A stretch of DNA of 64,000 bases from a virus, in the IMG/VR virus record IMGVR_UViG_3300025381_000001; one strand, given 5' to 3'. A program made the position numbers and the translations under genes. Shown here piece after piece: positions 1-64,000 of the stretch. The notes beneath the pieces were generated by a model. That model saw only the letters and a list, made by a program, of their open reading frames with translations. It was not told where the DNA came from and searched no databases. Within the stretch, counting starts at the first letter, position 1. Each line of letters begins with the position of its first letter.

Positions 1-185
1 GCCTTTTTCTCCTTAAAATCATCGACTGCGATGCAGCCACGTTCTCGACAGCCCTCGTCCATGTCGGGCAAGAACTCATCGAGCGCCTTGTAAATCTTCT
101 CGCGCAACAAAGACGGTGAAGCATGGTTCAGTACGGCTATCTCCATCAGCGTGTTGACCAGCGGCCTTGCTTGTTCGTACCTCAT
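1..185 (-). CDS. hypothetical early protein, N-terminal 61 codons only (C-terminus lies beyond window start)
   Basis: ATG at 185 is preceded by GGAGAAGG and has an ATGA overlap with the stop of 182..345. The frame stays open to position 1 (MRYEQARPLVNTLMEIAVLNH...). Confidence 0.5.
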   Translation of the reverse strand, partial: MRYEQARPLVNTLMEIAVLNHASPSLLREKIYKALDEFLPDMDEGCRERGCIAVDDFKEKK

Positions 186-345
186 ACCTTCTCCGGTTGT
201 GTTTTGACGCGACCAAGATCGACCCACAGCTTCATGGCGTTTGCACAGTCCCGCTTTGACCACTCTGGTAGGCTTTTATATTGCGAAGCCAGACTCGGCC
301 AGTGCGCAATGTAGGCTTCAAACTGTTTTTCCCAGTACTTCATAC
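182..345 (-). CDS. hypothetical small protein (54 aa)
   Basis: The internal ATG at 345 has an AGGAGAAGG SD just upstream. The longer track version (to 370) lacks an SD. ATGA-coupled to the next gene. Confidence 0.5.
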
Positions 346-570
346 CTTCTCCTTGAGGGGCAAGCCCCATAGTTTGTAGCCAGCACAGTCCGTGTGGGTG
401 TACTTGCCATCGTTACCAACAGCGTTGGGTAGTAGCGCGTGCGCTTGAGGGTGTTTGTCGTGGCCTGGGAAGCCGCCAGACTCGCAGATCGTGCCAAGCC
501 TTGAACGCAGTAATGCTCTGTGTCCCTCGGGCGTTGTTGGTTTGCATGGGCAATGCGAGCAGGGCGTCAT
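340..570 (-). CDS. hypothetical Cys/His-rich small protein
   Basis: ORF track entry with an ATGA overlap to the stop of 567..755. Contains a CSHCPC motif plus further Cys/His residues. Confidence 0.5.
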   Translation of the reverse strand: MTPCSHCPCKPTTPEGHRALLRSRLGTICESGGFPGHDKHPQAHALLPNAVGNDGKYTHTDCAGYKLWGLPLKEKV

Positions 571-755
571 GGTTTATCCCTGCGCTTGAGTCCCGCTGGG
601 TCGCTGGCTAGGTTGACAGCATCAACGACTTGACGCTTGACTTCCTCCGCAACATTTTGGGGTGGTTGTTTACCAAAGATGCGCTCGAAACTTTCCGCAA
701 ACTTTTGGTGATCTGTTGGGCGTTGCGTGTCGCCCTTGCCTGCTTCATGTGCCAT
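567..755 (-). CDS. hypothetical small protein (62 aa, starts MAHEAGKGD)
   Basis: TGATG overlap with the stop of 755..949. The upstream part of the 129-aa track ORF is G/R/A-rich and looks out of frame. Confidence 0.5.
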   Translation of the reverse strand: MAHEAGKGDTQRPTDHQKFAESFERIFGKQPPQNVAEEVKRQVVDAVNLASDPAGLKRRDKP

Positions 756-949
756 CAGTCCGCATCCTTTGCTAAACAAGCGAACGCCTTGGGCAAGCCC
801 ACTGCTCCTTTGACTTCTTCCTGCCGCGCCACCAGCACAGCCGCCGCCTTGTTGCACAGCGCTCGGGATTTGAACTCGTCCACCTTCTCCCAGTTCAAGT
901 TGCCACCAGCGTTCATTTGAAACACTACCAATACGAATGCACCAATCAT
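755..949 (-). CDS. hypothetical small membrane-anchored protein
   Basis: Hydrophobic N-terminus MIGAFVLVVF. ATGA overlap with the stop of 946..1368. Confidence 0.5.
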   Translation of the reverse strand: MIGAFVLVVFQMNAGGNLNWEKVDEFKSRALCNKAAAVLVARQEEVKGAVGLPKAFACLAKDAD

Positions 950-1368
950 TCTTCATCTCCCATTAATTTCAATCCCTGCACGATATGAAGAGCCAAGGTC
1001 ATCAGCTTACTGACTGCTTTGTCCTTCCAAACTTTCTTTTCTTCTTCTGTCTTGAGCCCCCATTCGCCGTCCAAAATGGCTTGCAGCGTGTCGCAAACAC
1101 TACATGAACCATATCCAACTTTGACGTACCAGTAAGTGCTTGGCTGATAGATTGCCGCACCAATCACATACAACAATGTGCCTTGGTAGTCGCCGTCATC
1201 AATCTGGTGAATGCGTTTTGGATCGGGGGTTTCGTATTCACCTTCATCGTTCAACATCTCCACCACAGCAAGAACAATGTCGCTGTAGCTGCTTGGCAGT
1301 TTGGCTTCAAACTTTTCTTGAACTGAATCTTTGCGTTCAAACCAGCGTTTTGTAAATTTCTCAATCAT
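946..1368 (-). CDS. hypothetical protein (140 aa)
   Basis: Clean ORF in the coupled early operon with protein-like composition (GYGSCSVCDTLQ motif). Confidence 0.7.
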   Translation of the reverse strand: MIEKFTKRWFERKDSVQEKFEAKLPSSYSDIVLAVVEMLNDEGEYETPDPKRIHQIDDGDYQGTLLYVIGAAIYQPSTYWYVKVGYGSCSVCDTLQAILDGEWGLKTEEEKKVWKDKAVSKLMTLALHIVQGLKLMGDEE

Positions 1369-1697
1369 TTCTTATCTCCTTTTAAATAAAAATCATGTTC
1401 GGCAAGGGCTTGCTTCACATCATCTAAACACCTGCGGCCAAAGTTTGGGATGACCAACAAGTCGCGTTCGCGCATATCGAGTAACTGCCTGACCGTGTTG
1501 ATTTTCTCGGCACGCAAACAGTTGCTAGTACGCACAGTCAACAATAGGCAGTCAATGTCTTGCGACAACAACGGCGCTTGGTGTTCTTCCATTGCGATCA
1601 TGGTGCGATCGGGGATGACTGCGACCCACAACGTATCCACTTTGTTGAACTCCACGTGCTGCCCCAGTAGCGCGTAGACTTTTTTGTTTTCGTCCAT
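1365..1697 (-). CDS. RNA polymerase alpha-subunit C-terminal domain (alpha-CTD)-like protein
   Basis: LLLTVRTSNCLRAEKINTVRQLLDMRERDLLVIPNFGRRCLDDVKQAL aligns by eye with E. coli RpoA CTD [48 protein letters not shown]. Confidence 0.75.
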   Translation of the reverse strand: MDENKKVYALLGQHVEFNKVDTLWVAVIPDRTMIAMEEHQAPLLSQDIDCLLLTVRTSNCLRAEKINTVRQLLDMRERDLLVIPNFGRRCLDDVKQALAEHDFYLKGDKK

Positions 1698-1703
1698 GTG
1701 TCC

Positions 1704-1892
1704 TCAGTTCTTTGAAAAGTAATACGCCAAGCCAATCCAGATCACCAGCGCCGCGTAGCCCATGAGCACGTTGCGCCAGCCGTTGTTTTGTTCGGGTGGA
1801 TAGAACCACCCAGCTTGGTCGATGGAGTTGGGGAAGGCTTCTTGTAGGGTGCGTGGGTAACACCGTGTGGTTGGGTTTTTGTCTTCGATCAT
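1704..1892 (-). CDS. hypothetical small membrane protein
   Basis: ORF with a C-terminal TM segment (VLMGYAALVIWIGLAYYF). ATGA-type overlap with 1889..2149. Confidence 0.55.
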   Translation of the reverse strand: MIEDKNPTTRCYPRTLQEAFPNSIDQAGWFYPPEQNNGWRNVLMGYAALVIWIGLAYYFSKN

Positions 1893-2149
1893 TGTTCCCT
1901 CGCTTTCAGCATTGCGTCTGCGTAAATGTATTTGGCTTGTTCGCGTGTTCTTTTCGTTGGCATTTTTGTTGGCTCAGGTTTTCCCGTTGCAACCGAAAAA
2001 TAAAAACCATCGACCATTTGAGAATAATCATTGATGTACTGCCGTACATCCTCATCAGTTGCCTTGGCCGCGAAGTAATCACGCAGGGTCATGCCGTTGT
2101 AGCAAACATCGTTTGTTGGAAACGCTGGCCCACCTGTTTCTTTTTCCAT
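1889..2149 (-). CDS. conserved phage hypothetical protein (GGPAFP...GMTLRDYFAAKA type)
   Basis: The N-terminal GGPAFP and GMTLRDYFAA motifs recur in many prophage small proteins, as far as I recall. Confidence 0.65.
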   Translation of the reverse strand: MEKETGGPAFPTNDVCYNGMTLRDYFAAKATDEDVRQYINDYSQMVDGFYFSVATGKPEPTKMPTKRTREQAKYIYADAMLKAREQ

Positions 2150-2220
2150 TTCAATTTCCTTTCACGCAGAGTACCTGCTTGAGTTGATGAACGACCTCAT
2201 CTTGAATTACTTGTTTCATC

Positions 2221-2853
2221 TCAACCCTTAAAAATGTCTTTGAGCAAGTCGAACAACTGACGCGCTTGCACGACAGTCAACTTATTCACCACGCCCTCGG
2301 CTGTCCAGTTGCGAGTAAGCACGATCGACACAGGAGCCTGCGCCTCTTGCTTCGCACCAGTATCGACAGTCAACGCGGCAATGCCTGCTGATTTCTTTGT
2401 GGGCTTCTTGATAGCTTTGGCTGCTTTAGCGCTTTTGATCTTCTTGGCAAGGCTGTACGTCTTGTACTCTGTACCCACTGCATGAAAGCCACCCTGCACA
2501 TCTCGCGTCATCAATCCCACGCGCAACATTTGATAGATTAACGAGTCGGTGGAGTTGGTCTTGTACCCGCGCTTGAGCAGTGCTTCCACGATGTCTTTGC
2601 CCTTCAATCCGGGATTGTCTCGAACGAACTCGAAGGTGGCGCGTGTCACGCCGTTCTTTTCTTGGAAGCGGTGGGTTTGTTTGGTGGTGATGGTTTCAGT
2701 TGTTTGCATAGTGTCTTTCGATTGGGGTTGAGGTTGGGTTGATTGAAGCGTCTTGTTGTCCTCGTCTTCCCACTGTTTGAGTGTGACGGCAAGGTTGTTT
2801 TCGAATCCGCGATTGAGTAGTGCGGTGCTCAGTGCAGTTTGTAGATCAGGCAT
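2221..2853 (-). CDS. hypothetical protein, possible winged-helix DNA-binding region
   Basis: ORF with an AGGAGAAAG SD and its own sigma70-like promoter upstream. The central FEFVRDNPGLKGKDIVEALLKRGY segment looks wHTH-like. Confidence 0.65.
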   Translation of the reverse strand: MPDLQTALSTALLNRGFENNLAVTLKQWEDEDNKTLQSTQPQPQSKDTMQTTETITTKQTHRFQEKNGVTRATFEFVRDNPGLKGKDIVEALLKRGYKTNSTDSLIYQMLRVGLMTRDVQGGFHAVGTEYKTYSLAKKIKSAKAAKAIKKPTKKSAGIAALTVDTGAKQEAQAPVSIVLTRNWTAEGVVNKLTVVQARQLFDLLKDIFKG

Positions 2854-2879
2854 TGCTTTCTCCTAGTTAAGGTTTGGGA

Positions 2880-2908
2880 AATATATCCGAATCGGCTGAG
2901 GTTGTCAA
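2880..2908 (-). promoter_or_regulatory. sigma70-type promoter (TTGACA-17-TATATT) for 2221..2853
   Basis: On the minus strand TTGACA sits at 2908-2903, followed by a 17-nt spacer and TATATT at 2885-2880, about 25 nt before the SD. Confidence 0.55.
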
Positions 2909-2964
2909 CCGATGGACAAGAGAGGGGTAAGTTAGTGGTTGCTTTCGCTCCAAGCTTTTAGATT

Positions 2965-2983
2965 GGGGGTCGCGTTGACCCCC
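2965..2983. repeat. early-arm palindrome copy 1 (GGGGGTCgcgtTGACCCCC)
   Basis: Inverted repeat 16 nt beyond the stop of 2999..4060. It is followed by the motif TTGACACCCGTCA, which overlaps that stop codon. Confidence 0.85.
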
Positions 2984-2998
2984 AAAGATTGACACCCG

Positions 2999-4060
2999 TC
3001 AAACGAGCGCGGGTACTTTCGATGGTTGGTACGCCCAGTTCAGATGCCAACACATGACTTCCGCAACAGTCTCGGGGTCGTTACGCACGAAGTCGTGCAT
3101 GGTGGCTATGTCGTTGTCCAGACACGCCGCGATCACCTCGGCCTCGAAGTCATTTGTTGCGTTGTGTGTTGTCAACGTGGCCTCGAATGTACCCATAATG
3201 ATGTTGATACAAGTTATAGGCATCTCATCGAAGTACGCCGACAACAGTTCTGCATCCGCTTGCATCAGCGCGTCACCAAGCTCGTATGCGAAAGGCGCTT
3301 CTATCTTTGATTCTTGTTTTGCAAACTCGTTGTCAGTCATAGCGTGGATGCCCTTGGTCGATGTGAACTCGGTGCCAGCACTAGACCATGAGCCGATGAT
3401 CTCCTCATCCTCATCCCACATCTCGTAGCCATTGGAGAGATGACCATGCCACGCACGCTTGGTTGACTTGTAGTAGTTGGGGATGAGTTTGCTTGGCTTC
3501 CATGCGTAGGTATTGCTGAACCACATACCGTCATGCTCAACGCCTTGGTCATAGTTGACGTGGCTGATGCGCCCCTCGCCATTCATGAACACAAAGCGAT
3601 TGTCGCCAATGAACTCGGCCACCATTGTCAAGAAGCCTTTGTCGTACACGATGTCGGGATACTTCACTACGGTGTCATGCAGGTAGTCCTTGATGAAGTG
3701 ATACGTATCGCTACGCGCCGTGTCTGCCGCGTTACCTGTGTGCAGTACGCCGTTGTGCATCATTGCAATGAAGCCTGGCACTACGTCATAGGGATGGCAG
3801 TTGCTCAAGTCGGTGTGGCCGTGTGTAGTCCAGCGGAAGTGAATCGCCAGATCACGGTCGTCTTGCGGCATACGCTCGATCATGTTGCGTGCCTCGCCAA
3901 TGTTCTTGGGTAAGAACTTGTTGGCCTTGAGACCCTTGGATGTGCCGTACATGATGCCGATACCGTCAGGGTTGGAGGAGTAGATATCCGCAAGCAAGCC
4001 GTGAGTGTCCAGCAAGGTTGAACGGATTTTGTTTGATTGACCAGAGATGATTAAACACAT
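2999..4060 (-). CDS. Ntn-hydrolase / class-II glutamine amidotransferase-like (YafJ-type) protein
   Basis: Starts MCLIISG, so Cys follows the initiator Met. Also has DGIGIMYG, HFRWTTHGHTDLSNCHPY and MMHNGVL motifs in the typical class-II GATase order. Confidence 0.7.
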   Translation of the reverse strand: MCLIISGQSNKIRSTLLDTHGLLADIYSSNPDGIGIMYGTSKGLKANKFLPKNIGEARNMIERMPQDDRDLAIHFRWTTHGHTDLSNCHPYDVVPGFIAMMHNGVLHTGNAADTARSDTYHFIKDYLHDTVVKYPDIVYDKGFLTMVAEFIGDNRFVFMNGEGRISHVNYDQGVEHDGMWFSNTYAWKPSKLIPNYYKSTKRAWHGHLSNGYEMWDEDEEIIGSWSSAGTEFTSTKGIHAMTDNEFAKQESKIEAPFAYELGDALMQADAELLSAYFDEMPITCINIIMGTFEATLTTHNATNDFEAEVIAACLDNDIATMHDFVRNDPETVAEVMCWHLNWAYQPSKVPALV

Positions 4061-4074
4061 GATGATTTTCCTAG

Positions 4075-4266
4075 TTAGAAGTAGTTTGGGTTGAAAGGGG
4101 TGAGAGTGCTGTAGTAAAGCTGGCCGTTGGCGTCACGCGATACTGTGTAGGTGAGTGAACTGTGGTCAACACGAGGTGAGGGCTGGTTCAGCATTTGCAT
4201 ACGAATACGATTTGCTGCGGCATTAACTGCCGCGTCAAAGTGACCCCCGTTGGGCACGTTGCACAT
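4075..4266 (-). CDS. hypothetical small protein (start uncertain)
   Basis: ORF between the amidoligase and the GATase-like gene. It overlaps the amidoligase 3' end, and an alternative ATG at 4200 is possible. Confidence 0.4.
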   Translation of the reverse strand: MCNVPNGGHFDAAVNAAANRIRMQMLNQPSPRVDHSSLTYTVSRDANGQLYYSTLTPFNPNYF

Positions 4267-6082
4267 CACGCGACTCGGTAGTCACAGGCTCGGGCGCAGG
4301 GGTTACGTCTTCGCAGGTTGTGGCCGTTGCTTCCTTGACGCGCTTGCTCAAGCCATACCATTTGGCAAGGTTCGAGTACGCATTGTTGGTAGTCTTGAGC
4401 CATGCAACAAACGCTTCACCGTTCAAGTCACGCCACGATGCTGTGCGACAGAACATCACGACCGCATGAGTCCACTCGATCTGTGCAAGCAATCGTTCTT
4501 TCTTGAGCGAAGCCCTGAAGATACGAAGCTCGATAGTGTCGTAGCCACGGCGGTTGTAGTTGTCCTTGAGGCCTAGTCGGTTGCACTCGGAGCCTGTCAG
4601 GTTGTTCGTGTTAATCATGCGATAGCGTTGATCTGACTTACCCTTCAACGCCTTGCTCGGGTTGGTGAGGATGTCTTGATGCTCGGCGGCGCAATACTCA
4701 CGCGCTTGGTTGTCGCGGTTTGGATGACGACCTGCGATCTGGCGCACAAAGTCTGCGTTTGACTCGGCGTTGATGAACATGAAAAACTTACCGAGCGTCA
4801 GCTTGGAGAAGCCATGCGAGTCGATGTGGATGTGCATACCGCAACGCTTGGCATCCCATGCCCGAAACCCTTGTGGCACAACCCAGTCCTTGAACTGCTC
4901 GATGTGATGAGCCAGTCGGCGCGGTGCAGTCACGATCTCTAAGCCGTCGTCAGGCAAAGAGCCGTCATACTTACACACCACATAATCCTCGCCCAAGGCA
5001 GAGCGAATCTTGGATACCGCATCGCGCTTGTAGTTGTCCTCCCCTACGCCAATCTCCAACTCGATGCCCATGAGCAAGTCGCTGTAAGGTGTTGGCGTGA
5101 ACGATGTGTCTCGGTTCAGATGGTCGAGCACGTTGGTCGAGTAGTCCATGAGGGCGCTGGGATCACCATCGTCTCCGTCTTCGTCAGCCTCGTCAGAGTC
5201 ACGGTCATAGGAATAATACGCATCGTGGTTGTCGCTCCAGTACGCATCGTCACGCGACCAGTACTCGTTTCTATCCTCTACGAATACAGCATCATCACGG
5301 AAGCACGCATCGCACCACGTATCGTCACGCACATCATGCGTCTCGCCTGTGTACTCCATGTGGCCGCAGTCACAAACTTTTAGGTCGGTGTACAAACCCT
5401 TATCGTCTAAGAAGTCTTTAACACGGTCAAACCAATCGGATAGACCGTTTTGCACAGTCATGTTTTCATAGTGCTCGTGTATCCAGTCGTCAAACACAGA
5501 TACGTCATCGTCTGCAACGGCTTGCTTGATCGCGTTGTGACACGCGGCTGTAACAGCTTGTCTGTGCTTGTAGTCCGCCGCAGAGTAGGACATGGTGCCT
5601 TTGTAGACTGCATATGGGCGTGGTTTGTCGAGGCGCTCTCTCATCTGCCGCGTGACACGGCTTATGAATTTGTCCACAGGGCCAACGGTGTTCATGTACA
5701 TACGGTCAAATAACTTGATCTTGACCCCCAAACCTTGCTCGGGGTCACTAAGCCAACGCATTTGAATGGGCGTCAGTTCGGTGACTTGCAGGTTTTCGCT
5801 AGTGATATGGCCGTAGTGGGTATGTATAAAATCTTCTGGACTTTCTTCTGTGCTTGCACTCAGCACGTGCAGGTTTTCTGGGTTGAAACGGGTAGCGCGG
5901 TTTGTGAACAGCGAGGTTCTACGGTTTGTGGTCGATGTGCTTGCGTACAAGCCTGCATAGATTTTGCGGTGGCTTTGGTCATTTCTGATTTCGATTTGCT
6001 CTGCGATGAGCACCGTGTGCGATCTCCGTTTTGGTGTATCGAAAGAATCATTGGTTTGAAAGGTTGCGAAATAAAGTTTCAT
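4235..6082 (-). CDS. glutamine-synthetase-like amidoligase (Amidoligase_2 family) with long N-terminal extension
   Basis: ATG at 6082 has an AGGAGAA SD. The C-terminal half carries GIELEIGV, DGSLPDDGLEIVTAP, GMHIHID, RYRMIN and TIELRIFRASL motifs. The N-terminal half has CDCGH..CDAC and a poly-acidic run. Confidence 0.7.
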   Translation of the reverse strand: MKLYFATFQTNDSFDTPKRRSHTVLIAEQIEIRNDQSHRKIYAGLYASTSTTNRRTSLFTNRATRFNPENLHVLSASTEESPEDFIHTHYGHITSENLQVTELTPIQMRWLSDPEQGLGVKIKLFDRMYMNTVGPVDKFISRVTRQMRERLDKPRPYAVYKGTMSYSAADYKHRQAVTAACHNAIKQAVADDDVSVFDDWIHEHYENMTVQNGLSDWFDRVKDFLDDKGLYTDLKVCDCGHMEYTGETHDVRDDTWCDACFRDDAVFVEDRNEYWSRDDAYWSDNHDAYYSYDRDSDEADEDGDDGDPSALMDYSTNVLDHLNRDTSFTPTPYSDLLMGIELEIGVGEDNYKRDAVSKIRSALGEDYVVCKYDGSLPDDGLEIVTAPRRLAHHIEQFKDWVVPQGFRAWDAKRCGMHIHIDSHGFSKLTLGKFFMFINAESNADFVRQIAGRHPNRDNQAREYCAAEHQDILTNPSKALKGKSDQRYRMINTNNLTGSECNRLGLKDNYNRRGYDTIELRIFRASLKKERLLAQIEWTHAVVMFCRTASWRDLNGEAFVAWLKTTNNAYSNLAKWYGLSKRVKEATATTCEDVTPAPEPVTTESRDVQRAQRGSL

Positions 6083-6112
6083 TTGAATTCTCCTAGTTGA
6101 TGAAAAACATTT

Positions 6113-6129
6113 GGGGTCAGCTTGACCCC
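6113..6129. repeat. early-arm palindrome copy 2 (GGGGTCAgctTGACCCC)
   Basis: Lies between the stop of 6159..6491 and the amidoligase start. The CTGACACCCGTCA motif overlaps that stop codon. Confidence 0.85.
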
Positions 6130-6158
6130 TAAAAACGTCAGTAAGGGACTGACACCCG

Positions 6159-6491
6159 TCACTTTGTGATCTCCTCTCTTTCTTTTGGGTTACACGATTT
6201 GCATTGGTGGTCGTAGGTCTGCTCGTACTCCTGCGCTTCTTTATGCGTGTCGAACATATGTTCTTCTCCGCACTCGAAACATGGGTAGCACCACGTTGGT
6301 TCTGAGCCTTCGCTACCAATGAAGATACACGCGCTCCATCCTTCGTCATACACATACACATTGCCCGAGTTAGGGTTGATACCTGCGTCTGTGTACCTAG
6401 TGGTGGTCAAGCCTTCGGCCTCTAGCTTGGTGATGCACTTGATGAGGCGGCGCAGTTCGCGCCCGTGAAATTTCTCAAAGAAGTTTTCCAT
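6159..6491 (-). CDS. hypothetical protein with C-terminal zinc-ribbon-like Cys pairs
   Basis: GGAGAA SD. Contains CYPCFECGEEH...CKSC. Confidence 0.65.
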   Translation of the reverse strand: MENFFEKFHGRELRRLIKCITKLEAEGLTTTRYTDAGINPNSGNVYVYDEGWSACIFIGSEGSEPTWCYPCFECGEEHMFDTHKEAQEYEQTYDHQCKSCNPKEREEITK

Positions 6492-6671
6492 TTAGTTCTC
6501 CTTTCTGTTAGTTTTCACAACCACCGTCTCGCCTGTGCGTGTTTGGTATCCCAGCGCGTAGTCGTTGGCTATGCGGTACTTGTTAGTCACCAGCAACAAC
6601 TCACCGTCTTGCGTGTACACGCGGTACTCAAACCCTTCAATGGGTTGGTTGGTACTCGTTTCTTGACTCAT
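6492..6671 (-). CDS. hypothetical small protein (59 aa)
   Basis: The ATG at 6671 is chosen because the longer track ORF would run through palindrome copy 3. Its stop abuts the next gene's start. Confidence 0.5.
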   Translation of the reverse strand: MSQETSTNQPIEGFEYRVYTQDGELLLVTNKYRIANDYALGYQTRTGETVVVKTNRKEN

Positions 6672-6740
6672 ACAATTCCCTTTCGGCCAGCTAGTACAGG
6701 CAGGGAGCGCGGCGCGGCTAAACCATGCGCTCCCCGATTC

Positions 6741-6757
6741 GGGGTCACGTTGACCCC
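6741..6757. repeat. early-arm palindrome copy 3 (GGGGTCAcgtTGACCCC)
   Basis: 17 nt beyond the stop of 6774..7577. The TTGACATCCGTTA motif overlaps that stop codon. Confidence 0.85.
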
Positions 6758-6773
6758 TAAAAATTGACATCCG

Positions 6774-7577
6774 TTAAAGGCGTTCCAGAATGGTTGGCGT
6801 TTGCGCGAACTCCTCGCGTGTCAGGTAGTACCCACTCCATGTTGGCGGCAAGGCTTCGCCTTCCTCGGCGTCACGTACCCACAACAACACCTGCCTCATC
6901 TTGGCAATAGAGTCTTCGTGCTTGGCTATGCGCTTGCGTATGGCGGCGCTCTTGTCTTCCATCTTCATCATGCGGATAGCGAGCAGGTCGTGCTCGGCTT
7001 TAGCCAACTCTAGTTCTGTGCGTTTTTGTAGCTTGTTGCGTTTGTCGCGCCAGCCCTCACCCTTGGGTATCGTGCGCTCGAAGGGCGTCTTGCGTTTGGC
7101 GTATTGCTTGTACGGTATGGCATCGAACAACGCACGCACCTCGGCCTTGTCGCTCTCGGATACCCAATCGACCCAGTGGTGGCCTTTGTTGGGAATAGGA
7201 ATTCCCTTGCGCTCTAGCTTTTCTCGTAGCTTGGAAGGCACAACGCCATGCTTGCGCCGCGCAAGAGTCAGCACCCCGAGCAGTTCGCGCAGTACTTCGG
7301 CGTACCTATCCAATGCTTCTTGGCGTGGGATATCTTCGGTGTTCGTGCAACGCATACGCTCGACAATGCGTAGTTCATGCTTGGCGGGGTCAATGATTGG
7401 CGCCCACAATAGGTCGTGTTGTATCCGCGTGATGCGCTCGGTTCGCAGTTTGCGTTGTTGTTCGGCCACAGTTTTCATGATGGTTTCAATCACGAGGGGT
7501 GGTTTCTTTTGTCGGGTCAGGTGGGTGAGCAATTCGTTTTGCGTCATACCCATATATTGCCTGTGCTTGTAGTACAT
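6774..7577 (-). CDS. hypothetical protein (267 aa, basic, coiled-coil C-terminal part)
   Basis: ATG at 7577 has an AGGAGA SD 7 nt upstream. Long ORF; no domain recognised. Confidence 0.7.
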   Translation of the reverse strand: MYYKHRQYMGMTQNELLTHLTRQKKPPLVIETIMKTVAEQQRKLRTERITRIQHDLLWAPIIDPAKHELRIVERMRCTNTEDIPRQEALDRYAEVLRELLGVLTLARRKHGVVPSKLREKLERKGIPIPNKGHHWVDWVSESDKAEVRALFDAIPYKQYAKRKTPFERTIPKGEGWRDKRNKLQKRTELELAKAEHDLLAIRMMKMEDKSAAIRKRIAKHEDSIAKMRQVLLWVRDAEEGEALPPTWSGYYLTREEFAQTPTILERL

Positions 7578-7646
7578 CAGATATCTCCTGTTAAAAAACA
7601 ATGTCGGGCAAGTATAGCAGGTATTGGGGCTGGATACCGCAAAGTA

Positions 7647-7896
7647 GACAACACTTCGGACACGCCAAAATCCGCATGGTTGCTAGGTTTCTTGCAAAAA
7701 GTGTCCAACTTTATATCGTTTAAAAACAATACTAATGGGTTTAAAGGTTAAGCCAAGGTTAGCCAAAGACAAAGGACAACAAACAAATAAACACTTGTCT
7801 ATATATATGAATATACTTTAATAGATATTATATTAGGACACGCTTTAACCTAGAGCCAATGCCCATGCGGGTTGCCGCGTGTCCGAAGTGTTGTCC
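7647..7896. repeat. large imperfect inverted repeat flanking an AT-rich core
   Basis: 19-nt perfect arms (GACAACACTTCGGACACGC at 7647-7665, reverse complement at 7878-7896). Further matched blocks are CCGCATGG/CCATGCGG, CTAGGTT/AACCTAG and GTGTCC/GGACAC. The AT-rich core is about 7707-7835. Confidence 0.85.
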
Positions 7897-7900
7897 AATG

Positions 7901-7942
7901 TGCGATATCCACTCCTACCTTGATTTTTAGGGATATCGCACC
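7901..7942. repeat. 11-bp inverted repeat GTGCGATATCC...GGATATCGCAC
   Basis: Perfect 11-bp arms separated by 20 nt, immediately next to palindrome copy 4. Confidence 0.8.
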
Positions 7943-7946
7943 TTTT

Positions 7947-7964
7947 GGGGTCAGGTTGACCCCC
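7947..7964. repeat. early-arm palindrome copy 4 (GGGGTCAggtTGACCCCC)
   Basis: Lies 2-3 nt beyond the TAA stop of 7967..8197. Confidence 0.85.
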
Positions 7965-7966
7965 AA

Positions 7967-8197
7967 TTAGCACAGCTTCATTTGAATGGGAGCTTGCATC
8001 TTCTCTAGCCATGCTTCGAAGGCGGCTTCACCACTCAAGCATAGGCCGCGTGAACTGTTCTTGCGATAGACGTTGACAAGAAAGAAGTCGGGTTGTGCTT
8101 TGCCTTTGGGGTAGTAGTACATGACGTTGTATTCGCCGTGGATAGGGAAGGTGAACGTGCCCATGTGTTCGATTGTGGGTTGTGTTGTATTGCGCAT
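7967..8197 (-). CDS. hypothetical small protein
   Basis: ORF track entry with protein-like composition, within the early operon. Confidence 0.6.
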   Translation of the reverse strand: MRNTTQPTIEHMGTFTFPIHGEYNVMYYYPKGKAQPDFFLVNVYRKNSSRGLCLSGEAAFEAWLEKMQAPIQMKLC

Positions 8198-8206
8198 GAT
8201 GAGTCC

Positions 8207-8383
8207 TTAGAATTCGTTGATTAAGAGGGTGAGAACCGAGCCGAGGAGGAATGGGCAACCAATGGTGAGAGTGAGCCAAAGGTAGCCGCCCTCGTATTGA
8301 GCAAGGCCAGAGACGCCAACAGCCAAGCCGAATAGAAGTGTTGTTATTGCCAGCGAATAGGCCAGCGCGAGTTTGGAAGTCAT
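8207..8383 (-). CDS. hypothetical two-TM membrane protein (58 aa)
   Basis: ATG at 8383 after GAAAGG. Two hydrophobic spans (LAYSLAITTLLFGLAVGV and LTIGCPFLLGSVLTLLI). Confidence 0.55.
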   Translation of the reverse strand: MTSKLALAYSLAITTLLFGLAVGVSGLAQYEGGYLWLTLTIGCPFLLGSVLTLLINEF

Positions 8384-8393
8384 GGGATACCTT

Positions 8394-8588
8394 TCAGGTC
8401 GTGCGTTTGGGGTTAAGTTGAGAGAGCATGGCAAGGTCAGTCACCATGATGTAGTTTGATTTGTTCAGGGGAACAACAGTGTGGCGGCGTTGTTGCGCGT
8501 GGGTTTCGCCGCAGGATAGGCAGAGTTTGAAGCCCAACGCCCAGCGTTGTGGGCGCACGGCATCGCCGCATTTTGTGCAGTGGTGCAT
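8394..8588 (-). CDS. C4 zinc-finger protein, TraR/DksA-type zinc-ribbon-like
   Basis: CTKCGDAVRPQRWALGFKLCLSC resembles the CxxCGxxIPxxR...CxxC pattern of TraR-family zinc fingers. No N-terminal coiled coil is present. Confidence 0.4.
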   Translation of the reverse strand: MHHCTKCGDAVRPQRWALGFKLCLSCGETHAQQRRHTVVPLNKSNYIMVTDLAMLSQLNPKRTT

Positions 8589-8621
8589 GGTTTACCTTTG
8601 TGCTTGACACGTTTTGGAACA

Positions 8622-8649
8622 GCGGCGCGGCCTCACATTCCCGCGCCGC
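8622..8649. other. GC-rich stem-loop (9-bp stem GCGGCGCGG/CCGCGCCGC)
   Basis: Intergenic between 8679..9083 and 8394..8588. A TTTT run follows on the plus strand only and the tract on the minus strand is weak, so its function is unclear. Confidence 0.5.
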
Positions 8650-8658
8650 CACGTTTTC

Positions 8659-8676
8659 GGGGTCAGCGTGACCCCC
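8659..8676. repeat. early-arm palindrome copy 5 (GGGGTCAgcgTGACCCCC)
   Basis: Lies 2-3 nt beyond the TGA stop of 8679..9083. Confidence 0.85.
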
Positions 8677-8678
8677 AA

Positions 8679-9083
8679 TCATTCAAACGACACCGAAGCC
8701 TTCAACGCCACGATAAAGGCATTGAATTCGGCCTTGGTCAAGCCTGCCGCGATAACTTCTTTGGTCACGCTAGACACCAATGCCTTGGGCGCGACAACCT
8801 TGCGTGATTGCGTGGGTGCTTTACCTTGGGGGCGGTTAGGGTGCAACTTGAGCAAACGCGTCATTTTTTGCTCAGGCGCGGATTCCTTGGTGAATGTGAG
8901 GTAGTCGCCTTGCTTGGACTTATGGGCTTTTACGGTGTAATGCTTTTCACAAACGGCCACGACAATGGCGCGGTATTCGTCAAACGTGATTCGCGCCGCC
9001 TCTGCCGCAATTTGGTCAACGGTGAGTTGTTGCTTGTCATCTGTTTTGAGCAGAGTGGTGATGAGAGTATTGAGAGTAGTCAT
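8679..9083 (-). CDS. hypothetical protein, first gene of leftward early transcript
   Basis: The ATG at 9083 is chosen because the longer track ORF would include palindrome copy 6. Protein-like composition. Confidence 0.6.
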   Translation of the reverse strand: MTTLNTLITTLLKTDDKQQLTVDQIAAEAARITFDEYRAIVVAVCEKHYTVKAHKSKQGDYLTFTKESAPEQKMTRLLKLHPNRPQGKAPTQSRKVVAPKALVSSVTKEVIAAGLTKAEFNAFIVALKASVSFE

Positions 9084-9105
9084 GATGTGTACCTTTAAAA
9101 GATTC

Positions 9106-9122
9106 GGGGTCAACGTGACCCC
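9106..9122. repeat. early-arm palindrome copy 6 (GGGGTCAacgTGACCCC)
   Basis: Located in the predicted 5' UTR, between the extended -10 promoter and the 9083 start. Confidence 0.85.
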
Positions 9123-9157
9123 ATAACGAACCAGAACCATTCCGATTCGTTACACTC

Positions 9158-9166
9158 ATTATAGCA
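9158..9166 (-). promoter_or_regulatory. extended -10 promoter element (TGcTATAAT), leftward early promoter candidate
   Basis: The minus strand reads TGCTATAAT (consensus -10 with a TGn extension) about 75 nt upstream of the first early gene. Confidence 0.5.
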
Positions 9167-9256
9167 TGAGGGGTAGAACTAAGGGCTACTTGGCGGCGTG
9201 GTAGCGGCGTAATCTTGGAACCAAAGACCCCACCGTACCCCCAGAACCCCCTTTTT

Positions 9257-9280
9257 GACCATGCCGACCATGAAACCATG
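9257..9280. repeat. three direct (G)ACCATG repeats with 9-nt period
   Basis: GACCATGccGACCATGaaACCATG, in the divergent control region. Confidence 0.7.
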
Positions 9281-9300
9281 AACACTGTTCCGTAACCACT

Positions 9301-9329
9301 TTGTAGATTTTTATAACTTTTTGTCTAAT
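9301..9329 (+). promoter_or_regulatory. candidate rightward sigma70-like promoter (TTGTAG-17-TCTAAT)
   Basis: Hexamers with 17-nt spacing in an AT-rich tract upstream of the tRNA island. Weak match. Confidence 0.3.
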
Positions 9330-9395
9330 GACCCTACCCACAAACTTTTTATAAAAAATCCAAACATCTCTTGTCAAACGGTGTACACTATGTTT

Positions 9396-9625
9396 GTTGG
9401 TGGGGGTGCTCTAGCGAAGCACAACCTGACAAGGGTAGGCAACTGGGTGCAAATCCCAGACACCAACAACCAAGACGCATGAGGATTGGCTCCGAGAGTG
9501 CCGGAGCATAGAAGGGCAGTGCCCCCTACCAGTCCTCAGTCGTGTTGGTTGTGATAACCCGCCCCCGGCAGCGCGATTAAGTTCCGCGTGTGGCCACACC
9601 GCATAGTGAGTCGGGCCCAACCAAC
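9396..9625 (+). ncRNA. structured non-coding region made of three tRNA-sized closed helical modules (tRNA-like, non-canonical)
   Basis: Closing helices are GTTGGTG/CACCAAC (9396-9467), GAGGATT/AGTCCTC (9481-9537) and GTTGGTTG/CAACCAAC (9544-9625). Module 1 has a D-like arm (GTGC..GCAC) and a T-like arm (CTGGG-TGCAAAT-CCCAG). The overlapping ORFs look spurious. Confidence 0.35.
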
Positions 9626-9708
9626 AACTTTTAAGTATCCAACACGCCAAAATAAGTTTACAATCCGCAACATCATGAAAACCCCAATCCAACCGGAACC
9701 CAAGATCT

Positions 9709-9783
9709 CTGTGCGTAGCGCAGTGGTAGCGTTCTCGTTTTGGAAACGAGGGGTCGCTGGTTCGAATCCAGCCGCACAGACCA
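9709..9783 (+). tRNA. tRNA-Pro (anticodon TGG), CCA encoded
   Basis: Manual cloverleaf: acceptor CTGTGCG/CGCACAG (C1-G72), D arm GCGC-AGTGGTA-GCGT, anticodon arm CTCGT-TTTGGAA-ACGAG, T arm GCTGG-TTCGAAT-CCAGC, then A-CCA. Confidence 0.9.
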
Positions 9784-9810
9784 ATTTTCGATACTGATCA
9801 TCCCTGCAAC

Positions 9811-9895
9811 GGGGATGCGGCGCAGATGGTGAGGCGCGGCAGACTGTAAATCTGTTACTTCGGTTTAGTAGGTTCGATCCCAGTCATGCCAGCCA
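9811..9895 (+). tRNA. class-II tRNA-Tyr(GTA)-like gene with non-complementary 3' part (possible chimera or pseudogene)
   Basis: 85 nt. D arm GCGC-..-GCGC and anticodon arm GCAGA-CTGTAAA-TCTGT closely resemble E. coli tRNA-Tyr. The T stem (GTAGG/CCAGT) and acceptor (GGGGATG/CATGCCA) pair poorly. The 3' end CCAGCCA looks Gln-like. Confidence 0.5.
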
Positions 9896-9903
9896 ATAAA
9901 AAA

Positions 9904-9927
9904 GCCCCCGATATTTCTACCGGGGGC
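9904..9927 (-). terminator. intrinsic-terminator-like hairpin oriented for the minus strand
   Basis: GCCCCCG/CGGGGGC 7-bp stem. On the minus strand it is followed by TTTTTTATT. There is no U-tract on the plus strand. Confidence 0.45.
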
Positions 9928-10027
9928 GTCAAGGGTTTTACCCCAACTAGGAGACAAGCAATGGATTGCGCCACTGCAAAAGTGAGTGTACACTTGCGCC
10001 AACGGGAATGCAACCCGCAAGGACCAA

Positions 10028-10642
10028 ATGCTAGAACACCTGATTGACTTCATCCCACCTGTGGCTGCGCACGCGGCGCGGGGCACCATGCCTTTGGATA
10101 GGGCAGAGCCGGATGAAACGCTCAACGCACAAGTCAAGACAACCGAGTGGCTCGAACGCCTAGGCATCGTGGACGACAACGCCACGCTCAAAGAAGCCGA
10201 CGCCAACGCCGCCCGGAAAGTGTTCAGTGTGCTGGCCGGTACCGCGCCGGCAGCAGAAGCCAAAACCCAACTCACCCAACTCAAGACGCCAGAGGCTGTA
10301 CGCCATCTGGTCACAATGCTGTCCGCCTACGACTGGGAGTTCGTGGAGATGGCCAAAGAGTTGCGCGGCATGGCCGTGGCCAAAATCTTGGAAGAGACCA
10401 ATCACCCCGACGCACGCATCCGCTTGAAGGCGCTTGACATGCTGGGCAAGGTCACGGAGGTGGGGCTGTTCACCGAACGCATCGAGGTCAAGAAGACCGA
10501 GTTGCCCGACGCCGAGATCGACAAGAAGATCAAAGACAAGCTGGCCAAGTTCATGGGCGTCATCGACGCCAATGTGACCGATGTTAGTGAGCGCTCACCA
10601 ACAACCGTAGACCATGAAACTCAACGACCTGAATCTGACTGA
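10028..10642 (+). CDS. terS: terminase small subunit (putative)
   Basis: Lies immediately upstream of terL and overlaps it. ATG at 10028 follows AAGGA. The PDARIRLKALDMLGKVTEVGLF segment is typical of small-terminase helical cores. Confidence 0.6.
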   Translation: MLEHLIDFIPPVAAHAARGTMPLDRAEPDETLNAQVKTTEWLERLGIVDDNATLKEADANAARKVFSVLAGTAPAAEAKTQLTQLKTPEAVRHLVTMLSAYDWEFVEMAKELRGMAVAKILEETNHPDARIRLKALDMLGKVTEVGLFTERIEVKKTELPDAEIDKKIKDKLAKFMGVIDANVTDVSERSPTTVDHETQRPESD

Positions 10643-12164
10643 GGTCGAGATCAAGACCCTCCAGTTCGCGCTGCCCAAAATGTCGGGCGCGGAGAAGCTT
10701 GAGTTGTTGGAAATGCTGGAAGAGCGTGAGCGTCGCATGTCTCTGTCAAACGCTAGACTTGGCATGTTGGACTTTGCTAAACATGTGTACCCGGGATTTA
10801 AAATTGGGCCGCACCATAAGAAATTAGCAGGCATATTTACCGACGTGATCGAGGGGCGCAAGAAGCGCGTCATCATCAACATCGCGCCACGGATGGGCAA
10901 GTCCGAGTTCAGCTCCTACCTGTTCCCTGCTTATTTTTTAGGCAAGTACCCAGAGAAGAAGATCATCATGGGCACGCACACTGCGGGTCTGTCCGAAGAC
11001 TTTGGGCGGCGCATCCGCAACTTGATCGACTCAGATGAGTACCGCGAACTGTTCCCCAAGACGTTGGTGGCCGATGACCAAAAGGCGGCTGGCAAGTGGA
11101 GCACCGCTGCTGGTGGCCAGTACTACGCTGCGGGTGTGGGCGGCGCTCTTGCTGGGCGTGGTGCGGATTTGTTCGTTATTGACGATCCTCATTCTGAGCA
11201 GGACGTGAAGATCAACAGCCGCTTGGCCTTTGATACCGCGTGGAACTGGTTCCAAACTGGGCCGTTGCAGCGTTTGATGCCTAACGGGGCGATCATTGTC
11301 ATCATGACGCGCTGGAGTTTGATCGACCTCACTGGCCGACTCATTGACTACCAAACGCGCAACCCCGACGCTGACCAGTGGGAGATCGTGGAGCTGCCGG
11401 CCATCCTTGAGTCCGAAGACCCAGAGACGGGCGAGACCGTTGAGAAGTCACTCTGGCCAGAACAGTGGCCGCTGGAGCAGTTGAAGGCCAAACGCGCCAA
11501 CTTGGATCCCAAGTTCTGGAACGCCCAGTACATGCAACAGCCCACCTCCGACGCGGCGGCGATCATCTCAAGAAAGAGCTGGCGCATCTGGCCACAAGAC
11601 GACCCACCCCGCTGCGACTACATCATCCAGTCATGGGACACGGCGTTCGAGACAAAGACCAGCGCCGACTATTCCGCCTGCACAACGTGGGGCGTCTGGT
11701 ACAACGAGGAAGAAAACAACAAGGCGCAGATCATCTTGCTCGACGCCTTCAAAGCACGCATGGCCTTCCCCGAGCTAAAGCAGACCGCGCTCAAACACTA
11801 CAAGCAGTGGCAACCCGATGCGTTCATCGTGGAAAAGAAGGCCGCTGGCGCTCCACTAATACAAGAGCTGCGCAACATGGGCATCCCCGTGGACGAGACC
11901 AACCCTAGTCGTGGCAATGACAAGGTGGTACGATTGAATGCAGTCTCGGACTTGTTCGCCTCGGGCATGGTCTGGGCACCAGACACACGCTGGGCACGCG
12001 AGGTGATTGAAGAGGTGGCGTCATTCCCCAACGGAGAAAACGACGACTACGTGGATACCACATCGCAGGCATTGATGCGTTTTCGCCAAGGTGGGTTCAT
12101 TGCGCTGGACTCTGACGAGAAGGACGAACCTCTTTACTTCCGTCGCAAAGCAGCGTATTACTAA
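10614..12164 (+). CDS. terL: terminase large subunit
   Basis: Walker A IAPRMGKSE, Walker B GADLFVIDDPHSE, and a C-terminal RNaseH-like nuclease motif IIQSWDTAFETKTSADYSA. Confidence 0.9.
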   Translation: MKLNDLNLTEVEIKTLQFALPKMSGAEKLELLEMLEERERRMSLSNARLGMLDFAKHVYPGFKIGPHHKKLAGIFTDVIEGRKKRVIINIAPRMGKSEFSSYLFPAYFLGKYPEKKIIMGTHTAGLSEDFGRRIRNLIDSDEYRELFPKTLVADDQKAAGKWSTAAGGQYYAAGVGGALAGRGADLFVIDDPHSEQDVKINSRLAFDTAWNWFQTGPLQRLMPNGAIIVIMTRWSLIDLTGRLIDYQTRNPDADQWEIVELPAILESEDPETGETVEKSLWPEQWPLEQLKAKRANLDPKFWNAQYMQQPTSDAAAIISRKSWRIWPQDDPPRCDYIIQSWDTAFETKTSADYSACTTWGVWYNEEENNKAQIILLDAFKARMAFPELKQTALKHYKQWQPDAFIVEKKAAGAPLIQELRNMGIPVDETNPSRGNDKVVRLNAVSDLFASGMVWAPDTRWAREVIEEVASFPNGENDDYVDTTSQALMRFRQGGFIALDSDEKDEPLYFRRKAAYY

Positions 12165-12179
12165 GAAAGATTTAAGATC

Positions 12180-12251
12180 ATGGCAATCGACAAAGGCTTA
12201 TACCAAGCGCCGCTCGCGCTCTTACTATTAACAGGAATTCAAAATGGCTGA
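12180..12251 (+). pseudogene. duplicated 5' end of the portal gene (remnant 23-codon ORF)
   Basis: 12179-12208 is identical to 12924-12953 (cATGGCAATCGACAAAGGCTTATACCAAGC), and similarity continues 5 nt further with 1 mismatch. The remnant reads MAIDKGLYQAP and then diverges. Confidence 0.8.
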
Positions 12252-12915
12252 CATGGATTACGCACCATTTGAAGACATGGAAAATGTTGACTCAATGTTC
12301 AAAACATCGCGCGGGTCGACATATGCACATTTGGATGATGGCACAACCATTCGTAATCGCAGCGGCGCAAACCATTCAGATACAACCACCGGAATTCAGC
12401 CGTCATCTACAAAAACTTTGTACATGGATCCAAAAGCAACTAACGCTGTTGGTTCTTGGATTCAAGATGAAAACACAGCTACTCGTCTAATTCCAGAAAT
12501 GGACAATGGAAAATTTACAGGCAATGCGCTTGTACAAATGGCGGAAGATCATGTAATCCCGCCATCAAAATGGGTTCCAGAAGGAAAAGTTTACAAAGCT
12601 GGAGATACGGTTTCCCGTGTTCCAGTATCTTTAAAACCGGCGGTTGGTTTGCATCCGGTTGAAATTTACGGCAGCTCTGAAAGCCCAAAAGGCAGCAAAG
12701 CGCGTAACATCCACTTTGGAAATCAGATTACAGAAGTAATTCCAAAGGGCGGCGTCGGATCGGTAAGTAGCGACAACATGCCAATTCTTAATCCACTGTC
12801 CAATCCAATGATGGACCCCATCAGAAAAATGCAAGCTCAGTTGCAAGGTTACGCCAAACATGCAAAAGGCGGGATGATTGACAAGCCCTTGCAGGGCGGA
12901 AGCAAAACAATTTAA
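12244..12915 (+). CDS. hypothetical protein encoded on an AT-rich insertion between terL and portal
   Basis: 223-aa ORF, visibly more AT-rich than its flanks, bracketed by the portal-start duplication. Contains TSRGSTYAHLDDGTTIRNRSG and a C-terminal KGGMIDKP. Confidence 0.75.
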   Translation: MADMDYAPFEDMENVDSMFKTSRGSTYAHLDDGTTIRNRSGANHSDTTTGIQPSSTKTLYMDPKATNAVGSWIQDENTATRLIPEMDNGKFTGNALVQMAEDHVIPPSKWVPEGKVYKAGDTVSRVPVSLKPAVGLHPVEIYGSSESPKGSKARNIHFGNQITEVIPKGGVGSVSSDNMPILNPLSNPMMDPIRKMQAQLQGYAKHAKGGMIDKPLQGGSKTI

Positions 12916-12924
12916 GGAATAAAC

Positions 12925-15552
12925 ATGGCAATCGACAAAGGCTTATACCAAGCTCCGCAGGGCATCGAAGACTTGGCTCAAAATGAAGAACCCATCGAGA
13001 TCGAGATCATCGACCCCGAAGAAGTGGACATCCACGCAGGCGACACGGACATCTCCATCAAGCCCGGCGGCGAAGATGATTTCAGCCGCAACTTGGCCGA
13101 AGAGATGGACGAGGGCTATTTGTTGTCCTTGGCCGGCGATCTGGTGGAAGACATTGAAGGCGATCGCGCATCCCGCAAAGACTGGGAGAAAGCCTACGTT
13201 GAGGGCATCAAGCTCTTAGGCCTCCAGTACGAAGAGCGCACAGAACCTTGGAACGGCGCGTGTGGGGTCTTCCACCCCATGATTACCGAGGCCGTGGTGC
13301 GCTTCCAGTCAGAGATGATTACGGAGACGTTCCCAGCCCAAGGCCCAGTGCGCACCAAGATCATCGGCAAAGAAACGCCTGACATTAAGGAAGCCGCCAC
13401 TCGCGTCGAAGAAGACATGAACTATGAGTTGACCGAAGTGATGACCGAGTTCCGCTCGGAGCACGAGCGCATGTTGTGGAGCTTGCCCGGCTCGGGCTCG
13501 GCGTTCAAGAAGGTCTACGAAGACGGCAGCTTGGGACGTCAGGTCTCCATGTTCGTGCCGGCGGAAGATGTGCTGCTGCCTTATGGCACCACCGACTTGG
13601 ACACTTGCTACCGCATGACCCACACCATGCGCAAGACCAAGAATGAAATCTTGAAGATGCAGCACGCTGGGTTCTACAAAGACGTGGAGCTGGGCGACCC
13701 AGACAAAACCCAGACCGACATTCAAAAAGCCAAGGACAAAGAAACCGGGTTCAGCGCCAACGACGACGCACGCTATACACTCTACGAGTGCTTGGTGGAC
13801 TTGGACTTGGAAGGGTTTGAGGACACCGATGGTGACGGCAACGAAACTGGCATCGCATTGCCATACGTAGTTACCCTAATCAAAGGCACCAATCAAGTTC
13901 TGTCAATTCGCCGCAACTGGAAAGAAGATGATGAACACCGCCTCAAACGACAATACTTCGTCCACTACCAATATATCCCCGGCTTCGGAGCCTACGGCTT
14001 TGGACTCTTCCACCTCATCGGCGGCTTTGCCAAGTCAGCCACAAGCATCATGCGCCAGTTGGTGGATGCGGGAACACTATCGAACCTACCCGGGGGCCTC
14101 AAGTCTCGTGGACTTCGCATTAAGGGTGATGACACACCGATAGCTCCCGGCGAGTGGCGCGATGTGGACGTGGGTTCGGGCGCGATGCGCGACAGCATCT
14201 TGCCGCTGCCCTACAAGGAACCCTCGGCGGTGCTAGCAGGTCTGTTGGACAAGATCGTTGACGAAGGCCGTCGTTTTGCCGCAACAGCGGACATGCAGAT
14301 CAGCGACATGTCTAGCCAAGCGCCGGTGGGCACAACCCTCGCGCTGCTGGAGCGCCAGTTGAAAGTGATGACCGCCATTCAAGCGCGGATGCACCACACC
14401 TTCAAGAAAGAGTTGAAGCTGCTCGCAGAGATCATCCGCGACAACAGCCCAGAAGACTACGACTACGACCCCGAGTACGGCGACAAGTCAGCCAAGAAGT
14501 CGGACTACTCCAAGGTTGACATCATCCCCGTGAGCGACCCCAACGCCGCGACCATGAGTCAGCGCGTGGTGCAGTACCAAGCCGTCATCCAAATGGCACA
14601 GATGGCTCCCGACATCTACGACTTGCCGCACCTACATCGCTCCATGCTGGAGGTGTTGGGCATCAAGAACGCCGAGAAGCTTGTGCCGCTCGAAGAGGAC
14701 ATGAAGCCTCAAGACCCTGTGACAGAGAACATGTCCGTGCTGAAATGCTCGCCGGTCAAAGCGTTCCTGTTCCAAGACCACAAGTCGCACATCGCCACCC
14801 ACATGGCGTTCGTCCAAGACCCCATGATCCAGCAGTTGGTTGGCCAAAACCCCAAGGCGCAGCAGATGATGGGCGAGATGATGGCGCACATCGCGGAGCA
14901 CACCGGCTACCAGTACCGCCAGCAGATCGAGCAACAGCTCGGAATGCCCCTGCCTCCCGAAGACGAGAAGTTGCCCCCAGAGATGGAAGTGGCGCTGTCG
15001 GGCATGATGGCGCAAGCGGCCAACCAGTTGCTGCAACAAAACCAAGCTCAGGCCGCACAAGCCCAAGCCCAGCAACAAGCCCAAGACCCTGTGTTGCAGA
15101 TGCAGCAGCAAGAGCTGCAAATCAAACAAGGCGAACTCCAGCTCAAACAGCAAAAGCTGCAAATGGAGATGGCCGAGAAAGAAAAGCGTTTGCAAGTGGA
15201 CTCCTCCTACAAGGCCGACCAGTTGCACCTGCAAGAGAAGAAGATTCAAATCGACGCTGCCGAAAAAGCAGACAAGATGCACATCGCCCAGCAAGGCCAA
15301 AACCCACAACTAGACGCCATGCGCAACGCGCACGATCTAGCTTTTGAACAACAACGTGCCCAACATGAACTGGCGGGTGCGCACGCGAAGAACCAAATGG
15401 CCGCGCAGCTCCACGCCCAAGACGTGATGCACGCCCAGCAAACCCACCAACAAAAGCTTGACCATGCCAAAGAAGTTGCGGCGATGAAGGCCGAGTTGAT
15501 GCGCAAACAGGCTGAACAAGCCACACAAAAACCCAAACAGGAGAATGAATGA
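12925..15552 (+). CDS. portal protein with long C-terminal Gln/Ala-rich coiled-coil extension
   Basis: 875 aa, positioned after the terminase, with a large conserved-looking core. The last ~200 aa are Q/A/K/E-rich heptad-like sequence (QAQAAQAQAQQQAQ...LQLKQQKLQMEMAEKEKRLQ). Confidence 0.8.
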   Translation: MAIDKGLYQAPQGIEDLAQNEEPIEIEIIDPEEVDIHAGDTDISIKPGGEDDFSRNLAEEMDEGYLLSLAGDLVEDIEGDRASRKDWEKAYVEGIKLLGLQYEERTEPWNGACGVFHPMITEAVVRFQSEMITETFPAQGPVRTKIIGKETPDIKEAATRVEEDMNYELTEVMTEFRSEHERMLWSLPGSGSAFKKVYEDGSLGRQVSMFVPAEDVLLPYGTTDLDTCYRMTHTMRKTKNEILKMQHAGFYKDVELGDPDKTQTDIQKAKDKETGFSANDDARYTLYECLVDLDLEGFEDTDGDGNETGIALPYVVTLIKGTNQVLSIRRNWKEDDEHRLKRQYFVHYQYIPGFGAYGFGLFHLIGGFAKSATSIMRQLVDAGTLSNLPGGLKSRGLRIKGDDTPIAPGEWRDVDVGSGAMRDSILPLPYKEPSAVLAGLLDKIVDEGRRFAATADMQISDMSSQAPVGTTLALLERQLKVMTAIQARMHHTFKKELKLLAEIIRDNSPEDYDYDPEYGDKSAKKSDYSKVDIIPVSDPNAATMSQRVVQYQAVIQMAQMAPDIYDLPHLHRSMLEVLGIKNAEKLVPLEEDMKPQDPVTENMSVLKCSPVKAFLFQDHKSHIATHMAFVQDPMIQQLVGQNPKAQQMMGEMMAHIAEHTGYQYRQQIEQQLGMPLPPEDEKLPPEMEVALSGMMAQAANQLLQQNQAQAAQAQAQQQAQDPVLQMQQQELQIKQGELQLKQQKLQMEMAEKEKRLQVDSSYKADQLHLQEKKIQIDAAEKADKMHIAQQGQNPQLDAMRNAHDLAFEQQRAQHELAGAHAKNQMAAQLHAQDVMHAQQTHQQKLDHAKEVAAMKAELMRKQAEQATQKPKQENE

Positions 15553-15746
15553 TCCAAGAATTCGCTCGCGTATTGCGCGAAGAAATACGCAAAGACATGA
15601 ATAACTACACAGATGACATGGCAAATGGCATCTGCAAATCGTACGACCAGTACCAAAAACTCTGTGGTGTGATCCAAGGTCTTGGCATCGCAGAAGCTTA
15701 CATCATCGACCTTGCACTAAAAGTGGAGAAAGCAAATGACAAGTGA
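15549..15746 (+). CDS. hypothetical small head-module protein
   Basis: ATGA overlap with the portal stop. 65-aa ORF. Confidence 0.6.
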   Translation: MIQEFARVLREEIRKDMNNYTDDMANGICKSYDQYQKLCGVIQGLGIAEAYIIDLALKVEKANDK

Positions 15747-16173
15747 ATCAGGAATCATCCTGCCGCCCGGCCTGACGTTGCCCAAACAAATCCAACCAAT
15801 GGATGCGCCAAAGGACGACGAGACAGACGAACAAAAAGCCTCGGTTTTGCCGACCCCCGCTGGTCACAAAATCTTGTGCATGGTTCCGGATGTCAGCGAA
15901 AAAATCGAAGGCTCGGAGCTGTACCGTCCAACGGAGTACATGAAGCAGGAAGAGCAAGCGACAACCATCTTGTTTGTGTTGAAGCTGGGCAATGCGGCCT
16001 ATCTTGACAAAGAGCGTTTCCCCACAGGACCTTGGTGCAAGGCCGGTGATTTTGTGATGGTTCGTACTTATTCAGGTACGCGAGTGAAGATTTTTGGCAA
16101 AGAGTTCCGCGTGATTAATGACGATCAGGTGGATTGTGTGGTAGACGACCCGCGTGGCATTACACGCGCATAA
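15736..16173 (+). CDS. GroES/Cpn10-like co-chaperonin fold protein (putative)
   Basis: GGAGAAAG SD. The C-terminal KAGDFVMVRTYSGTRVKIFGKEFRVINDDQVDCVVDD aligns by eye with GroES [37 protein letters not shown], and an upstream PAGHKIL matches PLHDRVIV. Confidence 0.5.
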   Translation: MTSESGIILPPGLTLPKQIQPMDAPKDDETDEQKASVLPTPAGHKILCMVPDVSEKIEGSELYRPTEYMKQEEQATTILFVLKLGNAAYLDKERFPTGPWCKAGDFVMVRTYSGTRVKIFGKEFRVINDDQVDCVVDDPRGITRA

Positions 16174-16183
16174 GGAGTGAAAA

Positions 16184-17137
16184 ATGGCAGGATATAAATT
16201 CCCTGACGAGGTGGGCACCACCGCGCCAGAAGAAGAGATCGAAGTCACCATGCCCGGTGACACCGACGTTGAAGTGGAGGCTGTAGACGATACGCCCCCG
16301 CAAGACCGTGGCCGCAAGCCATTGGACAAAGAAGTGGTTGACCCCACCGATGACGAAATCAATTCGTACTCGGACAAAGTGCAGAGTCGCATCAAGGACT
16401 TGACGCACGCACGCCACGACGAACGTCGCGCCAAAGAAGCCCTTGCGCGTGAGAAACAAGAGCTTGAAAACTTCACTCGCCAGTTGATTGAAGAGAACAA
16501 AAAGCTCAAGACCCACGTCAACACAGGCGCGGAAACGGTGGGCAAGATGGCCACTACTGCTGCCGAGCAAAAGATGCTTATGGCACGCAAGGCACTCAAA
16601 GAAGCCACCGAAGCGTTTGACACGGATGCGATTATTGCGGCTCAAGAAGCCCTGATGGAAGCACGCCTTGAAGTGGAACAAGCGAAAAATTTTCGCCCAG
16701 CCCCTTTACAAGAAGAAAATTTTGATGTACAAACGCGTTATACAGAACCCCAAAAGGTTCAACCGGACGAAAAAACGCTGCGCTGGCAGGCAAAAAACCA
16801 GTGGTTCGGTTCTAACGGGTTTGAAGAAGTAACCAGCTTTGCACTAGGGCTGCATCAAAAATTAGTGAACTCAGGAATGGACCCCCGTTCCGACGAGTAT
16901 TTCGAGCAAATTGACGCTCGCGTGAAATCGAAGTTTCCCGAAGTTTTTGGGGGCGACGATGGTAAGTCAAGGTCTACTGTCGAGACTCCGAGAAAACCGG
17001 CGTCCGTTGTTGCACCAGCGACAAGGACTTCTGGAGCGAAGAAAGTCCAACTCACGCATACGCAAATCGCGCTTGCAAAACGCTTTGGATTGACCCCGCA
17101 GCAATACGCTGCTCAAGTAGCTAAATTGGAGAATTGA
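16184..17137 (+). CDS. scaffolding protein (putative)
   Basis: Lies between the portal and capsid genes. Acidic N-terminus and long charged coiled-coil. Confidence 0.65.
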   Translation: MAGYKFPDEVGTTAPEEEIEVTMPGDTDVEVEAVDDTPPQDRGRKPLDKEVVDPTDDEINSYSDKVQSRIKDLTHARHDERRAKEALAREKQELENFTRQLIEENKKLKTHVNTGAETVGKMATTAAEQKMLMARKALKEATEAFDTDAIIAAQEALMEARLEVEQAKNFRPAPLQEENFDVQTRYTEPQKVQPDEKTLRWQAKNQWFGSNGFEEVTSFALGLHQKLVNSGMDPRSDEYFEQIDARVKSKFPEVFGGDDGKSRSTVETPRKPASVVAPATRTSGAKKVQLTHTQIALAKRFGLTPQQYAAQVAKLEN

Positions 17138-17138
17138 A

Positions 17139-17594
17139 ATGACCACGACAAACCGCACACCTCGTGATTTAGTGTCACGCGAAAAATCAGCTCGGGCAGT
17201 CTATGTGCCGCCCTCAAACTTGCCTGATCCGACACCTAAGCCGGGTTATGTCTATCGCTGGATTGCCACCCATGTGATGGGACAGCACCAGCAACGCAAC
17301 ATCTCAATGAAGATGGGCGAAGGTTGGGTGCCAGTGAAGGCAGTTGACCATCCGGAGTTGATGCTTGTGGGAGATGCGTCAGGAAACGTTGAAATCGGCG
17401 GTTTGATGCTTTGCATAGCTGCAAAGGAAAAAATCGAAGCTCGCAACGAGTACTACGCCAACCAAGCTCAAAACCAGATGGAATCAGTGGACAACCACTT
17501 CATGAGAAATAGTGACCCACGCATGGCGACGTTGTTTGCAGAGAAAAAATCTTCAACGACTCGCGGTGTTGGGTTTGGTTCAGGTTCAAAGTAA
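17139..17594 (+). CDS. hypothetical head-module protein
   Basis: 151-aa ORF tightly packed in the head module (GYVYRWIATH..GEGWVPV motif). Function not recognised. Confidence 0.65.
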   Translation: MTTTNRTPRDLVSREKSARAVYVPPSNLPDPTPKPGYVYRWIATHVMGQHQQRNISMKMGEGWVPVKAVDHPELMLVGDASGNVEIGGLMLCIAAKEKIEARNEYYANQAQNQMESVDNHFMRNSDPRMATLFAEKKSSTTRGVGFGSGSK

Positions 17595-17608
17595 CAAGGA
17601 GTCCTTAA

Positions 17609-18220
17609 ATGGCATACCCTACAGTTAGCAGCACCTATGGCTTCAAGCCCCTCCAGCGTCTGGATGGCCTGCCATATGCCGGAGCGATCCGTCAAATCCC
17701 CGTGGCCGCAGGCTACGCTACTGCAATCTTGAACGGTGACACCGTGAAAGAAAGCGGCGGCTACCTCGTGGCAGCTTCTACAACCAACTCTGGTGACATT
17801 GTCGGTGTCGTCGTTGGTTGCCAATACGTGAACTCGTTGGGTCAGACTGTCGAAGGTCAATACTACCCCGCAGCCGCGTCCACCACTACTGCATTGGCCT
17901 ACGCCTATGTTGTGGATGATCCCAACGCCGTGTTCAAAGTCGTGGCTACTACTGCTGGTTCTACCACTCCTGCCGCTTACGCTCGCAGCATCGTGGGCAA
18001 GAACGTGGCTTTGGTTGCAAACGTCGGTAGCACCACTACTGGTGATTCTGCCTATGGTATTGACGGCTCGTCCGCCACAACCACCAACACCCTGCCTATT
18101 CGCGTGATCGACGTTATTGTTGATACCGCAACTGGCGTCCGCACTGCAACAGCCACGACCTACTACGAGTTTGTCGTCAAGCTGAACACAGCTCAATACA
18201 ACGACCAAACTGGTGCCTAA
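17609..18220 (+). CDS. putative head decoration/cement protein
   Basis: 203-aa Ala/Thr/Gly/Val-rich ORF immediately upstream of the major capsid gene. The function is inferred from position only. Confidence 0.4.
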   Translation: MAYPTVSSTYGFKPLQRLDGLPYAGAIRQIPVAAGYATAILNGDTVKESGGYLVAASTTNSGDIVGVVVGCQYVNSLGQTVEGQYYPAAASTTTALAYAYVVDDPNAVFKVVATTAGSTTPAAYARSIVGKNVALVANVGSTTTGDSAYGIDGSSATTTNTLPIRVIDVIVDTATGVRTATATTYYEFVVKLNTAQYNDQTGA

Positions 18221-18230
18221 GGAGTAAATC

Positions 18231-19142
18231 ATGGCTGTTTCACGCGCACAACTGTTAAAAGAATTGCTCCCCGGCCTGAACGCATTGTTCGGTTTGGAAT
18301 ATGCTCGCTACGGCGAAGAGCACAAAGAAATCTACGAAACCGAAACTTCGGAACGTAGCTTCGAAGAAGAAACCAAACTGTCTGGTTTCTCTGCTGCACC
18401 AGTCAAAAACGAGGGTTCTGCCATCGCGTATGACAACGCTCAAGAAGCATGGACCGCACGCTACAACCACGAAACCATCGCTTTGGGTTTCTCGATTACC
18501 GAAGAGGCAATCGAAGACAACTTGTACGACAGCTTGTCTGCTCGCTACACCAAAGGCTTGGCTCGCGCAATGGCGTACACCAAACAAGTCAAGGCAGCTT
18601 CTGTTTTGAACAACGGCTTTAGCTCCAGCTACGTTGGTGGCGATGGCGTGCAATTGTTCTCTACAGCACACCCCTTGGTCTCCGGCGGTACCAACAGCAA
18701 TACGCCTGCAACTCAAGCCGACTTGAACGAGACTTCTTTGGAAGCCGCCGTTATTCAAATCGCTGCTTGGACAGACGAACGCGGTCTTTTGATCGCTGCC
18801 AAACCCAAGAAATTGGTTGTTCCTCCATCATTGATGTTCGTTGCAACTCGATTGCTCGAAACAGAATTGCGTGTTGGTACAAACAACAACGACATTAACG
18901 CGATCAAGAACAACGGTGCCATCCCAGAAGGCTACACCGTTAACCACTTCTTGACCGACGTCAATGCTTGGTTCTTGATTACCGACGTTCCTAACGGTTT
19001 GAAACACTTCGAGCGTATCGCCCTCCAAAATTCCATGGATGGGGATTTTGATACAGGTAACGTGCGTTACAAATCCCGCGAGCGTTATTCGTTCGGCTAC
19101 AGCGATCCATTAGGTGTTTGGGGTTCTTCTGGCTCGTTCTAA
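18231..19142 (+). CDS. major capsid protein (HK97-fold, Mu gpT-like by eye)
   Basis: 303 aa, followed by a strong terminator. The motif pattern FEEETKLSGFSAAPVKNEGSAIAYD...ALGFSITEEAIEDN is typical of gpT-like capsid proteins. Confidence 0.8.
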   Translation: MAVSRAQLLKELLPGLNALFGLEYARYGEEHKEIYETETSERSFEEETKLSGFSAAPVKNEGSAIAYDNAQEAWTARYNHETIALGFSITEEAIEDNLYDSLSARYTKGLARAMAYTKQVKAASVLNNGFSSSYVGGDGVQLFSTAHPLVSGGTNSNTPATQADLNETSLEAAVIQIAAWTDERGLLIAAKPKKLVVPPSLMFVATRLLETELRVGTNNNDINAIKNNGAIPEGYTVNHFLTDVNAWFLITDVPNGLKHFERIALQNSMDGDFDTGNVRYKSRERYSFGYSDPLGVWGSSGSF

Positions 19143-19166
19143 TAAACTAAAAAGTTTATTAAAGTT

Positions 19167-19189
19167 AGGGGCTTCGGCTCCTTTCTTTT
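19167..19189 (+). terminator. intrinsic terminator after capsid gene
   Basis: AGGGGC-TTCG-GCTCCT hairpin followed by TTCTTTT. Confidence 0.75.
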
Positions 19190-19225
19190 ATGCTAAAATT
19201 TCCTGTGTCAAAACAGGAGAAACAA

Positions 19226-19825
19226 ATGGACACCACAAACTTACCCAAGTCCCGCGAGGAAGCAAAGCAAACCGGCAGCAAATACTATTTCACCGGTCAG
19301 CCCTGCAAACACGGCCACATCGCCCCACGCAAAACCAAAGGCTCATGCCTTGACTGCCTCAAGGCCGAGTGGACAAAAGGGAACGAAACCCGCGCCGACT
19401 ACTTCAGGCAATATAACCAGTCGGATGCTGGACAAAAAGCAAAAAAAGAATACTACGCACGTAACAAAGAAGAAATTATTGCTAGGGCACAGACCCGTCC
19501 TGATGCGGCAAAAACAGCGTACAAACAAGAATACAAAACCCGTAATCCCGATTTGTACAAAGAGTTGGTCAGTTTACGCCGACGCCGTTTTCGCCAAGCC
19601 ACGCCGAAGTGGTTGACCACTGAACAAAAGCTTGAAATTCGTTTGCAATATCGTTTGGCTATTGAGTTGAGCCGCACCACTAAACAGCGCTATGCAGTTG
19701 ACCACATTATCCCAATCCAAGGGGAAGAAGTTTGTGGCCTCCATGTGCCGTGGAACCTGCGCGTCATCACGCAAGAAGAGAACTTGAAGAAGTCCAACAA
19801 GCTTATTGACACCTCATCGAAATGA
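19226..19825 (+). CDS. free-standing HNH homing-type endonuclease
   Basis: AGGAGA SD. N-terminal YFTGQPCKHGHIAPRKTKGSCLDC zinc motif and C-terminal AVDHIIPIQGEEVCGLHVPWNLRVITQEENLKKSNK. Confidence 0.8.
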   Translation: MDTTNLPKSREEAKQTGSKYYFTGQPCKHGHIAPRKTKGSCLDCLKAEWTKGNETRADYFRQYNQSDAGQKAKKEYYARNKEEIIARAQTRPDAAKTAYKQEYKTRNPDLYKELVSLRRRRFRQATPKWLTTEQKLEIRLQYRLAIELSRTTKQRYAVDHIIPIQGEEVCGLHVPWNLRVITQEENLKKSNKLIDTSSK

Positions 19826-19927
19826 TGTATAGTCACCATACGTCTGGGATTCTTCACCTGTACCACCACTGACCCAGCAGACGATGCAACGATCGGTACA
19901 GGGACTTTTGCATAAGGACTTTTAGTC

Positions 19928-20641
19928 ATGGCACGTTCTACTTTTGCAGGCCCAATTCTTTCGGGCGACTCGCGTTTTGGCCCCATTCGCAACGTCGGCT
20001 ACACCGACCTCGTTCAAGACTGCTCCATTGTTTTGACAAACCTTACCGCAGCCACTGCGGGTTACTCTGGCGGTTCTGGCCAGTTTGTCAACGGCAACTT
20101 GATCCCCAACGTCAACGGCACTGTCTACACACGCAGCGCTACTGCTTACCCTCCTACCGCAGCAGTTATCACGGCTGATGCAGGTACAGGCGGTTCTGGT
20201 ACTTTGTATCGCGGCATCGTGTTTTACATGCCCACCAGCGCCAACATCAACGATTTCTTGATCGACACCAACGTGGTGATTACCGCTACTGGCGGTACAT
20301 TGGGCACTGTGACTGCAAGCATCGGCAACGCATTCAACGACACCACCTACGGCAGCATCACCACCGTGAACGCTGCAACCGGTCGCAACACCATCACTCA
20401 AAACGGCGCTCAGTTGTTGGCTACAAACGCCACAACTTTTGACTTCACCAACCCTACCGGTGTGGTTGAACCTGCTGGTTTCTCGCAAGTCGTTGTGACC
20501 TTCACTATCCCCTACACTGGCGGTTCAGGTACCGTATTGCCAACCATTACTGCCGGCACTCTAACTGCCGCAGTGCGCTACACCCAAGCTGACTACAACA
20601 TCGGCACCACTACCGCGTACCCATACGGTAACTTCGACTAA
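19928..20641 (+). CDS. abundant virion structural protein (Thr/Gly/Ala-rich), function unknown
   Basis: AAGGA SD. A terminator lies upstream (separated from this gene by the HNH gene) and another directly after it. 237 aa rich in T/G/A/N. Confidence 0.65.
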   Translation: MARSTFAGPILSGDSRFGPIRNVGYTDLVQDCSIVLTNLTAATAGYSGGSGQFVNGNLIPNVNGTVYTRSATAYPPTAAVITADAGTGGSGTLYRGIVFYMPTSANINDFLIDTNVVITATGGTLGTVTASIGNAFNDTTYGSITTVNAATGRNTITQNGAQLLATNATTFDFTNPTGVVEPAGFSQVVVTFTIPYTGGSGTVLPTITAGTLTAAVRYTQADYNIGTTTAYPYGNFD

Positions 20642-20647
20642 TTGAGC

Positions 20648-20669
20648 GGGGGCTTCGGCCCCCTTCTTT
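20648..20669 (+). terminator. intrinsic terminator
   Basis: GGGGGC-TTCG-GCCCCC hairpin followed by TTCTTT. Confidence 0.75.
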
Positions 20670-20686
20670 GGCTTTAGGAGATACCT

Positions 20687-21193
20687 ATGACAATGCAATA
20701 TGACGTAAAGGGTTCGCATTCCAGCGGCTCTGGCCTAATGGTTTCTGGCCGCGTTCGTCTGAAAAACTTGATCTATTGTGGAAACGGTACAGCCGGTTCT
20801 ATCGATGTCTTTGACACAACGAGCGCCCCTGTGACTGCGACCTATGGTCGTAGCGGCACCACAGTCACCGTGGCCAAAACAGGCCATGGCTTGACTACAG
20901 GTCAAAACGCGGGCATCACTTACTCGCCAGCTTCGAGTGTTGCTGCGGTTGCCGGCAACTACGCCATCACTGTTGTAGATGCAAACACATTCACAATCAA
21001 CGATCTGAATTCAGGAACGATTGCAACTGGCACGGCCTGCATTTACACGACAGACAAGTGGTTGACCAGCTACAACACCGGCACGGCGCTTCAGCCTTTC
21101 CAAACCATTTTCTCTGGCGAAGGCATTTTGGCGTTCAACGGCGTCTATGTTGTTGTGACCAACATCACTTTCCAGACAATTCAGTATGGCTGA
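20687..21193 (+). CDS. hypothetical structural protein (Thr/Gly/Ser-rich)
   Basis: AGGAGA SD. 168-aa ORF in the structural module. Confidence 0.65.
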   Translation: MTMQYDVKGSHSSGSGLMVSGRVRLKNLIYCGNGTAGSIDVFDTTSAPVTATYGRSGTTVTVAKTGHGLTTGQNAGITYSPASSVAAVAGNYAITVVDANTFTINDLNSGTIATGTACIYTTDKWLTSYNTGTALQPFQTIFSGEGILAFNGVYVVVTNITFQTIQYG

Positions 21194-21920
21194 TACCAAG
21201 CAAGTTGAGCTAGCGGGGCGCAAGGTTTTTATTGCGATCCCCACGTATGACGGGAAGCTGAACATCCGAACAGCTTTCAGTCTGGCTTCGCTCATGCCTC
21301 TTGCGCACAAACACGGGGTCAGCATCGATTTGAGCTACATGGCCGGCTGCTCCATCATCCCGATGGCACGCAACTCTTTGGTCAACGAATTCATGAAGTC
21401 CGACTGCACCGAGATGCTGTTCCTTGACTCCGATGTGGTAGTCATGCCCGACGACGTGATGCGCTTGCTGGCGCAGAGTAGCGACAAAGACGTTGCTGCC
21501 GGCCTGTACCCACGCCGCGCCTCGGACAAATTTTTCTTCCTTGACATCCCCCGCGACGACAACGGCGACATGATCTTTGACGGATCCATGCTCAAGGTCA
21601 ACCGTGTGGGCACAGGGTTCATGCTCATCAAGCGCTACGTGATCGAGAAGCTCATTGCTGACCATCCCGAGTGGGAGTACGAGACCCGCGAGAATGAAAC
21701 TGCATTTGCGGTGTTTGACTTTGCCTTGCGCGACAAGAAGTACACCGGCGAGGACTACCTGTTCTGCGATCGCGCACGCGAGGCAGGATTTGAGTGCTGG
21801 GTGGATGCTGAGATTAGCCTGCCCCACATCGGCCAAGAAGAGTTCAAACGCGACTTTGTTGAAGACGTTATCAAGCCTATGCTTGAAGAACAACGTCAGG
21901 CAAAATTGAAGGCGGCATAA
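21186..21920 (+). CDS. GT-A fold glycosyltransferase (family-2-like)
   Basis: N-terminal VFIAIPTYDG, DxD-type LFLDSDVVV, and GEDYLFCDRAREAGFECWVD are typical of GT2-like enzymes. Confidence 0.65.
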   Translation: MADTKQVELAGRKVFIAIPTYDGKLNIRTAFSLASLMPLAHKHGVSIDLSYMAGCSIIPMARNSLVNEFMKSDCTEMLFLDSDVVVMPDDVMRLLAQSSDKDVAAGLYPRRASDKFFFLDIPRDDNGDMIFDGSMLKVNRVGTGFMLIKRYVIEKLIADHPEWEYETRENETAFAVFDFALRDKKYTGEDYLFCDRAREAGFECWVDAEISLPHIGQEEFKRDFVEDVIKPMLEEQRQAKLKAA

Positions 21921-21921
21921 C

Positions 21922-22167
21922 ATGGCAAAGACACTAGCATGGCAACGCAAAGAAGGCAAGAATCCCAATGGCGGCTTGAACGCCAAAGGGCGGGCGTCCG
22001 CAAAGAAGGCGGGGATGAACTTAAAAGCACCTCAGCCCGAAGGCGGCAAACGCAAGGATTCTTTCTGTGCGCGGATGGAAGGGATGAAGAAGAAATTGAC
22101 TTCGACCAAGACCGCCAGAGACCCAGACAGCCGGATTAACAAAAGCCTTCGGGCGTGGAAGTGCTGA
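21922..22167 (+). CDS. conserved small basic phage protein
   Basis: WQRKEGKNPNGGLNAKGRAS...SFCARM...DPDSRINKSLRAWKC is a pattern recalled from other podophage genomes. Confidence 0.6.
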   Translation: MAKTLAWQRKEGKNPNGGLNAKGRASAKKAGMNLKAPQPEGGKRKDSFCARMEGMKKKLTSTKTARDPDSRINKSLRAWKC

Positions 22168-22168
22168 C

Positions 22169-22417
22169 ATGGAAATTCCCATCTGGAACATTTTGCTGAC
22201 CACCTTCATTGGTTTGCTGGCGTGGAACTTGAAAGAAAAGTCCACCGAACTCAACCGTGTGACGATTCTTTTGAACCGCACGCGAGAAGAAATTGCACGC
22301 GACAACGTGACGCAGGCCGAAATGGACAAATTTCTTTTGCACATGGACTCACGTTTCGATAAACTCAACGACAAGCTGGATGCTTACATGAGGGAGCAAA
22401 GAAGTGCCCTCAACTAG
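22169..22417 (+). CDS. hypothetical membrane-anchored coiled-coil protein
   Basis: N-terminal TM segment IWNILLTTFIGLLAW followed by a charged helix. Confidence 0.6.
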   Translation: MEIPIWNILLTTFIGLLAWNLKEKSTELNRVTILLNRTREEIARDNVTQAEMDKFLLHMDSRFDKLNDKLDAYMREQRSALN

Positions 22418-22763
22418 CAAAAAGCAACACAATTTCATGGAGGCCGTGGCGCACAACGCCGCGTTCGCCAAGAAAGCCGGAGTCCCTCAGTCTGTGGGAC
22501 AAGATTTCAGCAAGGCCGACAAAGGCCGCAAATTTTCTACAGGAGGCCTCATGGCTAAAGGAAGTACAACAGGTACCACTGGTACTAGCGAAAAAAAGGG
22601 TTTGACAACCGAAAAAATGGCCAAGGTGCGCACTGCTGCTCCTAGCCGTGATGGTTTGGCCGAGCGCGGTAAGACCAAAGGTCGCGTCATCAAAATGGCT
22701 GGCAACGATATCGGCACTGGCCCCGCGATGAAACGCGGCGGTATGGCCAAAAAAATGAAATAA
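22404..22763 (+). CDS. small basic protein, DUF3008-like N-terminus
   Basis: GTG start after GGGAG. The N-terminal PSTSKKQHNFMEAVAHNAAFAKKAG resembles the MPxxSKxQQRFMG family. Lys/Gly-rich tail. Confidence 0.55.
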   Translation: MPSTSKKQHNFMEAVAHNAAFAKKAGVPQSVGQDFSKADKGRKFSTGGLMAKGSTTGTTGTSEKKGLTTEKMAKVRTAAPSRDGLAERGKTKGRVIKMAGNDIGTGPAMKRGGMAKKMK

Positions 22764-22773
22764 GGAGTTTCAA

Positions 22774-22965
22774 ATGAAAAACGATTTTCCTTACATGAAC
22801 GAAGACAAGTTTCCTGCGCACGAAATGCACCACAAGGCCGTGGAAAAACACTCTGCCGGCGGTCACATGCACCACAGCGAAATGTTCAAAAAGCACGGCG
22901 CTGGCCATCAGTACGAACAGGAAAAAGTCAAAGCCATGTGCGGTGGCGGGATGACTCGCAAATGA
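22774..22965 (+). CDS. small His-rich protein
   Basis: AAGGAG SD. Ten His in 63 aa (HEMHHKAVEKHSAGGHMHHSEMFKKHGAGH). Confidence 0.55.
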   Translation: MKNDFPYMNEDKFPAHEMHHKAVEKHSAGGHMHHSEMFKKHGAGHQYEQEKVKAMCGGGMTRK

Positions 22966-23195
22966 TGCCCAGTCGCGGTATGGGGGCGGTTGCCTCCTCA
23001 AAGATGCCAAGCGGTACGCGCAAAGCACGCCGCGACGACACCGACTTCACCGAGTACAAAAAGGGCGGCAAAGTCGGTCTTTATGCGAACATCAACGCCA
23101 AGCGCAAGCGTGGTGAGAAAATGCGCAAACCCGGTGCTAAGGGTGCTCCAACGGAGCAGGCATTCATTGATTCCGCAAAAACTGCGAAGAAATAA
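22962..23195 (+). CDS. small basic protein (YKKGGKVGLYANINAKRKRGEKMRKPGAKGAPT type)
   Basis: ATGA overlap with the previous stop. The LYANINAKRKRG..MRKPG.KGAPT motif is recalled as a conserved family. Confidence 0.55.
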   Translation: MMPSRGMGAVASSKMPSGTRKARRDDTDFTEYKKGGKVGLYANINAKRKRGEKMRKPGAKGAPTEQAFIDSAKTAKK

Positions 23196-23197
23196 TC

Positions 23198-24130
23198 ATG
23201 GCAACAGTAACTTCCGGCTCAACATCGTTCAATCTGCAACTCACCGACTTGGTTGAGGAGGCGTTTGAACGCGCCGGAAGCGAATTGCGCACTGGCTACG
23301 ACCTGCGCACAGCCCGTCGTTCCCTAAACTTACTGTTTGCTGACTGGGCAAACCGTGGCGTCAACATGTGGACGATTGACCAAGGCGAAATTACCTTGGT
23401 TCCGGGTCAAAATACCTACGCGCTGCCCAATGACACCGTAGATTTGCTAGAACATGTTATCCGCACGGGGGCAAATGTGGCTTCCACACAAGCGGATTTG
23501 ACAATCACGCGCATCAGCGTGTCAACCTACGCGACTTTGCCCAACAAATTGCAGCAAGCGCGTCCAATTCAGGTGTGGGTACAGCGTTTGGATGGCCAAA
23601 CATCGTCTTCCAGCACCACTTTGACGGCGGCAATCAGCGCCACGGCCACCACAATCCCCGTTGGCTCCACTGTGGGAATGCCCTACGCAGGTTTTGTGCA
23701 AATTGATAACGAAACCATCAATTACGGCTACACCGACGGCACAAATCTGTACAACTGTTTCCGTGGGCAAAACAACACAACCGCCGCTGCGCACAATAGT
23801 GGCGCTGCCGTGTCAATACAGTACTTGCCTGCCGTCACAGTGTGGCCAACCCCAGACAATTCGCAGCAATACCAGTTTGTGTACTGGCGGCTGCGCCGCA
23901 CGCAGGATGCCGGCAACGGTGTCAACGTGATGGACGTGCCATTTCGCTTTATTCCTTGCATGGCCGCAGGGCTGGCCTACTACATTGCGCTCAAAGTGCC
24001 CGGCGGTATGGAGCGATTGGGTGTTTTGAAGCAGCAGTACGACGAAGCGTGGATGACGGCAGCAGACGAAGATCAAGAACGCGCCGCGTTGCGTCTCGTG
24101 CCTAGACAAATGTTCATCGGGGGCACCTGA
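23198..24130 (+). CDS. virion structural protein (possible head-tail adaptor)
   Basis: 310-aa ORF. The N-terminal LTDLVEEAFERAGSELRTGYDLRTARRSLNLLFADWANRGVNMW pattern is typical of podophage connector-proximal proteins. The function is inferred. Confidence 0.4.
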   Translation: MATVTSGSTSFNLQLTDLVEEAFERAGSELRTGYDLRTARRSLNLLFADWANRGVNMWTIDQGEITLVPGQNTYALPNDTVDLLEHVIRTGANVASTQADLTITRISVSTYATLPNKLQQARPIQVWVQRLDGQTSSSSTTLTAAISATATTIPVGSTVGMPYAGFVQIDNETINYGYTDGTNLYNCFRGQNNTTAAAHNSGAAVSIQYLPAVTVWPTPDNSQQYQFVYWRLRRTQDAGNGVNVMDVPFRFIPCMAAGLAYYIALKVPGGMERLGVLKQQYDEAWMTAADEDQERAALRLVPRQMFIGGT

Positions 24131-24558
24131 TGGGTAATCGGTTTGCATCCGGCAAGAATTCGATTGCGGAGTGCGATCGCTGTGGTTTTCGCTTCAAGCT
24201 GACCGGTCTCAAACGCGAGGTCGTCAAGGGCAGAAACTACGAGTTGTTGGTGTGCGGCCCATGTTGGGATCCTGACCATCCGCAGTTACACTTGGGCGAG
24301 TTCCCAGTGGATGATCCACAAGGCGTGCGCAACCCGCGCCCAGACCGTAGTTACTACGTTTCTGGCAACGATGGTTTGCAGATAAAAGTGAATGGCGGCG
24401 TGACTCAAGCAGGGTACGGCGTCAACGAAGGCGGCAGTCGGGTTTTTCAATGGGGTTGGAACCCAGTGGGAGGCTCCGAGTATTTTGATGCTGCGCTAAC
24501 GCCAAATAACTTGGCATTGAGCGTGAGTATTGGTACAGTTACAGTTCAAACGACGTAA
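24130..24558 (+). CDS. structural protein with N-terminal zinc ribbon
   Basis: CDRCGF...CGPCWDPDHPQ. Overlaps the previous stop (TGATG). Confidence 0.6.
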   Translation: MGNRFASGKNSIAECDRCGFRFKLTGLKREVVKGRNYELLVCGPCWDPDHPQLHLGEFPVDDPQGVRNPRPDRSYYVSGNDGLQIKVNGGVTQAGYGVNEGGSRVFQWGWNPVGGSEYFDAALTPNNLALSVSIGTVTVQTT

Positions 24559-24568
24559 GGAGTCGATC

Positions 24569-24769
24569 ATGGCAAAAATGGAAACCGAAAAATCTGACAT
24601 GGCTCAGGACAAGAAGCTCATCAAAAAAGCTTTTGGTATGCACGACAAACAGTTGCACGAGAACAAAAAGACCAACTTGACCAAGTTGAAAAAAGGCGGT
24701 CCTACCGGCAAAGACATGCGTGCAATGGGTCGCAACATGGCTCGCGCTAAAAACCAACGCGGAGGCTAA
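24569..24769 (+). CDS. small Lys-rich protein ending in RGG
   Basis: AAGGAG SD. 66 aa with a KLKKGGPTG motif; the C-terminus is ...AKNQRGG. Confidence 0.6.
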   Translation: MAKMETEKSDMAQDKKLIKKAFGMHDKQLHENKKTNLTKLKKGGPTGKDMRAMGRNMARAKNQRGG

Positions 24770-24770
24770 T

Positions 24771-25055
24771 ATGGCCAAGTACAGCATGAAAAAAGGCGGC
24801 AAAGAGGTGGGTTCCGCTTCTGTGTACGCCAAACCTCACACCATGAGCGGCAAAGCCATGTCCAAAGCCGATTCTGGCGTTGAGTACATGACCGATCCCA
24901 ATACCATGAAAGCTGATGAACCCACTCCCGGTGGTATGCCTGCACGCCGTGTGAGCCTTGGCAATATCACTGCTGAACCAAAATCCACAGGCATCAAAAT
25001 CCGTGGCACTGGCGCAGCAACTAAAGGCGTGATGGCCCGAGGCCCAATGGCATGA
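24771..25055 (+). CDS. small basic protein (MKKGGKEVG motif)
   Basis: GGAGG SD. 94 aa. Confidence 0.6.
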   Translation: MAKYSMKKGGKEVGSASVYAKPHTMSGKAMSKADSGVEYMTDPNTMKADEPTPGGMPARRVSLGNITAEPKSTGIKIRGTGAATKGVMARGPMA

Positions 25056-26005
25056 CCTACCAAGAACTCGTTAACGCGATTCAGTCGTATACGGAAAACC
25101 AGTTCCCGCCAATGTATTTGGCGGACGGCACACTTGTTTCTACCAATACACAAATTAATCGTTTTATCGAGCAGGCCGAACAGCGCATTTTTAACGTCAT
25201 CCAGTTCCCTTCGTTGCGCAAAAACGTGACAGGGACAGTGACCAGTACAAGCCCTTATTTGTCTGCGCCCACGGACTTTTTGTCGGTGTATTCACTAGCC
25301 GTTATTGACCCTTCGGGTAACTACACTTTTTTATTGAACAAAGACGTCAACTTTATTCGAGAAGCCTACCCTACCGCAACCAGCACGGGAGAACCCGCGT
25401 ACTACGCTTTGTTTGGCCCCACAATTTCTGGCGGCAGCGTCACTAACAACCTGTCTTTTTTAATGGGGCCTACCCCTGACCAAAGCTACAGCGTTGAATT
25501 ACATTATTACTACTACCCCGCGTCGATTATTCAGGCCGAAATTGCAGCGCTGGGTTCCGTAACAGGCGGCTCCAACTATGTTAATGGTACGTATTTTGAT
25601 GTGCCTTTGACTGGCGGCACAGGTTCCGGGGTTACGGCCACCGTAACCGTTTCCGGCGGCGCTGTTACTACCGTAACCGTGACCTCGGCTGGATGCCAGT
25701 ACACCGCTGGGGACGTGCTTTCCGTTGCCGCTACAAGTATTGGGGGCGCAGGTTCAGGTTTTTCCGTGCCTGTTGCTTCCATCACCAACGCAAGCGGCAC
25801 TTCTTGGCTTGGCCAAAACTTTGATACTGTGTTGCTTTACGGCTGCTTGGTTGAAGCATACACCTTCATGAAAGGTGAAGTGGACGTTATCAAGATGTAT
25901 GACGACAAGTACAAAGAAGCGTTGCAGTTGGCCAAACGTTTGGGCGATGGTTTGGAAAGAACCGATGCGTACCGCGTGCCCCAGTACAGACAGGCGGTGA
26001 CTTGA
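25052..26005 (+). CDS. virion structural protein, function unknown
   Basis: ATGA overlap. 317-aa ORF in the structural module. Confidence 0.65.
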   Translation: MTYQELVNAIQSYTENQFPPMYLADGTLVSTNTQINRFIEQAEQRIFNVIQFPSLRKNVTGTVTSTSPYLSAPTDFLSVYSLAVIDPSGNYTFLLNKDVNFIREAYPTATSTGEPAYYALFGPTISGGSVTNNLSFLMGPTPDQSYSVELHYYYYPASIIQAEIAALGSVTGGSNYVNGTYFDVPLTGGTGSGVTATVTVSGGAVTTVTVTSAGCQYTAGDVLSVAATSIGGAGSGFSVPVASITNASGTSWLGQNFDTVLLYGCLVEAYTFMKGEVDVIKMYDDKYKEALQLAKRLGDGLERTDAYRVPQYRQAVT

Positions 26006-26006
26006 T

Positions 26007-26435
26007 ATGGCGTTCAATGGGAACTGGGCGTGCGACGCCTTCAAAACAGGTTTGATGAACGGGGTGTACAACTTCACCTCGGGCACGTACTACATTGCGT
26101 TGTACACCAACGCGGCAACGCTGAACCAAACGACAACTGCGTACACAAACGTGGGCGAAACCACAGGCGGTAGCTACGCAGCAGGTGGCCAACTGTTGAC
26201 CATTACGCAAACCCCAACAACGGGAACCAGCGGCGACACGGCGTACATTTCATTTGCAAACGCATCTTGGACTGGCCCAATTACTGCTCGCGGGGCTTTG
26301 ATCTATTTGAACAACGGCACAACCAACCCGGCTGTTTGCGTTTTGGACTTCGGCAGCAACAAGGTATCCAACGCTACATTCACCGTACAATTTCCTGCAG
26401 TGACAAACACATCAGCGATCATCCGCATCGCTTAA
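26007..26435 (+). CDS. hypothetical structural protein
   Basis: 142-aa T/N/G-rich ORF, tightly packed with its neighbours. Confidence 0.6.
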   Translation: MAFNGNWACDAFKTGLMNGVYNFTSGTYYIALYTNAATLNQTTTAYTNVGETTGGSYAAGGQLLTITQTPTTGTSGDTAYISFANASWTGPITARGALIYLNNGTTNPAVCVLDFGSNKVSNATFTVQFPAVTNTSAIIRIA

Positions 26436-26444
26436 GGAGCTAAC

Positions 26445-27044
26445 ATGGCAAACGAAATTTCAAACTTTGGTGACCACGCTGTTGCCACAATGCAAGCCAA
26501 AGCCACCATCCCCGAGGGCATGGGCGTTGAAGGCTGGTATCACGTTGAGTGCCGCGATAAAGACGGTAAGCTAAAGTGGGTTGACGAGTTCCCCAATTTG
26601 GTTGTGGCCGTGGGCAAACAACTGATGCTTGACACCTTTCTCAAAGGCAGTTCGTACAGCGTTACAGGCCCTTATCTTGGTTTGATCGGCAACACATTTA
26701 CAGCAGCTGCGTCTGACACTATGGCATCGCACACATGGACGGAGTTCACCGCTTACACCGTGGTCGGCTCTGCAGTGCGCGGCACAGCTTCATTTGGATC
26801 TGCCACATCAACAGGTTCAACACCATCCAACGTGACATCATCAACTGCTTCCGCCATCACATACACCATCACTGGTTCTGGCGGCACGGTTTACGGTTGT
26901 TTCTTGGTGTTGGGTACTGGCGCCGTCAATACGCAAGGTTCTACTGCAGGTACTCTGTACTCGGAAGGACTGTTTGGAACGGCCAAGGCAACAACTGCAG
27001 GTGACACCGTCAGCGTTACGTACAGCACAACAGCCACTTCTTAA
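26445..27044 (+). CDS. hypothetical structural protein
   Basis: AAGGAG SD. 199-aa ORF with a Ser/Thr/Gly-rich C-terminal half. Confidence 0.6.
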   Translation: MANEISNFGDHAVATMQAKATIPEGMGVEGWYHVECRDKDGKLKWVDEFPNLVVAVGKQLMLDTFLKGSSYSVTGPYLGLIGNTFTAAASDTMASHTWTEFTAYTVVGSAVRGTASFGSATSTGSTPSNVTSSTASAITYTITGSGGTVYGCFLVLGTGAVNTQGSTAGTLYSEGLFGTAKATTAGDTVSVTYSTTATS

Positions 27045-27054
27045 GGGGTGGTAG

Positions 27055-27714
27055 ATGTTTGGCATAGCCGCATTTGCTAGAACTCCGTTTGCAACGCTTG
27101 GCAATAATGTCTATGCGTTTTCTATTACGGAAAACTTCGGTTCGGCAGATTTAAGTACGCAGGTTTTTGCGTTTCTTGAGACAATCACGGAAGTTTTCAC
27201 TTCAGCCGATACAAATGCAGAGTATGCTGTTTTGTATGAAGGCATTGTTGAAGGTTACAATTCTGCAGACTCCCCAACCATCAATGCGCAATTTAGTGTA
27301 AGTGATACAGAAGGATTTACTTCTGCTGAGTCGGATGTAATTTCTGCTCAATTTGCAGCGTCTGTAACGGAAGCGTTTACATCAGCTGACGTAGAAGCAA
27401 TTGCCAACGCACTGTTTTTTTCAATTGTTGAAAACTATTCTCCTGCTGCCGCCTACGTTGCTTCTGCTGCATTTCTGGAATCTTTGGTAGAAAACGTTAC
27501 AGGCAATGATGTGAACAGCATTGTTGCGCATTTTGCCGAATCTATCTTTGAGAGCTTTGTTGCTGCAGAGCTTTATAGTTTGTATGGCTGGGCTGCAATT
27601 GTGGACTCTCAGGTTGCAAACTGGAATAATGTGGATGATACGCAAACCGTTTCATGGAGTGCGGTGGACACAGGAACTTCTGCTGGATGGACTGATGTCA
27701 ATGACATCCAATAA
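27055..27714 (+). CDS. structural protein built from ~8 tandem 20-residue repeats
   Basis: The 20-aa unit S-[IV]-[TV]-E-x-[FY]-x-S-A-[DE]-x5-A-x-F repeats from SITENFGSADL through SIFESFVAAEL. Confidence 0.65.
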   Translation: MFGIAAFARTPFATLGNNVYAFSITENFGSADLSTQVFAFLETITEVFTSADTNAEYAVLYEGIVEGYNSADSPTINAQFSVSDTEGFTSAESDVISAQFAASVTEAFTSADVEAIANALFFSIVENYSPAAAYVASAAFLESLVENVTGNDVNSIVAHFAESIFESFVAAELYSLYGWAAIVDSQVANWNNVDDTQTVSWSAVDTGTSAGWTDVNDIQ

Positions 27715-27723
27715 GGAAAGAAC

Positions 27724-28068
27724 ATGGCACTTGTTTTAGCAGATCGCGTACAACAGACAGGCACAGCCAATACGACTGTCAGTTTTACCTTGTCAGGTTC
27801 TGTGACGGGGTTTCAATCTTTCACAGTCATTGGAAATGGAAATACAACGTATTACACTGCAACAGACAGTTCTGGAAACTGGGAAGTTGGTATTGGTACG
27901 TATTCAATTTCAGGGCCAACACTGACACGCACAACCATTTTGTCGTCAAGCAACTCTGGCAGTGCTGTGACATTTTCGGGTGCACTCAATGTGTGGTGTG
28001 ACTATCCTGCAGAGCAGGTTGGTTTTGAACAAACAAACTCTTACGCTTATGCGTGGATCAATGGATAA
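27724..28068 (+). CDS. hypothetical tail-fibre-module protein
   Basis: AAGGAAAG SD. 114-aa ORF. Confidence 0.6.
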   Translation: MALVLADRVQQTGTANTTVSFTLSGSVTGFQSFTVIGNGNTTYYTATDSSGNWEVGIGTYSISGPTLTRTTILSSSNSGSAVTFSGALNVWCDYPAEQVGFEQTNSYAYAWING

Positions 28069-28077
28069 AGGCTGCTC

Positions 28078-29340
28078 ATGTTTATTTTAGACACAACATC
28101 AAAATCAATTACAGCGGTCATGTCCGGCGCTGCCGCCACCACAAATCCAAACTTCACTGCAGCTTACGCCGACAACAACGGTTCAACATTTGTTGAGGGT
28201 GCAAACGACGGCGTTTTAAACGGCATCACTGCGGTAACTTTGGTTGCATCACCATCGTCTTCAACTCGACGCATTGTTAAAACAATCACCATCGAGAACA
28301 CCGACACAGCGGCGGTAACGGTCACAGTGGGATACGTAAACTCTGCCAGCACAAGAACAATTGTCAAAGTCACTTTGCAGGTTGGGGATACTTGGACAAC
28401 CGATGGAAGCTACGATACCAACGGCAACTTAAAACAGATCATTGGTACTGTCAACTTGGCAACTCAAGTTACAGGCATCTTGGGTGTCGCAAACGGCGGT
28501 ACAGGTTTGTCAAGCTTGACGGCCAACTATATTCCGTATGGCAACGGCACCAGCGCGTACCAATCAAGCTCAACGTTTACATTCAACGGGACAACATTCG
28601 TTGCTCCTGCGGCGTCTTTGAGCATCTCTGCGCTGACATCGTCAAACACCAGCAACTTCCAAATTGGTGGCACGCTAAGTTTCAGCGACACGGGCATTGT
28701 GTCAAATGGCGTTGGTACGACCAACGGTTATTTGCAAGCCGTCTTGCAAAACAAGTCAAACGGCACTGCTGCTTCGACTGAGTTCATTGCTTACAACGAC
28801 TCAGGAACGGCCACAACCAACTTTGCCACCGTGGGTATCAACTCATCGGGTTACACTGGCACAGGCTCAATCAATGCCGCTGGGTATGCGTTCTTTTTGT
28901 CTGGCAGCACCGACTTGGTGTTGGGCACAATCGGCTCAAACGCAATTCACCTTGTGATTGGCAGCTCTGCGACTGATGCGATGACCATCAACACGACAGG
29001 CATCACATCAATCCCAAGCACAACATACGCGCCAAACATCAACTTAACTGACGCTGCAACAATTGCTTGGGACACCTCAAAAGGTCAAGTGGCAACATTC
29101 ACGTTTGTTTCAACCAACCGCACCATGGGTGCACCAACAAACTTGTCCAACGGTGCGTTCTATGCCCTTGCGGTGATCCAGAATGGCGGATCAAATACGC
29201 TATCATGGAACTCAGTGTTTAAGTGGGCAAACGGCACAGCGCCAACTCTGTCAACTGCCGCTGGAGCAAAAGATTACTTTGTGTTCAGAAGTGATGGCAC
29301 AAACTTGTACCAACAAGGAATTTCACAGGCGGTGGCGTAA
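28078..29340 (+). CDS. tail fibre-like protein
   Basis: 420 aa, T/S/N/G-rich, with the GILGVANGGTGLSSLTANYIPYGNGT motif common in phage fibre proteins. Confidence 0.6.
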   Translation: MFILDTTSKSITAVMSGAAATTNPNFTAAYADNNGSTFVEGANDGVLNGITAVTLVASPSSSTRRIVKTITIENTDTAAVTVTVGYVNSASTRTIVKVTLQVGDTWTTDGSYDTNGNLKQIIGTVNLATQVTGILGVANGGTGLSSLTANYIPYGNGTSAYQSSSTFTFNGTTFVAPAASLSISALTSSNTSNFQIGGTLSFSDTGIVSNGVGTTNGYLQAVLQNKSNGTAASTEFIAYNDSGTATTNFATVGINSSGYTGTGSINAAGYAFFLSGSTDLVLGTIGSNAIHLVIGSSATDAMTINTTGITSIPSTTYAPNINLTDAATIAWDTSKGQVATFTFVSTNRTMGAPTNLSNGAFYALAVIQNGGSNTLSWNSVFKWANGTAPTLSTAAGAKDYFVFRSDGTNLYQQGISQAVA

Positions 29341-31667
29341 TGACGTTTCCAGTTTTATCTGCAAGCAACCCAAGTGGCTACACACTTAACCGCAGCTTGC
29401 GGTTTCGTTCGTCTGCATCTGCCTATTTAAATAGAACATTTACTACGCCAACAAACGAAAAAATTTGGACATGGAGTGCGTGGGTTAAACGTGGTTCTCT
29501 TGGAATAATTAGTTCATTGTTTAATGCCAGTACAGGCGCATCACCTGCTTATGACGGGTTCAGATTCAACTCATCAGACCAATTGCAGTTTTTTACTGGT
29601 GGCGCTGTAACAGTAAACCTTGTTACAAATGCTGTTTATCGTGACCCTTCATCTTGGTATCACATTGTTTTGTCGTACAACGCCACAACAACAACGGTGA
29701 CGATTTATGTAAATGGCGTAGCTCAGACAACGACTGGCACAACCGTTTCTAATACAACGTATTCATTTAACCATGCAAGCACGTTGCACTCAATCGGAGC
29801 GCAAGTTATAAACGGAGCATATACGGCTGGAACATATTTTGACGGCTACCTCACTGAAGTCAACTTCATTGACGGTCAAGCCCTAACACCATCATCGTTT
29901 GGCGCATACAACACTACAACAGGTGTGTGGCAACCTATCAAGTACAGCGGTACTTATGGGACTAACGGTTACTATCTGAACTTCAACAACAATGCGTCCA
30001 CCACAACGCTTGGCTACGATACGTCTGGCAACAGCAACAACTGGACAACCAACAACATCTCTCTGACTACTGGTGTTACCTACGACAGCATGATTGATGT
30101 GCCAACGCCTTACGCTGATGGCGGGAATGGTCGTGGGAATTACCCAGTAATAAATTTTCTCAACGCGTACTCAAATACATTCTTGAGTAACGGAAATTTG
30201 CGGTATCAAAACACGAACGCATATTGGGCTAATGCTCGCGCAACAATGCAGCCAGCAGTTGGCAGTAAGTTCTATGTTGAATTTACATCGACTCAACCGT
30301 GGACATCAAACAACGTATCGTTTCTTGGATTGTGTACGCCATCTATGGCGTTGACAGCTTCGGCTGGCGATATAGCAACCATTTACACAACAACGACATC
30401 TGGTGAAGTCCTTGCACTCGCCATAGACCGTGTAAATAATCAAGTCAGCACTTATCGCAACAACGCGCTGGTTGGAACAACGTCTATTTCTGCCACAAAC
30501 GATATTGATATTGTGGTTGGTTCTTATGCAGCAAGTGGTGAAATAAACTTTGGTCAACGCCCGTTCAGCTACACCCCACCCACAGGCTTTGTGGCTCTGA
30601 ACACATACAACTTGCCAACGCCAACCATTGTGAATGGTGCGTCTTACATGGCTGCTACGACCTATACGGGTACGGGTGCTGCACAAAACATTTTGAACAG
30701 CAACAACACTACAACTGGTGTGTCGTTCAAGCCTGACTTTGTTTGGGTCAAATCTCGCAGCAGCTCTTCTTACTCTCACAGATTGTTTGATGTTTTAAGA
30801 GGCACAAACGTAGATTTGCAATCAAACACAACCAATGGAGATACGTCAGAAGCAAATAGCTTGACTGCTTTTAATAGCAACGGCTATTCAGTTGGCGTTG
30901 ACAGTGTTGGTGGCGGCGTCAACACAAACGCCGTTACATACATTGGTTGGCAATGGCAAGCAGGCGCTGGTTCATCATCATCCAACACCAACGGCACTAT
31001 CACATCAACTGTGAGTGTGAATGCTACGGCTGGATTTAGCATCGTCACCTACACAGGCACAGGTGCAAATGCTACCGTGGGTCATGGGCTTGGTGTTGCT
31101 CCTTCTTTTATCATCACAAAAGTTCGTTCTGCTTCTGGTGCTGATTGGGGTGTTTACCATTCTGCGATTGGCGCAACACAATATCTTTTGCTTGACACAA
31201 CTGCTGCCGCTGCATCTTCAGCGAATTTTTGGAACAACACCGCACCAACAAGCAGTGTTTTCAGCGTTGGAGTTGGCGGCTCAACAAACAACAGCGGAAA
31301 CACAATGATTGCTTACTGCTGGTCTGCAGTAGCTGGTTTCAGCAAGTTTGGGTCATACACGGGTAACGGGTCTACTGATGGTCCTTTTGTGTATTGTGGA
31401 TTTAGACCACGGTTTATTTTATTAAAGCGTTCTTCAAGTTCAGAAAATTGGCAAATTTATGATACATCAAGAGATACATATAACGTAGCAGGATTGCAAT
31501 TGCTTCCAAACACAAACGGAGCAGAAGCAGATGGAAGACCGATTCTTGATATATTGTCAAATGGTTTTAAATTAAAAAATGTATCTGGTGGTGGAAATGC
31601 GTCAGGTGAAACTTACATCTACGCAACCTTTGCCGAATCACCTTTTAAAGTCTCTCTTGCCCGCTGA
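29340..31667 (+). CDS. tail fibre/receptor-binding protein with LamG-like (concanavalin-type) domain
   Basis: 775 aa. The N-terminal WTWSAWVKRG...DGFRF...SSWYHIVLSYN...IYVNGV...FDGYLTEVNFIDGQALTPSSFG pattern is typical of Laminin_G_3-type jelly rolls. Confidence 0.6.
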   Translation: MTFPVLSASNPSGYTLNRSLRFRSSASAYLNRTFTTPTNEKIWTWSAWVKRGSLGIISSLFNASTGASPAYDGFRFNSSDQLQFFTGGAVTVNLVTNAVYRDPSSWYHIVLSYNATTTTVTIYVNGVAQTTTGTTVSNTTYSFNHASTLHSIGAQVINGAYTAGTYFDGYLTEVNFIDGQALTPSSFGAYNTTTGVWQPIKYSGTYGTNGYYLNFNNNASTTTLGYDTSGNSNNWTTNNISLTTGVTYDSMIDVPTPYADGGNGRGNYPVINFLNAYSNTFLSNGNLRYQNTNAYWANARATMQPAVGSKFYVEFTSTQPWTSNNVSFLGLCTPSMALTASAGDIATIYTTTTSGEVLALAIDRVNNQVSTYRNNALVGTTSISATNDIDIVVGSYAASGEINFGQRPFSYTPPTGFVALNTYNLPTPTIVNGASYMAATTYTGTGAAQNILNSNNTTTGVSFKPDFVWVKSRSSSSYSHRLFDVLRGTNVDLQSNTTNGDTSEANSLTAFNSNGYSVGVDSVGGGVNTNAVTYIGWQWQAGAGSSSSNTNGTITSTVSVNATAGFSIVTYTGTGANATVGHGLGVAPSFIITKVRSASGADWGVYHSAIGATQYLLLDTTAAAASSANFWNNTAPTSSVFSVGVGGSTNNSGNTMIAYCWSAVAGFSKFGSYTGNGSTDGPFVYCGFRPRFILLKRSSSSENWQIYDTSRDTYNVAGLQLLPNTNGAEADGRPILDILSNGFKLKNVSGGGNASGETYIYATFAESPFKVSLAR

Positions 31668-31670
31668 CCT

Positions 31671-32171
31671 ATGCCAAAGTCAATCAACATTACAGGCCAC
31701 AAATACAACCTGCTTACGGTTGTAAGCCGCACAGAACAGAAAACCAAAAACGGTCAATGGCGCTGGCTGTGTAAATGTGACTGCGGTAACGAAACAGTGT
31801 TAAACACTGGGAACATTCGTTATGGCAGAACAAAATCTTGGGGATGTTTGCAAAAACGTAAAGGCGAACAATCTCCTGCGTACAAACATGGTCGTAGCCA
31901 AACAAAAGAATACGACCTTGAATGGCACATGAAAAATAACTACGGCCTTGATTTTGACGAATACAACAAATTGTTGGAAAAACAAAATGGTGCGTGTGCA
32001 ATATGTGGTTCATTGCCCCCCAACACTCACAAAAAGCGATTAAGCATTGACCATTGCCATACAACTGGTAGAGTCAGAGGATTGCTTTGTGATTCATGCA
32101 ACACAGCGTTAGGATTGTTAAAAGACAGTCCTGACTTAATGCTTAAAGCAATTTCATATCTAGCGAGGTAA
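31671..32171 (+). CDS. free-standing endonuclease VII-family (HNH-type) nuclease
   Basis: LSIDHCHTTGRVRGLLCDSCNTALGLLKDSPDLMLKAISYL matches the Endonuclease_7 signature. N-terminal CKCDCGN zinc motif. The segment is AT-rich. Confidence 0.85.
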   Translation: MPKSINITGHKYNLLTVVSRTEQKTKNGQWRWLCKCDCGNETVLNTGNIRYGRTKSWGCLQKRKGEQSPAYKHGRSQTKEYDLEWHMKNNYGLDFDEYNKLLEKQNGACAICGSLPPNTHKKRLSIDHCHTTGRVRGLLCDSCNTALGLLKDSPDLMLKAISYLAR

Positions 32172-32174
32172 CTC

Positions 32175-32645
32175 ATGTTTTTACTAAACGGTCAACCACT
32201 CAGCCCCGACAATGCTTTTGAGCATAACGGTGTGCAATATCCAGCCAACTGGTTACGTCTTTCAACGCTTGCGGAGAAAGAAGCCATTGGCATCACGGAG
32301 GTTGCGGATCAGCCACGCCCTGATGATCGCTACTACTGGGTGACACCCAATAACGATGGCACGTTCAATGCAACGCCCAAAGACTTGACTCAGCTCAAAG
32401 ACAGCGCCACAGCACAGATCAATGCCACGGCTCATTCTTTGCTGTCTCCAAGCGATTACATGGCCATTAAAGCCGCTGAAACTGGCACGGCATTAGACTC
32501 AGGTTGGAAGACTTGGCGTGCTCAAATTCGCACCGAAGCTCAAACAGCGCGTACAGCTATTGCGGCAGCTACAGACATTGAAAGTTTGATTGCAGCTTCG
32601 AATGTGACATGGACACTTGATCCAGTCGCCGCTGCCAAACAATAA
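32175..32645 (+). CDS. hypothetical tail-fibre-module protein
   Basis: 156-aa ORF between the nuclease and the collar-domain fibre. Confidence 0.6.
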   Translation: MFLLNGQPLSPDNAFEHNGVQYPANWLRLSTLAEKEAIGITEVADQPRPDDRYYWVTPNNDGTFNATPKDLTQLKDSATAQINATAHSLLSPSDYMAIKAAETGTALDSGWKTWRAQIRTEAQTARTAIAAATDIESLIAASNVTWTLDPVAAAKQ

Positions 32646-32660
32646 AAAAAGGAACACACT

Positions 32661-33773
32661 ATGTCTACATTTTCATCAAGCCTTGAACTCACGTTAATCG
32701 GCACAGGTCAACAAGCCGGCGCGTGGGGCAATACGACCAACACCAACTTGCAAATCATTGAGCAAGCTATCGCCGGCGTTGTCACCATCACCATGTCCAG
32801 CGCTAACTACACGCTGACAAACACCCAAGGCGCGGTGTCTCCATCTAACAACATGGTGCTTGTGGTCAAAGGAACGAATTCCGGCGTGTTCCAAGTAGTT
32901 ACACCGCTAGTTACAAAATACTACGTGGTATCTAACCAAACTACCGGCGGTTATGCCATCACCATTGGCGCATCTACTGGCACTACAGTAACCATTCCCA
33001 ACGGCACAACGACCTCCGTCTACTGCGATGGCACAAATTTTTACGCAGGCAGCACTGGTGTGGCGGGTAATTTCTCCGTGGGCGGCAATGAAACCGTAGC
33101 AGGCACTCTGGGCGTCACAGGCAACACCTCTTTAAGCGGAACACTTGCCGTTGCTGGAGCCACTACGTTGTCGGGCACGACCTCTTTGGCTGGCACGGCC
33201 ACAGCGCTTACGGTGACGCCCTCTACGGACAGCTCAACAAAAATTGCCACAACCGCTTTTGTTCAAGGAGCCCTTGCTTCTGCCGCAATCACCGGCACGA
33301 TCAACATGTGGCCGACTTCTTCGGCTCCTAGTGGATATTTGCTCTGTAACGGCTCAGCTATTTCTCGTACAACCTATGCAGCTTTGTTTGCAATTGTTGG
33401 AACAACTTTCGGTTCGGGCGATGGGTTAACCACGTTCAACTTGCCAAACTATGCAGACCGTATGCCAATTGGTGTTGGGTCTACTGCTGCGTCTGTTGGC
33501 GCTACCGGTGGTTCGGCAACAACAACGATTGTGGCAAACAACCTCCCTGCTCACACCCACCCTGTGACAGACCCGGGCCACAACCACACATACGCACATG
33601 CTTACAATGCGGCTCCTCAATCGGGCAGCTCGACACCTTGTTTTACAAGCACATATACAGACAACACAAGCACCGCGACAACCGGCATCACGGTTGGCAA
33701 CAACTCCACCACAAATAGTGCGATGAATACAATTTCTCCATATTTGGGCATTTACTTCATCATCAAAACCTAA
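32661..33773 (+). CDS. tail fibre protein with C-terminal phage tail-collar domain
   Basis: INMWPTSSAPSGYLLCNGSAISRTTYAALFAIVGTTFGSGDGLTTFNLPNYADRMPIG is the classic Collar-domain motif. Confidence 0.8.
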   Translation: MSTFSSSLELTLIGTGQQAGAWGNTTNTNLQIIEQAIAGVVTITMSSANYTLTNTQGAVSPSNNMVLVVKGTNSGVFQVVTPLVTKYYVVSNQTTGGYAITIGASTGTTVTIPNGTTTSVYCDGTNFYAGSTGVAGNFSVGGNETVAGTLGVTGNTSLSGTLAVAGATTLSGTTSLAGTATALTVTPSTDSSTKIATTAFVQGALASAAITGTINMWPTSSAPSGYLLCNGSAISRTTYAALFAIVGTTFGSGDGLTTFNLPNYADRMPIGVGSTAASVGATGGSATTTIVANNLPAHTHPVTDPGHNHTYAHAYNAAPQSGSSTPCFTSTYTDNTSTATTGITVGNNSTTNSAMNTISPYLGIYFIIKT

Positions 33774-33776
33774 GAT

Positions 33777-34520
33777 GTGGACCCAATCACCCTTCTCTTT
33801 GGTGCAGTCACTCTGGTCAAACAGATCAAGGCTGGGTGCGACCAACTGCACGAAGGCCGCATGGCCATTGAAGAGTTTAAAAAAGGTGTGGAGCGCACTG
33901 TTGGCGACGTTAAAGCTGTTGCCAAGGAACTCACAGGATTTTGGGGGTGGGTTAAAGGGATATTGGGAATCAAAAGTGCGAGTGCGCCAGTCGTCCAGCT
34001 TGCCGCCGCAGCTTCTGTGCCCGTTAAAAAGACTCGTGCATCCCAAGACCCCGAAGAACTGCAGACCCAACTCATTGTTGACATTGGCCAGAAGATGGGG
34101 GAGTTCTTTGACATCCACCAAAAGCTCAAGAACTACTACGCGGACTTGGAAGAAACATCAGTTACAGTCTACGATCCAGACCAAAACGTCGCTAAAAAAG
34201 CAATGGAGCGCTCACTTGTTGAGCTGCAACTGGAGAACTTGAGCGTCGAGATCCGAGAGGCAATGGTGTATGCGCCCCCTGAGTTGAAGGACATATACAC
34301 AAGGTTTCTCAAGATGTATGAACGCATCATTGACGAACAGGAATTTGCTCGGCGCGAGCACATCCGCAAAAGGAATGAAGCAAGGTGGCTACGCGAGGCA
34401 ATCCGTCAACGTCGATCAATGCGTCTGGCGCTAGGGGTAACTCTGGTGGGGCTGGCGGCGTGGATGTGGGGCTTGATGCTTACAGTGCGTCTAGCGACTC
34501 GGGGTTTCACGCCATTTTAA
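33777..34520 (+). CDS. hypothetical protein with C-terminal TM segment
   Basis: GTG-start ORF (from the track) with a charged helical body and a C-terminal LALGVTLVGLAAWMWGLMLTV segment. Confidence 0.5.
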   Translation: MDPITLLFGAVTLVKQIKAGCDQLHEGRMAIEEFKKGVERTVGDVKAVAKELTGFWGWVKGILGIKSASAPVVQLAAAASVPVKKTRASQDPEELQTQLIVDIGQKMGEFFDIHQKLKNYYADLEETSVTVYDPDQNVAKKAMERSLVELQLENLSVEIREAMVYAPPELKDIYTRFLKMYERIIDEQEFARREHIRKRNEARWLREAIRQRRSMRLALGVTLVGLAAWMWGLMLTVRLATRGFTPF

Positions 34521-34522
34521 TT

Positions 34523-34672
34523 TTGCTGGTGCTCTTGTTTGCGTTATTGATTCCGGCGGCGGGGTACGTTTGGTATAGGGCGTATGTGGCTGAAATGGCA
34601 ATGGAGCACACCCTGCGCAAGCTGCAACAGGCCCAGCGGGAAATTGAACAAGCTAAAAAGGACAAAGAATGA
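34523..34672 (+). CDS. possible small single-TM protein of the lysis cassette (non-ATG start)
   Basis: In-frame TTG/GTG starts at 34523/34529. TM segment LVLLFALLIPAAGYVWY plus a charged tail. Its stop forms an ATGA overlap with the next gene. Confidence 0.35.
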   Translation: MLVLLFALLIPAAGYVWYRAYVAEMAMEHTLRKLQQAQREIEQAKKDKE

Positions 34673-34896
34673 AATACGCGATTTTGCTGGCTTTGTTACT
34701 GGTTGGCTGCGAAGACCGCTACCGTTACACTTGCCAAGATCCCACGCACTTTGCTGACAAGCAGTGCCAAAAACCCATGTGTGAATTCACACAAACTTGC
34801 CCCGAGTATCTGGTGGCCCCTGTTTTGGAGAAGAAAAGTGAAGGAAATCCTGCTCAAGCTTCTAGCCAGCAACCAGCCGCGTCTCAGTGCCGATGA
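34669..34896 (+). CDS. Cys-rich lipoprotein
   Basis: Signal peptide with lipobox MKYAILLALLLVGC. The mature part has 6 further Cys. Confidence 0.65.
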   Translation: MKYAILLALLLVGCEDRYRYTCQDPTHFADKQCQKPMCEFTQTCPEYLVAPVLEKKSEGNPAQASSQQPAASQCR

Positions 34897-35290
34897 GATT
34901 GAAGTCCGGGTTCGGGCTTTTGTGATCGTGATGGTCACACTCATTTTGGTGTTCATCGTTTTTGCACTGCTGTATTCGGTGACTTTTGTGACCCAGCCTA
35001 TCAAAGCGATGGCTCCAATTGACCAAGCCTATACCAAGATGCTCAACGACATTGTGCTGTTGATTGTTGGCGGCGTGGGCGGCATCTTGACCAAAGGCGC
35101 AGTGACTGAGGCTTCTAATATGATGGCTGCGGCCAAAAATAATGCGCCGGCCTACGTTGCACCGCCTGTGCAAGAAGTTCAAATGACTGCGTGGACGCCG
35201 GGCACGACACCCGTCAATCCCCCGCACTATTTAGAACCCGATGAAGACCGCCAAGCGATTGCCGCTGCACGCCAAACTACGAAGGAATGA
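34838..35290 (+). CDS. holin (two-TM, class II-like), GTG start
   Basis: GGAG lies 7 nt before the GTG at 34838. TM segments are AFVIVMVTLILVFIVFALLYSV and IVLLIVGGVGGILT. Lies directly upstream of the spanins and endolysin. Confidence 0.6.
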   Translation: MKEILLKLLASNQPRLSADEIEVRVRAFVIVMVTLILVFIVFALLYSVTFVTQPIKAMAPIDQAYTKMLNDIVLLIVGGVGGILTKGAVTEASNMMAAAKNNAPAYVAPPVQEVQMTAWTPGTTPVNPPHYLEPDEDRQAIAAARQTTKE

Positions 35291-35727
35291 CCATGCCTAA
35301 TCCTTGGCTAATTCTAGGGTTGCTGTTGGCTTTGGCTGGCGTATTTGAGTACGGCCATCATGAAGGCTACAAAGAAAGAGAGAACGAAGACGCTGTGGTC
35401 ATTGGCCATAAGAACCAAGAAATGCAAGACGCAAAGGAGCAAGCAGATGCAGAACTCAAGAAAACACAAGACAAACTCACCACTGCTCAGAAACAGTTTC
35501 GTGACGCTGTTCATTCTGGGAATCAGCGGTTGTTCGTCCGTGTCGCCACCCCAACTGAGTGTTCCGCCTCTACCGGCGGAGATTCAACGACAACAGCCCA
35601 GCTTGACCCAGCGTTTGCGGACTCTCTTGTCTCCATCACCGACGACGGCGACAGCGCCATCGTCCAACTCAACGCCTGCATCGACCGATACGAAACCATG
35701 AGAAAGCTCGTAAATGGTAAACGCTGA
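35287..35727 (+). CDS. i-spanin (Rz-like)
   Basis: ATGA overlap with the holin. N-terminal TM segment WLILGLLLALAGVF, a charged coiled-coil, and an embedded lipoprotein gene in the +1 frame. Confidence 0.8.
   Translation: MTMPNPWLILGLLLALAGVFEYGHHEGYKERENEDAVVIGHKNQEMQDAKEQADAELKKTQDKLTTAQKQFRDAVHSGNQRLFVRVATPTECSASTGGDSTTTAQLDPAFADSLVSITDDGDSAIVQLNACIDRYETMRKLVNGKR
35447..35701 (+). CDS. o-spanin (Rz1-like lipoprotein) embedded in the i-spanin gene
   Basis: ATG at 35447 gives MQNSRKHKTNSPLLRNSFVTLFILGISGC (lipobox LGISGC) followed by a Pro-rich mature part. The gene lies wholly inside 35287..35727. Confidence 0.75.
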   Translation: MQNSRKHKTNSPLLRNSFVTLFILGISGCSSVSPPQLSVPPLPAEIQRQQPSLTQRLRTLLSPSPTTATAPSSNSTPASTDTKP

Positions 35728-36313
35728 ACAACTCCAACGGCTGGGCATCGGCATTGAATGGGTGCCAGCGCTCAACGATACTTTTGCTAAATTCGATATT
35801 GCCACGGTAGATCAGCAAGCCGCGTTCATTGGACAATGCAGCCATGAGTGCAACCATTTCAAGACGCTTGAAGAGAATCTGAACTACAAAGCCGAGACGC
35901 TGCGCAAACTGTGGCCGCAGCGCTTCCCCACAGACGACATTGCCAACGCATACGCACACAAACCGGAGAAAATTGCCAATAAGGTGTACTCTGGGCGTTG
36001 CGGCAACGGGGACGAAGCTTCTGGCGCGGGATGGCTGTACCACGGGCGCGGCTGTATCCAGTTGACTTTTCATGACAACTACTGGCACTTTGGTCAAGCG
36101 GTGGGGGTTGATGTGGTTACGCATCCAGAGCTGCTTGTTACGCCCAAATATGCGGCCATGAGTGCGGGATGGTTCTGGGCAACACACCATTTGAATGCCG
36201 CCGCCGCAGCCGAGAATTGGATGCTTGTCACCAAGATCATCAATGGCGGAACTTTCGGCTTGGAAGAACGCATCGCTTTGACCGACCGTGCTATTGATGT
36301 GCTGTCAACTTAA
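35714..36313 (+). CDS. endolysin, glycoside hydrolase family 19 (chitinase-like)
   Basis: AAFIGQCSHECNHFKTLEENLNY...GRGCIQLTFHDNYWHFG...INGG matches the GH19 catalytic core. No signal or SAR sequence. Confidence 0.85.
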   Translation: MVNAEQLQRLGIGIEWVPALNDTFAKFDIATVDQQAAFIGQCSHECNHFKTLEENLNYKAETLRKLWPQRFPTDDIANAYAHKPEKIANKVYSGRCGNGDEASGAGWLYHGRGCIQLTFHDNYWHFGQAVGVDVVTHPELLVTPKYAAMSAGWFWATHHLNAAAAAENWMLVTKIINGGTFGLEERIALTDRAIDVLST

Positions 36314-36328
36314 TGGGAAAATGCAGCC

Positions 36329-38560
36329 ATGCCATTAAACAAACTGAAATTTCGCCCCGGCGTAAACCGTGAAGGCACTACTCTAGCCAACGAAGGCGGC
36401 TGGTACGCATCGGACAAAATTCGTTTTCGTTCTGGCTTTCCTGAAAAAATTGGCGGTTGGACGTTAGATACGGGTACGGTTGCGATTGGGTCTTTAGCAC
36501 CTCCCGCCGGCGCTTTTTGGGGTATTGCGCGGTCTTTGTTTAACTGGATTACGACAACAGGCTATAACTTGTTGGGGGTAGGCACAAACCTTAAGTACTA
36601 TATTCAAAGCTCTGCTGGCGGGTATTTCAATGACATTACGCCAATTCGCATCACTTTTTCTACCGCTAACTCCAACGCGCTATCAAACCCTTTTACAACA
36701 ACCGCCACGTCTTCAACAGTTAACGTCTACGCTCCCGCGCACGGTGCTCAAACAGGGGACTTTGTTACGTTTTCAAACGTATCTGCGGGTTCTGGCAATG
36801 TTACGACTACCATTTTGAATAGCGAGTTTCAAGTTACATACGTAGACTCTAATAACTTGTCCATCACAGTTTCGGTCGTAGCCAACACCAGCACGTCTAG
36901 TTTTGGGGGTACTGGGATTACGGCTGCGTTCCAAATCACAACAGGTAATTCGGTATTTACCTACGGCACGGGTTGGGGCGCAGGTCCTTGGGGCGGTGTT
37001 ACAACTGGCGTGGCAACGACCACTTTAAACGGCGCATTGACCGACTCGGCTACTAGCGTTGTCTTGACATCGGCCACGGGCTTTCCAACTGCTGGCACCG
37101 TGCTCATAGATAACGAACTCATCACATATAGCGGAGTAAGCACTAACACGCTTACAGGATGCGCTCGCGGAACAAACGGCACAATCGCTGTCTCGCACCT
37201 TAGCGGCGCTACCGTGCAAAATGCGGCATCTTTTGAAGGCTGGGGCACATCCGCGCCGTCTACGATCGGTTTGCAGTTGCGCACATGGACGCAGTACAAC
37301 TTTGGCGATTACCTGATGTTCAACCCCCGTGGTGGTGCGCTCTACATTTGGACAACGGACGCCAATGCTAACGTGATTGATCGAGGCCAGCTACTAGGTC
37401 CTAGTGCGGTTATTACCACTACAGCAGGCAATGTGACTGTGGATACGTCCTGCCCAACTGTGGCAAACGGCGTGTTGGTGTCTGATGCGTCTCGTTTTGT
37501 GATCGCCTATGGTGTTAACGATTACGGATCCACTGTGCAAAACAATATGTTGATTCGTTGGTCAGACCAAGAATCATTTTCTGTGTGGGCACCTCAAGTC
37601 ACAAACCAAGCCGGCAGCTACACACTGTCTCTTGGGTCAACGATTGTGACGGTGATTCAGTCCCGCCAAGAGATTTTGGTGTTGACTGACACGGCGATGT
37701 ACTCCATGCAGTATTTAGGCCCCCCCTACGTTTGGGGTTTCCAGTTGCTGGCAGATACGATTTCTATTGTTGGCCCCAACGCAGTAGCCACAGTCAACAA
37801 CGCCACCTATTGGATGGGCGTGGACAAGTTTTATATGTACAACGGCACAATGTCTGTGCTGCCCTGCACGCTGCGTGACTACGTTTACAACAACATTAAC
37901 TTGCAGCAAGGGTATGAAATCTTTGCAGGTGTCAACAACGGGTTTAATGAAGTATGGTGGTTCTACCCATCCATCACGGGACCAAACGGCACGGGCACCG
38001 TGTCAAACCCAAACAGTACCATTGACCGCTACGTTATTTTCAACTATTTAGATACCACTTGGTACTACGGCAATTTGCAACGCACTGCTTGGGACAACAA
38101 CTCCCTACGTAATTTCCCTATTGCAACAGGCTACAACGGCCAACTGATCTACCACGAAAGTGGTGTGGATGATGGGACAACTTCCCCCGCATCGCCCATT
38201 ACTTGTTACGTCCAGTCATCAGACTTTGACATTGGCGAAGGCAACAACTTTGGTTTTGCATGGCGCTTGGTTCCTGATGTCAACTTTGACGGTTCGGCAG
38301 TAAATGATCCAGTCATGACCTTCACGCTATTGCCTCGCCAAAACCCCGGTGCGGCCTATGGTTCAGATAATGTGGATGCAGTGGTAAGTGCAAATAACTA
38401 CTACCAAACACCGCAGTACCTTATCCAACAATACACACAACAGGTGTATATCCGCGCTAGAGGCCGTCAAATGGCGCTTGTTGTTGGTTCCACAGGCTTG
38501 GGCGTCCAGTGGCAGCTTGGCATCCCTCGTCTTGACATTCGCCCCGATGGACGGAGATAA
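36329..38560 (+). CDS. large virion structural protein (putative tail/nozzle component)
   Basis: 743 aa. The N-terminal KLKFRPGVNREGTTLANEGGWYASDKIRFRSGFPEKIGGW pattern is recalled from podophage tail proteins. The function is inferred. Confidence 0.45.
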   Translation: MPLNKLKFRPGVNREGTTLANEGGWYASDKIRFRSGFPEKIGGWTLDTGTVAIGSLAPPAGAFWGIARSLFNWITTTGYNLLGVGTNLKYYIQSSAGGYFNDITPIRITFSTANSNALSNPFTTTATSSTVNVYAPAHGAQTGDFVTFSNVSAGSGNVTTTILNSEFQVTYVDSNNLSITVSVVANTSTSSFGGTGITAAFQITTGNSVFTYGTGWGAGPWGGVTTGVATTTLNGALTDSATSVVLTSATGFPTAGTVLIDNELITYSGVSTNTLTGCARGTNGTIAVSHLSGATVQNAASFEGWGTSAPSTIGLQLRTWTQYNFGDYLMFNPRGGALYIWTTDANANVIDRGQLLGPSAVITTTAGNVTVDTSCPTVANGVLVSDASRFVIAYGVNDYGSTVQNNMLIRWSDQESFSVWAPQVTNQAGSYTLSLGSTIVTVIQSRQEILVLTDTAMYSMQYLGPPYVWGFQLLADTISIVGPNAVATVNNATYWMGVDKFYMYNGTMSVLPCTLRDYVYNNINLQQGYEIFAGVNNGFNEVWWFYPSITGPNGTGTVSNPNSTIDRYVIFNYLDTTWYYGNLQRTAWDNNSLRNFPIATGYNGQLIYHESGVDDGTTSPASPITCYVQSSDFDIGEGNNFGFAWRLVPDVNFDGSAVNDPVMTFTLLPRQNPGAAYGSDNVDAVVSANNYYQTPQYLIQQYTQQVYIRARGRQMALVVGSTGLGVQWQLGIPRLDIRPDGRR

Positions 38561-38562
38561 AC

Positions 38563-38877
38563 ATGGCTTCAAAAAATTCCCTTGCCCCCCGCTTGCTAGA
38601 CCCTCCTGCGGAGTACAGCCAAGAATACATGCGCAAACTTTTGAGCGTGCTGCGTTTGTACTTCAACCAACTGGATAACCCCTCGCCGGAAGTTGCTTCT
38701 GCGCAGGATGTGGGCACAACAAAAGTGGTCTCTGCGTTGAGTTTTTCTGCACCAAGCCCAAGTAATCGGGCACAATACGTTGCCAGCACAGCCACCCAAG
38801 CTGACTTGTCAAACCTGCGCAGTGGAGACATTTATGTTGACACGAGTGCGTCCAATGTTTTGAAGATGAAATCATGA
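38563..38877 (+). CDS. hypothetical small structural protein
   Basis: 104-aa ORF, tightly packed with its neighbours. Confidence 0.6.
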   Translation: MASKNSLAPRLLDPPAEYSQEYMRKLLSVLRLYFNQLDNPSPEVASAQDVGTTKVVSALSFSAPSPSNRAQYVASTATQADLSNLRSGDIYVDTSASNVLKMKS

Positions 38878-40076
38878 CCTTACACACTGTCGCAAAACAC
38901 CTTCAAGAGCACGGTCGTGGCCCTGACGATCAGCTTGTCCACATGTCTACCAAAGAGCTGGCCGGCTTGCAAGCGCTTGCCCAGCAGCACGGTGGGTCAT
39001 TGACACAGAATCCCCACACAGGTCTGCCCGAGGCAGGCTTCTTGGATAGCATTTTGCCCACCGTTCTGGGTGCTGCTGCCACGTTTGCTTTCCCCGAAAT
39101 TACGCCAATGATGGCAGGTTTGGGTATTGGCGGCATCCAAGCGCTGCGCACGGGCGATTTAGGCAAAGGTTTAATGGCAGGTCTTGGCGCGTATGGTGGT
39201 GCAGGTATTACGAGCGGCTTAGAAAATTTGGGCGGAGCTGCCGGCGCTATGGGTGGGCAAGACTTAAGCACTATGTCCGCCGCTGACAAATTGAAAGCAG
39301 GCGCTTCTGCTTTTGCGGATAACCCCACCGCCGGGGCCTTGGGCGGGTGGAAAACCATTGGCGCTGCCGCAGCGCCAGCACTGCTTGATTCGTTAGGCAC
39401 ACAAAACCAACTTTCATCGCAAGGCAATACCGGCACTATTCGCCCCTACACCTACGCGGCCAACCCCGTGTACAACTCGTCGTCAAACCCTAACCCGACA
39501 CAAGCTGGCGCACGCCCTTTGATTGGCGCGAACTACCAGCCCGGACAAGACACGAGCGAACGCACGTACTTCAACCCGCAATACACCGCGCAGACGCCAT
39601 ACACCTACACCGCTGCGCAAGGCGGTCAAGTACCCGGCTACGCTATGGGCGGCACGCCAACTTCAATGGCTGTTGCACAGAATTCCACCGGCGCAAACAT
39701 GAACTACCCCCAAGCGCACAATCAAGCAATGGGTTTTGCCGATGCGTGGCAGACTCCGGTAGCCCAAGGCCCAATGGGTTTAGCGTCTGGTGGGTTGGCG
39801 AATCTTGGATCGTACTCCGACGGCGGTCAAATGCTCAAAGGCCCCGGTGACGGCATGAGTGATAGCATCCCCGCGCAAATTGGACAACATCAACCAGCAC
39901 GTTTGGCCGAGGGTGAGTTTGTGGTTCCTGCGGACGTGGTGTCGCACCTTGGCAACGGTTCAACCGATGCGGGTTCAAAGCAGCTTTACAAAATGATGGA
40001 TCGTGTGCGCACAGCACGCACTGGCCACAGCAAACAGGGCAAAGAAATTAACCCAGAAAAATACATGCCAGCATGA
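38874..40076 (+). CDS. internal virion/ejection-module protein (Gly/Ala-rich)
   Basis: ATGA overlap. Gly/Ala-rich hydrophobic stretches and a C-terminal GDGMSDSIPAQIG..LAEGEFVVPADVVSHLGNGS motif. Confidence 0.5.
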   Translation: MTLHTVAKHLQEHGRGPDDQLVHMSTKELAGLQALAQQHGGSLTQNPHTGLPEAGFLDSILPTVLGAAATFAFPEITPMMAGLGIGGIQALRTGDLGKGLMAGLGAYGGAGITSGLENLGGAAGAMGGQDLSTMSAADKLKAGASAFADNPTAGALGGWKTIGAAAAPALLDSLGTQNQLSSQGNTGTIRPYTYAANPVYNSSSNPNPTQAGARPLIGANYQPGQDTSERTYFNPQYTAQTPYTYTAAQGGQVPGYAMGGTPTSMAVAQNSTGANMNYPQAHNQAMGFADAWQTPVAQGPMGLASGGLANLGSYSDGGQMLKGPGDGMSDSIPAQIGQHQPARLAEGEFVVPADVVSHLGNGSTDAGSKQLYKMMDRVRTARTGHSKQGKEINPEKYMPA

Positions 40077-40474
40077 ACATTCAGTACGTCCCTGTTGAAA
40101 TGGTGGCGCAAGTGCTGCCGCAAGTTCGGGCATTCATTGCTCGGGGACTGTCACACACTGATAGCTGCACCGTGGAGCACGCCGAAGCTTTTCTGAGCAC
40201 AGGCGCTTTTGTTTTGCTTGTGGCAATGGAAGACGAAAAAATTTGTGGAGCCTACATTCTGGGATTTAGCAACGGACCCGGCGCACGCACAGCGTGTATT
40301 GTGTCTGCGGCAGGCACAGGTTTGGCTAGCCAAGAGGCTTTTGACCAAGTGAAAAATATTGCACGCAACATGGGTGCAACCCAAATTCAAGTGCTAGCGC
40401 GTGAAGCTGCGGCACGTTTGTACAGACGAGTTGGGCTTGAAGAAAAAGCCGTTTTGATGGAGATTAAATTATGA
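40073..40474 (+). CDS. GNAT-like N-acetyltransferase (putative)
   Basis: 133 aa, ATGA-coupled on both sides. The beta-alpha pattern and C-terminal ARLYRRVGLEE resemble the GNAT motif B region. This is a weak call by eye. Confidence 0.45.
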   Translation: MNIQYVPVEMVAQVLPQVRAFIARGLSHTDSCTVEHAEAFLSTGAFVLLVAMEDEKICGAYILGFSNGPGARTACIVSAAGTGLASQEAFDQVKNIARNMGATQIQVLAREAAARLYRRVGLEEKAVLMEIKL

Positions 40475-41532
40475 GCGGAATCTTTGGTGGCGGTCAACAA
40501 CAACAAGCCAGCCCAACCCAAACTCAAACCAGTTACAACGGCATCAGCGCTTACGCTGCGCCCTATGTGCAAAACATGCTTGGCCAAGCACAAGCGGTTA
40601 CGTCTCAACCTTACCAAGCCTACGGCGGTCAACGCACAGCAGATTTCACAGGGTTACAGAACCAAGCGTTTAACTCGGCTTCGGATTTGCAAACCCCCGG
40701 CGGCTATCAAACAGGTTCTAATTTGGCTGCAATGGGCGGCATTGGTAATTTGCAAACCACAGGCATGGCCGGAATGTACGGCAACATGGGTGCACAAGCG
40801 GGTATGAGCTACGGCCAAAACGCCACCAACCCCAACGCTGTTGCCGCGTTCATGAATCCTTACTTGCAAAATTCTTTGCAGCCGCAGTTGCAACTGCTCA
40901 ATCAGCAGTACGGCCAACAACAAGCCATGAACCAAGGACAAGCCACACAGCAAGGCGCTTTTGGTGGCGGACGGCAAGCGGTGATGCAAGGTTTGAACCA
41001 ACAAAACCAAGACTTGGCTACCAACCAGCTTGTCAGCAACGCTTACAACACCGCTTACAACACCGCTCAAACCAACATGCAAAATGCGGCGAATTTGGGC
41101 ATTCAAGGTGCGCAAGCAGGCTTGGCGGGTATTGGTGCGCAACAAGCAGGCTACAACAACGCGGCCAATGCCGGCGCTACCTCGGCCAACATCGCTGGCC
41201 AGAACTTGGGCGCTCAACAAAACATCATCAACCAGCAAGCGGCGATGGGTGGGCAGCAACAGCAGCAGCAACAAAACGTGCTCAACCAGCAGTACCAAGA
41301 CTTTCAAAACCAACTGCAGTACCCATACCAGCAGTTGAGCTACATGCAAAATATGTTGAGTGGGCTACCTATGAGTTCCACAACGCAGAACGTCTACAGC
41401 AACCCAAGCTTGTTGTCCCAAGTGGCAGGGCTGGGCACCACCGCATATGCACTGAACAAGATGAAAAAGGGCGGCAAAGTTAAAGACAGGCGTCCCGGCG
41501 GTTTGGGCGCTTTGGCTTTGTCGAAAATGTAA
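40471..41532 (+). CDS. Gln/Asn/Gly-rich internal virion protein
   Basis: 353-aa low-complexity Q/N/G/A-rich protein with a C-terminal MKKGGKVKD motif. Lies upstream of the SLT protein. Confidence 0.55.
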   Translation: MSGIFGGGQQQQASPTQTQTSYNGISAYAAPYVQNMLGQAQAVTSQPYQAYGGQRTADFTGLQNQAFNSASDLQTPGGYQTGSNLAAMGGIGNLQTTGMAGMYGNMGAQAGMSYGQNATNPNAVAAFMNPYLQNSLQPQLQLLNQQYGQQQAMNQGQATQQGAFGGGRQAVMQGLNQQNQDLATNQLVSNAYNTAYNTAQTNMQNAANLGIQGAQAGLAGIGAQQAGYNNAANAGATSANIAGQNLGAQQNIINQQAAMGGQQQQQQQNVLNQQYQDFQNQLQYPYQQLSYMQNMLSGLPMSSTTQNVYSNPSLLSQVAGLGTTAYALNKMKKGGKVKDRRPGGLGALALSKM

Positions 41533-41540
41533 GGATACCC

Positions 41541-43586
41541 ATGACAATCGCTCCACAAAATATCATTGCCGATTTGCGCGGCATGTCCGACCAGCAACTG
41601 GCGCAGTACGCGCAGATGCACCAGAACGACCCTTATGTGTTCCCCTTGGCGTTTCAAGAGAGCCAAACACGCCAGCAAATGCGCAGCCAATCGCAAGCAG
41701 CGATGGCCGGACAAAAGCCGCCTACCGTGGTGCAACAAGACGTTGGCCAAATGGCGCAAAGCGCTATGCCGCAGATGCCTTACGCCCCAATGGGCGCTCC
41801 CGCAGGGATGCCGCAACAAGCGCAACCTCAACAGCCTCAAACCAAACTGCCCGAAGAACAGGGCATTGGCGCGTTGTCGGCCAAAAACTTGGAAGGCATG
41901 AAGGGTGGCGGGATTGTGGAGCATTTTGACGAAGGTGGTCTCAGCCGTGATATGGCCGAAATGGTCTTGGCCAAAGCCAAAAAATACGGCATTGACCCCA
42001 ACATCGCTATGCGGATGGTGCGTCAAGAATCGCAATTTAACCCTAAAGCCGAATCCAAAGCAGGAGCCGCTGGTTTGACGCAACTCATGCCTGATACGGC
42101 CAAAGAAATGGGGATGAGTCCCGAAGACCGTTATGATCCCGAAAAGAGTCTGGAAGGCGGCTTCAAATATCTCAACAAACTGCGCAGCCAGTACGGCGGC
42201 GACTACGAAAAAGCTTTGGCCGCATACAACTGGGGTCAAGGCCATGTCAACAAACACTTGGCCAAAAACGACGGCACGCTGAACCGCACAAGTTTGCCCA
42301 AAGAAACCGCGCAGTATTTGAACAAAATCATGCCCGGCAGCACCGCTCAAGCTGCGGAAGTTCCAAGCACGCCTACGGCACAAACAGCTCCTAGCACAAC
42401 TGGATTCAAAAAAGACAACGATGTGCCCACCGCGCTTACGCCTGAACAAGTTGAGTCGCTTAAAAAGCTACCCGCTACTACGCCTGTAAAAAATTATGGC
42501 ATGTGGGACTCAATTAAAAATTACTACCAAAGTCCTTCTTCATTGGAAGGCGTTGCAAGCAACGTCGAAAATACGGCCAACGCTTTGGGTGGTTGGGCTA
42601 GCCCTGTTTCCACGGTAGGTAAAGGTGTGGGTATTGCTTCTAAAGCTTTAGCGCCTACCGAAGAAGCGATTGCGGAAGCGGCGCGTCTCAAACAGATTGC
42701 GGACACACAACGCCTTACCGGCCCCGCAAAAGCAGGGCTTGAGGCCTTGGCCCCAGAAGCCGCTGCAACACGTCAAGCGGCGGAACAAGCCAAACAACTG
42801 CGCTATTTACAAGCAGACAAAGACGCTGCCCAAGCCGCAGAGCAAGGTGTTAACGCTGGCAAACTGACTTCTGAAACTGCACAGGGCGTTGAAGAAGGTC
42901 TTGCGCAAGCTCCTAGAGATATTATGAGCCGTCAAGCGCAAGTGGCCAATGCTGCCAAAGGGTTTGATTTGGTCAACGCAGAAGCTAATGCGCCCGGTAT
43001 CGGTTCTTTGTTGGGCGGGACAAATGCGCAACCCACAGCCAACATGGGAACAACAAGCGGTTTTTACGATGCCGGCCAAGGCGCGACGCAACCGACAGGT
43101 ACAACCAGCGCACCAGCCCAACAAGCCGTGCCTACTACTGGCATGGACAAAAACGAAATGCTACTCATGCTGGGTTTGGGTTTGATGGGCGGTCAGTCAC
43201 CCAACGCCTTGACCAATTTGGGGCAAGCAGGCATCGGCGCTTTGAAGTATGGCCAAGAATCGAAAAAAGAAGCGGCAGACACGGCATACAAACAAGCTAT
43301 TGCCCAGCACTACGGTGTTACTCCAGAAATTCAAAACTTGGAGTATTTCAAAAACAACCCCGAAGCTCTGGCAACTTTGCAAGCGCGAAGCGATGCAGCA
43401 GGCAATGCGGCCATGATGAAGTCGATGGTGGACAAGTTTATTTCAGACCCCACTTCGATGGAGTTTTTGAAACAATCTCAACCGCAGTTGTATGCAGCGG
43501 TTGCAAACCAAGCAAAAATGGCCACGATGCCCAACTTGCTTGGGGGGTTGCCCGGGGCTGGTGCGAACATTCGCGCACCCCTATAA
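41541..43586 (+). CDS. internal virion protein with lytic transglycosylase (SLT) domain
   Basis: MVRQESQFNPKAESKAGAAGLTQLMPDTAKEMG...AAYNWGQGHV is the SLT signature with its catalytic Glu. Confidence 0.85.
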   Translation: MTIAPQNIIADLRGMSDQQLAQYAQMHQNDPYVFPLAFQESQTRQQMRSQSQAAMAGQKPPTVVQQDVGQMAQSAMPQMPYAPMGAPAGMPQQAQPQQPQTKLPEEQGIGALSAKNLEGMKGGGIVEHFDEGGLSRDMAEMVLAKAKKYGIDPNIAMRMVRQESQFNPKAESKAGAAGLTQLMPDTAKEMGMSPEDRYDPEKSLEGGFKYLNKLRSQYGGDYEKALAAYNWGQGHVNKHLAKNDGTLNRTSLPKETAQYLNKIMPGSTAQAAEVPSTPTAQTAPSTTGFKKDNDVPTALTPEQVESLKKLPATTPVKNYGMWDSIKNYYQSPSSLEGVASNVENTANALGGWASPVSTVGKGVGIASKALAPTEEAIAEAARLKQIADTQRLTGPAKAGLEALAPEAAATRQAAEQAKQLRYLQADKDAAQAAEQGVNAGKLTSETAQGVEEGLAQAPRDIMSRQAQVANAAKGFDLVNAEANAPGIGSLLGGTNAQPTANMGTTSGFYDAGQGATQPTGTTSAPAQQAVPTTGMDKNEMLLMLGLGLMGGQSPNALTNLGQAGIGALKYGQESKKEAADTAYKQAIAQHYGVTPEIQNLEYFKNNPEALATLQARSDAAGNAAMMKSMVDKFISDPTSMEFLKQSQPQLYAAVANQAKMATMPNLLGGLPGAGANIRAPL

Positions 43587-43638
43587 TTTGCCTATCAGCC
43601 CCGGAGTTGTTCCGGGGCACCCTAGTTGAGACGCTCTT

Positions 43639-46600
43639 ATGCCCCAGTACCTGCCCCTACCCGATGGTTCATTTTTGCCGGTTAAAGACGGGCAAAATCC
43701 AAAAGAGGTGTGGCTCAAGGCAATGGAAGCATATCCCGATGCTTTTGGCGGGGGTGCAGCGCCCGAGGAAGCCAAAGACAAAACAGGGTTTGTTCCTGCT
43801 CTTGAATCGGGTATCGCAGGCCTCAAAGGTTCGGCAGCACTTACTGCCGGCAAGCTCGGCTTGATGAACCAAGACGCTGCTCAAAAATATTACGAAGAGC
43901 AGGTGCAGCACGGCAAAGACGTTTTTGCGCCAACCACTGAGAGCTGGTCTCAAGCTCCTTTCACAAAATTCAAAGAACTGGCCGGAAGTTCCTTGCCCTA
44001 CATGGTCGCGCCGCTTATCGGTGCAGCTGCTGCCCCCGAAGCTGCTGCTGTTGGTGCATTGGGTCTTGGTGCGGGTGAAGTTGGTGCAGGACTAGCGTCT
44101 CTTGGCCAGTTCACAGGCACTAACTTGGCGCGTCAAGTGGACGAGAACAAGTCTTTGCAGAACGCTTCATTGGGTTCCGCCGCTGCCGCTGCCTTGCCGC
44201 AAGCTGCTTTGGATGTGTTTTCTTTGCATATGCTTCCCGGTGTGCGCAGCATTCTAGGAAAAGCCGGCATCGAGTTGACCGAGCAACAAGCCGCTCAAGT
44301 TGCCAAACAAGGACTTAGCCAAACGCTGGCTAGCTACGGTGGTGCGACCTTGAAAGCAATGGGTGCAGAAGGTTTGACCGAAGCTGCCCAACAGTTCTTT
44401 GAACGCCTGCAAGCAGGTTTGAGCATCAACGACCCCGAAGCACGTCAAGAGTATTACGACAACTTCCTTGGCGGCGCGGTTCTTGGCGGTGCGCTAGCAC
44501 CTGTCGGCCATGCGTTTGAGCGCAGTGCAGCAAAGATTCAGCAACCCGCACCTGTTCGACAACCAACGCAACAGCCCGGTGTACAAGCACCTGCGGCACA
44601 ACAACCCGCAGAAGAAGTTCCTGAGCCGACCCTGCGCCAACCTGCGCCAGAAGAAGTGGCCGAAGGCCCTGCTGCGCCAGCCGTGCTGACCAAACAACAA
44701 AAAGCCGAAGCCGCACGCCAAAAGAAAGATCAAGAAGAGTACTTGCGCAAGTACGCACAACAGGCCGAAAACCGCCAAGCAGCTATTGCCGAATACCAGC
44801 GCGTCAAGGACATGTCGCCGGAGGAGTATGCGCTGGAGCAAATGCAAGGCGTGACGACTGTGCCCAAGAAGGTTCGCCCCGCCGCGCCTCAAGAGGACGA
44901 AACAGGCTACTACACGCAGCACCCCGCACCTCCTGCACCCCACGAAACCTACGCCGCGCAACAAATGGCGTTGGCCAAAGACCGCGAAGCCGCGCCGCAA
45001 ATCAAGGACTACCTTGACTATCTGATGCAAGACCCCAAACAAGCGCAAGCGCTGTTGGAAAACCGCACGCAAATCCCCGGCGTCACGGCAAAACAAAGCG
45101 AAGCGTTGCTGGGCGGCATCAAAATGCAGCTCAAAGCGCGTGCCGATGCCGCAGCCAAAGCCGAAGCTGCCCGAGTTAGCACTGCACAAGAACGTGCGCG
45201 TAGCATGTTCACGCAAAAGCCCGAAGATTTGCTGGCCGCTGCCAAAGAACAACCCGGTGTGCAAGCGCAAGCGGCAGTCAAACCAGAAGCCGAAGCCTTG
45301 CAACGCATTGGCCAGCGTCCAAACCCATACCTGACGGCAAACCGCGACATTGAAAATGACCGCCGCAACGAAGAACTTGCGGACAAACTGACACAAACCT
45401 TGCCTTTGGCCAACGGCCAGATCAATCCCGGCGATGTGTATTTGGGTCTTGGCCAAAAGAAACAGAACTACAAAGACTTGCAAGCGCAACTTGCTATTGC
45501 GCGTCTGACCGGCAACCGAGCATTGCAAGGCGAGATCAAGCGTCAACTGGATGCAACACGCCCTATCCCAACCGAAGGCGGTCTTGGCACGGAAGGCGGC
45601 AAAAACGCCGCTGAAATTATTGGCCGCAGCAAACTTCCAGAACTCCGCGTTAATGAAGCCGAGGCAGACCAGTTTGCTTCGGAGCAACGCAACACCTTGC
45701 TGGGCATGGCTCGCACACTGGCGTCCAAGAAAATTATGCTCCCCGGCAAACGTGCGGAGCTGTTGAGCAACGCCAAAGAGCAGTATGTGGCACAGCACGC
45801 GGCTGAAATTGAAGCGCGTCGCAAAGCGTTTGGTTTGCCTCCAATGGAAGATTGGGAACGCGCCGAAGCTCGCGCCCGTGCGCTGGAAGGTTTGAATACG
45901 CTGACCAACAACTGGGGGCAGTTTGAAGATCCTGCGATCAGCGTCAAAGCTTTACAAAACATTACACGCGAAGCGGTGTATCAAAACTTGTTCAAAGCCG
46001 CAACTCGTAAAGCCCAAACACAACAGTCAACACTGGCCGAAAAACTTGCGCCTCCCAAAACAGGCCCTCGGATTGCCGCGCCTGACGAGTTGACCTTGCG
46101 CAATGAGCCTAGACTGGCCACCGATACAAAGCAGCACGCACTCAACATGATTACGATGGCGCTGCGTGAAGGCCGTACTCGCGCTGTACCAACCACTACA
46201 GAAAAAGCTCCGGCTCGCGTGGGGTCGTTGGCAGACATGGCCACGTTGTTTGGCCAAGAAAAAGGCAAAGAAGCCAGCGCACAAACTGATGCCGCTACTA
46301 AACAGTTTCTTGAACAACTGCGTGACGGCTTAGAAACCAACAATGATCCAGAGTTTGTGAAGCTTGCCGCTGAACAAGCGCAGCGTGTTGTTGAAGGCAA
46401 CTTGCCTGATGAGTTTGCTGTGCGGGACTTGGGCGAAATGATGAAAGCGCATGAGGCTGCAGGCCGCAGCGCGACCCGTCCCGGTGCTACCCCAGAGGAG
46501 TTGCAACGCACCAGCGCCCAGCCTCAACGCGAATTGTTCCCCGAAGCTGGCCCCGAAGCCGAAGTGCAAACGCAACGCGCTACCCCGTCTAACTTCCAAA

Positions 46601-49600
46601 AAATGTTGGACTCTAAAAACATTCAAGGGCTGCGCGACGCAATTGAAAAACAACGCAAAGACAACTTGGCTGCATTGCAAGGTTTTGGCAAAGCTGCGCC
46701 CACGTTAAAGAACAAAGTTGAAACGGCAAAAAACACATACGAACGCAACTTGAAAAAATTGCAAAAAACTGTGGCCGTTTCAAACGAGTTTGACCGAGAA
46801 ATGCAGACCGACATTGCCGCAGCTACAGAAGCGCAAGCTGCGTGGCAAAAACAAGTGGACGATTTGCGTGAACGCGAAGCCGAAGTCACCGCCATGCGCG
46901 ATGCTTTGATGCAAGAACCCGAAGACATGTCCATTTTGATTAGCGCTCCTGCGGTGCTGAATCAAGAAAAAGCTATTCGTGTTGCGCTCAAACGCGCCGA
47001 AGAAGGTTTGGCTACCGCCAAAGAACTGACTGCGGCTGTGCAAGCCACCAATGCTGCACAAATGACTTTGGCCAAACCTGCTGTTGACCGCGCTGTAAAA
47101 GCTGAAGAGGATTTCAAGAAAGCACAAGCAGAACTTGCTGCGCTGCAAAACGAAGCCGCGCAAAAAGCACAAGCAGATGCCGCCGCTAAAGCGCGTGAAG
47201 AAAACCGTCAACCGGAAGCAGAACGCACCGCCGAAGAAAAACGTCGTGCGGCCATCCAACGTGGCCGTGAAGGGCTGGGGTTGGAAGGTGAGCGTGTGCA
47301 ACGTGATGTCAGCGCGATCAAAGAAGACAAAGACGATTTGAAACGCGAACTGGGGTCGTGGAATAACGAAGTCAACAAATACACGAAAGCCGTCAAAGCG
47401 CTTAAGCAGCTTGAACCGACCGAAACTAATATTACTAAACTGGGCAATGCAGAATCAAAACTGCAAATTGCCAAAGAAAACGAAGCGCGGGTTGAGCTGG
47501 AGCTTGCCGGTATTGAAAGCGAAGCGCCTTTGGTTCGCACGCCTATTAAAGACCGCACCGAAGCCGATGAAGCTTTTGAAAGAGCGCAAATTCAACAAGC
47601 ACGCGCTAGAAATGCTAAAGAAAACCTACCTTCAGAACTCCCTTCCGCACGCCGAGGCCCGGTCGTAAAACATGTGCGCACAGGTCGTACCGAACAAACG
47701 GGGCAACGCAAAGACGTTGTTGGCCGCGCCGATGCTGTTACCGATACTTTGATTGCTCGCCGCGCAGAATTAGCCGAGTTCAAACGCCGTGTAGATTTCT
47801 TGACTGAAAAAGGTAAACCTGTACCGCAAGCGTTGACCAACAAGCTCAATGCTGCACAAAAACGAACAGATGCTGCCGCAAAAATTCAAAAAGAAATTAG
47901 CACCCAAGAAGCTGCTGCCGCTAAAGAGCTGGCCAAAAGCAAAAAGAAGTACGGCAAAGACGAATTGGCACGCGAAGCCGGCGGTGAATACGAAAGCGCC
48001 CCAGTGACGTATTTGCGCAAAACAACCACCGAAGCTATCCGCGATGGCCGGATGCTGGATGTGGCCGACGAACTGGCCGAGCACGGGTCTACACAATTTG
48101 TGAAAGATTTGGCCGAACGCCTGCGCCCTTTGTTGATGCGCACAAAAATTGGTACAACACAAGACTTGATGGTGGATGGCAAGCCTGCTGGCGGCGCGTA
48201 CTACCTCGCAGAAAACCGGATCGCGCTGGACGATCAAAACATGACCGAAGAAGATTTGGTGCATGAAATGGTTCACGCGGCTACCATGCGCGTTCTTCGC
48301 GCCGACAACGCCGACTTGACCCCGACACAGCGCAAAGCCCGTGACGACTTGCAAAAGCTCTATGACCAAATCAAAGAAGACCCTGCGTTTGCCAAAGAGT
48401 ACGCCAAGAAAGACTTGGAAGAATTCGTGGCTGAAGCCATGTCTAACAGCAAACTGCAAGACAAGTTGGCCAGCACCAAAGTGGAAGGCGAGTCATTTTT
48501 TGACAAGCTCAAGCAGTTCATCATGCGCATGTTCGGCGTGGACACTCGCAGTGACGCATTCAAAACCGCTACTGACGCAATCGACAAGATTTTCAAACCC
48601 TCGGCCAAACTTGAAGCCGAAGTCAAGGCGCGTGCAGCGCCGACAGCCAAGGGGTTTGAGGACGAGCTGGGACTGGCCGAACGCATCATTGCCGACAAGC
48701 CGTCTATGCAGCAACAAATTGACGCCAACCTTGGGCTGAACTTTCGCACCAAATGGCTAGATCGTTTGGCACCGCTGGAGAAGATTGCGCAAACCATGAT
48801 GGACCCGCTCAAGGGTACTCAGATGATGTTCTTCTTGCGCATGGCAGACCAAAAAATGTCTTTCACGCAGCAGGCGGCAGCCAATGGTGTGCCACAAAAA
48901 GTAGCTATCAAACGCGCTGATGGTCGCACGGAATACGTCATTGAAAGTCAGAAGGGCGCAAACCTCGCCAACATTGCCAAGACTTTGGGCAAAGCGCCGG
49001 GCATGAACCCTGCGGCAGCAAACCGCTTGTTCACGCTTTATTTGGCCGGCAAACGCGCAGAGCGTGTGGGTGCTGACGTGCTGAACTTTGATGTGTCCGA
49101 ACAAGACTTGAAGAACGCAGTGGGCAAAATCGAAGCCAACAAAGAGCTGCATGATGTTTTTGAAGACGCACGCAACCAGTACAACGAGTACAACCGCAAC
49201 CTAGTCAACTTCCTGCAAGACATGGGCGTGATCTCTAAGGAGACTGCCGCTTCGCTTTCCAAAAGCAACGACTACATTCCGTACTACCGAGATCGCAACG
49301 GCGAGGCTGAATTGGTTATTGGGGGTGAAGGCACGTATCGCGTGGGCAGTTTGAAAGACCAACCCCAGCTGCGCGAGTTGATTGGGGGCAACCAGAAGAT
49401 TTTTGACTTCTTGACAAGCTCGGTGCAAAACACCAGCATGATTATGGACATGGGCTTGCGCAACATTGCCACCAAGAACGCAATGTTTGAGTTGCAAAGT
49501 TTGGGTCTTGCATCGTTTTACGGCGGCGAAGCCAGCGGCCCCAACGTGGTTCAGTTCCGCGAAGACGGCCAAGACCGGTACGTGCGCGTGGACACCGATG

Positions 49601-51168
49601 CCGCAGGCATCCCCTCAAACTTGTTGGTCAAAGGCATGGAAGGTATTCCGGTCAACAACTCCGCGCTTGTTCGCGCAATGGCCATGCCAGCAACATTGTT
49701 GCGCCGCGCAGTGACCGTGAGTCCTTTGTATTCCGCTCGTCAGATTTTCCGTGACTCGGTGGCCGCGCCCCTGACGTCCGGCGCTGACTTCACGCCAGTC
49801 ATGGCGGCAATCAAACAGATTGGGAAAATGGATACCAAAGGCACGCTGGAGTCACGCGGTATTGTGGGCGGTCAGGTGTTCACTGGCGGCAACGAGGACT
49901 TGACGCGCATTTTGGGCGAGTTCCAATCCGGCAAGATTGGTTTGTCTCAACTGGTGGCCAAGGCCGAAGCCGTGGCAATGGAAGCCGATGCGCTGACCCG
50001 CCGCGCCCAGTACGACTCTTACATTCGCCAAGGGCTGTCTGAGATGGAAGCCACGCTCATGTCTTTGGAGTCCATGAACTTTAACCGCAAGGGCATGTCG
50101 CCCAGCGTGCGTTTGGCATCCACATTGATTCCGTTCTTCAACGCCCAGTTGCAAAGCTTGGACGTGCTGTATCGCGCCATGACAGGCAAGATGCCAATGA
50201 ACGAGCGCTTGGATATCCAAGGCAAGTTGTACCGCCGTGGCGCGGCGCTTGCCGGTACTGCCATTGCTTACACGATGCTGATGCAAGATGACCCGCTGTA
50301 CAAGAATGCACAGCCTGACGAGAAGTACGGCAACTTCTTTGTGCATTTGCCCGGCATGAAAGAGGCGCTGCGCGTGCCTGTGCCGTTTGAAATCGGTTAC
50401 ATCTTCAAGTCAATTCCCGAGGCAATCATTAACTCGATGGCCAGCGATGCTGGCGCGGAAGATGCGTACAAGGCATTCAAGACAATTGCCATTCAAACCA
50501 TCCCCGGCGCGACTTCTGGATTCATGCCAGCAGGCGTCAAACCTTTGGTTGAGAACGCCACCAACCATTCGTTCTTCACAGGGCGCGAGTTGGAGTCCAA
50601 GGCCGAGCAAGAGCGCGAAGCCCAGTTCCGTTACCGCGATAGCACATCCGAGTTGGCCAAAGGCCTTGGTGCTATCACAGGTACTTCACCTATCAAACTG
50701 GAGAACCTGATTCGAGGATACACCGGCACGATGGGCATCGCCTTCACGCAAGCAATCAGTGCGGCCAGCCCCGGCAATGGCGTTCCTGCGCCAACCAAGA
50801 AGCTGTCGGAGATGCCGGTTATTGGCGCTGCGTTCCAACCAGAAGATGCTGGCGGCATGGTGAGCGATATGTACGATCACATGTCTCGCGCCCGTGAAGT
50901 GCAAAAGACCTACAACCAGTTGGTCAAAGAGGGCAACGGTGCGGAAGCTCGTCAGTACTTGCAAGAAAACGTCAACATGCTTGCCACTAAAACAATGACG
51001 GGCAACTTGCAAGAGACGATGGGCAAACTAAAGAAAGCGGAAATGGCGATCAAAGCGTCTAGCTTGACGCCTGATGAGAAACGCGCACGCTTGGATGAAA
51101 TCCAAAAAATGCGCATTCAAATCGCTTCTAATGTCCGTGGGGTCTACGAAAAAACCACACCCCGATGA
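43639..51168 (+). CDS. giant (2509 aa) virion-associated polyvalent/ejection protein with HExxH zincin motif
   Basis: Single uninterrupted ORF with four regions: an N-terminal Gly/Ala hydrophobic region, ~1300 aa of A/Q/E/K coiled-coil, HEMVH at nt 48262-48276 (aa ~1542), and a ~900-aa C-terminal domain. Confidence 0.7.
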   Translation: MPQYLPLPDGSFLPVKDGQNPKEVWLKAMEAYPDAFGGGAAPEEAKDKTGFVPALESGIAGLKGSAALTAGKLGLMNQDAAQKYYEEQVQHGKDVFAPTTESWSQAPFTKFKELAGSSLPYMVAPLIGAAAAPEAAAVGALGLGAGEVGAGLASLGQFTGTNLARQVDENKSLQNASLGSAAAAALPQAALDVFSLHMLPGVRSILGKAGIELTEQQAAQVAKQGLSQTLASYGGATLKAMGAEGLTEAAQQFFERLQAGLSINDPEARQEYYDNFLGGAVLGGALAPVGHAFERSAAKIQQPAPVRQPTQQPGVQAPAAQQPAEEVPEPTLRQPAPEEVAEGPAAPAVLTKQQKAEAARQKKDQEEYLRKYAQQAENRQAAIAEYQRVKDMSPEEYALEQMQGVTTVPKKVRPAAPQEDETGYYTQHPAPPAPHETYAAQQMALAKDREAAPQIKDYLDYLMQDPKQAQALLENRTQIPGVTAKQSEALLGGIKMQLKARADAAAKAEAARVSTAQERARSMFTQKPEDLLAAAKEQPGVQAQAAVKPEAEALQRIGQRPNPYLTANRDIENDRRNEELADKLTQTLPLANGQINPGDVYLGLGQKKQNYKDLQAQLAIARLTGNRALQGEIKRQLDATRPIPTEGGLGTEGGKNAAEIIGRSKLPELRVNEAEADQFASEQRNTLLGMARTLASKKIMLPGKRAELLSNAKEQYVAQHAAEIEARRKAFGLPPMEDWERAEARARALEGLNTLTNNWGQFEDPAISVKALQNITREAVYQNLFKAATRKAQTQQSTLAEKLAPPKTGPRIAAPDELTLRNEPRLATDTKQHALNMITMALREGRTRAVPTTTEKAPARVGSLADMATLFGQEKGKEASAQTDAATKQFLEQLRDGLETNNDPEFVKLAAEQAQRVVEGNLPDEFAVRDLGEMMKAHEAAGRSATRPGATPEELQRTSAQPQRELFPEAGPEAEVQTQRATPSNFQKMLDSKNIQGLRDAIEKQRKDNLAALQGFGKAAPTLKNKVETAKNTYERNLKKLQKTVAVSNEFDREMQTDIAAATEAQAAWQKQVDDLREREAEVTAMRDALMQEPEDMSILISAPAVLNQEKAIRVALKRAEEGLATAKELTAAVQATNAAQMTLAKPAVDRAVKAEEDFKKAQAELAALQNEAAQKAQADAAAKAREENRQPEAERTAEEKRRAAIQRGREGLGLEGERVQRDVSAIKEDKDDLKRELGSWNNEVNKYTKAVKALKQLEPTETNITKLGNAESKLQIAKENEARVELELAGIESEAPLVRTPIKDRTEADEAFERAQIQQARARNAKENLPSELPSARRGPVVKHVRTGRTEQTGQRKDVVGRADAVTDTLIARRAELAEFKRRVDFLTEKGKPVPQALTNKLNAAQKRTDAAAKIQKEISTQEAAAAKELAKSKKKYGKDELAREAGGEYESAPVTYLRKTTTEAIRDGRMLDVADELAEHGSTQFVKDLAERLRPLLMRTKIGTTQDLMVDGKPAGGAYYLAENRIALDDQNMTEEDLVHEMVHAATMRVLRADNADLTPTQRKARDDLQKLYDQIKEDPAFAKEYAKKDLEEFVAEAMSNSKLQDKLASTKVEGESFFDKLKQFIMRMFGVDTRSDAFKTATDAIDKIFKPSAKLEAEVKARAAPTAKGFEDELGLAERIIADKPSMQQQIDANLGLNFRTKWLDRLAPLEKIAQTMMDPLKGTQMMFFLRMADQKMSFTQQAAANGVPQKVAIKRADGRTEYVIESQKGANLANIAKTLGKAPGMNPAAANRLFTLYLAGKRAERVGADVLNFDVSEQDLKNAVGKIEANKELHDVFEDARNQYNEYNRNLVNFLQDMGVISKETAASLSKSNDYIPYYRDRNGEAELVIGGEGTYRVGSLKDQPQLRELIGGNQKIFDFLTSSVQNTSMIMDMGLRNIATKNAMFELQSLGLASFYGGEASGPNVVQFREDGQDRYVRVDTDAAGIPSNLLVKGMEGIPVNNSALVRAMAMPATLLRRAVTVSPLYSARQIFRDSVAAPLTSGADFTPVMAAIKQIGKMDTKGTLESRGIVGGQVFTGGNEDLTRILGEFQSGKIGLSQLVAKAEAVAMEADALTRRAQYDSYIRQGLSEMEATLMSLESMNFNRKGMSPSVRLASTLIPFFNAQLQSLDVLYRAMTGKMPMNERLDIQGKLYRRGAALAGTAIAYTMLMQDDPLYKNAQPDEKYGNFFVHLPGMKEALRVPVPFEIGYIFKSIPEAIINSMASDAGAEDAYKAFKTIAIQTIPGATSGFMPAGVKPLVENATNHSFFTGRELESKAEQEREAQFRYRDSTSELAKGLGAITGTSPIKLENLIRGYTGTMGIAFTQAISAASPGNGVPAPTKKLSEMPVIGAAFQPEDAGGMVSDMYDHMSRAREVQKTYNQLVKEGNGAEARQYLQENVNMLATKTMTGNLQETMGKLKKAEMAIKASSLTPDEKRARLDEIQKMRIQIASNVRGVYEKTTPR

Positions 51169-51331
51169 GGCCGTCACGGATGCCGGGCATAGCCCGAGCA
51201 TCCAGCATTCTGTGAGAGATTGCGGCTCTCAAACCTTCTTCGCGCACGGCATCGGTGTCAAGGCAAGGGATGAAGAATCCCTGCCCCTTTTCAGTCTTCT
51301 CCCAAGGATAGTGTATTTTTAATTTCATCAT
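51128..51331 (-). CDS. possible small protein (67 aa) at the convergence point
   Basis: ORF track entry (YPWEKTEKGQGFFIPC...GLIGVWFFR). It overlaps both the primase 3' end and the giant gene's 3' end by ~41 nt each. Confidence 0.35.
   Translation of the reverse strand: MMKLKIHYPWEKTEKGQGFFIPCLDTDAVREEGLRAAISHRMLDARAMPGIRDGLIGVWFFRRPHGH
51262..51291 (+). terminator. intrinsic terminator for the late transcript
   Basis: GGCAAGGGAT-gaaga-ATCCCTGCC stem (one bulge) followed by CCTTTTC, about 95 nt after the giant gene's stop. Confidence 0.55.
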
Positions 51332-54194
51332 CCATGTCCGATATACGACGACTGATCTTCAACGCTGACACTCGCATTTGAGGGCCTTTGGTTCTAGACG
51401 TCATGTCCTTCTTGGGCATGTGCGAGACGCTGAATTGTTGTGCCAATTGTCGCTTGAAATCGGCGTAACCGAAAGACATTGATGAACAGTACGCCTTGAG
51501 CAGTTGCTCTTCGATGTAGTAGTCAATGTGGTCGGTGGTCATCCCATGCTCAACACGGCCCATAATTTTGTTGCGAGTAAGTGACTGGTCAACCATCCCG
51601 CCGTGCCCAAGCTCTGCCAAAATCTTGCCGCCTTCAACGTGCTTGATGACGATAAAGCTGCCGTAGTTGTCGCGTGTATATGAGTTGAGTACATCCTCAG
51701 CCGACCTCGCGCTTGAGCGCACGTTCGAGCGTGCCGCAACAATCGTTTTCTTGATAACACCAATAATCTCTTTCATGGGGAAGTTGATGATGCCTGTGTG
51801 CTTGGAGCCAAAGATTGACCCAATAGCAATGATGGTGGCGATGCCAGCCATCCAGAAGCGCTCATCGTTTGTAGCGCCGAACTCGGTGTACGCATAGCGC
51901 ACGGACTCGGGCACAAGTTTTTGCAAAAGCTCAACATTATCCACGAAGTACTGCACCAGACGCTCACCTACGTAGCCATAATTTTGTTGCAGCGACTTGA
52001 TGGTGTCGATCTCGTGTGGCTCCCACGACAACTCATCGGACATGATGAACTCGATCAAACGGCGCAACTCACCTTCGGATGAGTGCATACGACCACCTGT
52101 GAGGCTGTCAATGGCATGGGTGTTTGACGACATGATCGCGTTGGTCATCCACGTAGACAAGTTGATGCGCTCTTTGTTGGAGCCGGACTCCATGCGCTCC
52201 TTGCCACGGCCTTCGGTCATGTCCAACAAGAACTCTGGGAACCACTCGAAGTTGTTGCGGTTCTTGCTCGTCACCTCATCTGTGATGAGTGGGAAGCTGT
52301 TGAGCAAGCCAAGGCGTTGTTGCATGGCCACAGGTGAAGTGCCCTTGCCTGTGCGGTAGTGCGTTGGGTGTCCCCAAACAGAGGCCGCAGCTTCGAGCGC
52401 CAGCGTCTTGCCCGTGCCCGACTCGGTTGAGCCGCAGTGGAACGTGATGCCGTAGATACCGGTGAACTTCATGAGCGGTGCGCCAGCACCGGCAAGCAGC
52501 ACGGCCAAGTGTGTGTACATGCGCTTGTTGATGAGCAACTGCACGAAGTCAACCCAGCCAGCCAAAGAGCCAGTAGGTTTGGTGTTGGCCACAATGTTTT
52601 CCAAGCCGGGCATGGGCACGGTGACGGGCGGTGTGTTTTTGGAGAAAATCTTGCCGGCATAGACGATGGTGTTGTCTTCTTGCCAGCCGTAGTTTGATGG
52701 TACTTTCACAGCAACTTTTCCTGTACTAGCGGCTTCGACACAAGCGCGGACGTAATCCCACAAGTTCTTGTCGTTGCCAGAGCCAAATGAGGCGATGATG
52801 TTTTGGGATGCCAAGCATTTGACCGTTTCGTCTTTGCTGACGATGGCCTTTTGCGGCATGGTTATGTTGACGGCTCCGTTGGGGCGCAGCGCCAGCATGT
52901 GGATGGTGTGGTCGGGGCCTTGGTGCAGGATATCCACCACGAACAAATCGTAGGGCAAGAGCATCATTGGCTTTTTGACCATCACGCCCTCAGCGTCTTC
53001 CATTTCTTTCTCAAGAAAAATACCGCCACGTTGACCGTAGCCGTAGCCGCGAGGCGGTGTGGGGCGCAGAATCTTGACCACTTCAACAGGCGCTTGCGTG
53101 TCTTCTTGTGGCAACTCAACTTCGATTTCTTTTTCGCCCGTCTCGACTTTGGTTTCGCGTCCAAGCGCCAATGGGTTTGTAATCTTGCCAAAGAACTGAC
53201 ACCCGTTACAAACGCCCGGATTCTCGCTGTCGAATTTTGTGCAAGGGTATGGGCCTTTGATCTCGCCCAGCTTCTGGTGCATCCGCGTGGTGTCGTATGG
53301 GTGCTGTTGCGTCAACCACAGTGCGGCCTTGGCTCCATCCGAGCAGGGCTTGGCGATGCTCAACCACGCACGCCACAACGGCTCCATTCCTTCTTCGGTG
53401 GCGTTCTCCACGAAGTGCGACAACTGCAAGCACCCCTTGCCGTCCATAGTCTTGCGCAGAATGTTCTTGAAGCGCGTCTCGCTGTTCTCAAACAACTTGA
53501 CTGCCGTGGCCGTGGGTGGGTTCTTGGCAAAGTCTGGGCGCATACCCAAGCCCTCGCCTGCTGGGGCGATGCTGTCTTCTTCGAGCAACTCGCGGATGCT
53601 GTCACGCAGCACCTTGAAATTGAACACGCTGCCTTCGGCCAGTACCGACACAAGGCGCGGCTCTGGATATTTTTCTTTAAAGTTGAATGTCTCGGGGATG
53701 CGCAGCACTCGGGCAGAGTCTGCGGTCACGGTCATGTCGATGTTGAGTTTCTTTTGCTTGCACAGCTTCTTGAAGTTCTCCGCCATTGGCTTCCAAACGT
53801 CAATGCTCACCGCTTCTTCAAACGGCCAATAGCAATGCAGCCCACCGCCGGAGCCGACCATCCAAGGCATACCTAGTTCACCAAGGCCAGTCTCTTGCAA
53901 GAATGCGTGCAGCGCAATCGCCGCTTGTTTCTTGCTGGCGTAGCCGTCCATGTCGATGAACAACGCTTTGATGAAGCGTGCATTTGCTGCTTGGCGCTTG
54001 CCCGAAACTTCAAACGTAGACAGCGCGAAGAAGACGTTCTTCTTGGCCGCAACCCAATCGTCTACTTGGGGATAAAAATCTTGAGTGGCTTGAACATAGA
54101 TGTGCTCCTTTTTTGTTGTACTAAGCTCTGCCGCGCAATAGAACCCATGTCCCGGGGTCGGCAAAACCACCGCTAGAAAGTCAAGCGGACTCAT
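51291..54194 (-). CDS. bifunctional primase-polymerase (AEP) / SF3 helicase
   Basis: N-terminal ALFIDMDGY (DxD) and SGGGLHCYWPF AEP motifs. C-terminal Walker A GSTESGTGKT and Walker B PLITDEV. Confidence 0.8.
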   Translation of the reverse strand: MSPLDFLAVVLPTPGHGFYCAAELSTTKKEHIYVQATQDFYPQVDDWVAAKKNVFFALSTFEVSGKRQAANARFIKALFIDMDGYASKKQAAIALHAFLQETGLGELGMPWMVGSGGGLHCYWPFEEAVSIDVWKPMAENFKKLCKQKKLNIDMTVTADSARVLRIPETFNFKEKYPEPRLVSVLAEGSVFNFKVLRDSIRELLEEDSIAPAGEGLGMRPDFAKNPPTATAVKLFENSETRFKNILRKTMDGKGCLQLSHFVENATEEGMEPLWRAWLSIAKPCSDGAKAALWLTQQHPYDTTRMHQKLGEIKGPYPCTKFDSENPGVCNGCQFFGKITNPLALGRETKVETGEKEIEVELPQEDTQAPVEVVKILRPTPPRGYGYGQRGGIFLEKEMEDAEGVMVKKPMMLLPYDLFVVDILHQGPDHTIHMLALRPNGAVNITMPQKAIVSKDETVKCLASQNIIASFGSGNDKNLWDYVRACVEAASTGKVAVKVPSNYGWQEDNTIVYAGKIFSKNTPPVTVPMPGLENIVANTKPTGSLAGWVDFVQLLINKRMYTHLAVLLAGAGAPLMKFTGIYGITFHCGSTESGTGKTLALEAAASVWGHPTHYRTGKGTSPVAMQQRLGLLNSFPLITDEVTSKNRNNFEWFPEFLLDMTEGRGKERMESGSNKERINLSTWMTNAIMSSNTHAIDSLTGGRMHSSEGELRRLIEFIMSDELSWEPHEIDTIKSLQQNYGYVGERLVQYFVDNVELLQKLVPESVRYAYTEFGATNDERFWMAGIATIIAIGSIFGSKHTGIINFPMKEIIGVIKKTIVAARSNVRSSARSAEDVLNSYTRDNYGSFIVIKHVEGGKILAELGHGGMVDQSLTRNKIMGRVEHGMTTDHIDYYIEEQLLKAYCSSMSFGYADFKRQLAQQFSVSHMPKKDMTSRTKGPQMRVSALKISRRISDMDDEIKNTLSLGED

Positions 54195-54212
54195 AGAAAT
54201 CCTCGGGAATTG

Positions 54213-54398
54213 TTAGATGAACAGGTCTTTTTGTGCAGGGTCTTTTGCTGGAAACGCATCCAAGGGCGCGAGGGCAATGAAGCGGCGCAACAATTCACGC
54301 TGCCACACCACGGACATGCCGTATTCAGAATCCATAGCAATCGCAGACAAACGAATCAACTCGCTGTTGCTCAAGTTTCGAGGTTGTAAATCTTGCAT
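54213..54398 (-). CDS. hypothetical small protein
   Basis: ATG at 54398 follows GGAGAAAAAT. Overlaps the 3' end of the HTH gene. Confidence 0.5.
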   Translation of the reverse strand: MQDLQPRNLSNSELIRLSAIAMDSEYGMSVVWQRELLRRFIALAPLDAFPAKDPAQKDLFI

Positions 54399-54649
54399 AT
54401 TTTTCTCCACGCTTCGTCAGCGGTTTTTGTTTCTTTGAGAATCTTCAACAGTAGTTCAGCGCGTTGTTCGTAGGCAGGGAAAATGTCGCCACCCTTGAAC
54501 CAGTTGTAAGCTGTTTGACGTGAAACGCCCAGCGCTTTAGATACGCGCACTACGGAGAAGTCGCGGTGGATAGCCCAACGGCCAAGCTGGTTGCCCAGCG
54601 TCTTTGGCGCGTCTGCTATTTCGTCGATTGTTTTTTGAGAGTAGGGCAT
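54371..54649 (-). CDS. helix-turn-helix DNA-binding protein
   Basis: VVRVSKALGVSRQTAYNWFKG is a classic HTH. Confidence 0.65.
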   Translation of the reverse strand: MPYSQKTIDEIADAPKTLGNQLGRWAIHRDFSVVRVSKALGVSRQTAYNWFKGGDIFPAYEQRAELLLKILKETKTADEAWRKICKIYNLET

Positions 54650-54703
54650 TTTTGTGGGTGGAGGGTACTCGCAGCGCTTTCCCCTCGAACTCCTTATTTC
54701 TTG

Positions 54704-55204
54704 TTATTCCCCAAGTGGGAAGGGTGAAACGATGATGCGTGGTTCGAGGTAAACCACTGTTGCTTTTTTGGTTTTGGGGTCAACGCATTGAACCCAAGTA
54801 CCGTCTGCGCTGGCGGGGCTATACAGACCGTTTGGATCGGCTTGTGGCAAGGTGACGTTGCCGTGGTCGGGTGTTTCGCTCATGCGTGCCACTCGTTGCG
54901 GGTTGGTGTACTGGGTGGCATAGGGCAAGCCAAAGCCAACAGAATCACACACTTTGTGCATCTTGCCGTTCATGTCCATAATGTATGTGGTGGTGGCCAC
55001 ATTGCGGTCACGCAGCTCCAAGATGTCTTTCATCATGCGCTTCTCTGCGAAGTTGGTGATGGCCGGCATTCCCACAGTTTCAACTGCACGAAGACTCATT
55101 TCTTCTTGCTTGGCTTTTTCAATTTGCGTTGAGGTTGGCTTAATTTGGTCGCAAGCCGTCAGGCTAATGATCAGGCAGGCAATTGCAAGGCGGGTGTAGT
55201 TCAT
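54704..55204 (-). CDS. lipoprotein
   Basis: Signal peptide with lipobox MNYTRLAIACLIISLTAC. ATGA overlap with the upstream membrane protein gene. Confidence 0.7.
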   Translation of the reverse strand: MNYTRLAIACLIISLTACDQIKPTSTQIEKAKQEEMSLRAVETVGMPAITNFAEKRMMKDILELRDRNVATTTYIMDMNGKMHKVCDSVGFGLPYATQYTNPQRVARMSETPDHGNVTLPQADPNGLYSPASADGTWVQCVDPKTKKATVVYLEPRIIVSPFPLGE

Positions 55205-55524
55205 TTTCCGCTCCTCAAGTCGTTGTAAAAGTTGCGCAGGTTGGCTGGCATACGGTCTTCGGGATACACCGAGAAGCGGTGCAACACGATGGCACGCAAA
55301 GCGTCTTTGTGTTCAGCGTCAGCATTGATGTACTGCAACTGGAGGTCTTCCAAGTCACGCACCATGCCGTCGTTGTACTGCTCAGACTCTTTGAACACCT
55401 TGTTGTCCAAGGCACGATACTTCGGTGCAAAGTAGCTGGACATTTCGTACCCTAAGAACGATAGCCCGACTATCAAGGCAAGCGCAGCAATGATTGCAGC
55501 AGGGATTCCTAAAAGCTCTTTCAT
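55201..55524 (-). CDS. hypothetical N-terminally membrane-anchored protein
   Basis: TM segment IPAAIIAALALIVGLSFLGY. 107-aa ORF. Confidence 0.65.
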   Translation of the reverse strand: MKELLGIPAAIIAALALIVGLSFLGYEMSSYFAPKYRALDNKVFKESEQYNDGMVRDLEDLQLQYINADAEHKDALRAIVLHRFSVYPEDRMPANLRNFYNDLRSGK

Positions 55525-55574
55525 GTTTGTTTCCTAGTTGGTTTGAGGTGAGGGCTTGCGCCCCCACGGTTCAG

Positions 55575-56579
55575 TTAGTCTTCATCGTCCCAGTTCGCAA
55601 CCACTGAGGCCAAGTCTTTTTTGGCAGGCACAGCGTTGGTCTTGGCGGCTTTCTCGCGCACGACTGGAGTAGCTTCCTCTTCTTCCTCCTCTTCGGGCGC
55701 TGGCGCAGGGGCGGCTTTGGGTTTGGCTGCGGCCTTGGCTTTTGCTTTGGGTGGAGGTGGTGGGGCTTCGCCTTCTTCCTCTTCGGGTTCAGGCTCAGGT
55801 GCAGGAGCAACTTTGGCCTTGGCTTTAGGAGGTGTGCCAGCCAACGAGTCGGCAGGTTTGGCTTTGTCCATAGCGCCAGCGGTTTGCACCACGGCTTGGG
55901 CAGCATCGGGATGCTCGCCTTGTTTGGTGGCGGTCTCGAACTCGTCTTCGGTCAACCAGCGCATTGCTTTGAAGAACAGCTTGGGGCTTTCGGCCTTGGT
56001 GTCAAACTTCATGCGTGTGATAACCATGCTGGGGTCAACGGACTGTGCCACCAACCAACGAGCGTAGGCTTGCAGAGGGCGGTTCTCGCCTTCTTCTTTA
56101 CCAAACAAAGACTTCGCAGGCACGGTCAACTGGAGCACGTCACCTTCAATGTCGTTAGCCATCACCACAGCCAAGCGTTGTTGGAAGCGGCAAGCGCGGC
56201 TTTCGCCTTCGCCAGAACCAGAGATGTTCTGTGGGCAACCTTCGCAAGTCTTGGCTTGAGGTTCTTTGATAGAAGCGTCAGGCGTGTCGCCATCGTTTGA
56301 CCAGCAGTCAGGAGCCGCCGCAGTGTCGCCATCGTACTTGGCCATGTAGAAAGTGCGGGAGACTTTCGGCGCAGCTTTGACGATCACCACATCCAGATAG
56401 CGTTCTTCGATGTTGGCAACTTCTTTGCCGCCGGAGATCAAACGAAACACGCCACCTTTGATGCTGATGCGCTTGCCGGTGCTGCCGCCGCCCATCAAGG
56501 CTTTGGCGGTGTCAGAGAGTTCACCTTTCTTGGCGAATGAGGGCAGTTGGCCGGGGTTAAAGAGAGCTACATTGCTCAT
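55575..56579 (-). CDS. putative ssDNA-binding protein
   Basis: Located in the replication module with an AAGGAAAA SD. Cys cluster CWSNDG..CEGCPQN..C, a PAPE/K-rich linker and an acidic C-terminal tail ANWDDED. Confidence 0.5.
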   Translation of the reverse strand: MSNVALFNPGQLPSFAKKGELSDTAKALMGGGSTGKRISIKGGVFRLISGGKEVANIEERYLDVVIVKAAPKVSRTFYMAKYDGDTAAAPDCWSNDGDTPDASIKEPQAKTCEGCPQNISGSGEGESRACRFQQRLAVVMANDIEGDVLQLTVPAKSLFGKEEGENRPLQAYARWLVAQSVDPSMVITRMKFDTKAESPKLFFKAMRWLTEDEFETATKQGEHPDAAQAVVQTAGAMDKAKPADSLAGTPPKAKAKVAPAPEPEPEEEEGEAPPPPPKAKAKAAAKPKAAPAPAPEEEEEEEATPVVREKAAKTNAVPAKKDLASVVANWDDED

Positions 56580-56589
56580 GGGATTTTCC

Positions 56590-57018
56590 TTACTTGGTTG
56601 GTTTACGGACGGAAATGCTGTACTCGGAATTCGAGTTCAAGCCGGGGGGCACAACGCCGGGGTTCTCTTCCAAGAACTGCTTCATGTTGCCCTGTGCAAT
56701 TCGCTTCTCGAACAAGTCAAGAGCATCGTGCTGAATCACAAAGGATTTGAACGAGTCCCAGTCACTGGTCGAGTAGCGTGTGGATACGCCAAGAACAACG
56801 GTTCCGGCATCGGTGCGAACGGATGTGACGCCAAGCGCTTTCATCTGGTCTTTCATAGCGTTCTTCAAAACTTCTTGTTGCTCCTTGAGCGCTTCGACTT
56901 TGTTGTCGTACTCTTGGGTCAGCAGGTCGATCTCGGAACGGATGCGGCGATACACCTTCGCCATTTTGTCTAGAGGCACTACCTCTGCGGGTGCGTCTTG
57001 CGCAGTTTCTTCACTCAT
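56590..57018 (-). CDS. hypothetical replication-module protein (coiled-coil; Gp157-like position)
   Basis: AGGAGAAAG SD. 142 aa. Sits next to the SSB and SNF2 genes, as in other PolA/SNF2/VRR-NUC modules. Confidence 0.5.
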   Translation of the reverse strand: MSEETAQDAPAEVVPLDKMAKVYRRIRSEIDLLTQEYDNKVEALKEQQEVLKNAMKDQMKALGVTSVRTDAGTVVLGVSTRYSTSDWDSFKSFVIQHDALDLFEKRIAQGNMKQFLEENPGVVPPGLNSNSEYSISVRKPTK

Positions 57019-57108
57019 CACTTTCTCCTAGTTGATGCCGTCTTTGCGGCTGAAATGTTTGTCAAGGGTTAGACAGTGTACATGGTTTTCAAATGCTTGC
57101 AACTCCTT

Positions 57109-58671
57109 TCAAGATTTAATTTCTGTGTCGAACATTTGGGTTAAAAGTGAATGGTCACTAACCTTTCCTTCTAATGCTTTAAACATCTTTTTCTCGATTG
57201 GGCTACCCGAGATGTGGATGACTGTCACCTTGGCGGCTGTCTGTCCTTTGCGGTCAGCGCGTGCGCAGCACTGCACGTATTGCTCCACGCTCATCAAGGG
57301 GCCAAAAAACACCACAGTGTCGGCAGCAGTCAACGTAATCCCATGCGCTGTGGCTTGGGGCTGCATCACCAACACGCGAGGTTGTGGTTCATTTTGAAAG
57401 CGCCTGATGATGTCGGCACGTTTGGTGGCTGGCACATCGCCCTGAATGATCTCGTTGGCGATGCCGTGCTTGGTGAGGTGGCGGTTGATGGTGTCGATGC
57501 TGGAGCGAAACAGCGCGAAGATGATGACCTTGCGATCGGTCTCTTCCAAGATTTCTTCTAGTACCGACAGGCGGGGCGAGGCGTCGAATTCCGCCACTTC
57601 ACCTTCGTCCGTGTAGGCTGCGCCACAACTGATCTGCAACAGCTTGCTCACGCCAGCGGCAGCGTTAACCGCGCTGATTGTTTCGCCTGCGGCCTGCACC
57701 AACATCCGCTCTTTGAGCATGTTGTAGTATTTGTTCTGTTGCGCTGTCATCGGCACTTCGCGGGTCATCGTCACCACGGGCGGCAAGTCCAAGCATTGTT
57801 CTTTGGTGAACCTGATCGCGGGTTGCAACGCTTCATGCACAAGATCGTGCGCGTTGGCTTTTGGTGCCCACTTAAACATTGTCACCTTGTGCATTACCTT
57901 GTCGCGCCACGCAGTGAAGAACGCTGGCACACCTTTGGGGTTGACTAGCTTGGCCAAGCCATAAGCATCAGCGGGGGACTGCGAAGCAGGCGTGCCTGTC
58001 ATCATCCACAAGTGCGTGTTGGGCGCAATGATTGAGTTCAGTGACTTCCAGCGTTTGGTTGTGGCCGTCTTGTACGCATTGGCCTCATCCACAATCACGA
58101 GATCAAATTTGCCGTTGGCTTTGACTTCATCAGCAATCAGGTTCAAGCCTTCGTAGTTGACGATCACAAACTCATAGCTGTGCTGAATCATCTCGATGCG
58201 CGTTGCTGCCTTGGGGTGGTGGGCAATGATGGCGCTGCGGTGAATGATGCTGTTGTTTAAGTCCTGCATCCACGCGGCTTGCATGATCGACAGAGGACAC
58301 AGAATCAAACAGCGGCGCACCTCTCCACGTTGCATCAAGTAATCCGCAGCCCACAGTGCCGAGAGCGTCTTGCCTGTGCCGGGTTCGCTGAACACAAAAG
58401 CGCGGCGGTTGAGCGTCAAGAAAGATGCTGTCTCCACTTGGTGCGCCATAGGTTTGAATCTGCCCGGCCACGCATAGCGCTTAGTAATAGGCGAAGGTAC
58501 ATCTTTGACGCCTATATTTTTCAGTACCCGCGCTTCATCTAATCCCCAAAACACAGCGACAGACGCAGAGCCATCAGCGTGTGTTTCAACGACTTGGCTT
58601 CTAGGAATGATGCTGTATTTTTCTGGCTGTCTGGTTCTGATGAGAAGTGCTTTGTTGTCAATGATTTCCAT
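57109..58671 (-). CDS. SNF2-family (Rad54-like) helicase/ATPase
   Basis: Motif I SEPGTGKT, motif II LVIVDEANAYK, motif III LWMMTGTP, motif VI CCARADRKGQ. Confidence 0.85.
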   Translation of the reverse strand: MEIIDNKALLIRTRQPEKYSIIPRSQVVETHADGSASVAVFWGLDEARVLKNIGVKDVPSPITKRYAWPGRFKPMAHQVETASFLTLNRRAFVFSEPGTGKTLSALWAADYLMQRGEVRRCLILCPLSIMQAAWMQDLNNSIIHRSAIIAHHPKAATRIEMIQHSYEFVIVNYEGLNLIADEVKANGKFDLVIVDEANAYKTATTKRWKSLNSIIAPNTHLWMMTGTPASQSPADAYGLAKLVNPKGVPAFFTAWRDKVMHKVTMFKWAPKANAHDLVHEALQPAIRFTKEQCLDLPPVVTMTREVPMTAQQNKYYNMLKERMLVQAAGETISAVNAAAGVSKLLQISCGAAYTDEGEVAEFDASPRLSVLEEILEETDRKVIIFALFRSSIDTINRHLTKHGIANEIIQGDVPATKRADIIRRFQNEPQPRVLVMQPQATAHGITLTAADTVVFFGPLMSVEQYVQCCARADRKGQTAAKVTVIHISGSPIEKKMFKALEGKVSDHSLLTQMFDTEIKS

Positions 58672-58685
58672 CGCTTGTCCTAGTT

Positions 58686-58853
58686 TTATTCTTCAGGGTC
58701 GAATGCAGGCGTTCCCGTTACCAACAGCACATCGGCCAACATACTGATAGCCAAGTCGATTTCTTCGTCCGTCAGTACGTCTTTGATAGGGCAACCGGTA
58801 TCTAAAAAATACGCTGCCTTCATCACCTTGTCTGCTAAGGTTGCTTGTGTCAT
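58686..58853 (-). CDS. hypothetical small protein (55 aa; below ORF-track cutoff)
   Basis: ATG at 58853 has an ATGA overlap with the stop of 58850..59086. Reads MTQATLADKVMKAAYFLDTGCPIKDVL... Confidence 0.45.
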   Translation of the reverse strand: MTQATLADKVMKAAYFLDTGCPIKDVLTDEEIDLAISMLADVLLVTGTPAFDPEE

Positions 58854-59086
58854 TTGTTATCCCCTTGATTGGCGCTCTTGCTTCGCAGTCTTAGGTTGCC
58901 CTTGGTTGACTTGCCGCCTTTGCGCAGCGGCTTGATGTGGTCGATGTCTTTGCCTGAACGGTCGATGCCTGCTTTGTCGTATGCACGACGAGCACGCTGG
59001 CGCTCATGCTGATCTGAGCCGGGGCCTGATTTGCCCGTCTTCAAATCTTGTTGGTACTCTTTTTTCCAATCACGTTTAGTTGCCAT
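58850..59086 (-). CDS. small HNH-motif protein
   Basis: GKDIDHIKPLRKGGKSTKGNLRLRSKSANQGDN contains an HNH-type DH..P...GG....N.....N pattern. Confidence 0.5.
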   Translation of the reverse strand: MATKRDWKKEYQQDLKTGKSGPGSDQHERQRARRAYDKAGIDRSGKDIDHIKPLRKGGKSTKGNLRLRSKSANQGDNK

Positions 59087-59093
59087 GATTTAC

Positions 59094-59759
59094 TCAATGT
59101 TTTGGGTTGAACTCACAGCTAGTGCAGGGGCAGTAGCCGCACAAAGGATTCTTGTTTGGATTCCAAACACCGCTCTCAAGCGAGGACTCAATCTTACCGA
59201 TTCGCTCACGATAGCGCCACCACTCTGACTCGGCCTCGGCCACCATCATCTGGTCTTTGACCGCATCGTTCTTGACTACAAACAAAAGCATTGATTTAAC
59301 GCGGCGAAGGTGCGGAAAGTGCGCAAACACCATCATGGCCATCAAGCGCAACTGCTCCCTGTCGGGGTATTTGTTGCTGCCCGTTTTGTAGTCGGCTACG
59401 TAGGCCGTCAAGTTGTCGTCGTCAATAGACAAGAAGTCAGCGATGCCACGCACCCACGCTTTCTTATCAAACCACGAGACGGGGTTGAGGTTGGCGTCAA
59501 GCGTCATCTTGTACTCGGCCAGCTTGCGACCGGGCAAACTCATCAAGGAGTCCACCACAGGTTTAATGAAGTCGAACTCGGGCGGCAGTGGCGTGCCGTC
59601 CTTGACGTACAACTCCGCAGCTTTGTGAAGGTTGTTGCCGTAGCGCGAAGCCTCGGTTTCCTCGAACGGGAATTTCTTGAGCACGCGCACCTCATGGTAT
59701 TTGCGTGCGCAATTTTCATAGTCTTTGAGAGCCGTGTGGCTCCACGATACGTGCGGCAT
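59094..59759 (-). CDS. PD-(D/E)XK Cas4/RecB-like exonuclease with C-terminal Cys cluster
   Basis: N-terminal SHTALKDYENCARKY, core IADFLSIDD...YVADYKTG, C-terminal CGYCPCTSC. Confidence 0.75.
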   Translation of the reverse strand: MPHVSWSHTALKDYENCARKYHEVRVLKKFPFEETEASRYGNNLHKAAELYVKDGTPLPPEFDFIKPVVDSLMSLPGRKLAEYKMTLDANLNPVSWFDKKAWVRGIADFLSIDDDNLTAYVADYKTGSNKYPDREQLRLMAMMVFAHFPHLRRVKSMLLFVVKNDAVKDQMMVAEAESEWWRYRERIGKIESSLESGVWNPNKNPLCGYCPCTSCEFNPKH

Positions 59760-60055
59760 TAGAACCTCGCTGATGCAATTGCTTTGTGAAGACGGCTTGA
59801 TAGGCCGGTGACGAACACTTCGTCTTTGGTCAGTTTATACCGGCCCATGTCGTACAAGATAGCATGAATCAACTCGTGCCAGAACGTGTCTCGCACATCA
59901 TTTTTTGCTAGCTTGCGTTTGTTATGCGTGGTGCTGACCTTGATCTTCTGCGCGGGGTAGTTGACCTCCCCCAACATGCCATGCTCTTGCATGGCCTCGA
60001 CGACCTCGATCGAGTACCACTTATCGCCCACTTTGATTTTTCTTGGTATATCCAC
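59759..60055 (-). CDS. small HExxH metallopeptidase-like protein
   Basis: GTG start 1 nt after the PolA stop. Contains a WHELIHAILYD motif. 98 aa. Confidence 0.5.
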   Translation of the reverse strand: MDIPRKIKVGDKWYSIEVVEAMQEHGMLGEVNYPAQKIKVSTTHNKRKLAKNDVRDTFWHELIHAILYDMGRYKLTKDEVFVTGLSSRLHKAIASARF

Positions 60056-60056
60056 T

Positions 60057-62069
60057 TTAGCCCTTTGCTAGTCCATATCTACGGTGATGGCCACCGTCAG
60101 CCTCTAGAGGAATCCCCGGCATGTAGGAAGGAGCGATGGTCATCTGCTCCAACACCCAGTCCGTGGCTTCCTTAGCTTCTTCTTGCGGTGCAACCGCAAT
60201 CAACTCATCATGCACTGTTCCCTTGACAGGGTAGCGCTTGTTCACACGCAACATACCATCAGTCATCACGACTCGCGCAACCGCCTGCGTCACGTTGTTT
60301 GTCACCTTACCTGCGTACAGCTTGGTGGGCTTCTTGCCCTCTTCGCCATACACCCAGTTCATCACGACATCGCCTTTCTTGCCCAGCACTTTCTTGCCGT
60401 CAGCGTCTAGCTCGGGTTCACGGCGCAGGTTGGGGTAGAGCAGGCTCATGCCAGAAGGCAGCACGATCTCTTCTTTCTTGAATGTCACGCACTTGTGCGT
60501 GTACTCTTTGCCGCCGTACAACGCGGTTTGAATCAAGCCCTCACACATTTGCCAGAACGAAGTCACAGGGTGCGCTGTGGCGCGGTAGATGTCGATGATC
60601 TTCTTGGCCGCAACGCAATGAATCAACAACTCTTGCGTGGTGCAGGTGTGCGGTATATCTTCAAGCTTTTTGAGGTTGTCCGAGTTCTCAAGGAACTTGT
60701 AGATGTACCCGCTATCTACGCCCAGCTTTTTAGCGAACTCCTTGCCGTACCTAACAGGGGGCGCACCGAGGAAGCCAACAAGTAGCTGCGCACTAAATGA
60801 CGCCCATCCCAATCCGTAGCCGCATCCAAGCAACGCGCTCTTGGCAGACTGGCGTAAGTCCGGATGGCTCTCTTTTGTGAGGCCGGGGATGTTGAACATT
60901 TGAGCGCCGAAAGCGGCGTAAGGGTCGCCCCCAGCATTGAAGATGTAGAGCATGTCGTCGTAATCCGAAAGCCACGCAAGAACTCGCGGTTCAATTTGCG
61001 ATAGATCGCCGACGATGAGTTCATAGCCTTCGGGAGCCATAATTGCTTTGCGTAGGAATGAGCCTCGCTTGAGGTTTTGCATGTTGATTGCGCTGCCCTT
61101 GCTCGCTGTCCAACGTCCTGATAGTGCCCCGTAGTATGAAAGTGGAACAGGTAGCGCCCCCCTTCCGCTGATATCAAGAAAACGCTGCGCCCGGGTCCGC
61201 TCCGTGGTTGATTTAACTTTAAGGCGAGCCTCGCAAAGCAGTCGGACATCTTCATTGTCGCCGTTGAGGAGCGCTTGAAAGAGCGCATCATTCTTTGCAA
61301 GCGCAAGAGTTTGCTTTCCGGTGGTCTTGCTTTTTTTCTTTGGCGCAGGTACACCAAGAGTTTCGAGAAGCTTTGCGAATTGAGGATTTGATGCAAGCGC
61401 AGTTTCTTCGATGCCGAGTTTTGTAAGTAGTGACTCACGTTGAACTCCTTCTTCATATAGTGCTTTGATGAGCATCTCACGATCTAGCTCCAGCACGGGT
61501 TGCGTGTACATCTTCAACGTCATGTCAATGAGTCGAAGTTCTTTGGTTGGGTAGCCTACAGCGAGGCGTTTGAAAATCTCTTCGCAAAGAAAGACATCGT
61601 GCTTGCAGTAGTCCGCAAGCTCCGCTTCAATCTCGGGCGTGAGTTCTTGTAGGCCATCCGTGGAATGCACGGCCTTGCCCTTGGGCGGGAGTTCAAACGC
61701 TTCGGCAAGTTTGAAGAGACTATTGCCGACTTCGACGCCCCGTAGAGCGCGTGCCATGCTGAGGCTGTCAAAGATAAAACAGGGGTGGACGTTGTAGCAC
61801 CAAGAAAGGATGGACACATCAAACTGGGCGTCGTGGGCAAGCACGGCAGTGGTGCTCCAGTCATAGGTGGATAGGACTCGACGTAGTTCATCGCCTCGAT
61901 ACCACTGTGTGATTTTGTCTGTGCCGAACTCGTGGATGCACGCACCGAATGCTTTGAATCGTTTGTCACGGATGTACTCCTCTGTTGTCATCTTGGAAAG
62001 TGTGTAGTCTTTAGAACTCCAGCGCGTCTCGAAGTCGATGACCAGCAGTGTTTTGTATGGTGCGTTCAT
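60057..62069 (-). CDS. family A DNA polymerase with 3'-5' exonuclease domain
   Basis: ATG at 62069 (ATGA overlap). Exo motifs LVIDFET, AHDAQFDVSIL and YCKHDV. Pol motifs A DLSQIEPRVLAW, B RQSAKSALLGCGYGLG and C TVHDELIA. Confidence 0.9.
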   Translation of the reverse strand: MNAPYKTLLVIDFETRWSSKDYTLSKMTTEEYIRDKRFKAFGACIHEFGTDKITQWYRGDELRRVLSTYDWSTTAVLAHDAQFDVSILSWCYNVHPCFIFDSLSMARALRGVEVGNSLFKLAEAFELPPKGKAVHSTDGLQELTPEIEAELADYCKHDVFLCEEIFKRLAVGYPTKELRLIDMTLKMYTQPVLELDREMLIKALYEEGVQRESLLTKLGIEETALASNPQFAKLLETLGVPAPKKKSKTTGKQTLALAKNDALFQALLNGDNEDVRLLCEARLKVKSTTERTRAQRFLDISGRGALPVPLSYYGALSGRWTASKGSAINMQNLKRGSFLRKAIMAPEGYELIVGDLSQIEPRVLAWLSDYDDMLYIFNAGGDPYAAFGAQMFNIPGLTKESHPDLRQSAKSALLGCGYGLGWASFSAQLLVGFLGAPPVRYGKEFAKKLGVDSGYIYKFLENSDNLKKLEDIPHTCTTQELLIHCVAAKKIIDIYRATAHPVTSFWQMCEGLIQTALYGGKEYTHKCVTFKKEEIVLPSGMSLLYPNLRREPELDADGKKVLGKKGDVVMNWVYGEEGKKPTKLYAGKVTNNVTQAVARVVMTDGMLRVNKRYPVKGTVHDELIAVAPQEEAKEATDWVLEQMTIAPSYMPGIPLEADGGHHRRYGLAKG

Positions 62070-62293
62070 TGCTGGGCGTTTCTTGTTAAAAACTGTGTTG
62101 CTAAACCCACTTGCTTTTTTGTGTAGCTGCTGGGCAACGAAGATCCTACTTTGTGTACAGACGATTCTGGAGGACAAACTTCTCTTGCTCTACGCTCAAG
62201 CGTGTCATAGTCGGCGTCTGTAAGCACGGGTTCTGCCAACACATAGTAGAGGTAGCGGTGCGCCATAACTTCGTCTTCGTATTCTTGTGTCAT
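62066..62293 (-). CDS. stand-alone NAD-dependent DNA ligase domain-Ia-like mini-protein
   Basis: AHRYLYYVLAEPVLTDADYDTLERRAREVCPPESSVHKVGSSLP aligns by eye with E. coli LigA [50 protein letters not shown]. Confidence 0.6.
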   Translation of the reverse strand: MTQEYEDEVMAHRYLYYVLAEPVLTDADYDTLERRAREVCPPESSVHKVGSSLPSSYTKKQVGLATQFLTRNAQQ

Positions 62294-62583
62294 GCTTGCC
62301 CCCTTGCTCGGATTGTTTTTGCGGCAAACTTAAAGCAAACCTTCTCAAGTTCTCTGTAGGCTTTAATCGTTTCGACAGTTTTTGCACACGCCTCACGTTC
62401 TTGTAGAACATCCCAATGACGTTGACAAATAATGTTCTCAAGGTCTGAAATTTTCTTTTCGTAACGCAGTGCTACCAGTTTGGCAAAACGCTCAAGATAT
62501 TTTGGCTCAACAAATCGAACCTCATACCCATTGTCATGTGCTCCAGCCTGTCTAGCCATTTCAATGATTTCATCTTCTTTCAA
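62290..62583 (-). CDS. hypothetical protein
   Basis: 97-aa ORF, ATGA-coupled. The EIIEMARQAG N-terminus is typical of small phage proteins. Confidence 0.6.
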   Translation of the reverse strand: MKEDEIIEMARQAGAHDNGYEVRFVEPKYLERFAKLVALRYEKKISDLENIICQRHWDVLQEREACAKTVETIKAYRELEKVCFKFAAKTIRARGQA

Positions 62584-62888
62584 TTCATCATCTCCTTGTC
62601 AGGTGCGTCACTTTGATTGACCTCCACCATAACCTCATACGCATCGCTAATGATCTGCGTGGTCAGCATCTCGTCCACGTTCACGCCAATCACAATGCCT
62701 TGGGGCGACTTGTCGTTATCCACAATCACCACGGCACGCATGTCGGGGTCAACGTAGCACTTGGCCAGTGTTGAAAACAGCATCTTCATGTGGTCGCGCT
62801 TGCGCTCGGGCAGCGACATGATGAGTTCTAGAAAAGCGTTTTGCGCTTCTGTTAGCGAGTCCTTGACGGCTTGGCTTATTTGTTCCAT
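62580..62888 (-). CDS. hypothetical acidic protein
   Basis: 102-aa ORF with overlapping coupling to both neighbours. Confidence 0.6.
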   Translation of the reverse strand: MEQISQAVKDSLTEAQNAFLELIMSLPERKRDHMKMLFSTLAKCYVDPDMRAVVIVDNDKSPQGIVIGVNVDEMLTTQIISDAYEVMVEVNQSDAPDKEMMN

Positions 62889-63163
62889 TTCAATAATTCC
62901 TTTATGTTGTCTACGTTGTGTTCATCAATCACGAAAGCCAAACCTTTGGCTTGTTGAATGCGCTCGATTTCGCGCAGTTGCAGTGGCGTGGGCTTGTTGC
63001 CGTTGGCCTTGCATTCAAACGCTACAAACAGTCCGTTGTAGCAACCAATCACATCGGGTATCCCTGCACGTCCCATGCCGTTTTGCACAGGCGAGAAGTT
63101 GTAGATACCCATTGCTTCAAGGTGTTTCTTTAGCTTGGCTTTTACTTTTGCTTCGGGGGTCAT
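62876..63163 (-). CDS. VRR-NUC domain nuclease
   Basis: GIPDVIGCYNGLFVAFECK is a PD-(D/E)XK core, and the size and context are typical of VRR-NUC. Confidence 0.75.
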   Translation of the reverse strand: MTPEAKVKAKLKKHLEAMGIYNFSPVQNGMGRAGIPDVIGCYNGLFVAFECKANGNKPTPLQLREIERIQQAKGLAFVIDEHNVDNIKELLKWNK

Positions 63164-63489
63164 GCTGCGCCTTTAGGGGCGAGATGCTCGCGTGCATAGG
63201 CGCTCGAATCGGTGACTTCAATCACGCCATCTAAGTTTCTACCCCATTTAACTTCCATGCCACGGGTCAGCTTCACGTCAGGCGCGTTGAAGGTCTTGCC
63301 ATCATTGGCGATCTCTTTGTTGAGCACCGCAAACACTTCGGTGAGGGACGTACCCAAGGCTTTCAAACAACGTGAGTAAAACCAAATCGTCTTATCCACA
63401 TCCGGCAAGCGAGTCGCGCTGGGGTCAGAGGCAAGAAGGATATACAGCAGGCGCAAAGCAATCCAATCGGGGGCTTGTAACAGTTCCAT
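63160..63489 (-). CDS. hypothetical protein
   Basis: 109-aa ORF with a GGAGAAATC SD. Confidence 0.6.
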   Translation of the reverse strand: MELLQAPDWIALRLLYILLASDPSATRLPDVDKTIWFYSRCLKALGTSLTEVFAVLNKEIANDGKTFNAPDVKLTRGMEVKWGRNLDGVIEVTDSSAYAREHLAPKGAA

Positions 63490-63670
63490 GATTTCTCCAG
63501 TTGTAGGGCGAGGGGGTTTGTAGATTGGTACCGTGCCCCCTCGATGTCACGGCTGAAAGGTTCAACACTGCCCAAAACTCACGCGGCGTGCCGCGCCTAG
63601 GGGAGACAGTGTTGCTACGCTAGGCTTCACATCTACAAGGCTAGAACAAAGCGCAGTTATGATTTTCCCC

Positions 63671-64000
63671 CTAGGTATTGATCTCTACGGGTGTCAATTC
63701 TTTTTCTTTGGCCAGCAAGAACAACAGGCAGCACCCAGCGTGCGCAAGGTGTGAGAGGCCTGTCTCGGGGTCTAGCTCCTCGTCTTGGTTGTAGGCAACG
63801 AGGTGTCGCAGTGCGGCGGCTAGGTAGCGTTGTTTGTGGTTTGGCACAGCACGCCAGTTGTTGCGTGCGTACTTCTTCGCGCCAAACTCCAGCACCTTCA
63901 CAATCTCTTCGAGACCACTCCAAGGCACGAGTGTGTAGTCCAGTTTGTCGGCATCAAACTTCAAGCCGATTTGGTTTTCATTGGGGATAGGTTTAGTCAT
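63671..64000 (-). CDS. DUF5664-like (dATP/dGTP diphosphohydrolase N-terminal domain-like) protein
   Basis: DADKLDYTLVPWSGLEEIVKVLEFGAKKYARNNW...AAALRHLVAY...ETGLSHLAHAGCCLLFL matches the family pattern as I recall it. The ATG sits exactly at the window edge, so the true start may lie outside. Confidence 0.5.
   Translation of the reverse strand: MTKPIPNENQIGLKFDADKLDYTLVPWSGLEEIVKVLEFGAKKYARNNWRAVPNHKQRYLAAALRHLVAYNQDEELDPETGLSHLAHAGCCLLFLLAKEKELTPVEINT

Follow-up and report, generated by a model that had tools for sequence, protein, structure and literature searches.

What is the role of the six copies of a 17-bp palindrome, GGGGTCA-N3-TGACCCC, that recur along the leftward early arm of this uncultured, podovirus-like phage, which has no close relative in GenBank? 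The window analyzed here is the whole 64,000-nt stretch of its DNA, and a pattern search of that window allowing up to two mismatches, with the chance level taken from 100 shuffles, confirmed all six copies, five of them exact and one with a single mismatch (Table 1). The first copy starts at 2966, not at 2965 as the sequence-only reading had placed it. The chance expectation was 0.08 copies, and the 7 matches found were reached in 0 of the 100 shuffles. A degenerate match at 4231..4247 is probably nonfunctional, because it overlaps the amidoligase stop codon and forms no hairpin in the predicted fold. All six palindromes are intergenic and lie inside the minus-strand early operon, in which every gene reads from that strand; the gene coordinates used agree with independent JGI gene calls. 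No further palindromes were found by this search in the remaining 55 kb of the window, and the scan of the whole phage that had been proposed as a check for a generic repeat found the palindrome neither in coding regions nor elsewhere in the genome.

The placement of the copies relative to the early genes is also as first described. Five closely follow stop codons, and the sixth is in a 5' UTR, 35 nt 3' of a TGcTATAAT extended -10 element and 22 nt 5' of the gene 1 ATG. The loop is 3 nt in every window copy (copy 1 closes with G.T on the plus strand, which is A.C in the sense orientation), and the flanks fit a TTN...NAA pattern. A second motif that had been noted at three of the copies is real as well; in the sense orientation it reads as a stop codon followed by CGG(G/A)TGTCA, occurs on the sense strand exclusively, and is kept in relatives that carry other palindromes.

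Table 1. Palindromes and associated features of the early arm, with window coordinates
Feature	Coordinates	Strand	Basis or remark
Palindrome in 5' UTR of gene 1, GGGGTCA cgt TGACCCC (sense)	9106..9122	-	Exact match; hairpin in MFE structure
Palindrome 3 nt past gene 1 stop	8659..8675	-	Exact match; near-universal site in phage family
Palindrome 3 nt past stop of 76-aa gene	7947..7963	-	Exact match; left border of swappable AT-rich region and hth267 module
Palindrome 16 nt past hth267 stop, preceded by motif 2	6741..6757	-	Exact match
Palindrome 29 nt past stop of 110-aa gene, ~30 nt before amidoligase ATG	6113..6129	-	Exact match
Last palindrome, 16 nt past stop of GATase-like gene, end of early arm	2966..2982	-	One mismatch; none downstream
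Degenerate match over amidoligase stop codon	4231..4247	-	Two mismatches
Motif 2 copy 1, TGA + CGGGTGTCA	2990..3001	-	Sequence
Motif 2 copy 2, TGA + CGGGTGTCA	6150..6161	-	Sequence
Motif 2 copy 3, TAA + CGGATGTCA, right border of swapped hth267 module	6765..6776	-	Sequence
Extended -10 TGcTATAAT, drives gene 1	9158..9166	-	Sequence
Sigma-70-type promoter TTGACA-17-TATATT, 11/12 matches	2880..2908	-	Starts next unit (wHTH gene 2853..2221); follows last palindrome
GC-rich hairpin GGCGGCGCGGG-N8-GCCGCGCCGC then TGTTCC	8622..8650	-	8 nt past palindrome 8659..8675; t1 homolog
Gene 1 (gp1), 134 aa, pI 9.6, basic	8679..9083	-	Proposed trans-acting partner of palindromes

The palindrome of the window phage is not peculiar to this phage but represents one type in a system that spans the family and switches type. 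A related TerL is encoded on at least 597 IMG/VR contigs, and ∼45 of the 55 early arms examined carry 3–9 copies of a genome-specific palindrome at equivalent positions, with at least 14 half-site types represented (TGACCCC, TGTCCCC, TCTCTCC, and others). Across the family, 276 kb of early arms contained 180 copies, and the remaining 322 kb of these loci just 1. Palindrome type differs between phages whose TerL proteins are 93–99% identical, with all copies changing together. The inner 4–5 bp are invariant in every copy within a genome, and also across phages whose conserved genes are only 65–75% nucleotide-identical.

In nearly all typed relatives a palindrome stands behind the gene 1 stop codon, and the most strongly conserved layout is the gene 1 stop, the palindrome, a canonical terminator (0–10 nt past the palindrome in many relatives), and then gene 2, ahead of which no promoter was found. 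At the equivalent of 8622..8650, the relatives have canonical terminators (t1) of the form ...GCCGCTGTTTC(T/A)TTCC. The palindromes had been described as the opposite of a terminator, which holds for the window phage but not for its relatives, where 30% of copies have a T tract of their own; in the L081 group, the final copy and its T6 directly adjoin the RBS of the next gene. Upstream of gene 1, the first palindrome lies at about +23 to +45 from the TGnTATAAT promoter in the window phage and several relatives, with no promoter overlap, and the spacing between the two elements is the same in five of them (L046, L195, L201, L213, and L235).

The dyad itself is under selection. In 64 copies, the outer pair was CG in 28, GC in 23, AU in 3, GU in 3, and other combinations in 7, and the next pair was GC in 60 and CG in 4, giving a covariation score of 0.207 compared with 0.130 in shuffles. 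In five of the six sense-RNA contexts of the window, the hairpin is within the MFE structure.

When every ORF family of the early arms was surveyed without bias, gene 1 alone tracked palindrome class (standardized effect 1.13, p = 0.001), with weak effects for the controls hth267 (0.21), gp76 (-0.13), and the frames next to TerL (0.26–0.30). Gene 1 reached an AUC of 0.72 (permutation test, p = 0.0002), compared with 0.55 for TerL and 0.48 for hth267, and the gp1 signal maps to residues 1–88, outside a swappable C-terminal module. An HMM places gp1 at the same site in nearly every early arm; the family, with 415 homologs, has no Pfam or PHROG match, and fold comparison gave no match, with no recognizable nucleic-acid-binding fold and no detectable HTH or RHH domain. 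The association is imperfect: TGACCC is common to two gp1 clades, L192 combines a window-like gp1 core with a GTTCTCCC palindrome, and TerL likewise carries a small yet significant phylogenetic signal. Two other proteins had been named for EMSA, an HTH protein encoded outside the early arm (54371..54649) and the wHTH protein (2221..2853), and the latter showed no association with palindrome type among 7 genomes. As the sole family that co-varies with the palindrome, gp1 is a better candidate partner than these proteins, and we infer that gp1 may bind the palindrome.

Early-arm restriction, type switching, covariation of the dyad, co-variation with gp1, and the link to a terminator together point to a phage type-specific early circuit in which the palindromes would be the cis sites and gp1 the trans partner. 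Host RNA polymerase, starting from sigma-70-type promoters 5' of gene 1, would transcribe gene 1 and then reach the palindrome and, at once, terminator t1, ahead of the promoterless gene 2. Once accumulated, gp1 would recognize the dyad, whether in duplex DNA or in a hairpin of the RNA, with specificity in its N-terminal domain, and would alter the behavior of polymerase at the gene 1 boundary and at later gene boundaries. The effect we favor is read-through, a local nut/N-like antitermination that would open the delayed-early genes, with the last palindrome as the early/middle border.

That the palindromes are gp1 recognition sites controlling read-through by host RNA polymerase in this nut/N-like manner is a reading we hold tentatively, at somewhat less than even confidence, and several observations count against it. 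The sense strand shows no excess of G.U over A.C mismatches (∼12 versus 8 events); the center of the palindrome flips (AA/TT, acg/cgt), and certain types are fully palindromic up to the dyad. The 5' UTR palindrome is missing from a 92%-identical relative (L122/L183) and hence is dispensable there, and the T tract of the window t1 homolog is merely weak. In known N-type antiterminators, the boxB loop is read, and one or two sites per operon suffice, whereas the palindromes combine invariant stems with freely varying loops and occur at 5–9 sites, features more typical of duplex operators.

The models that survive were all on the list drawn up by the sequence-only reading: a nut-like signal, a dimer operator, an RNA 3'-end hairpin, and a recombination boundary. 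As duplex-DNA operators, the palindromes would be bound by a dimeric phage protein (gp1 or another) that blocks elongation at many sites and so represses early transcription, by a Cro-like shut-off or as symmetric stoperators. This is unlikely, if a serious contender. The palindromes share the architecture of classical phage operators, with invariant 6–7-bp half-sites, a free center of fixed length per genome, a total of 14–18 bp, and independence of orientation, and the palindromes of L201, L123, and L191 are perfect as far as the dyad. The many sites in one operon also recall the density of mycobacteriophage stoperators, whose motifs co-vary with their repressor (PMC6550527) as palindrome type co-varies with gp1, and the L033 and L217 groups have their first copy at about -50 from a -10 element. 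However, core promoters are not overlapped, and the conserved terminator directly behind the palindrome would be superfluous under a roadblock. Arm spacings of 2 to 7 nt inside one gp1 clade, and the 6-nt loops with 8–9-bp stems of L255, L241, and L242, are awkward for a single dimer geometry. Inside individual genomes the outer two pairs covary and asymmetric intermediates are few, which fits pairing better than independent reading of half-sites, and the missing HTH or RHH domain in gp1 also weighs against an operator.

That each genome has one common sequence, which neither plain terminators nor structure alone would need, speaks for the type-specific circuit. It is distinctly unlikely that the palindromes are structure-only hairpins of the polycistronic early mRNA (3'-end stabilizers, processing or insulator hairpins, or weak terminators) with no dedicated trans-factor, recombination keeping them identical within a genome through copy-and-paste spread and concerted evolution, and linkage accounting for their tie to gp1. 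Such a role would suit hairpins that lie 3–30 nt past stop codons and 5–12 nt ahead of the next Shine-Dalgarno sequence; the predicted folding of the sense RNA, the T tracts on 30% of copies, the dyad covariation, the documented recombination at repeats, and the lineage-specific stem-loop consensus sequences of T4-type PeSLs (PMC4122927) are likewise in keeping with it. Against it stand the invariance of the inner base pairs within genomes and across diverged phages, the joint switching of all copies between near-identical phages, and the co-variation of type with gp1 and not with its neighbors (hth267, gp76, and the TerL-adjacent frames), and the same arms elsewhere use ordinary terminators of unrelated sequence.

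The suggestion that the palindromes bound exchangeable cassettes is directly supported by gene content. Relatives that are 92–98% identical (L122/L103/L183) have replaced the hth267 module between the palindrome at 7963..7947 and the stop codon and motif 2 at 6777; homology with L122/L103 ends 11 nt past that palindrome, and the swapped alleles are just 30% identical. Shuffling of the hth267 alleles follows neither TerL nor palindrome type, and center flips are found between near-identical phages (the loop of 6741..6757 is acg, and the flipped cgt is present in L124/L122). We propose that identical repeats serve as recombination points for early modules as a by-product of their regulatory role. 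That PeSL-like cassette exchange between co-infecting phages of the same type, through the repeats and motif 2, is instead their primary role is very unlikely, even with the module replacement, allele shuffling, and center flips in its favor, since evolvability is a weak selective force for 14 invariant bp, and the layout of gene 1, palindrome, and terminator is left unexplained. These relatives also differ by loss of the gene at 8207..8384 and by a replaced 5' UTR, neither of which ends at a palindrome, and few rearrangements were seen by the authors at the analogous repeats of Cluster O (PMC4351075).

Sites for a host factor (REP-like, a host-specific terminator, or uptake-type), with type following the host and gp1 co-adapting to it, are highly improbable. 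A 23-nt pattern, TTNGGGGTCANNNTGACCCCNAA, has 57 matches in 185,579 species genomes, and ∼35 of the 57 belong to a single 57-bp palindromic repeat family of Anaerolineae/Promineifilaceae MAGs with the exact core inside; only its central 17–23 nt are common with the phage, which lacks the long arms. A generic REP element or terminator would serve late genes too, in contrast to the early-arm confinement seen here, and different types occur on phages with 99% identical TerL. Host REP elements are unsupported, as are plain intrinsic terminators. A role as N4-type DNA-hairpin promoters, used by a virion RNA polymerase that is injected (for example, a domain of the probably injected 2509-aa protein encoded at 43639–51168), is barely credible, although the N4 geometry (PMC4496689) is matched by a stem of 5–7 bp and a loop of 3 nt, by several copies that are confined to the early region entering first and lie 15–30 nt ahead of start codons, and by stem positions partly conserved and partly covarying. 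RNA polymerase was not detected, the 2509-aa protein matching only LPD38 and unknown PHROGs and none among PDB sequences, and gene 1 and later units have good sigma-70 promoters ahead of them. N4 promoters need specific loop bases, whereas the palindrome loop is free, and the best-conserved copy lies behind gene 1 and ahead of a terminator; this candidate is unsupported.

A palindrome whose sequence varies between phages in step with the first early protein points to a new regulator/target-site pair for early transcription.

A pattern search of the window, allowing up to two mismatches, returned exact copies of the palindrome GGGGTCA-N3-TGACCCC at 6113, 6741, 7947, 8659, and 9106. The copy at 2966 carries one mismatch, and a degenerate match at 4231 carries two. 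The sequence-only reading had listed six copies, and these five exact copies and one mismatched copy, against a chance expectation of 0.08, bear that count out. The search found no further copy anywhere in the 64 kb, and isolated half-sites showed no notable enrichment in the window. All genes from 9083 down to 1 lie on the minus strand. The coordinates of the early genes (products of 134, 64, 58, 76, 267, 59, 110, and 615 aa) agree with those that JGI called independently on a second contig with the same gene 1. As had been described, five copies lie just past stop codons (at 3, 3, 16, 29, and 16 nt in the sense orientation) and the sixth is in the gene 1 5′ UTR; TGcTATAAT ends up 35 nt upstream of this copy and the ATG 22 nt downstream.

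Within this one genome the stems are invariant and the loops differ (cgt, cgc, acc, acg, and agc). The copies are flanked by TTN...NAA, both strands reading T-rich, hairpin, A-rich as described earlier, so that neither strand has a U tract at these positions. The minimum-free-energy fold of the sense RNA contains the hairpin in 5 of the 6 contexts, and the degenerate match at 4231 forms no hairpin in its predicted fold. When Rfam covariance models were run against the window, only a tRNA reached the gathering score and the palindrome was unmatched. The second motif proposed to overlap stop codons (motif 2) is also real: it consists of a stop codon followed by CGG(G/A)TGTCA, and its three window copies are all on the sense strand. 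It accompanies only three of the six palindromes, no flanking box is common to all window copies, and in relatives with different palindromes motif 2 is kept at the ends of genes or modules. It precedes a palindrome or terminator by 7–26 nt and is able to form a mini-hairpin of 4–5 bp.

The window is from a podovirus-like phage whose plus strand encodes, besides TerL and portal, ejection and lytic proteins, and whose minus strand encodes primase/helicase, helicase, exonuclease, and DNA polymerase between 51 and 62 kb. Among the early-arm products are a DksA-like zinc finger, a 267-aa HTH-like protein (hth267), a pair of amidoligase and GATase-like proteins that is kept in several relatives, and small unknown proteins. 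The window ORFs that were scanned gave no hit to an RNA polymerase, integrase, or repressor family. The 2509-aa polyvalent-type protein has no RNA polymerase match and its first ∼1800 residues match nothing; its gene follows ejection and transglycosylase genes, and it is probably an injected multi-domain protein. A 110-aa ORF strongly matches the C-terminal domain of the bacterial RNA polymerase α subunit. Such a protein is unusual for a phage, and it suggests that the phage manipulates the contacts of the host enzyme with UP elements or activators. The two tRNAs are an Ala tRNA with the unusual anticodon AGC and a Pro-TGG tRNA, only the latter reaching the Rfam threshold. The 95-aa Hjc/RecU-like ORF is kept in all related phage contigs (denoted here by L-numbers) that reach that region, including L010, L012, and L034.

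Coordinates of features in the window
Feature	Position	Strand	Remarks
TerL	10614-12164	+	
Portal	12925-15552	+	
2509-aa polyvalent-type protein	43639-51168	+	LPD38 'large polyvalent protein' domain
110-aa ORF, RNA polymerase alpha C-terminal domain match	1365-1697	-	PF03118, E=2.7e-20
Amidoligase (PF12224) and class-II glutamine-amidotransferase-like pair	2999-4060, 4235-6082	-	End of early arm
Two tRNA genes	9378-9467, 9709-9783	+	Divergent region between early and late arms
95-aa ORF, weak Hjc/RecU Holliday-junction-resolvase similarity	62876-63163	-	
Hairpin homologous to relatives' terminator	8650..8622	-	Weak T tract in window
Canonical terminator, 10-bp stem then T6	9927..9904	-	Strong
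Promoter TTGACA-17-TATATT	2908..2880		Ahead of wHTH gene, after last window copy
AT-rich non-coding gap, 370 nt, upstream of hth267	7578-7946	-	hth267 at 6774-7577
Motif 2 copies	2990-3001, 6150-6161, 6765-6776	-	

Neither the early arm nor the structural region had a megablast match among GenBank phages; the nearest TerL proteins are 52% identical (DSL-LC04 and pelagiphage HTVC027P), and the DSL-LC04 genome is organized differently and was uninformative. A scan showed that many IMG/VR contigs contain the exact motif; sixteen of these are relatives of the window, with 65–98% nucleotide identity. In these relatives with the same core, the copies again lie past early-arm stop codons and ahead of ribosome-binding sites, GGGTCA-N3-TGACCC forms an invariant inner core, G-C, C-G, or A-T stands at the outer pair, and the flanks are lineage-specific (AAAA...TTTT, CTC...GAG, or TCAC...GTGA). 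Among 64 distinct copies, the outer pair is CG in 28, GC in 23, AU in 3, GU in 3, and other in 7, and the next pair inward is GC in 60 and CG in 4, giving a covariation score of 0.207 versus 0.130 in shuffles. Since template-switch "quasipalindrome correction" could yield symmetric variants by mutation alone, we take this covariation as evidence for dyad symmetry and not as proof of a folded RNA.

Retrieval based on TerL yielded at least 597 related contigs. Of the 55 early arms whose length allowed analysis, ∼45 repeat a genome-specific palindrome 3–9 times at equivalent places. The half-sites include TGACCCC, TGACCCG, TGACCGG, TGTCCCC, TGTCCCA, TGTCGCA, TGTCCAC, TGTCTCA, TCTCCCC, TCTCTCC, TCTCTCT, GTGTTCC, GTTCCGCC, and GTTCTCCC, the centers of the different types span 0–4 nt, and some phages that appear to lack a motif have type-specific hairpins with 6-nt loops. 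The early arms hold 180 copies in 276 kb, compared with 1 copy in 322 kb for the remainder of the same loci. The proposed scan of the phage and its relatives confirmed the restriction to the early arm and revealed that the palindrome type varies across the family. Phages with 93–99% identical TerL proteins can differ in type (e.g. L213/L217/L209/L216 and L190/L193), and a few arms carry two related sub-types (e.g. L209 and L241). Centers are found in both orientations. When the window was compared with L124, L122, and L073, the 3-nt center was inverted (acg to cgt or the reverse) at 6741-6757 and 9106-9122; that such inversions affect two different copies in phages that are >94% identical suggests hairpin-mediated flipping or gene conversion between copies.

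A candidate for a trans-acting partner is gp1, the 134-aa product of gene 1, which an HMM search placed at the same position in nearly every early arm. Its family comprises 415 proteins in a database of 5.8 billion, all of them unnamed and none with a Pfam domain. Clustering of gp1 sequences groups the phages by palindrome class, with a mean gp1 identity of 0.286 for same-class pairs versus 0.159 for different-class pairs. The AUC for palindrome class was 0.72 for gp1, 0.55 for TerL, and 0.48 for hth267, and permutation gave p values of 0.0002 for gp1 and 0.0006, with a weaker effect, for TerL. When all ORF families present in 14 or more typed arms were surveyed without bias, the standardized effect was 1.13 (p = 0.001) for gene 1 and between −0.13 and 0.30 for the other families. 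The class signal lies in gp1 residues 1–88 (effect 1.18); the C-terminal module of ∼35 aa, which exists in three or four interchangeable variants, has an effect of 0.43. The association is imperfect, as the TGACCC half-site is common to two gp1 clades and L192 has a window-like gp1 core yet a different palindrome. The protein is basic (pI 9.6), and its AlphaFold model, of moderate confidence (pLDDT 61 overall, ∼80 for core residues 30–85), matched nothing in PDB or BFVD. Searches of Pfam and PHROG with 25 diverse members returned no family, gp1 had no PDB sequence match, and it was not found in cultured GenBank phages.

Two other proteins were considered as the binding protein. hth267 was rejected, as its alleles are only 30% identical in phages with identical palindromes and show no association with type; for the wHTH protein encoded at 2221..2853, no type association was seen among the only 7 genomes available. 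PDB sequence searches with wHTH210, hth267, and gp1 yielded nothing useful. Neither RNA structure alone nor ordinary terminators readily account for the use of one sequence per genome, the joint switching of all copies between near-identical phages, and their co-variation with one fast-evolving, universally present first gene. Together these facts argue for a trans-acting factor, for which gp1 is the best candidate. On this basis, the palindrome is probably a regulatory site, of either sign, that gp1 recognizes.

The position of the palindromes relative to transcription signals bears on what such a site might do. The most conserved position, directly after the gene 1 stop codon, is occupied in nearly all typed relatives. 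In many relatives a canonical terminator, with a conserved 3′ half of ...GCCGCTGTTTC(T/A)TTCC, follows 0–10 nt behind the palindrome, and the start of gene 2 leaves no space for a promoter. In L216 and L210 there is a second tandem of palindrome and terminator, ahead of the non-coding stretch that precedes hth267. Family-wide, 30% of copies have a T tract of their own (none of the window copies do), and a separate canonical terminator lies within 40 nt of 8.7% of copies versus 3.6% of random positions. The first copy is found ∼23 to 45 nt past a TGnTATAAT promoter in the window, L046, L195, L201, L213, and L235; it is ∼50 nt upstream of a −10 element in the L033 and L217 groups and is absent from L122/L183 and the L191 group. 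A promoter scan of the window copies found a promoter only after the copy at 2982..2966, the next ribosome-binding site being ∼5–30 nt on at the others; in the L081 group, the last copy is followed by T6 and then by the next ribosome-binding site.

This order of gene 1, site, and terminator with no promoter, together with the frequent T tracts, ties the element to termination and read-through. It also resembles phage lambda, where the arrangements are cro-nutR-tR1 and pL-nutL-N-tL1 (PMC4496689). As in the N/nut system, a small basic regulator (here the candidate gp1) comes from the first early gene, hairpin-forming sites lie in the leader and after the first gene, ahead of a terminator, and site and protein are specific to the phage type and change jointly, a link that is statistical for gp1. 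Both concern early operons, and action on host RNA polymerase is proposed here. There are also clear differences. The gp1 protein has no similarity to N, gp1 and 24 relatives had no Pfam or PHROG family, PDB sequence match, or fold match, and no arginine-rich motif was identified in gp1. The stem is invariant and the loop free, whereas in boxB it is the loop that is fixed; the palindromes lack a recognizable boxA-like partner; there are 5–9 sites per operon as opposed to 1–2; and the sites are true palindromes found in both orientations. Because of the universal arrangement, the T tracts, and the resemblance to lambda, we tentatively favor a model, which may well prove wrong, in which gp1 would control read-through at the palindromes in a nut-like manner.

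A bolder proposal, which we regard as unlikely, makes gp1 the first of a new class of small phage proteins. These would read the sequence of a hairpin stem, not its loop, and would act locally, at each gene boundary, to reprogram host RNA polymerase; their interchangeable specificity (at least 14 types) would amount to "transcriptional immunity types." They would read the hairpin either in RNA or in DNA that extrudes within the transcription bubble, and the phage family would be a very abundant, uncultured, lytic one.

The main rival to gp1-dependent read-through control is that the palindromes are duplex operators or roadblocks, which has a modest chance of being correct. The invariant half-sites, free centers, orientation independence, and number of sites are all in its favor, as is the precedent of stoperators, whose motif co-varies with a phage repressor in Cluster A (PMC6550527). 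Stoperators of mycobacteriophages such as L5 and Bxb1 are many genome-specific copies of a short motif in short intergenic gaps of transcribed arms (PMC6550527; PMC9283540), and they act on elongation rather than initiation; a further likeness is that gp1 similarity tracks palindrome class and that of the controls does not. They are, however, asymmetric 13–14-bp sites oriented with transcription, spread genome-wide in temperate phages, and bound by a monomeric HTH repressor, whereas the palindromes are dyad-symmetric with centers in both orientations, are confined to the early arm, and have in gp1 a candidate partner without an HTH domain. The closest match in geometry (7-bp arms and a 3-bp center) is the Cluster O repeat TGTTCGG-N3-CCGAACA, a 17-bp element with invariant arms and a variable or flipping center that is mostly intergenic and in one transcription arm of apparently lytic mycobacteriophages (PMC4351075). 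Unlike the palindromes, it has >30 copies spread genome-wide with a third of them inside genes, and a partner protein, type switching, and terminator association are unreported. The resemblance to the Cluster O repeats provides no mechanism.

That the palindromes are structure-only hairpins homogenized by concerted evolution is rather improbable. The dyad symmetry and the predicted folds are compatible with it; its difficulties are the shared sequence and joint switching of the copies and their co-variation with gp1. A test of mismatched copies for an RNA-strand signature gave no signal, with ∼12 sense-strand G·U versus ∼8 A·C events. Plain terminators were rejected for this phage, where no window copy has an adjacent T tract and whose relatives have separate canonical terminators beside the palindromes.

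Recombination is more doubtful still as the primary role, although the earlier suggestion that the repeats mark recombination boundaries is correct in part. Between the window and L122/L103/L183, which are 92–98% identical elsewhere, the segment from 11 nt beyond the copy at 7963..7947 to the stop codon and motif 2 at 6777 is non-homologous; it contains the AT-rich gap and hth267, whose alleles are shuffled relative to both TerL and palindrome type. These borders, the shuffling, and the presence of motif 2 at module ends show that the repeats do serve as exchange points, but the other differences among these phages do not end at repeats. The gap is bracketed by a 49-nt inverted repeat (7631-7679/7863-7911, 84% complementary) and contains GGACAC/GTGTCC repeats; it is exchanged jointly with hth267 as one module between close relatives, and the two could form an origin-plus-initiator or regulator-plus-operator unit. 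The T4-type PeSLs, for which module exchange has been described, are repeated stem-loops of lineage-specific consensus that flank variable early genes (PMC2839356; PMC4122927), and the breakpoints at the hth267 module are a likeness to them. A PeSL combines a terminator stem-loop with a σ70 early promoter, whereas most palindromes have no adjacent promoter because a ribosome-binding site follows within 5–12 nt, and the palindrome sequence is far more strictly conserved and its type co-varies with a protein.

A role of the palindrome as a REP-like site or as the site of a host factor is very unlikely. Many palindromic repeats of ∼57 bp are present in Anaerolineae/Promineifilaceae MAGs (isolate SJ142, Candidatus Leptofilum; contigs L125–L181, e.g. 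L136:5642), GGGTTTTTTCAGTTTTT-GGGGTCA-ttt/aaa-TGACCCC-AAAAACTGAAAAAACCC, whose center equals the phage motif. The repeat has no Rfam match and may be a MITE/REP-like element, any connection with the phage or its host being conjectural. This occurrence is what speaks for the REP-like explanation, although only the core is shared. No transposase-like gene was seen in the window.

The suggestion of N4-type hairpin promoters is scarcely credible. Promoters of the N4 virion RNA polymerase have a 5–7-bp stem, a 3-nt loop, few early-region copies, conserved loop bases, and a conserved sequence from −17 to +1 (PMC4496689), and the palindromes share the geometry, the early-region restriction, and the mix of conserved and merely pairing stem positions. 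In contrast to N4, the loop bases and downstream flank are unconserved, host-type promoters are present, the best-conserved copy stands between a gene and a terminator, and the ORFs scanned gave no RNA polymerase hit. Two further candidates were set aside: a CRISPR-repeat mimic (Racr/SRU), as the flanks are unconserved and the loops variable, and the T7 primase site GGGTC, which is absent from other palindrome types.

The logic of a phage-specific regulator with multiple cognate sites is known from N/nut and repressor/stoperator systems; the differences here are that the sites are symmetric, restricted to the early arm, and adjacent to stop codons, that the protein belongs to another family, and that type switching is so broad. 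The palindromes lack defining features of the N/nut, stoperator, PeSL, N4-promoter, and intrinsic-terminator families.

If gp1 and palindrome are a cognate pair, the family would be a natural library in which at least 14 small proteins, each matched to its own 14–18-bp site and orthogonal to the others, act on bacterial transcription, and these pairs would be useful genetic parts. The analysis provides a concrete, testable candidate function for >400 "hypothetical" members of the gp1 family, and similar unexplained repeats, such as the 17-bp repeat of Cluster O, could be illuminated by it. Because the palindromes bound exchanged modules, gene regulation in these phages is tied to mosaic genome evolution, and a cognate pair would explain how abundant uncultured phages time their early genes with host RNA polymerase only.
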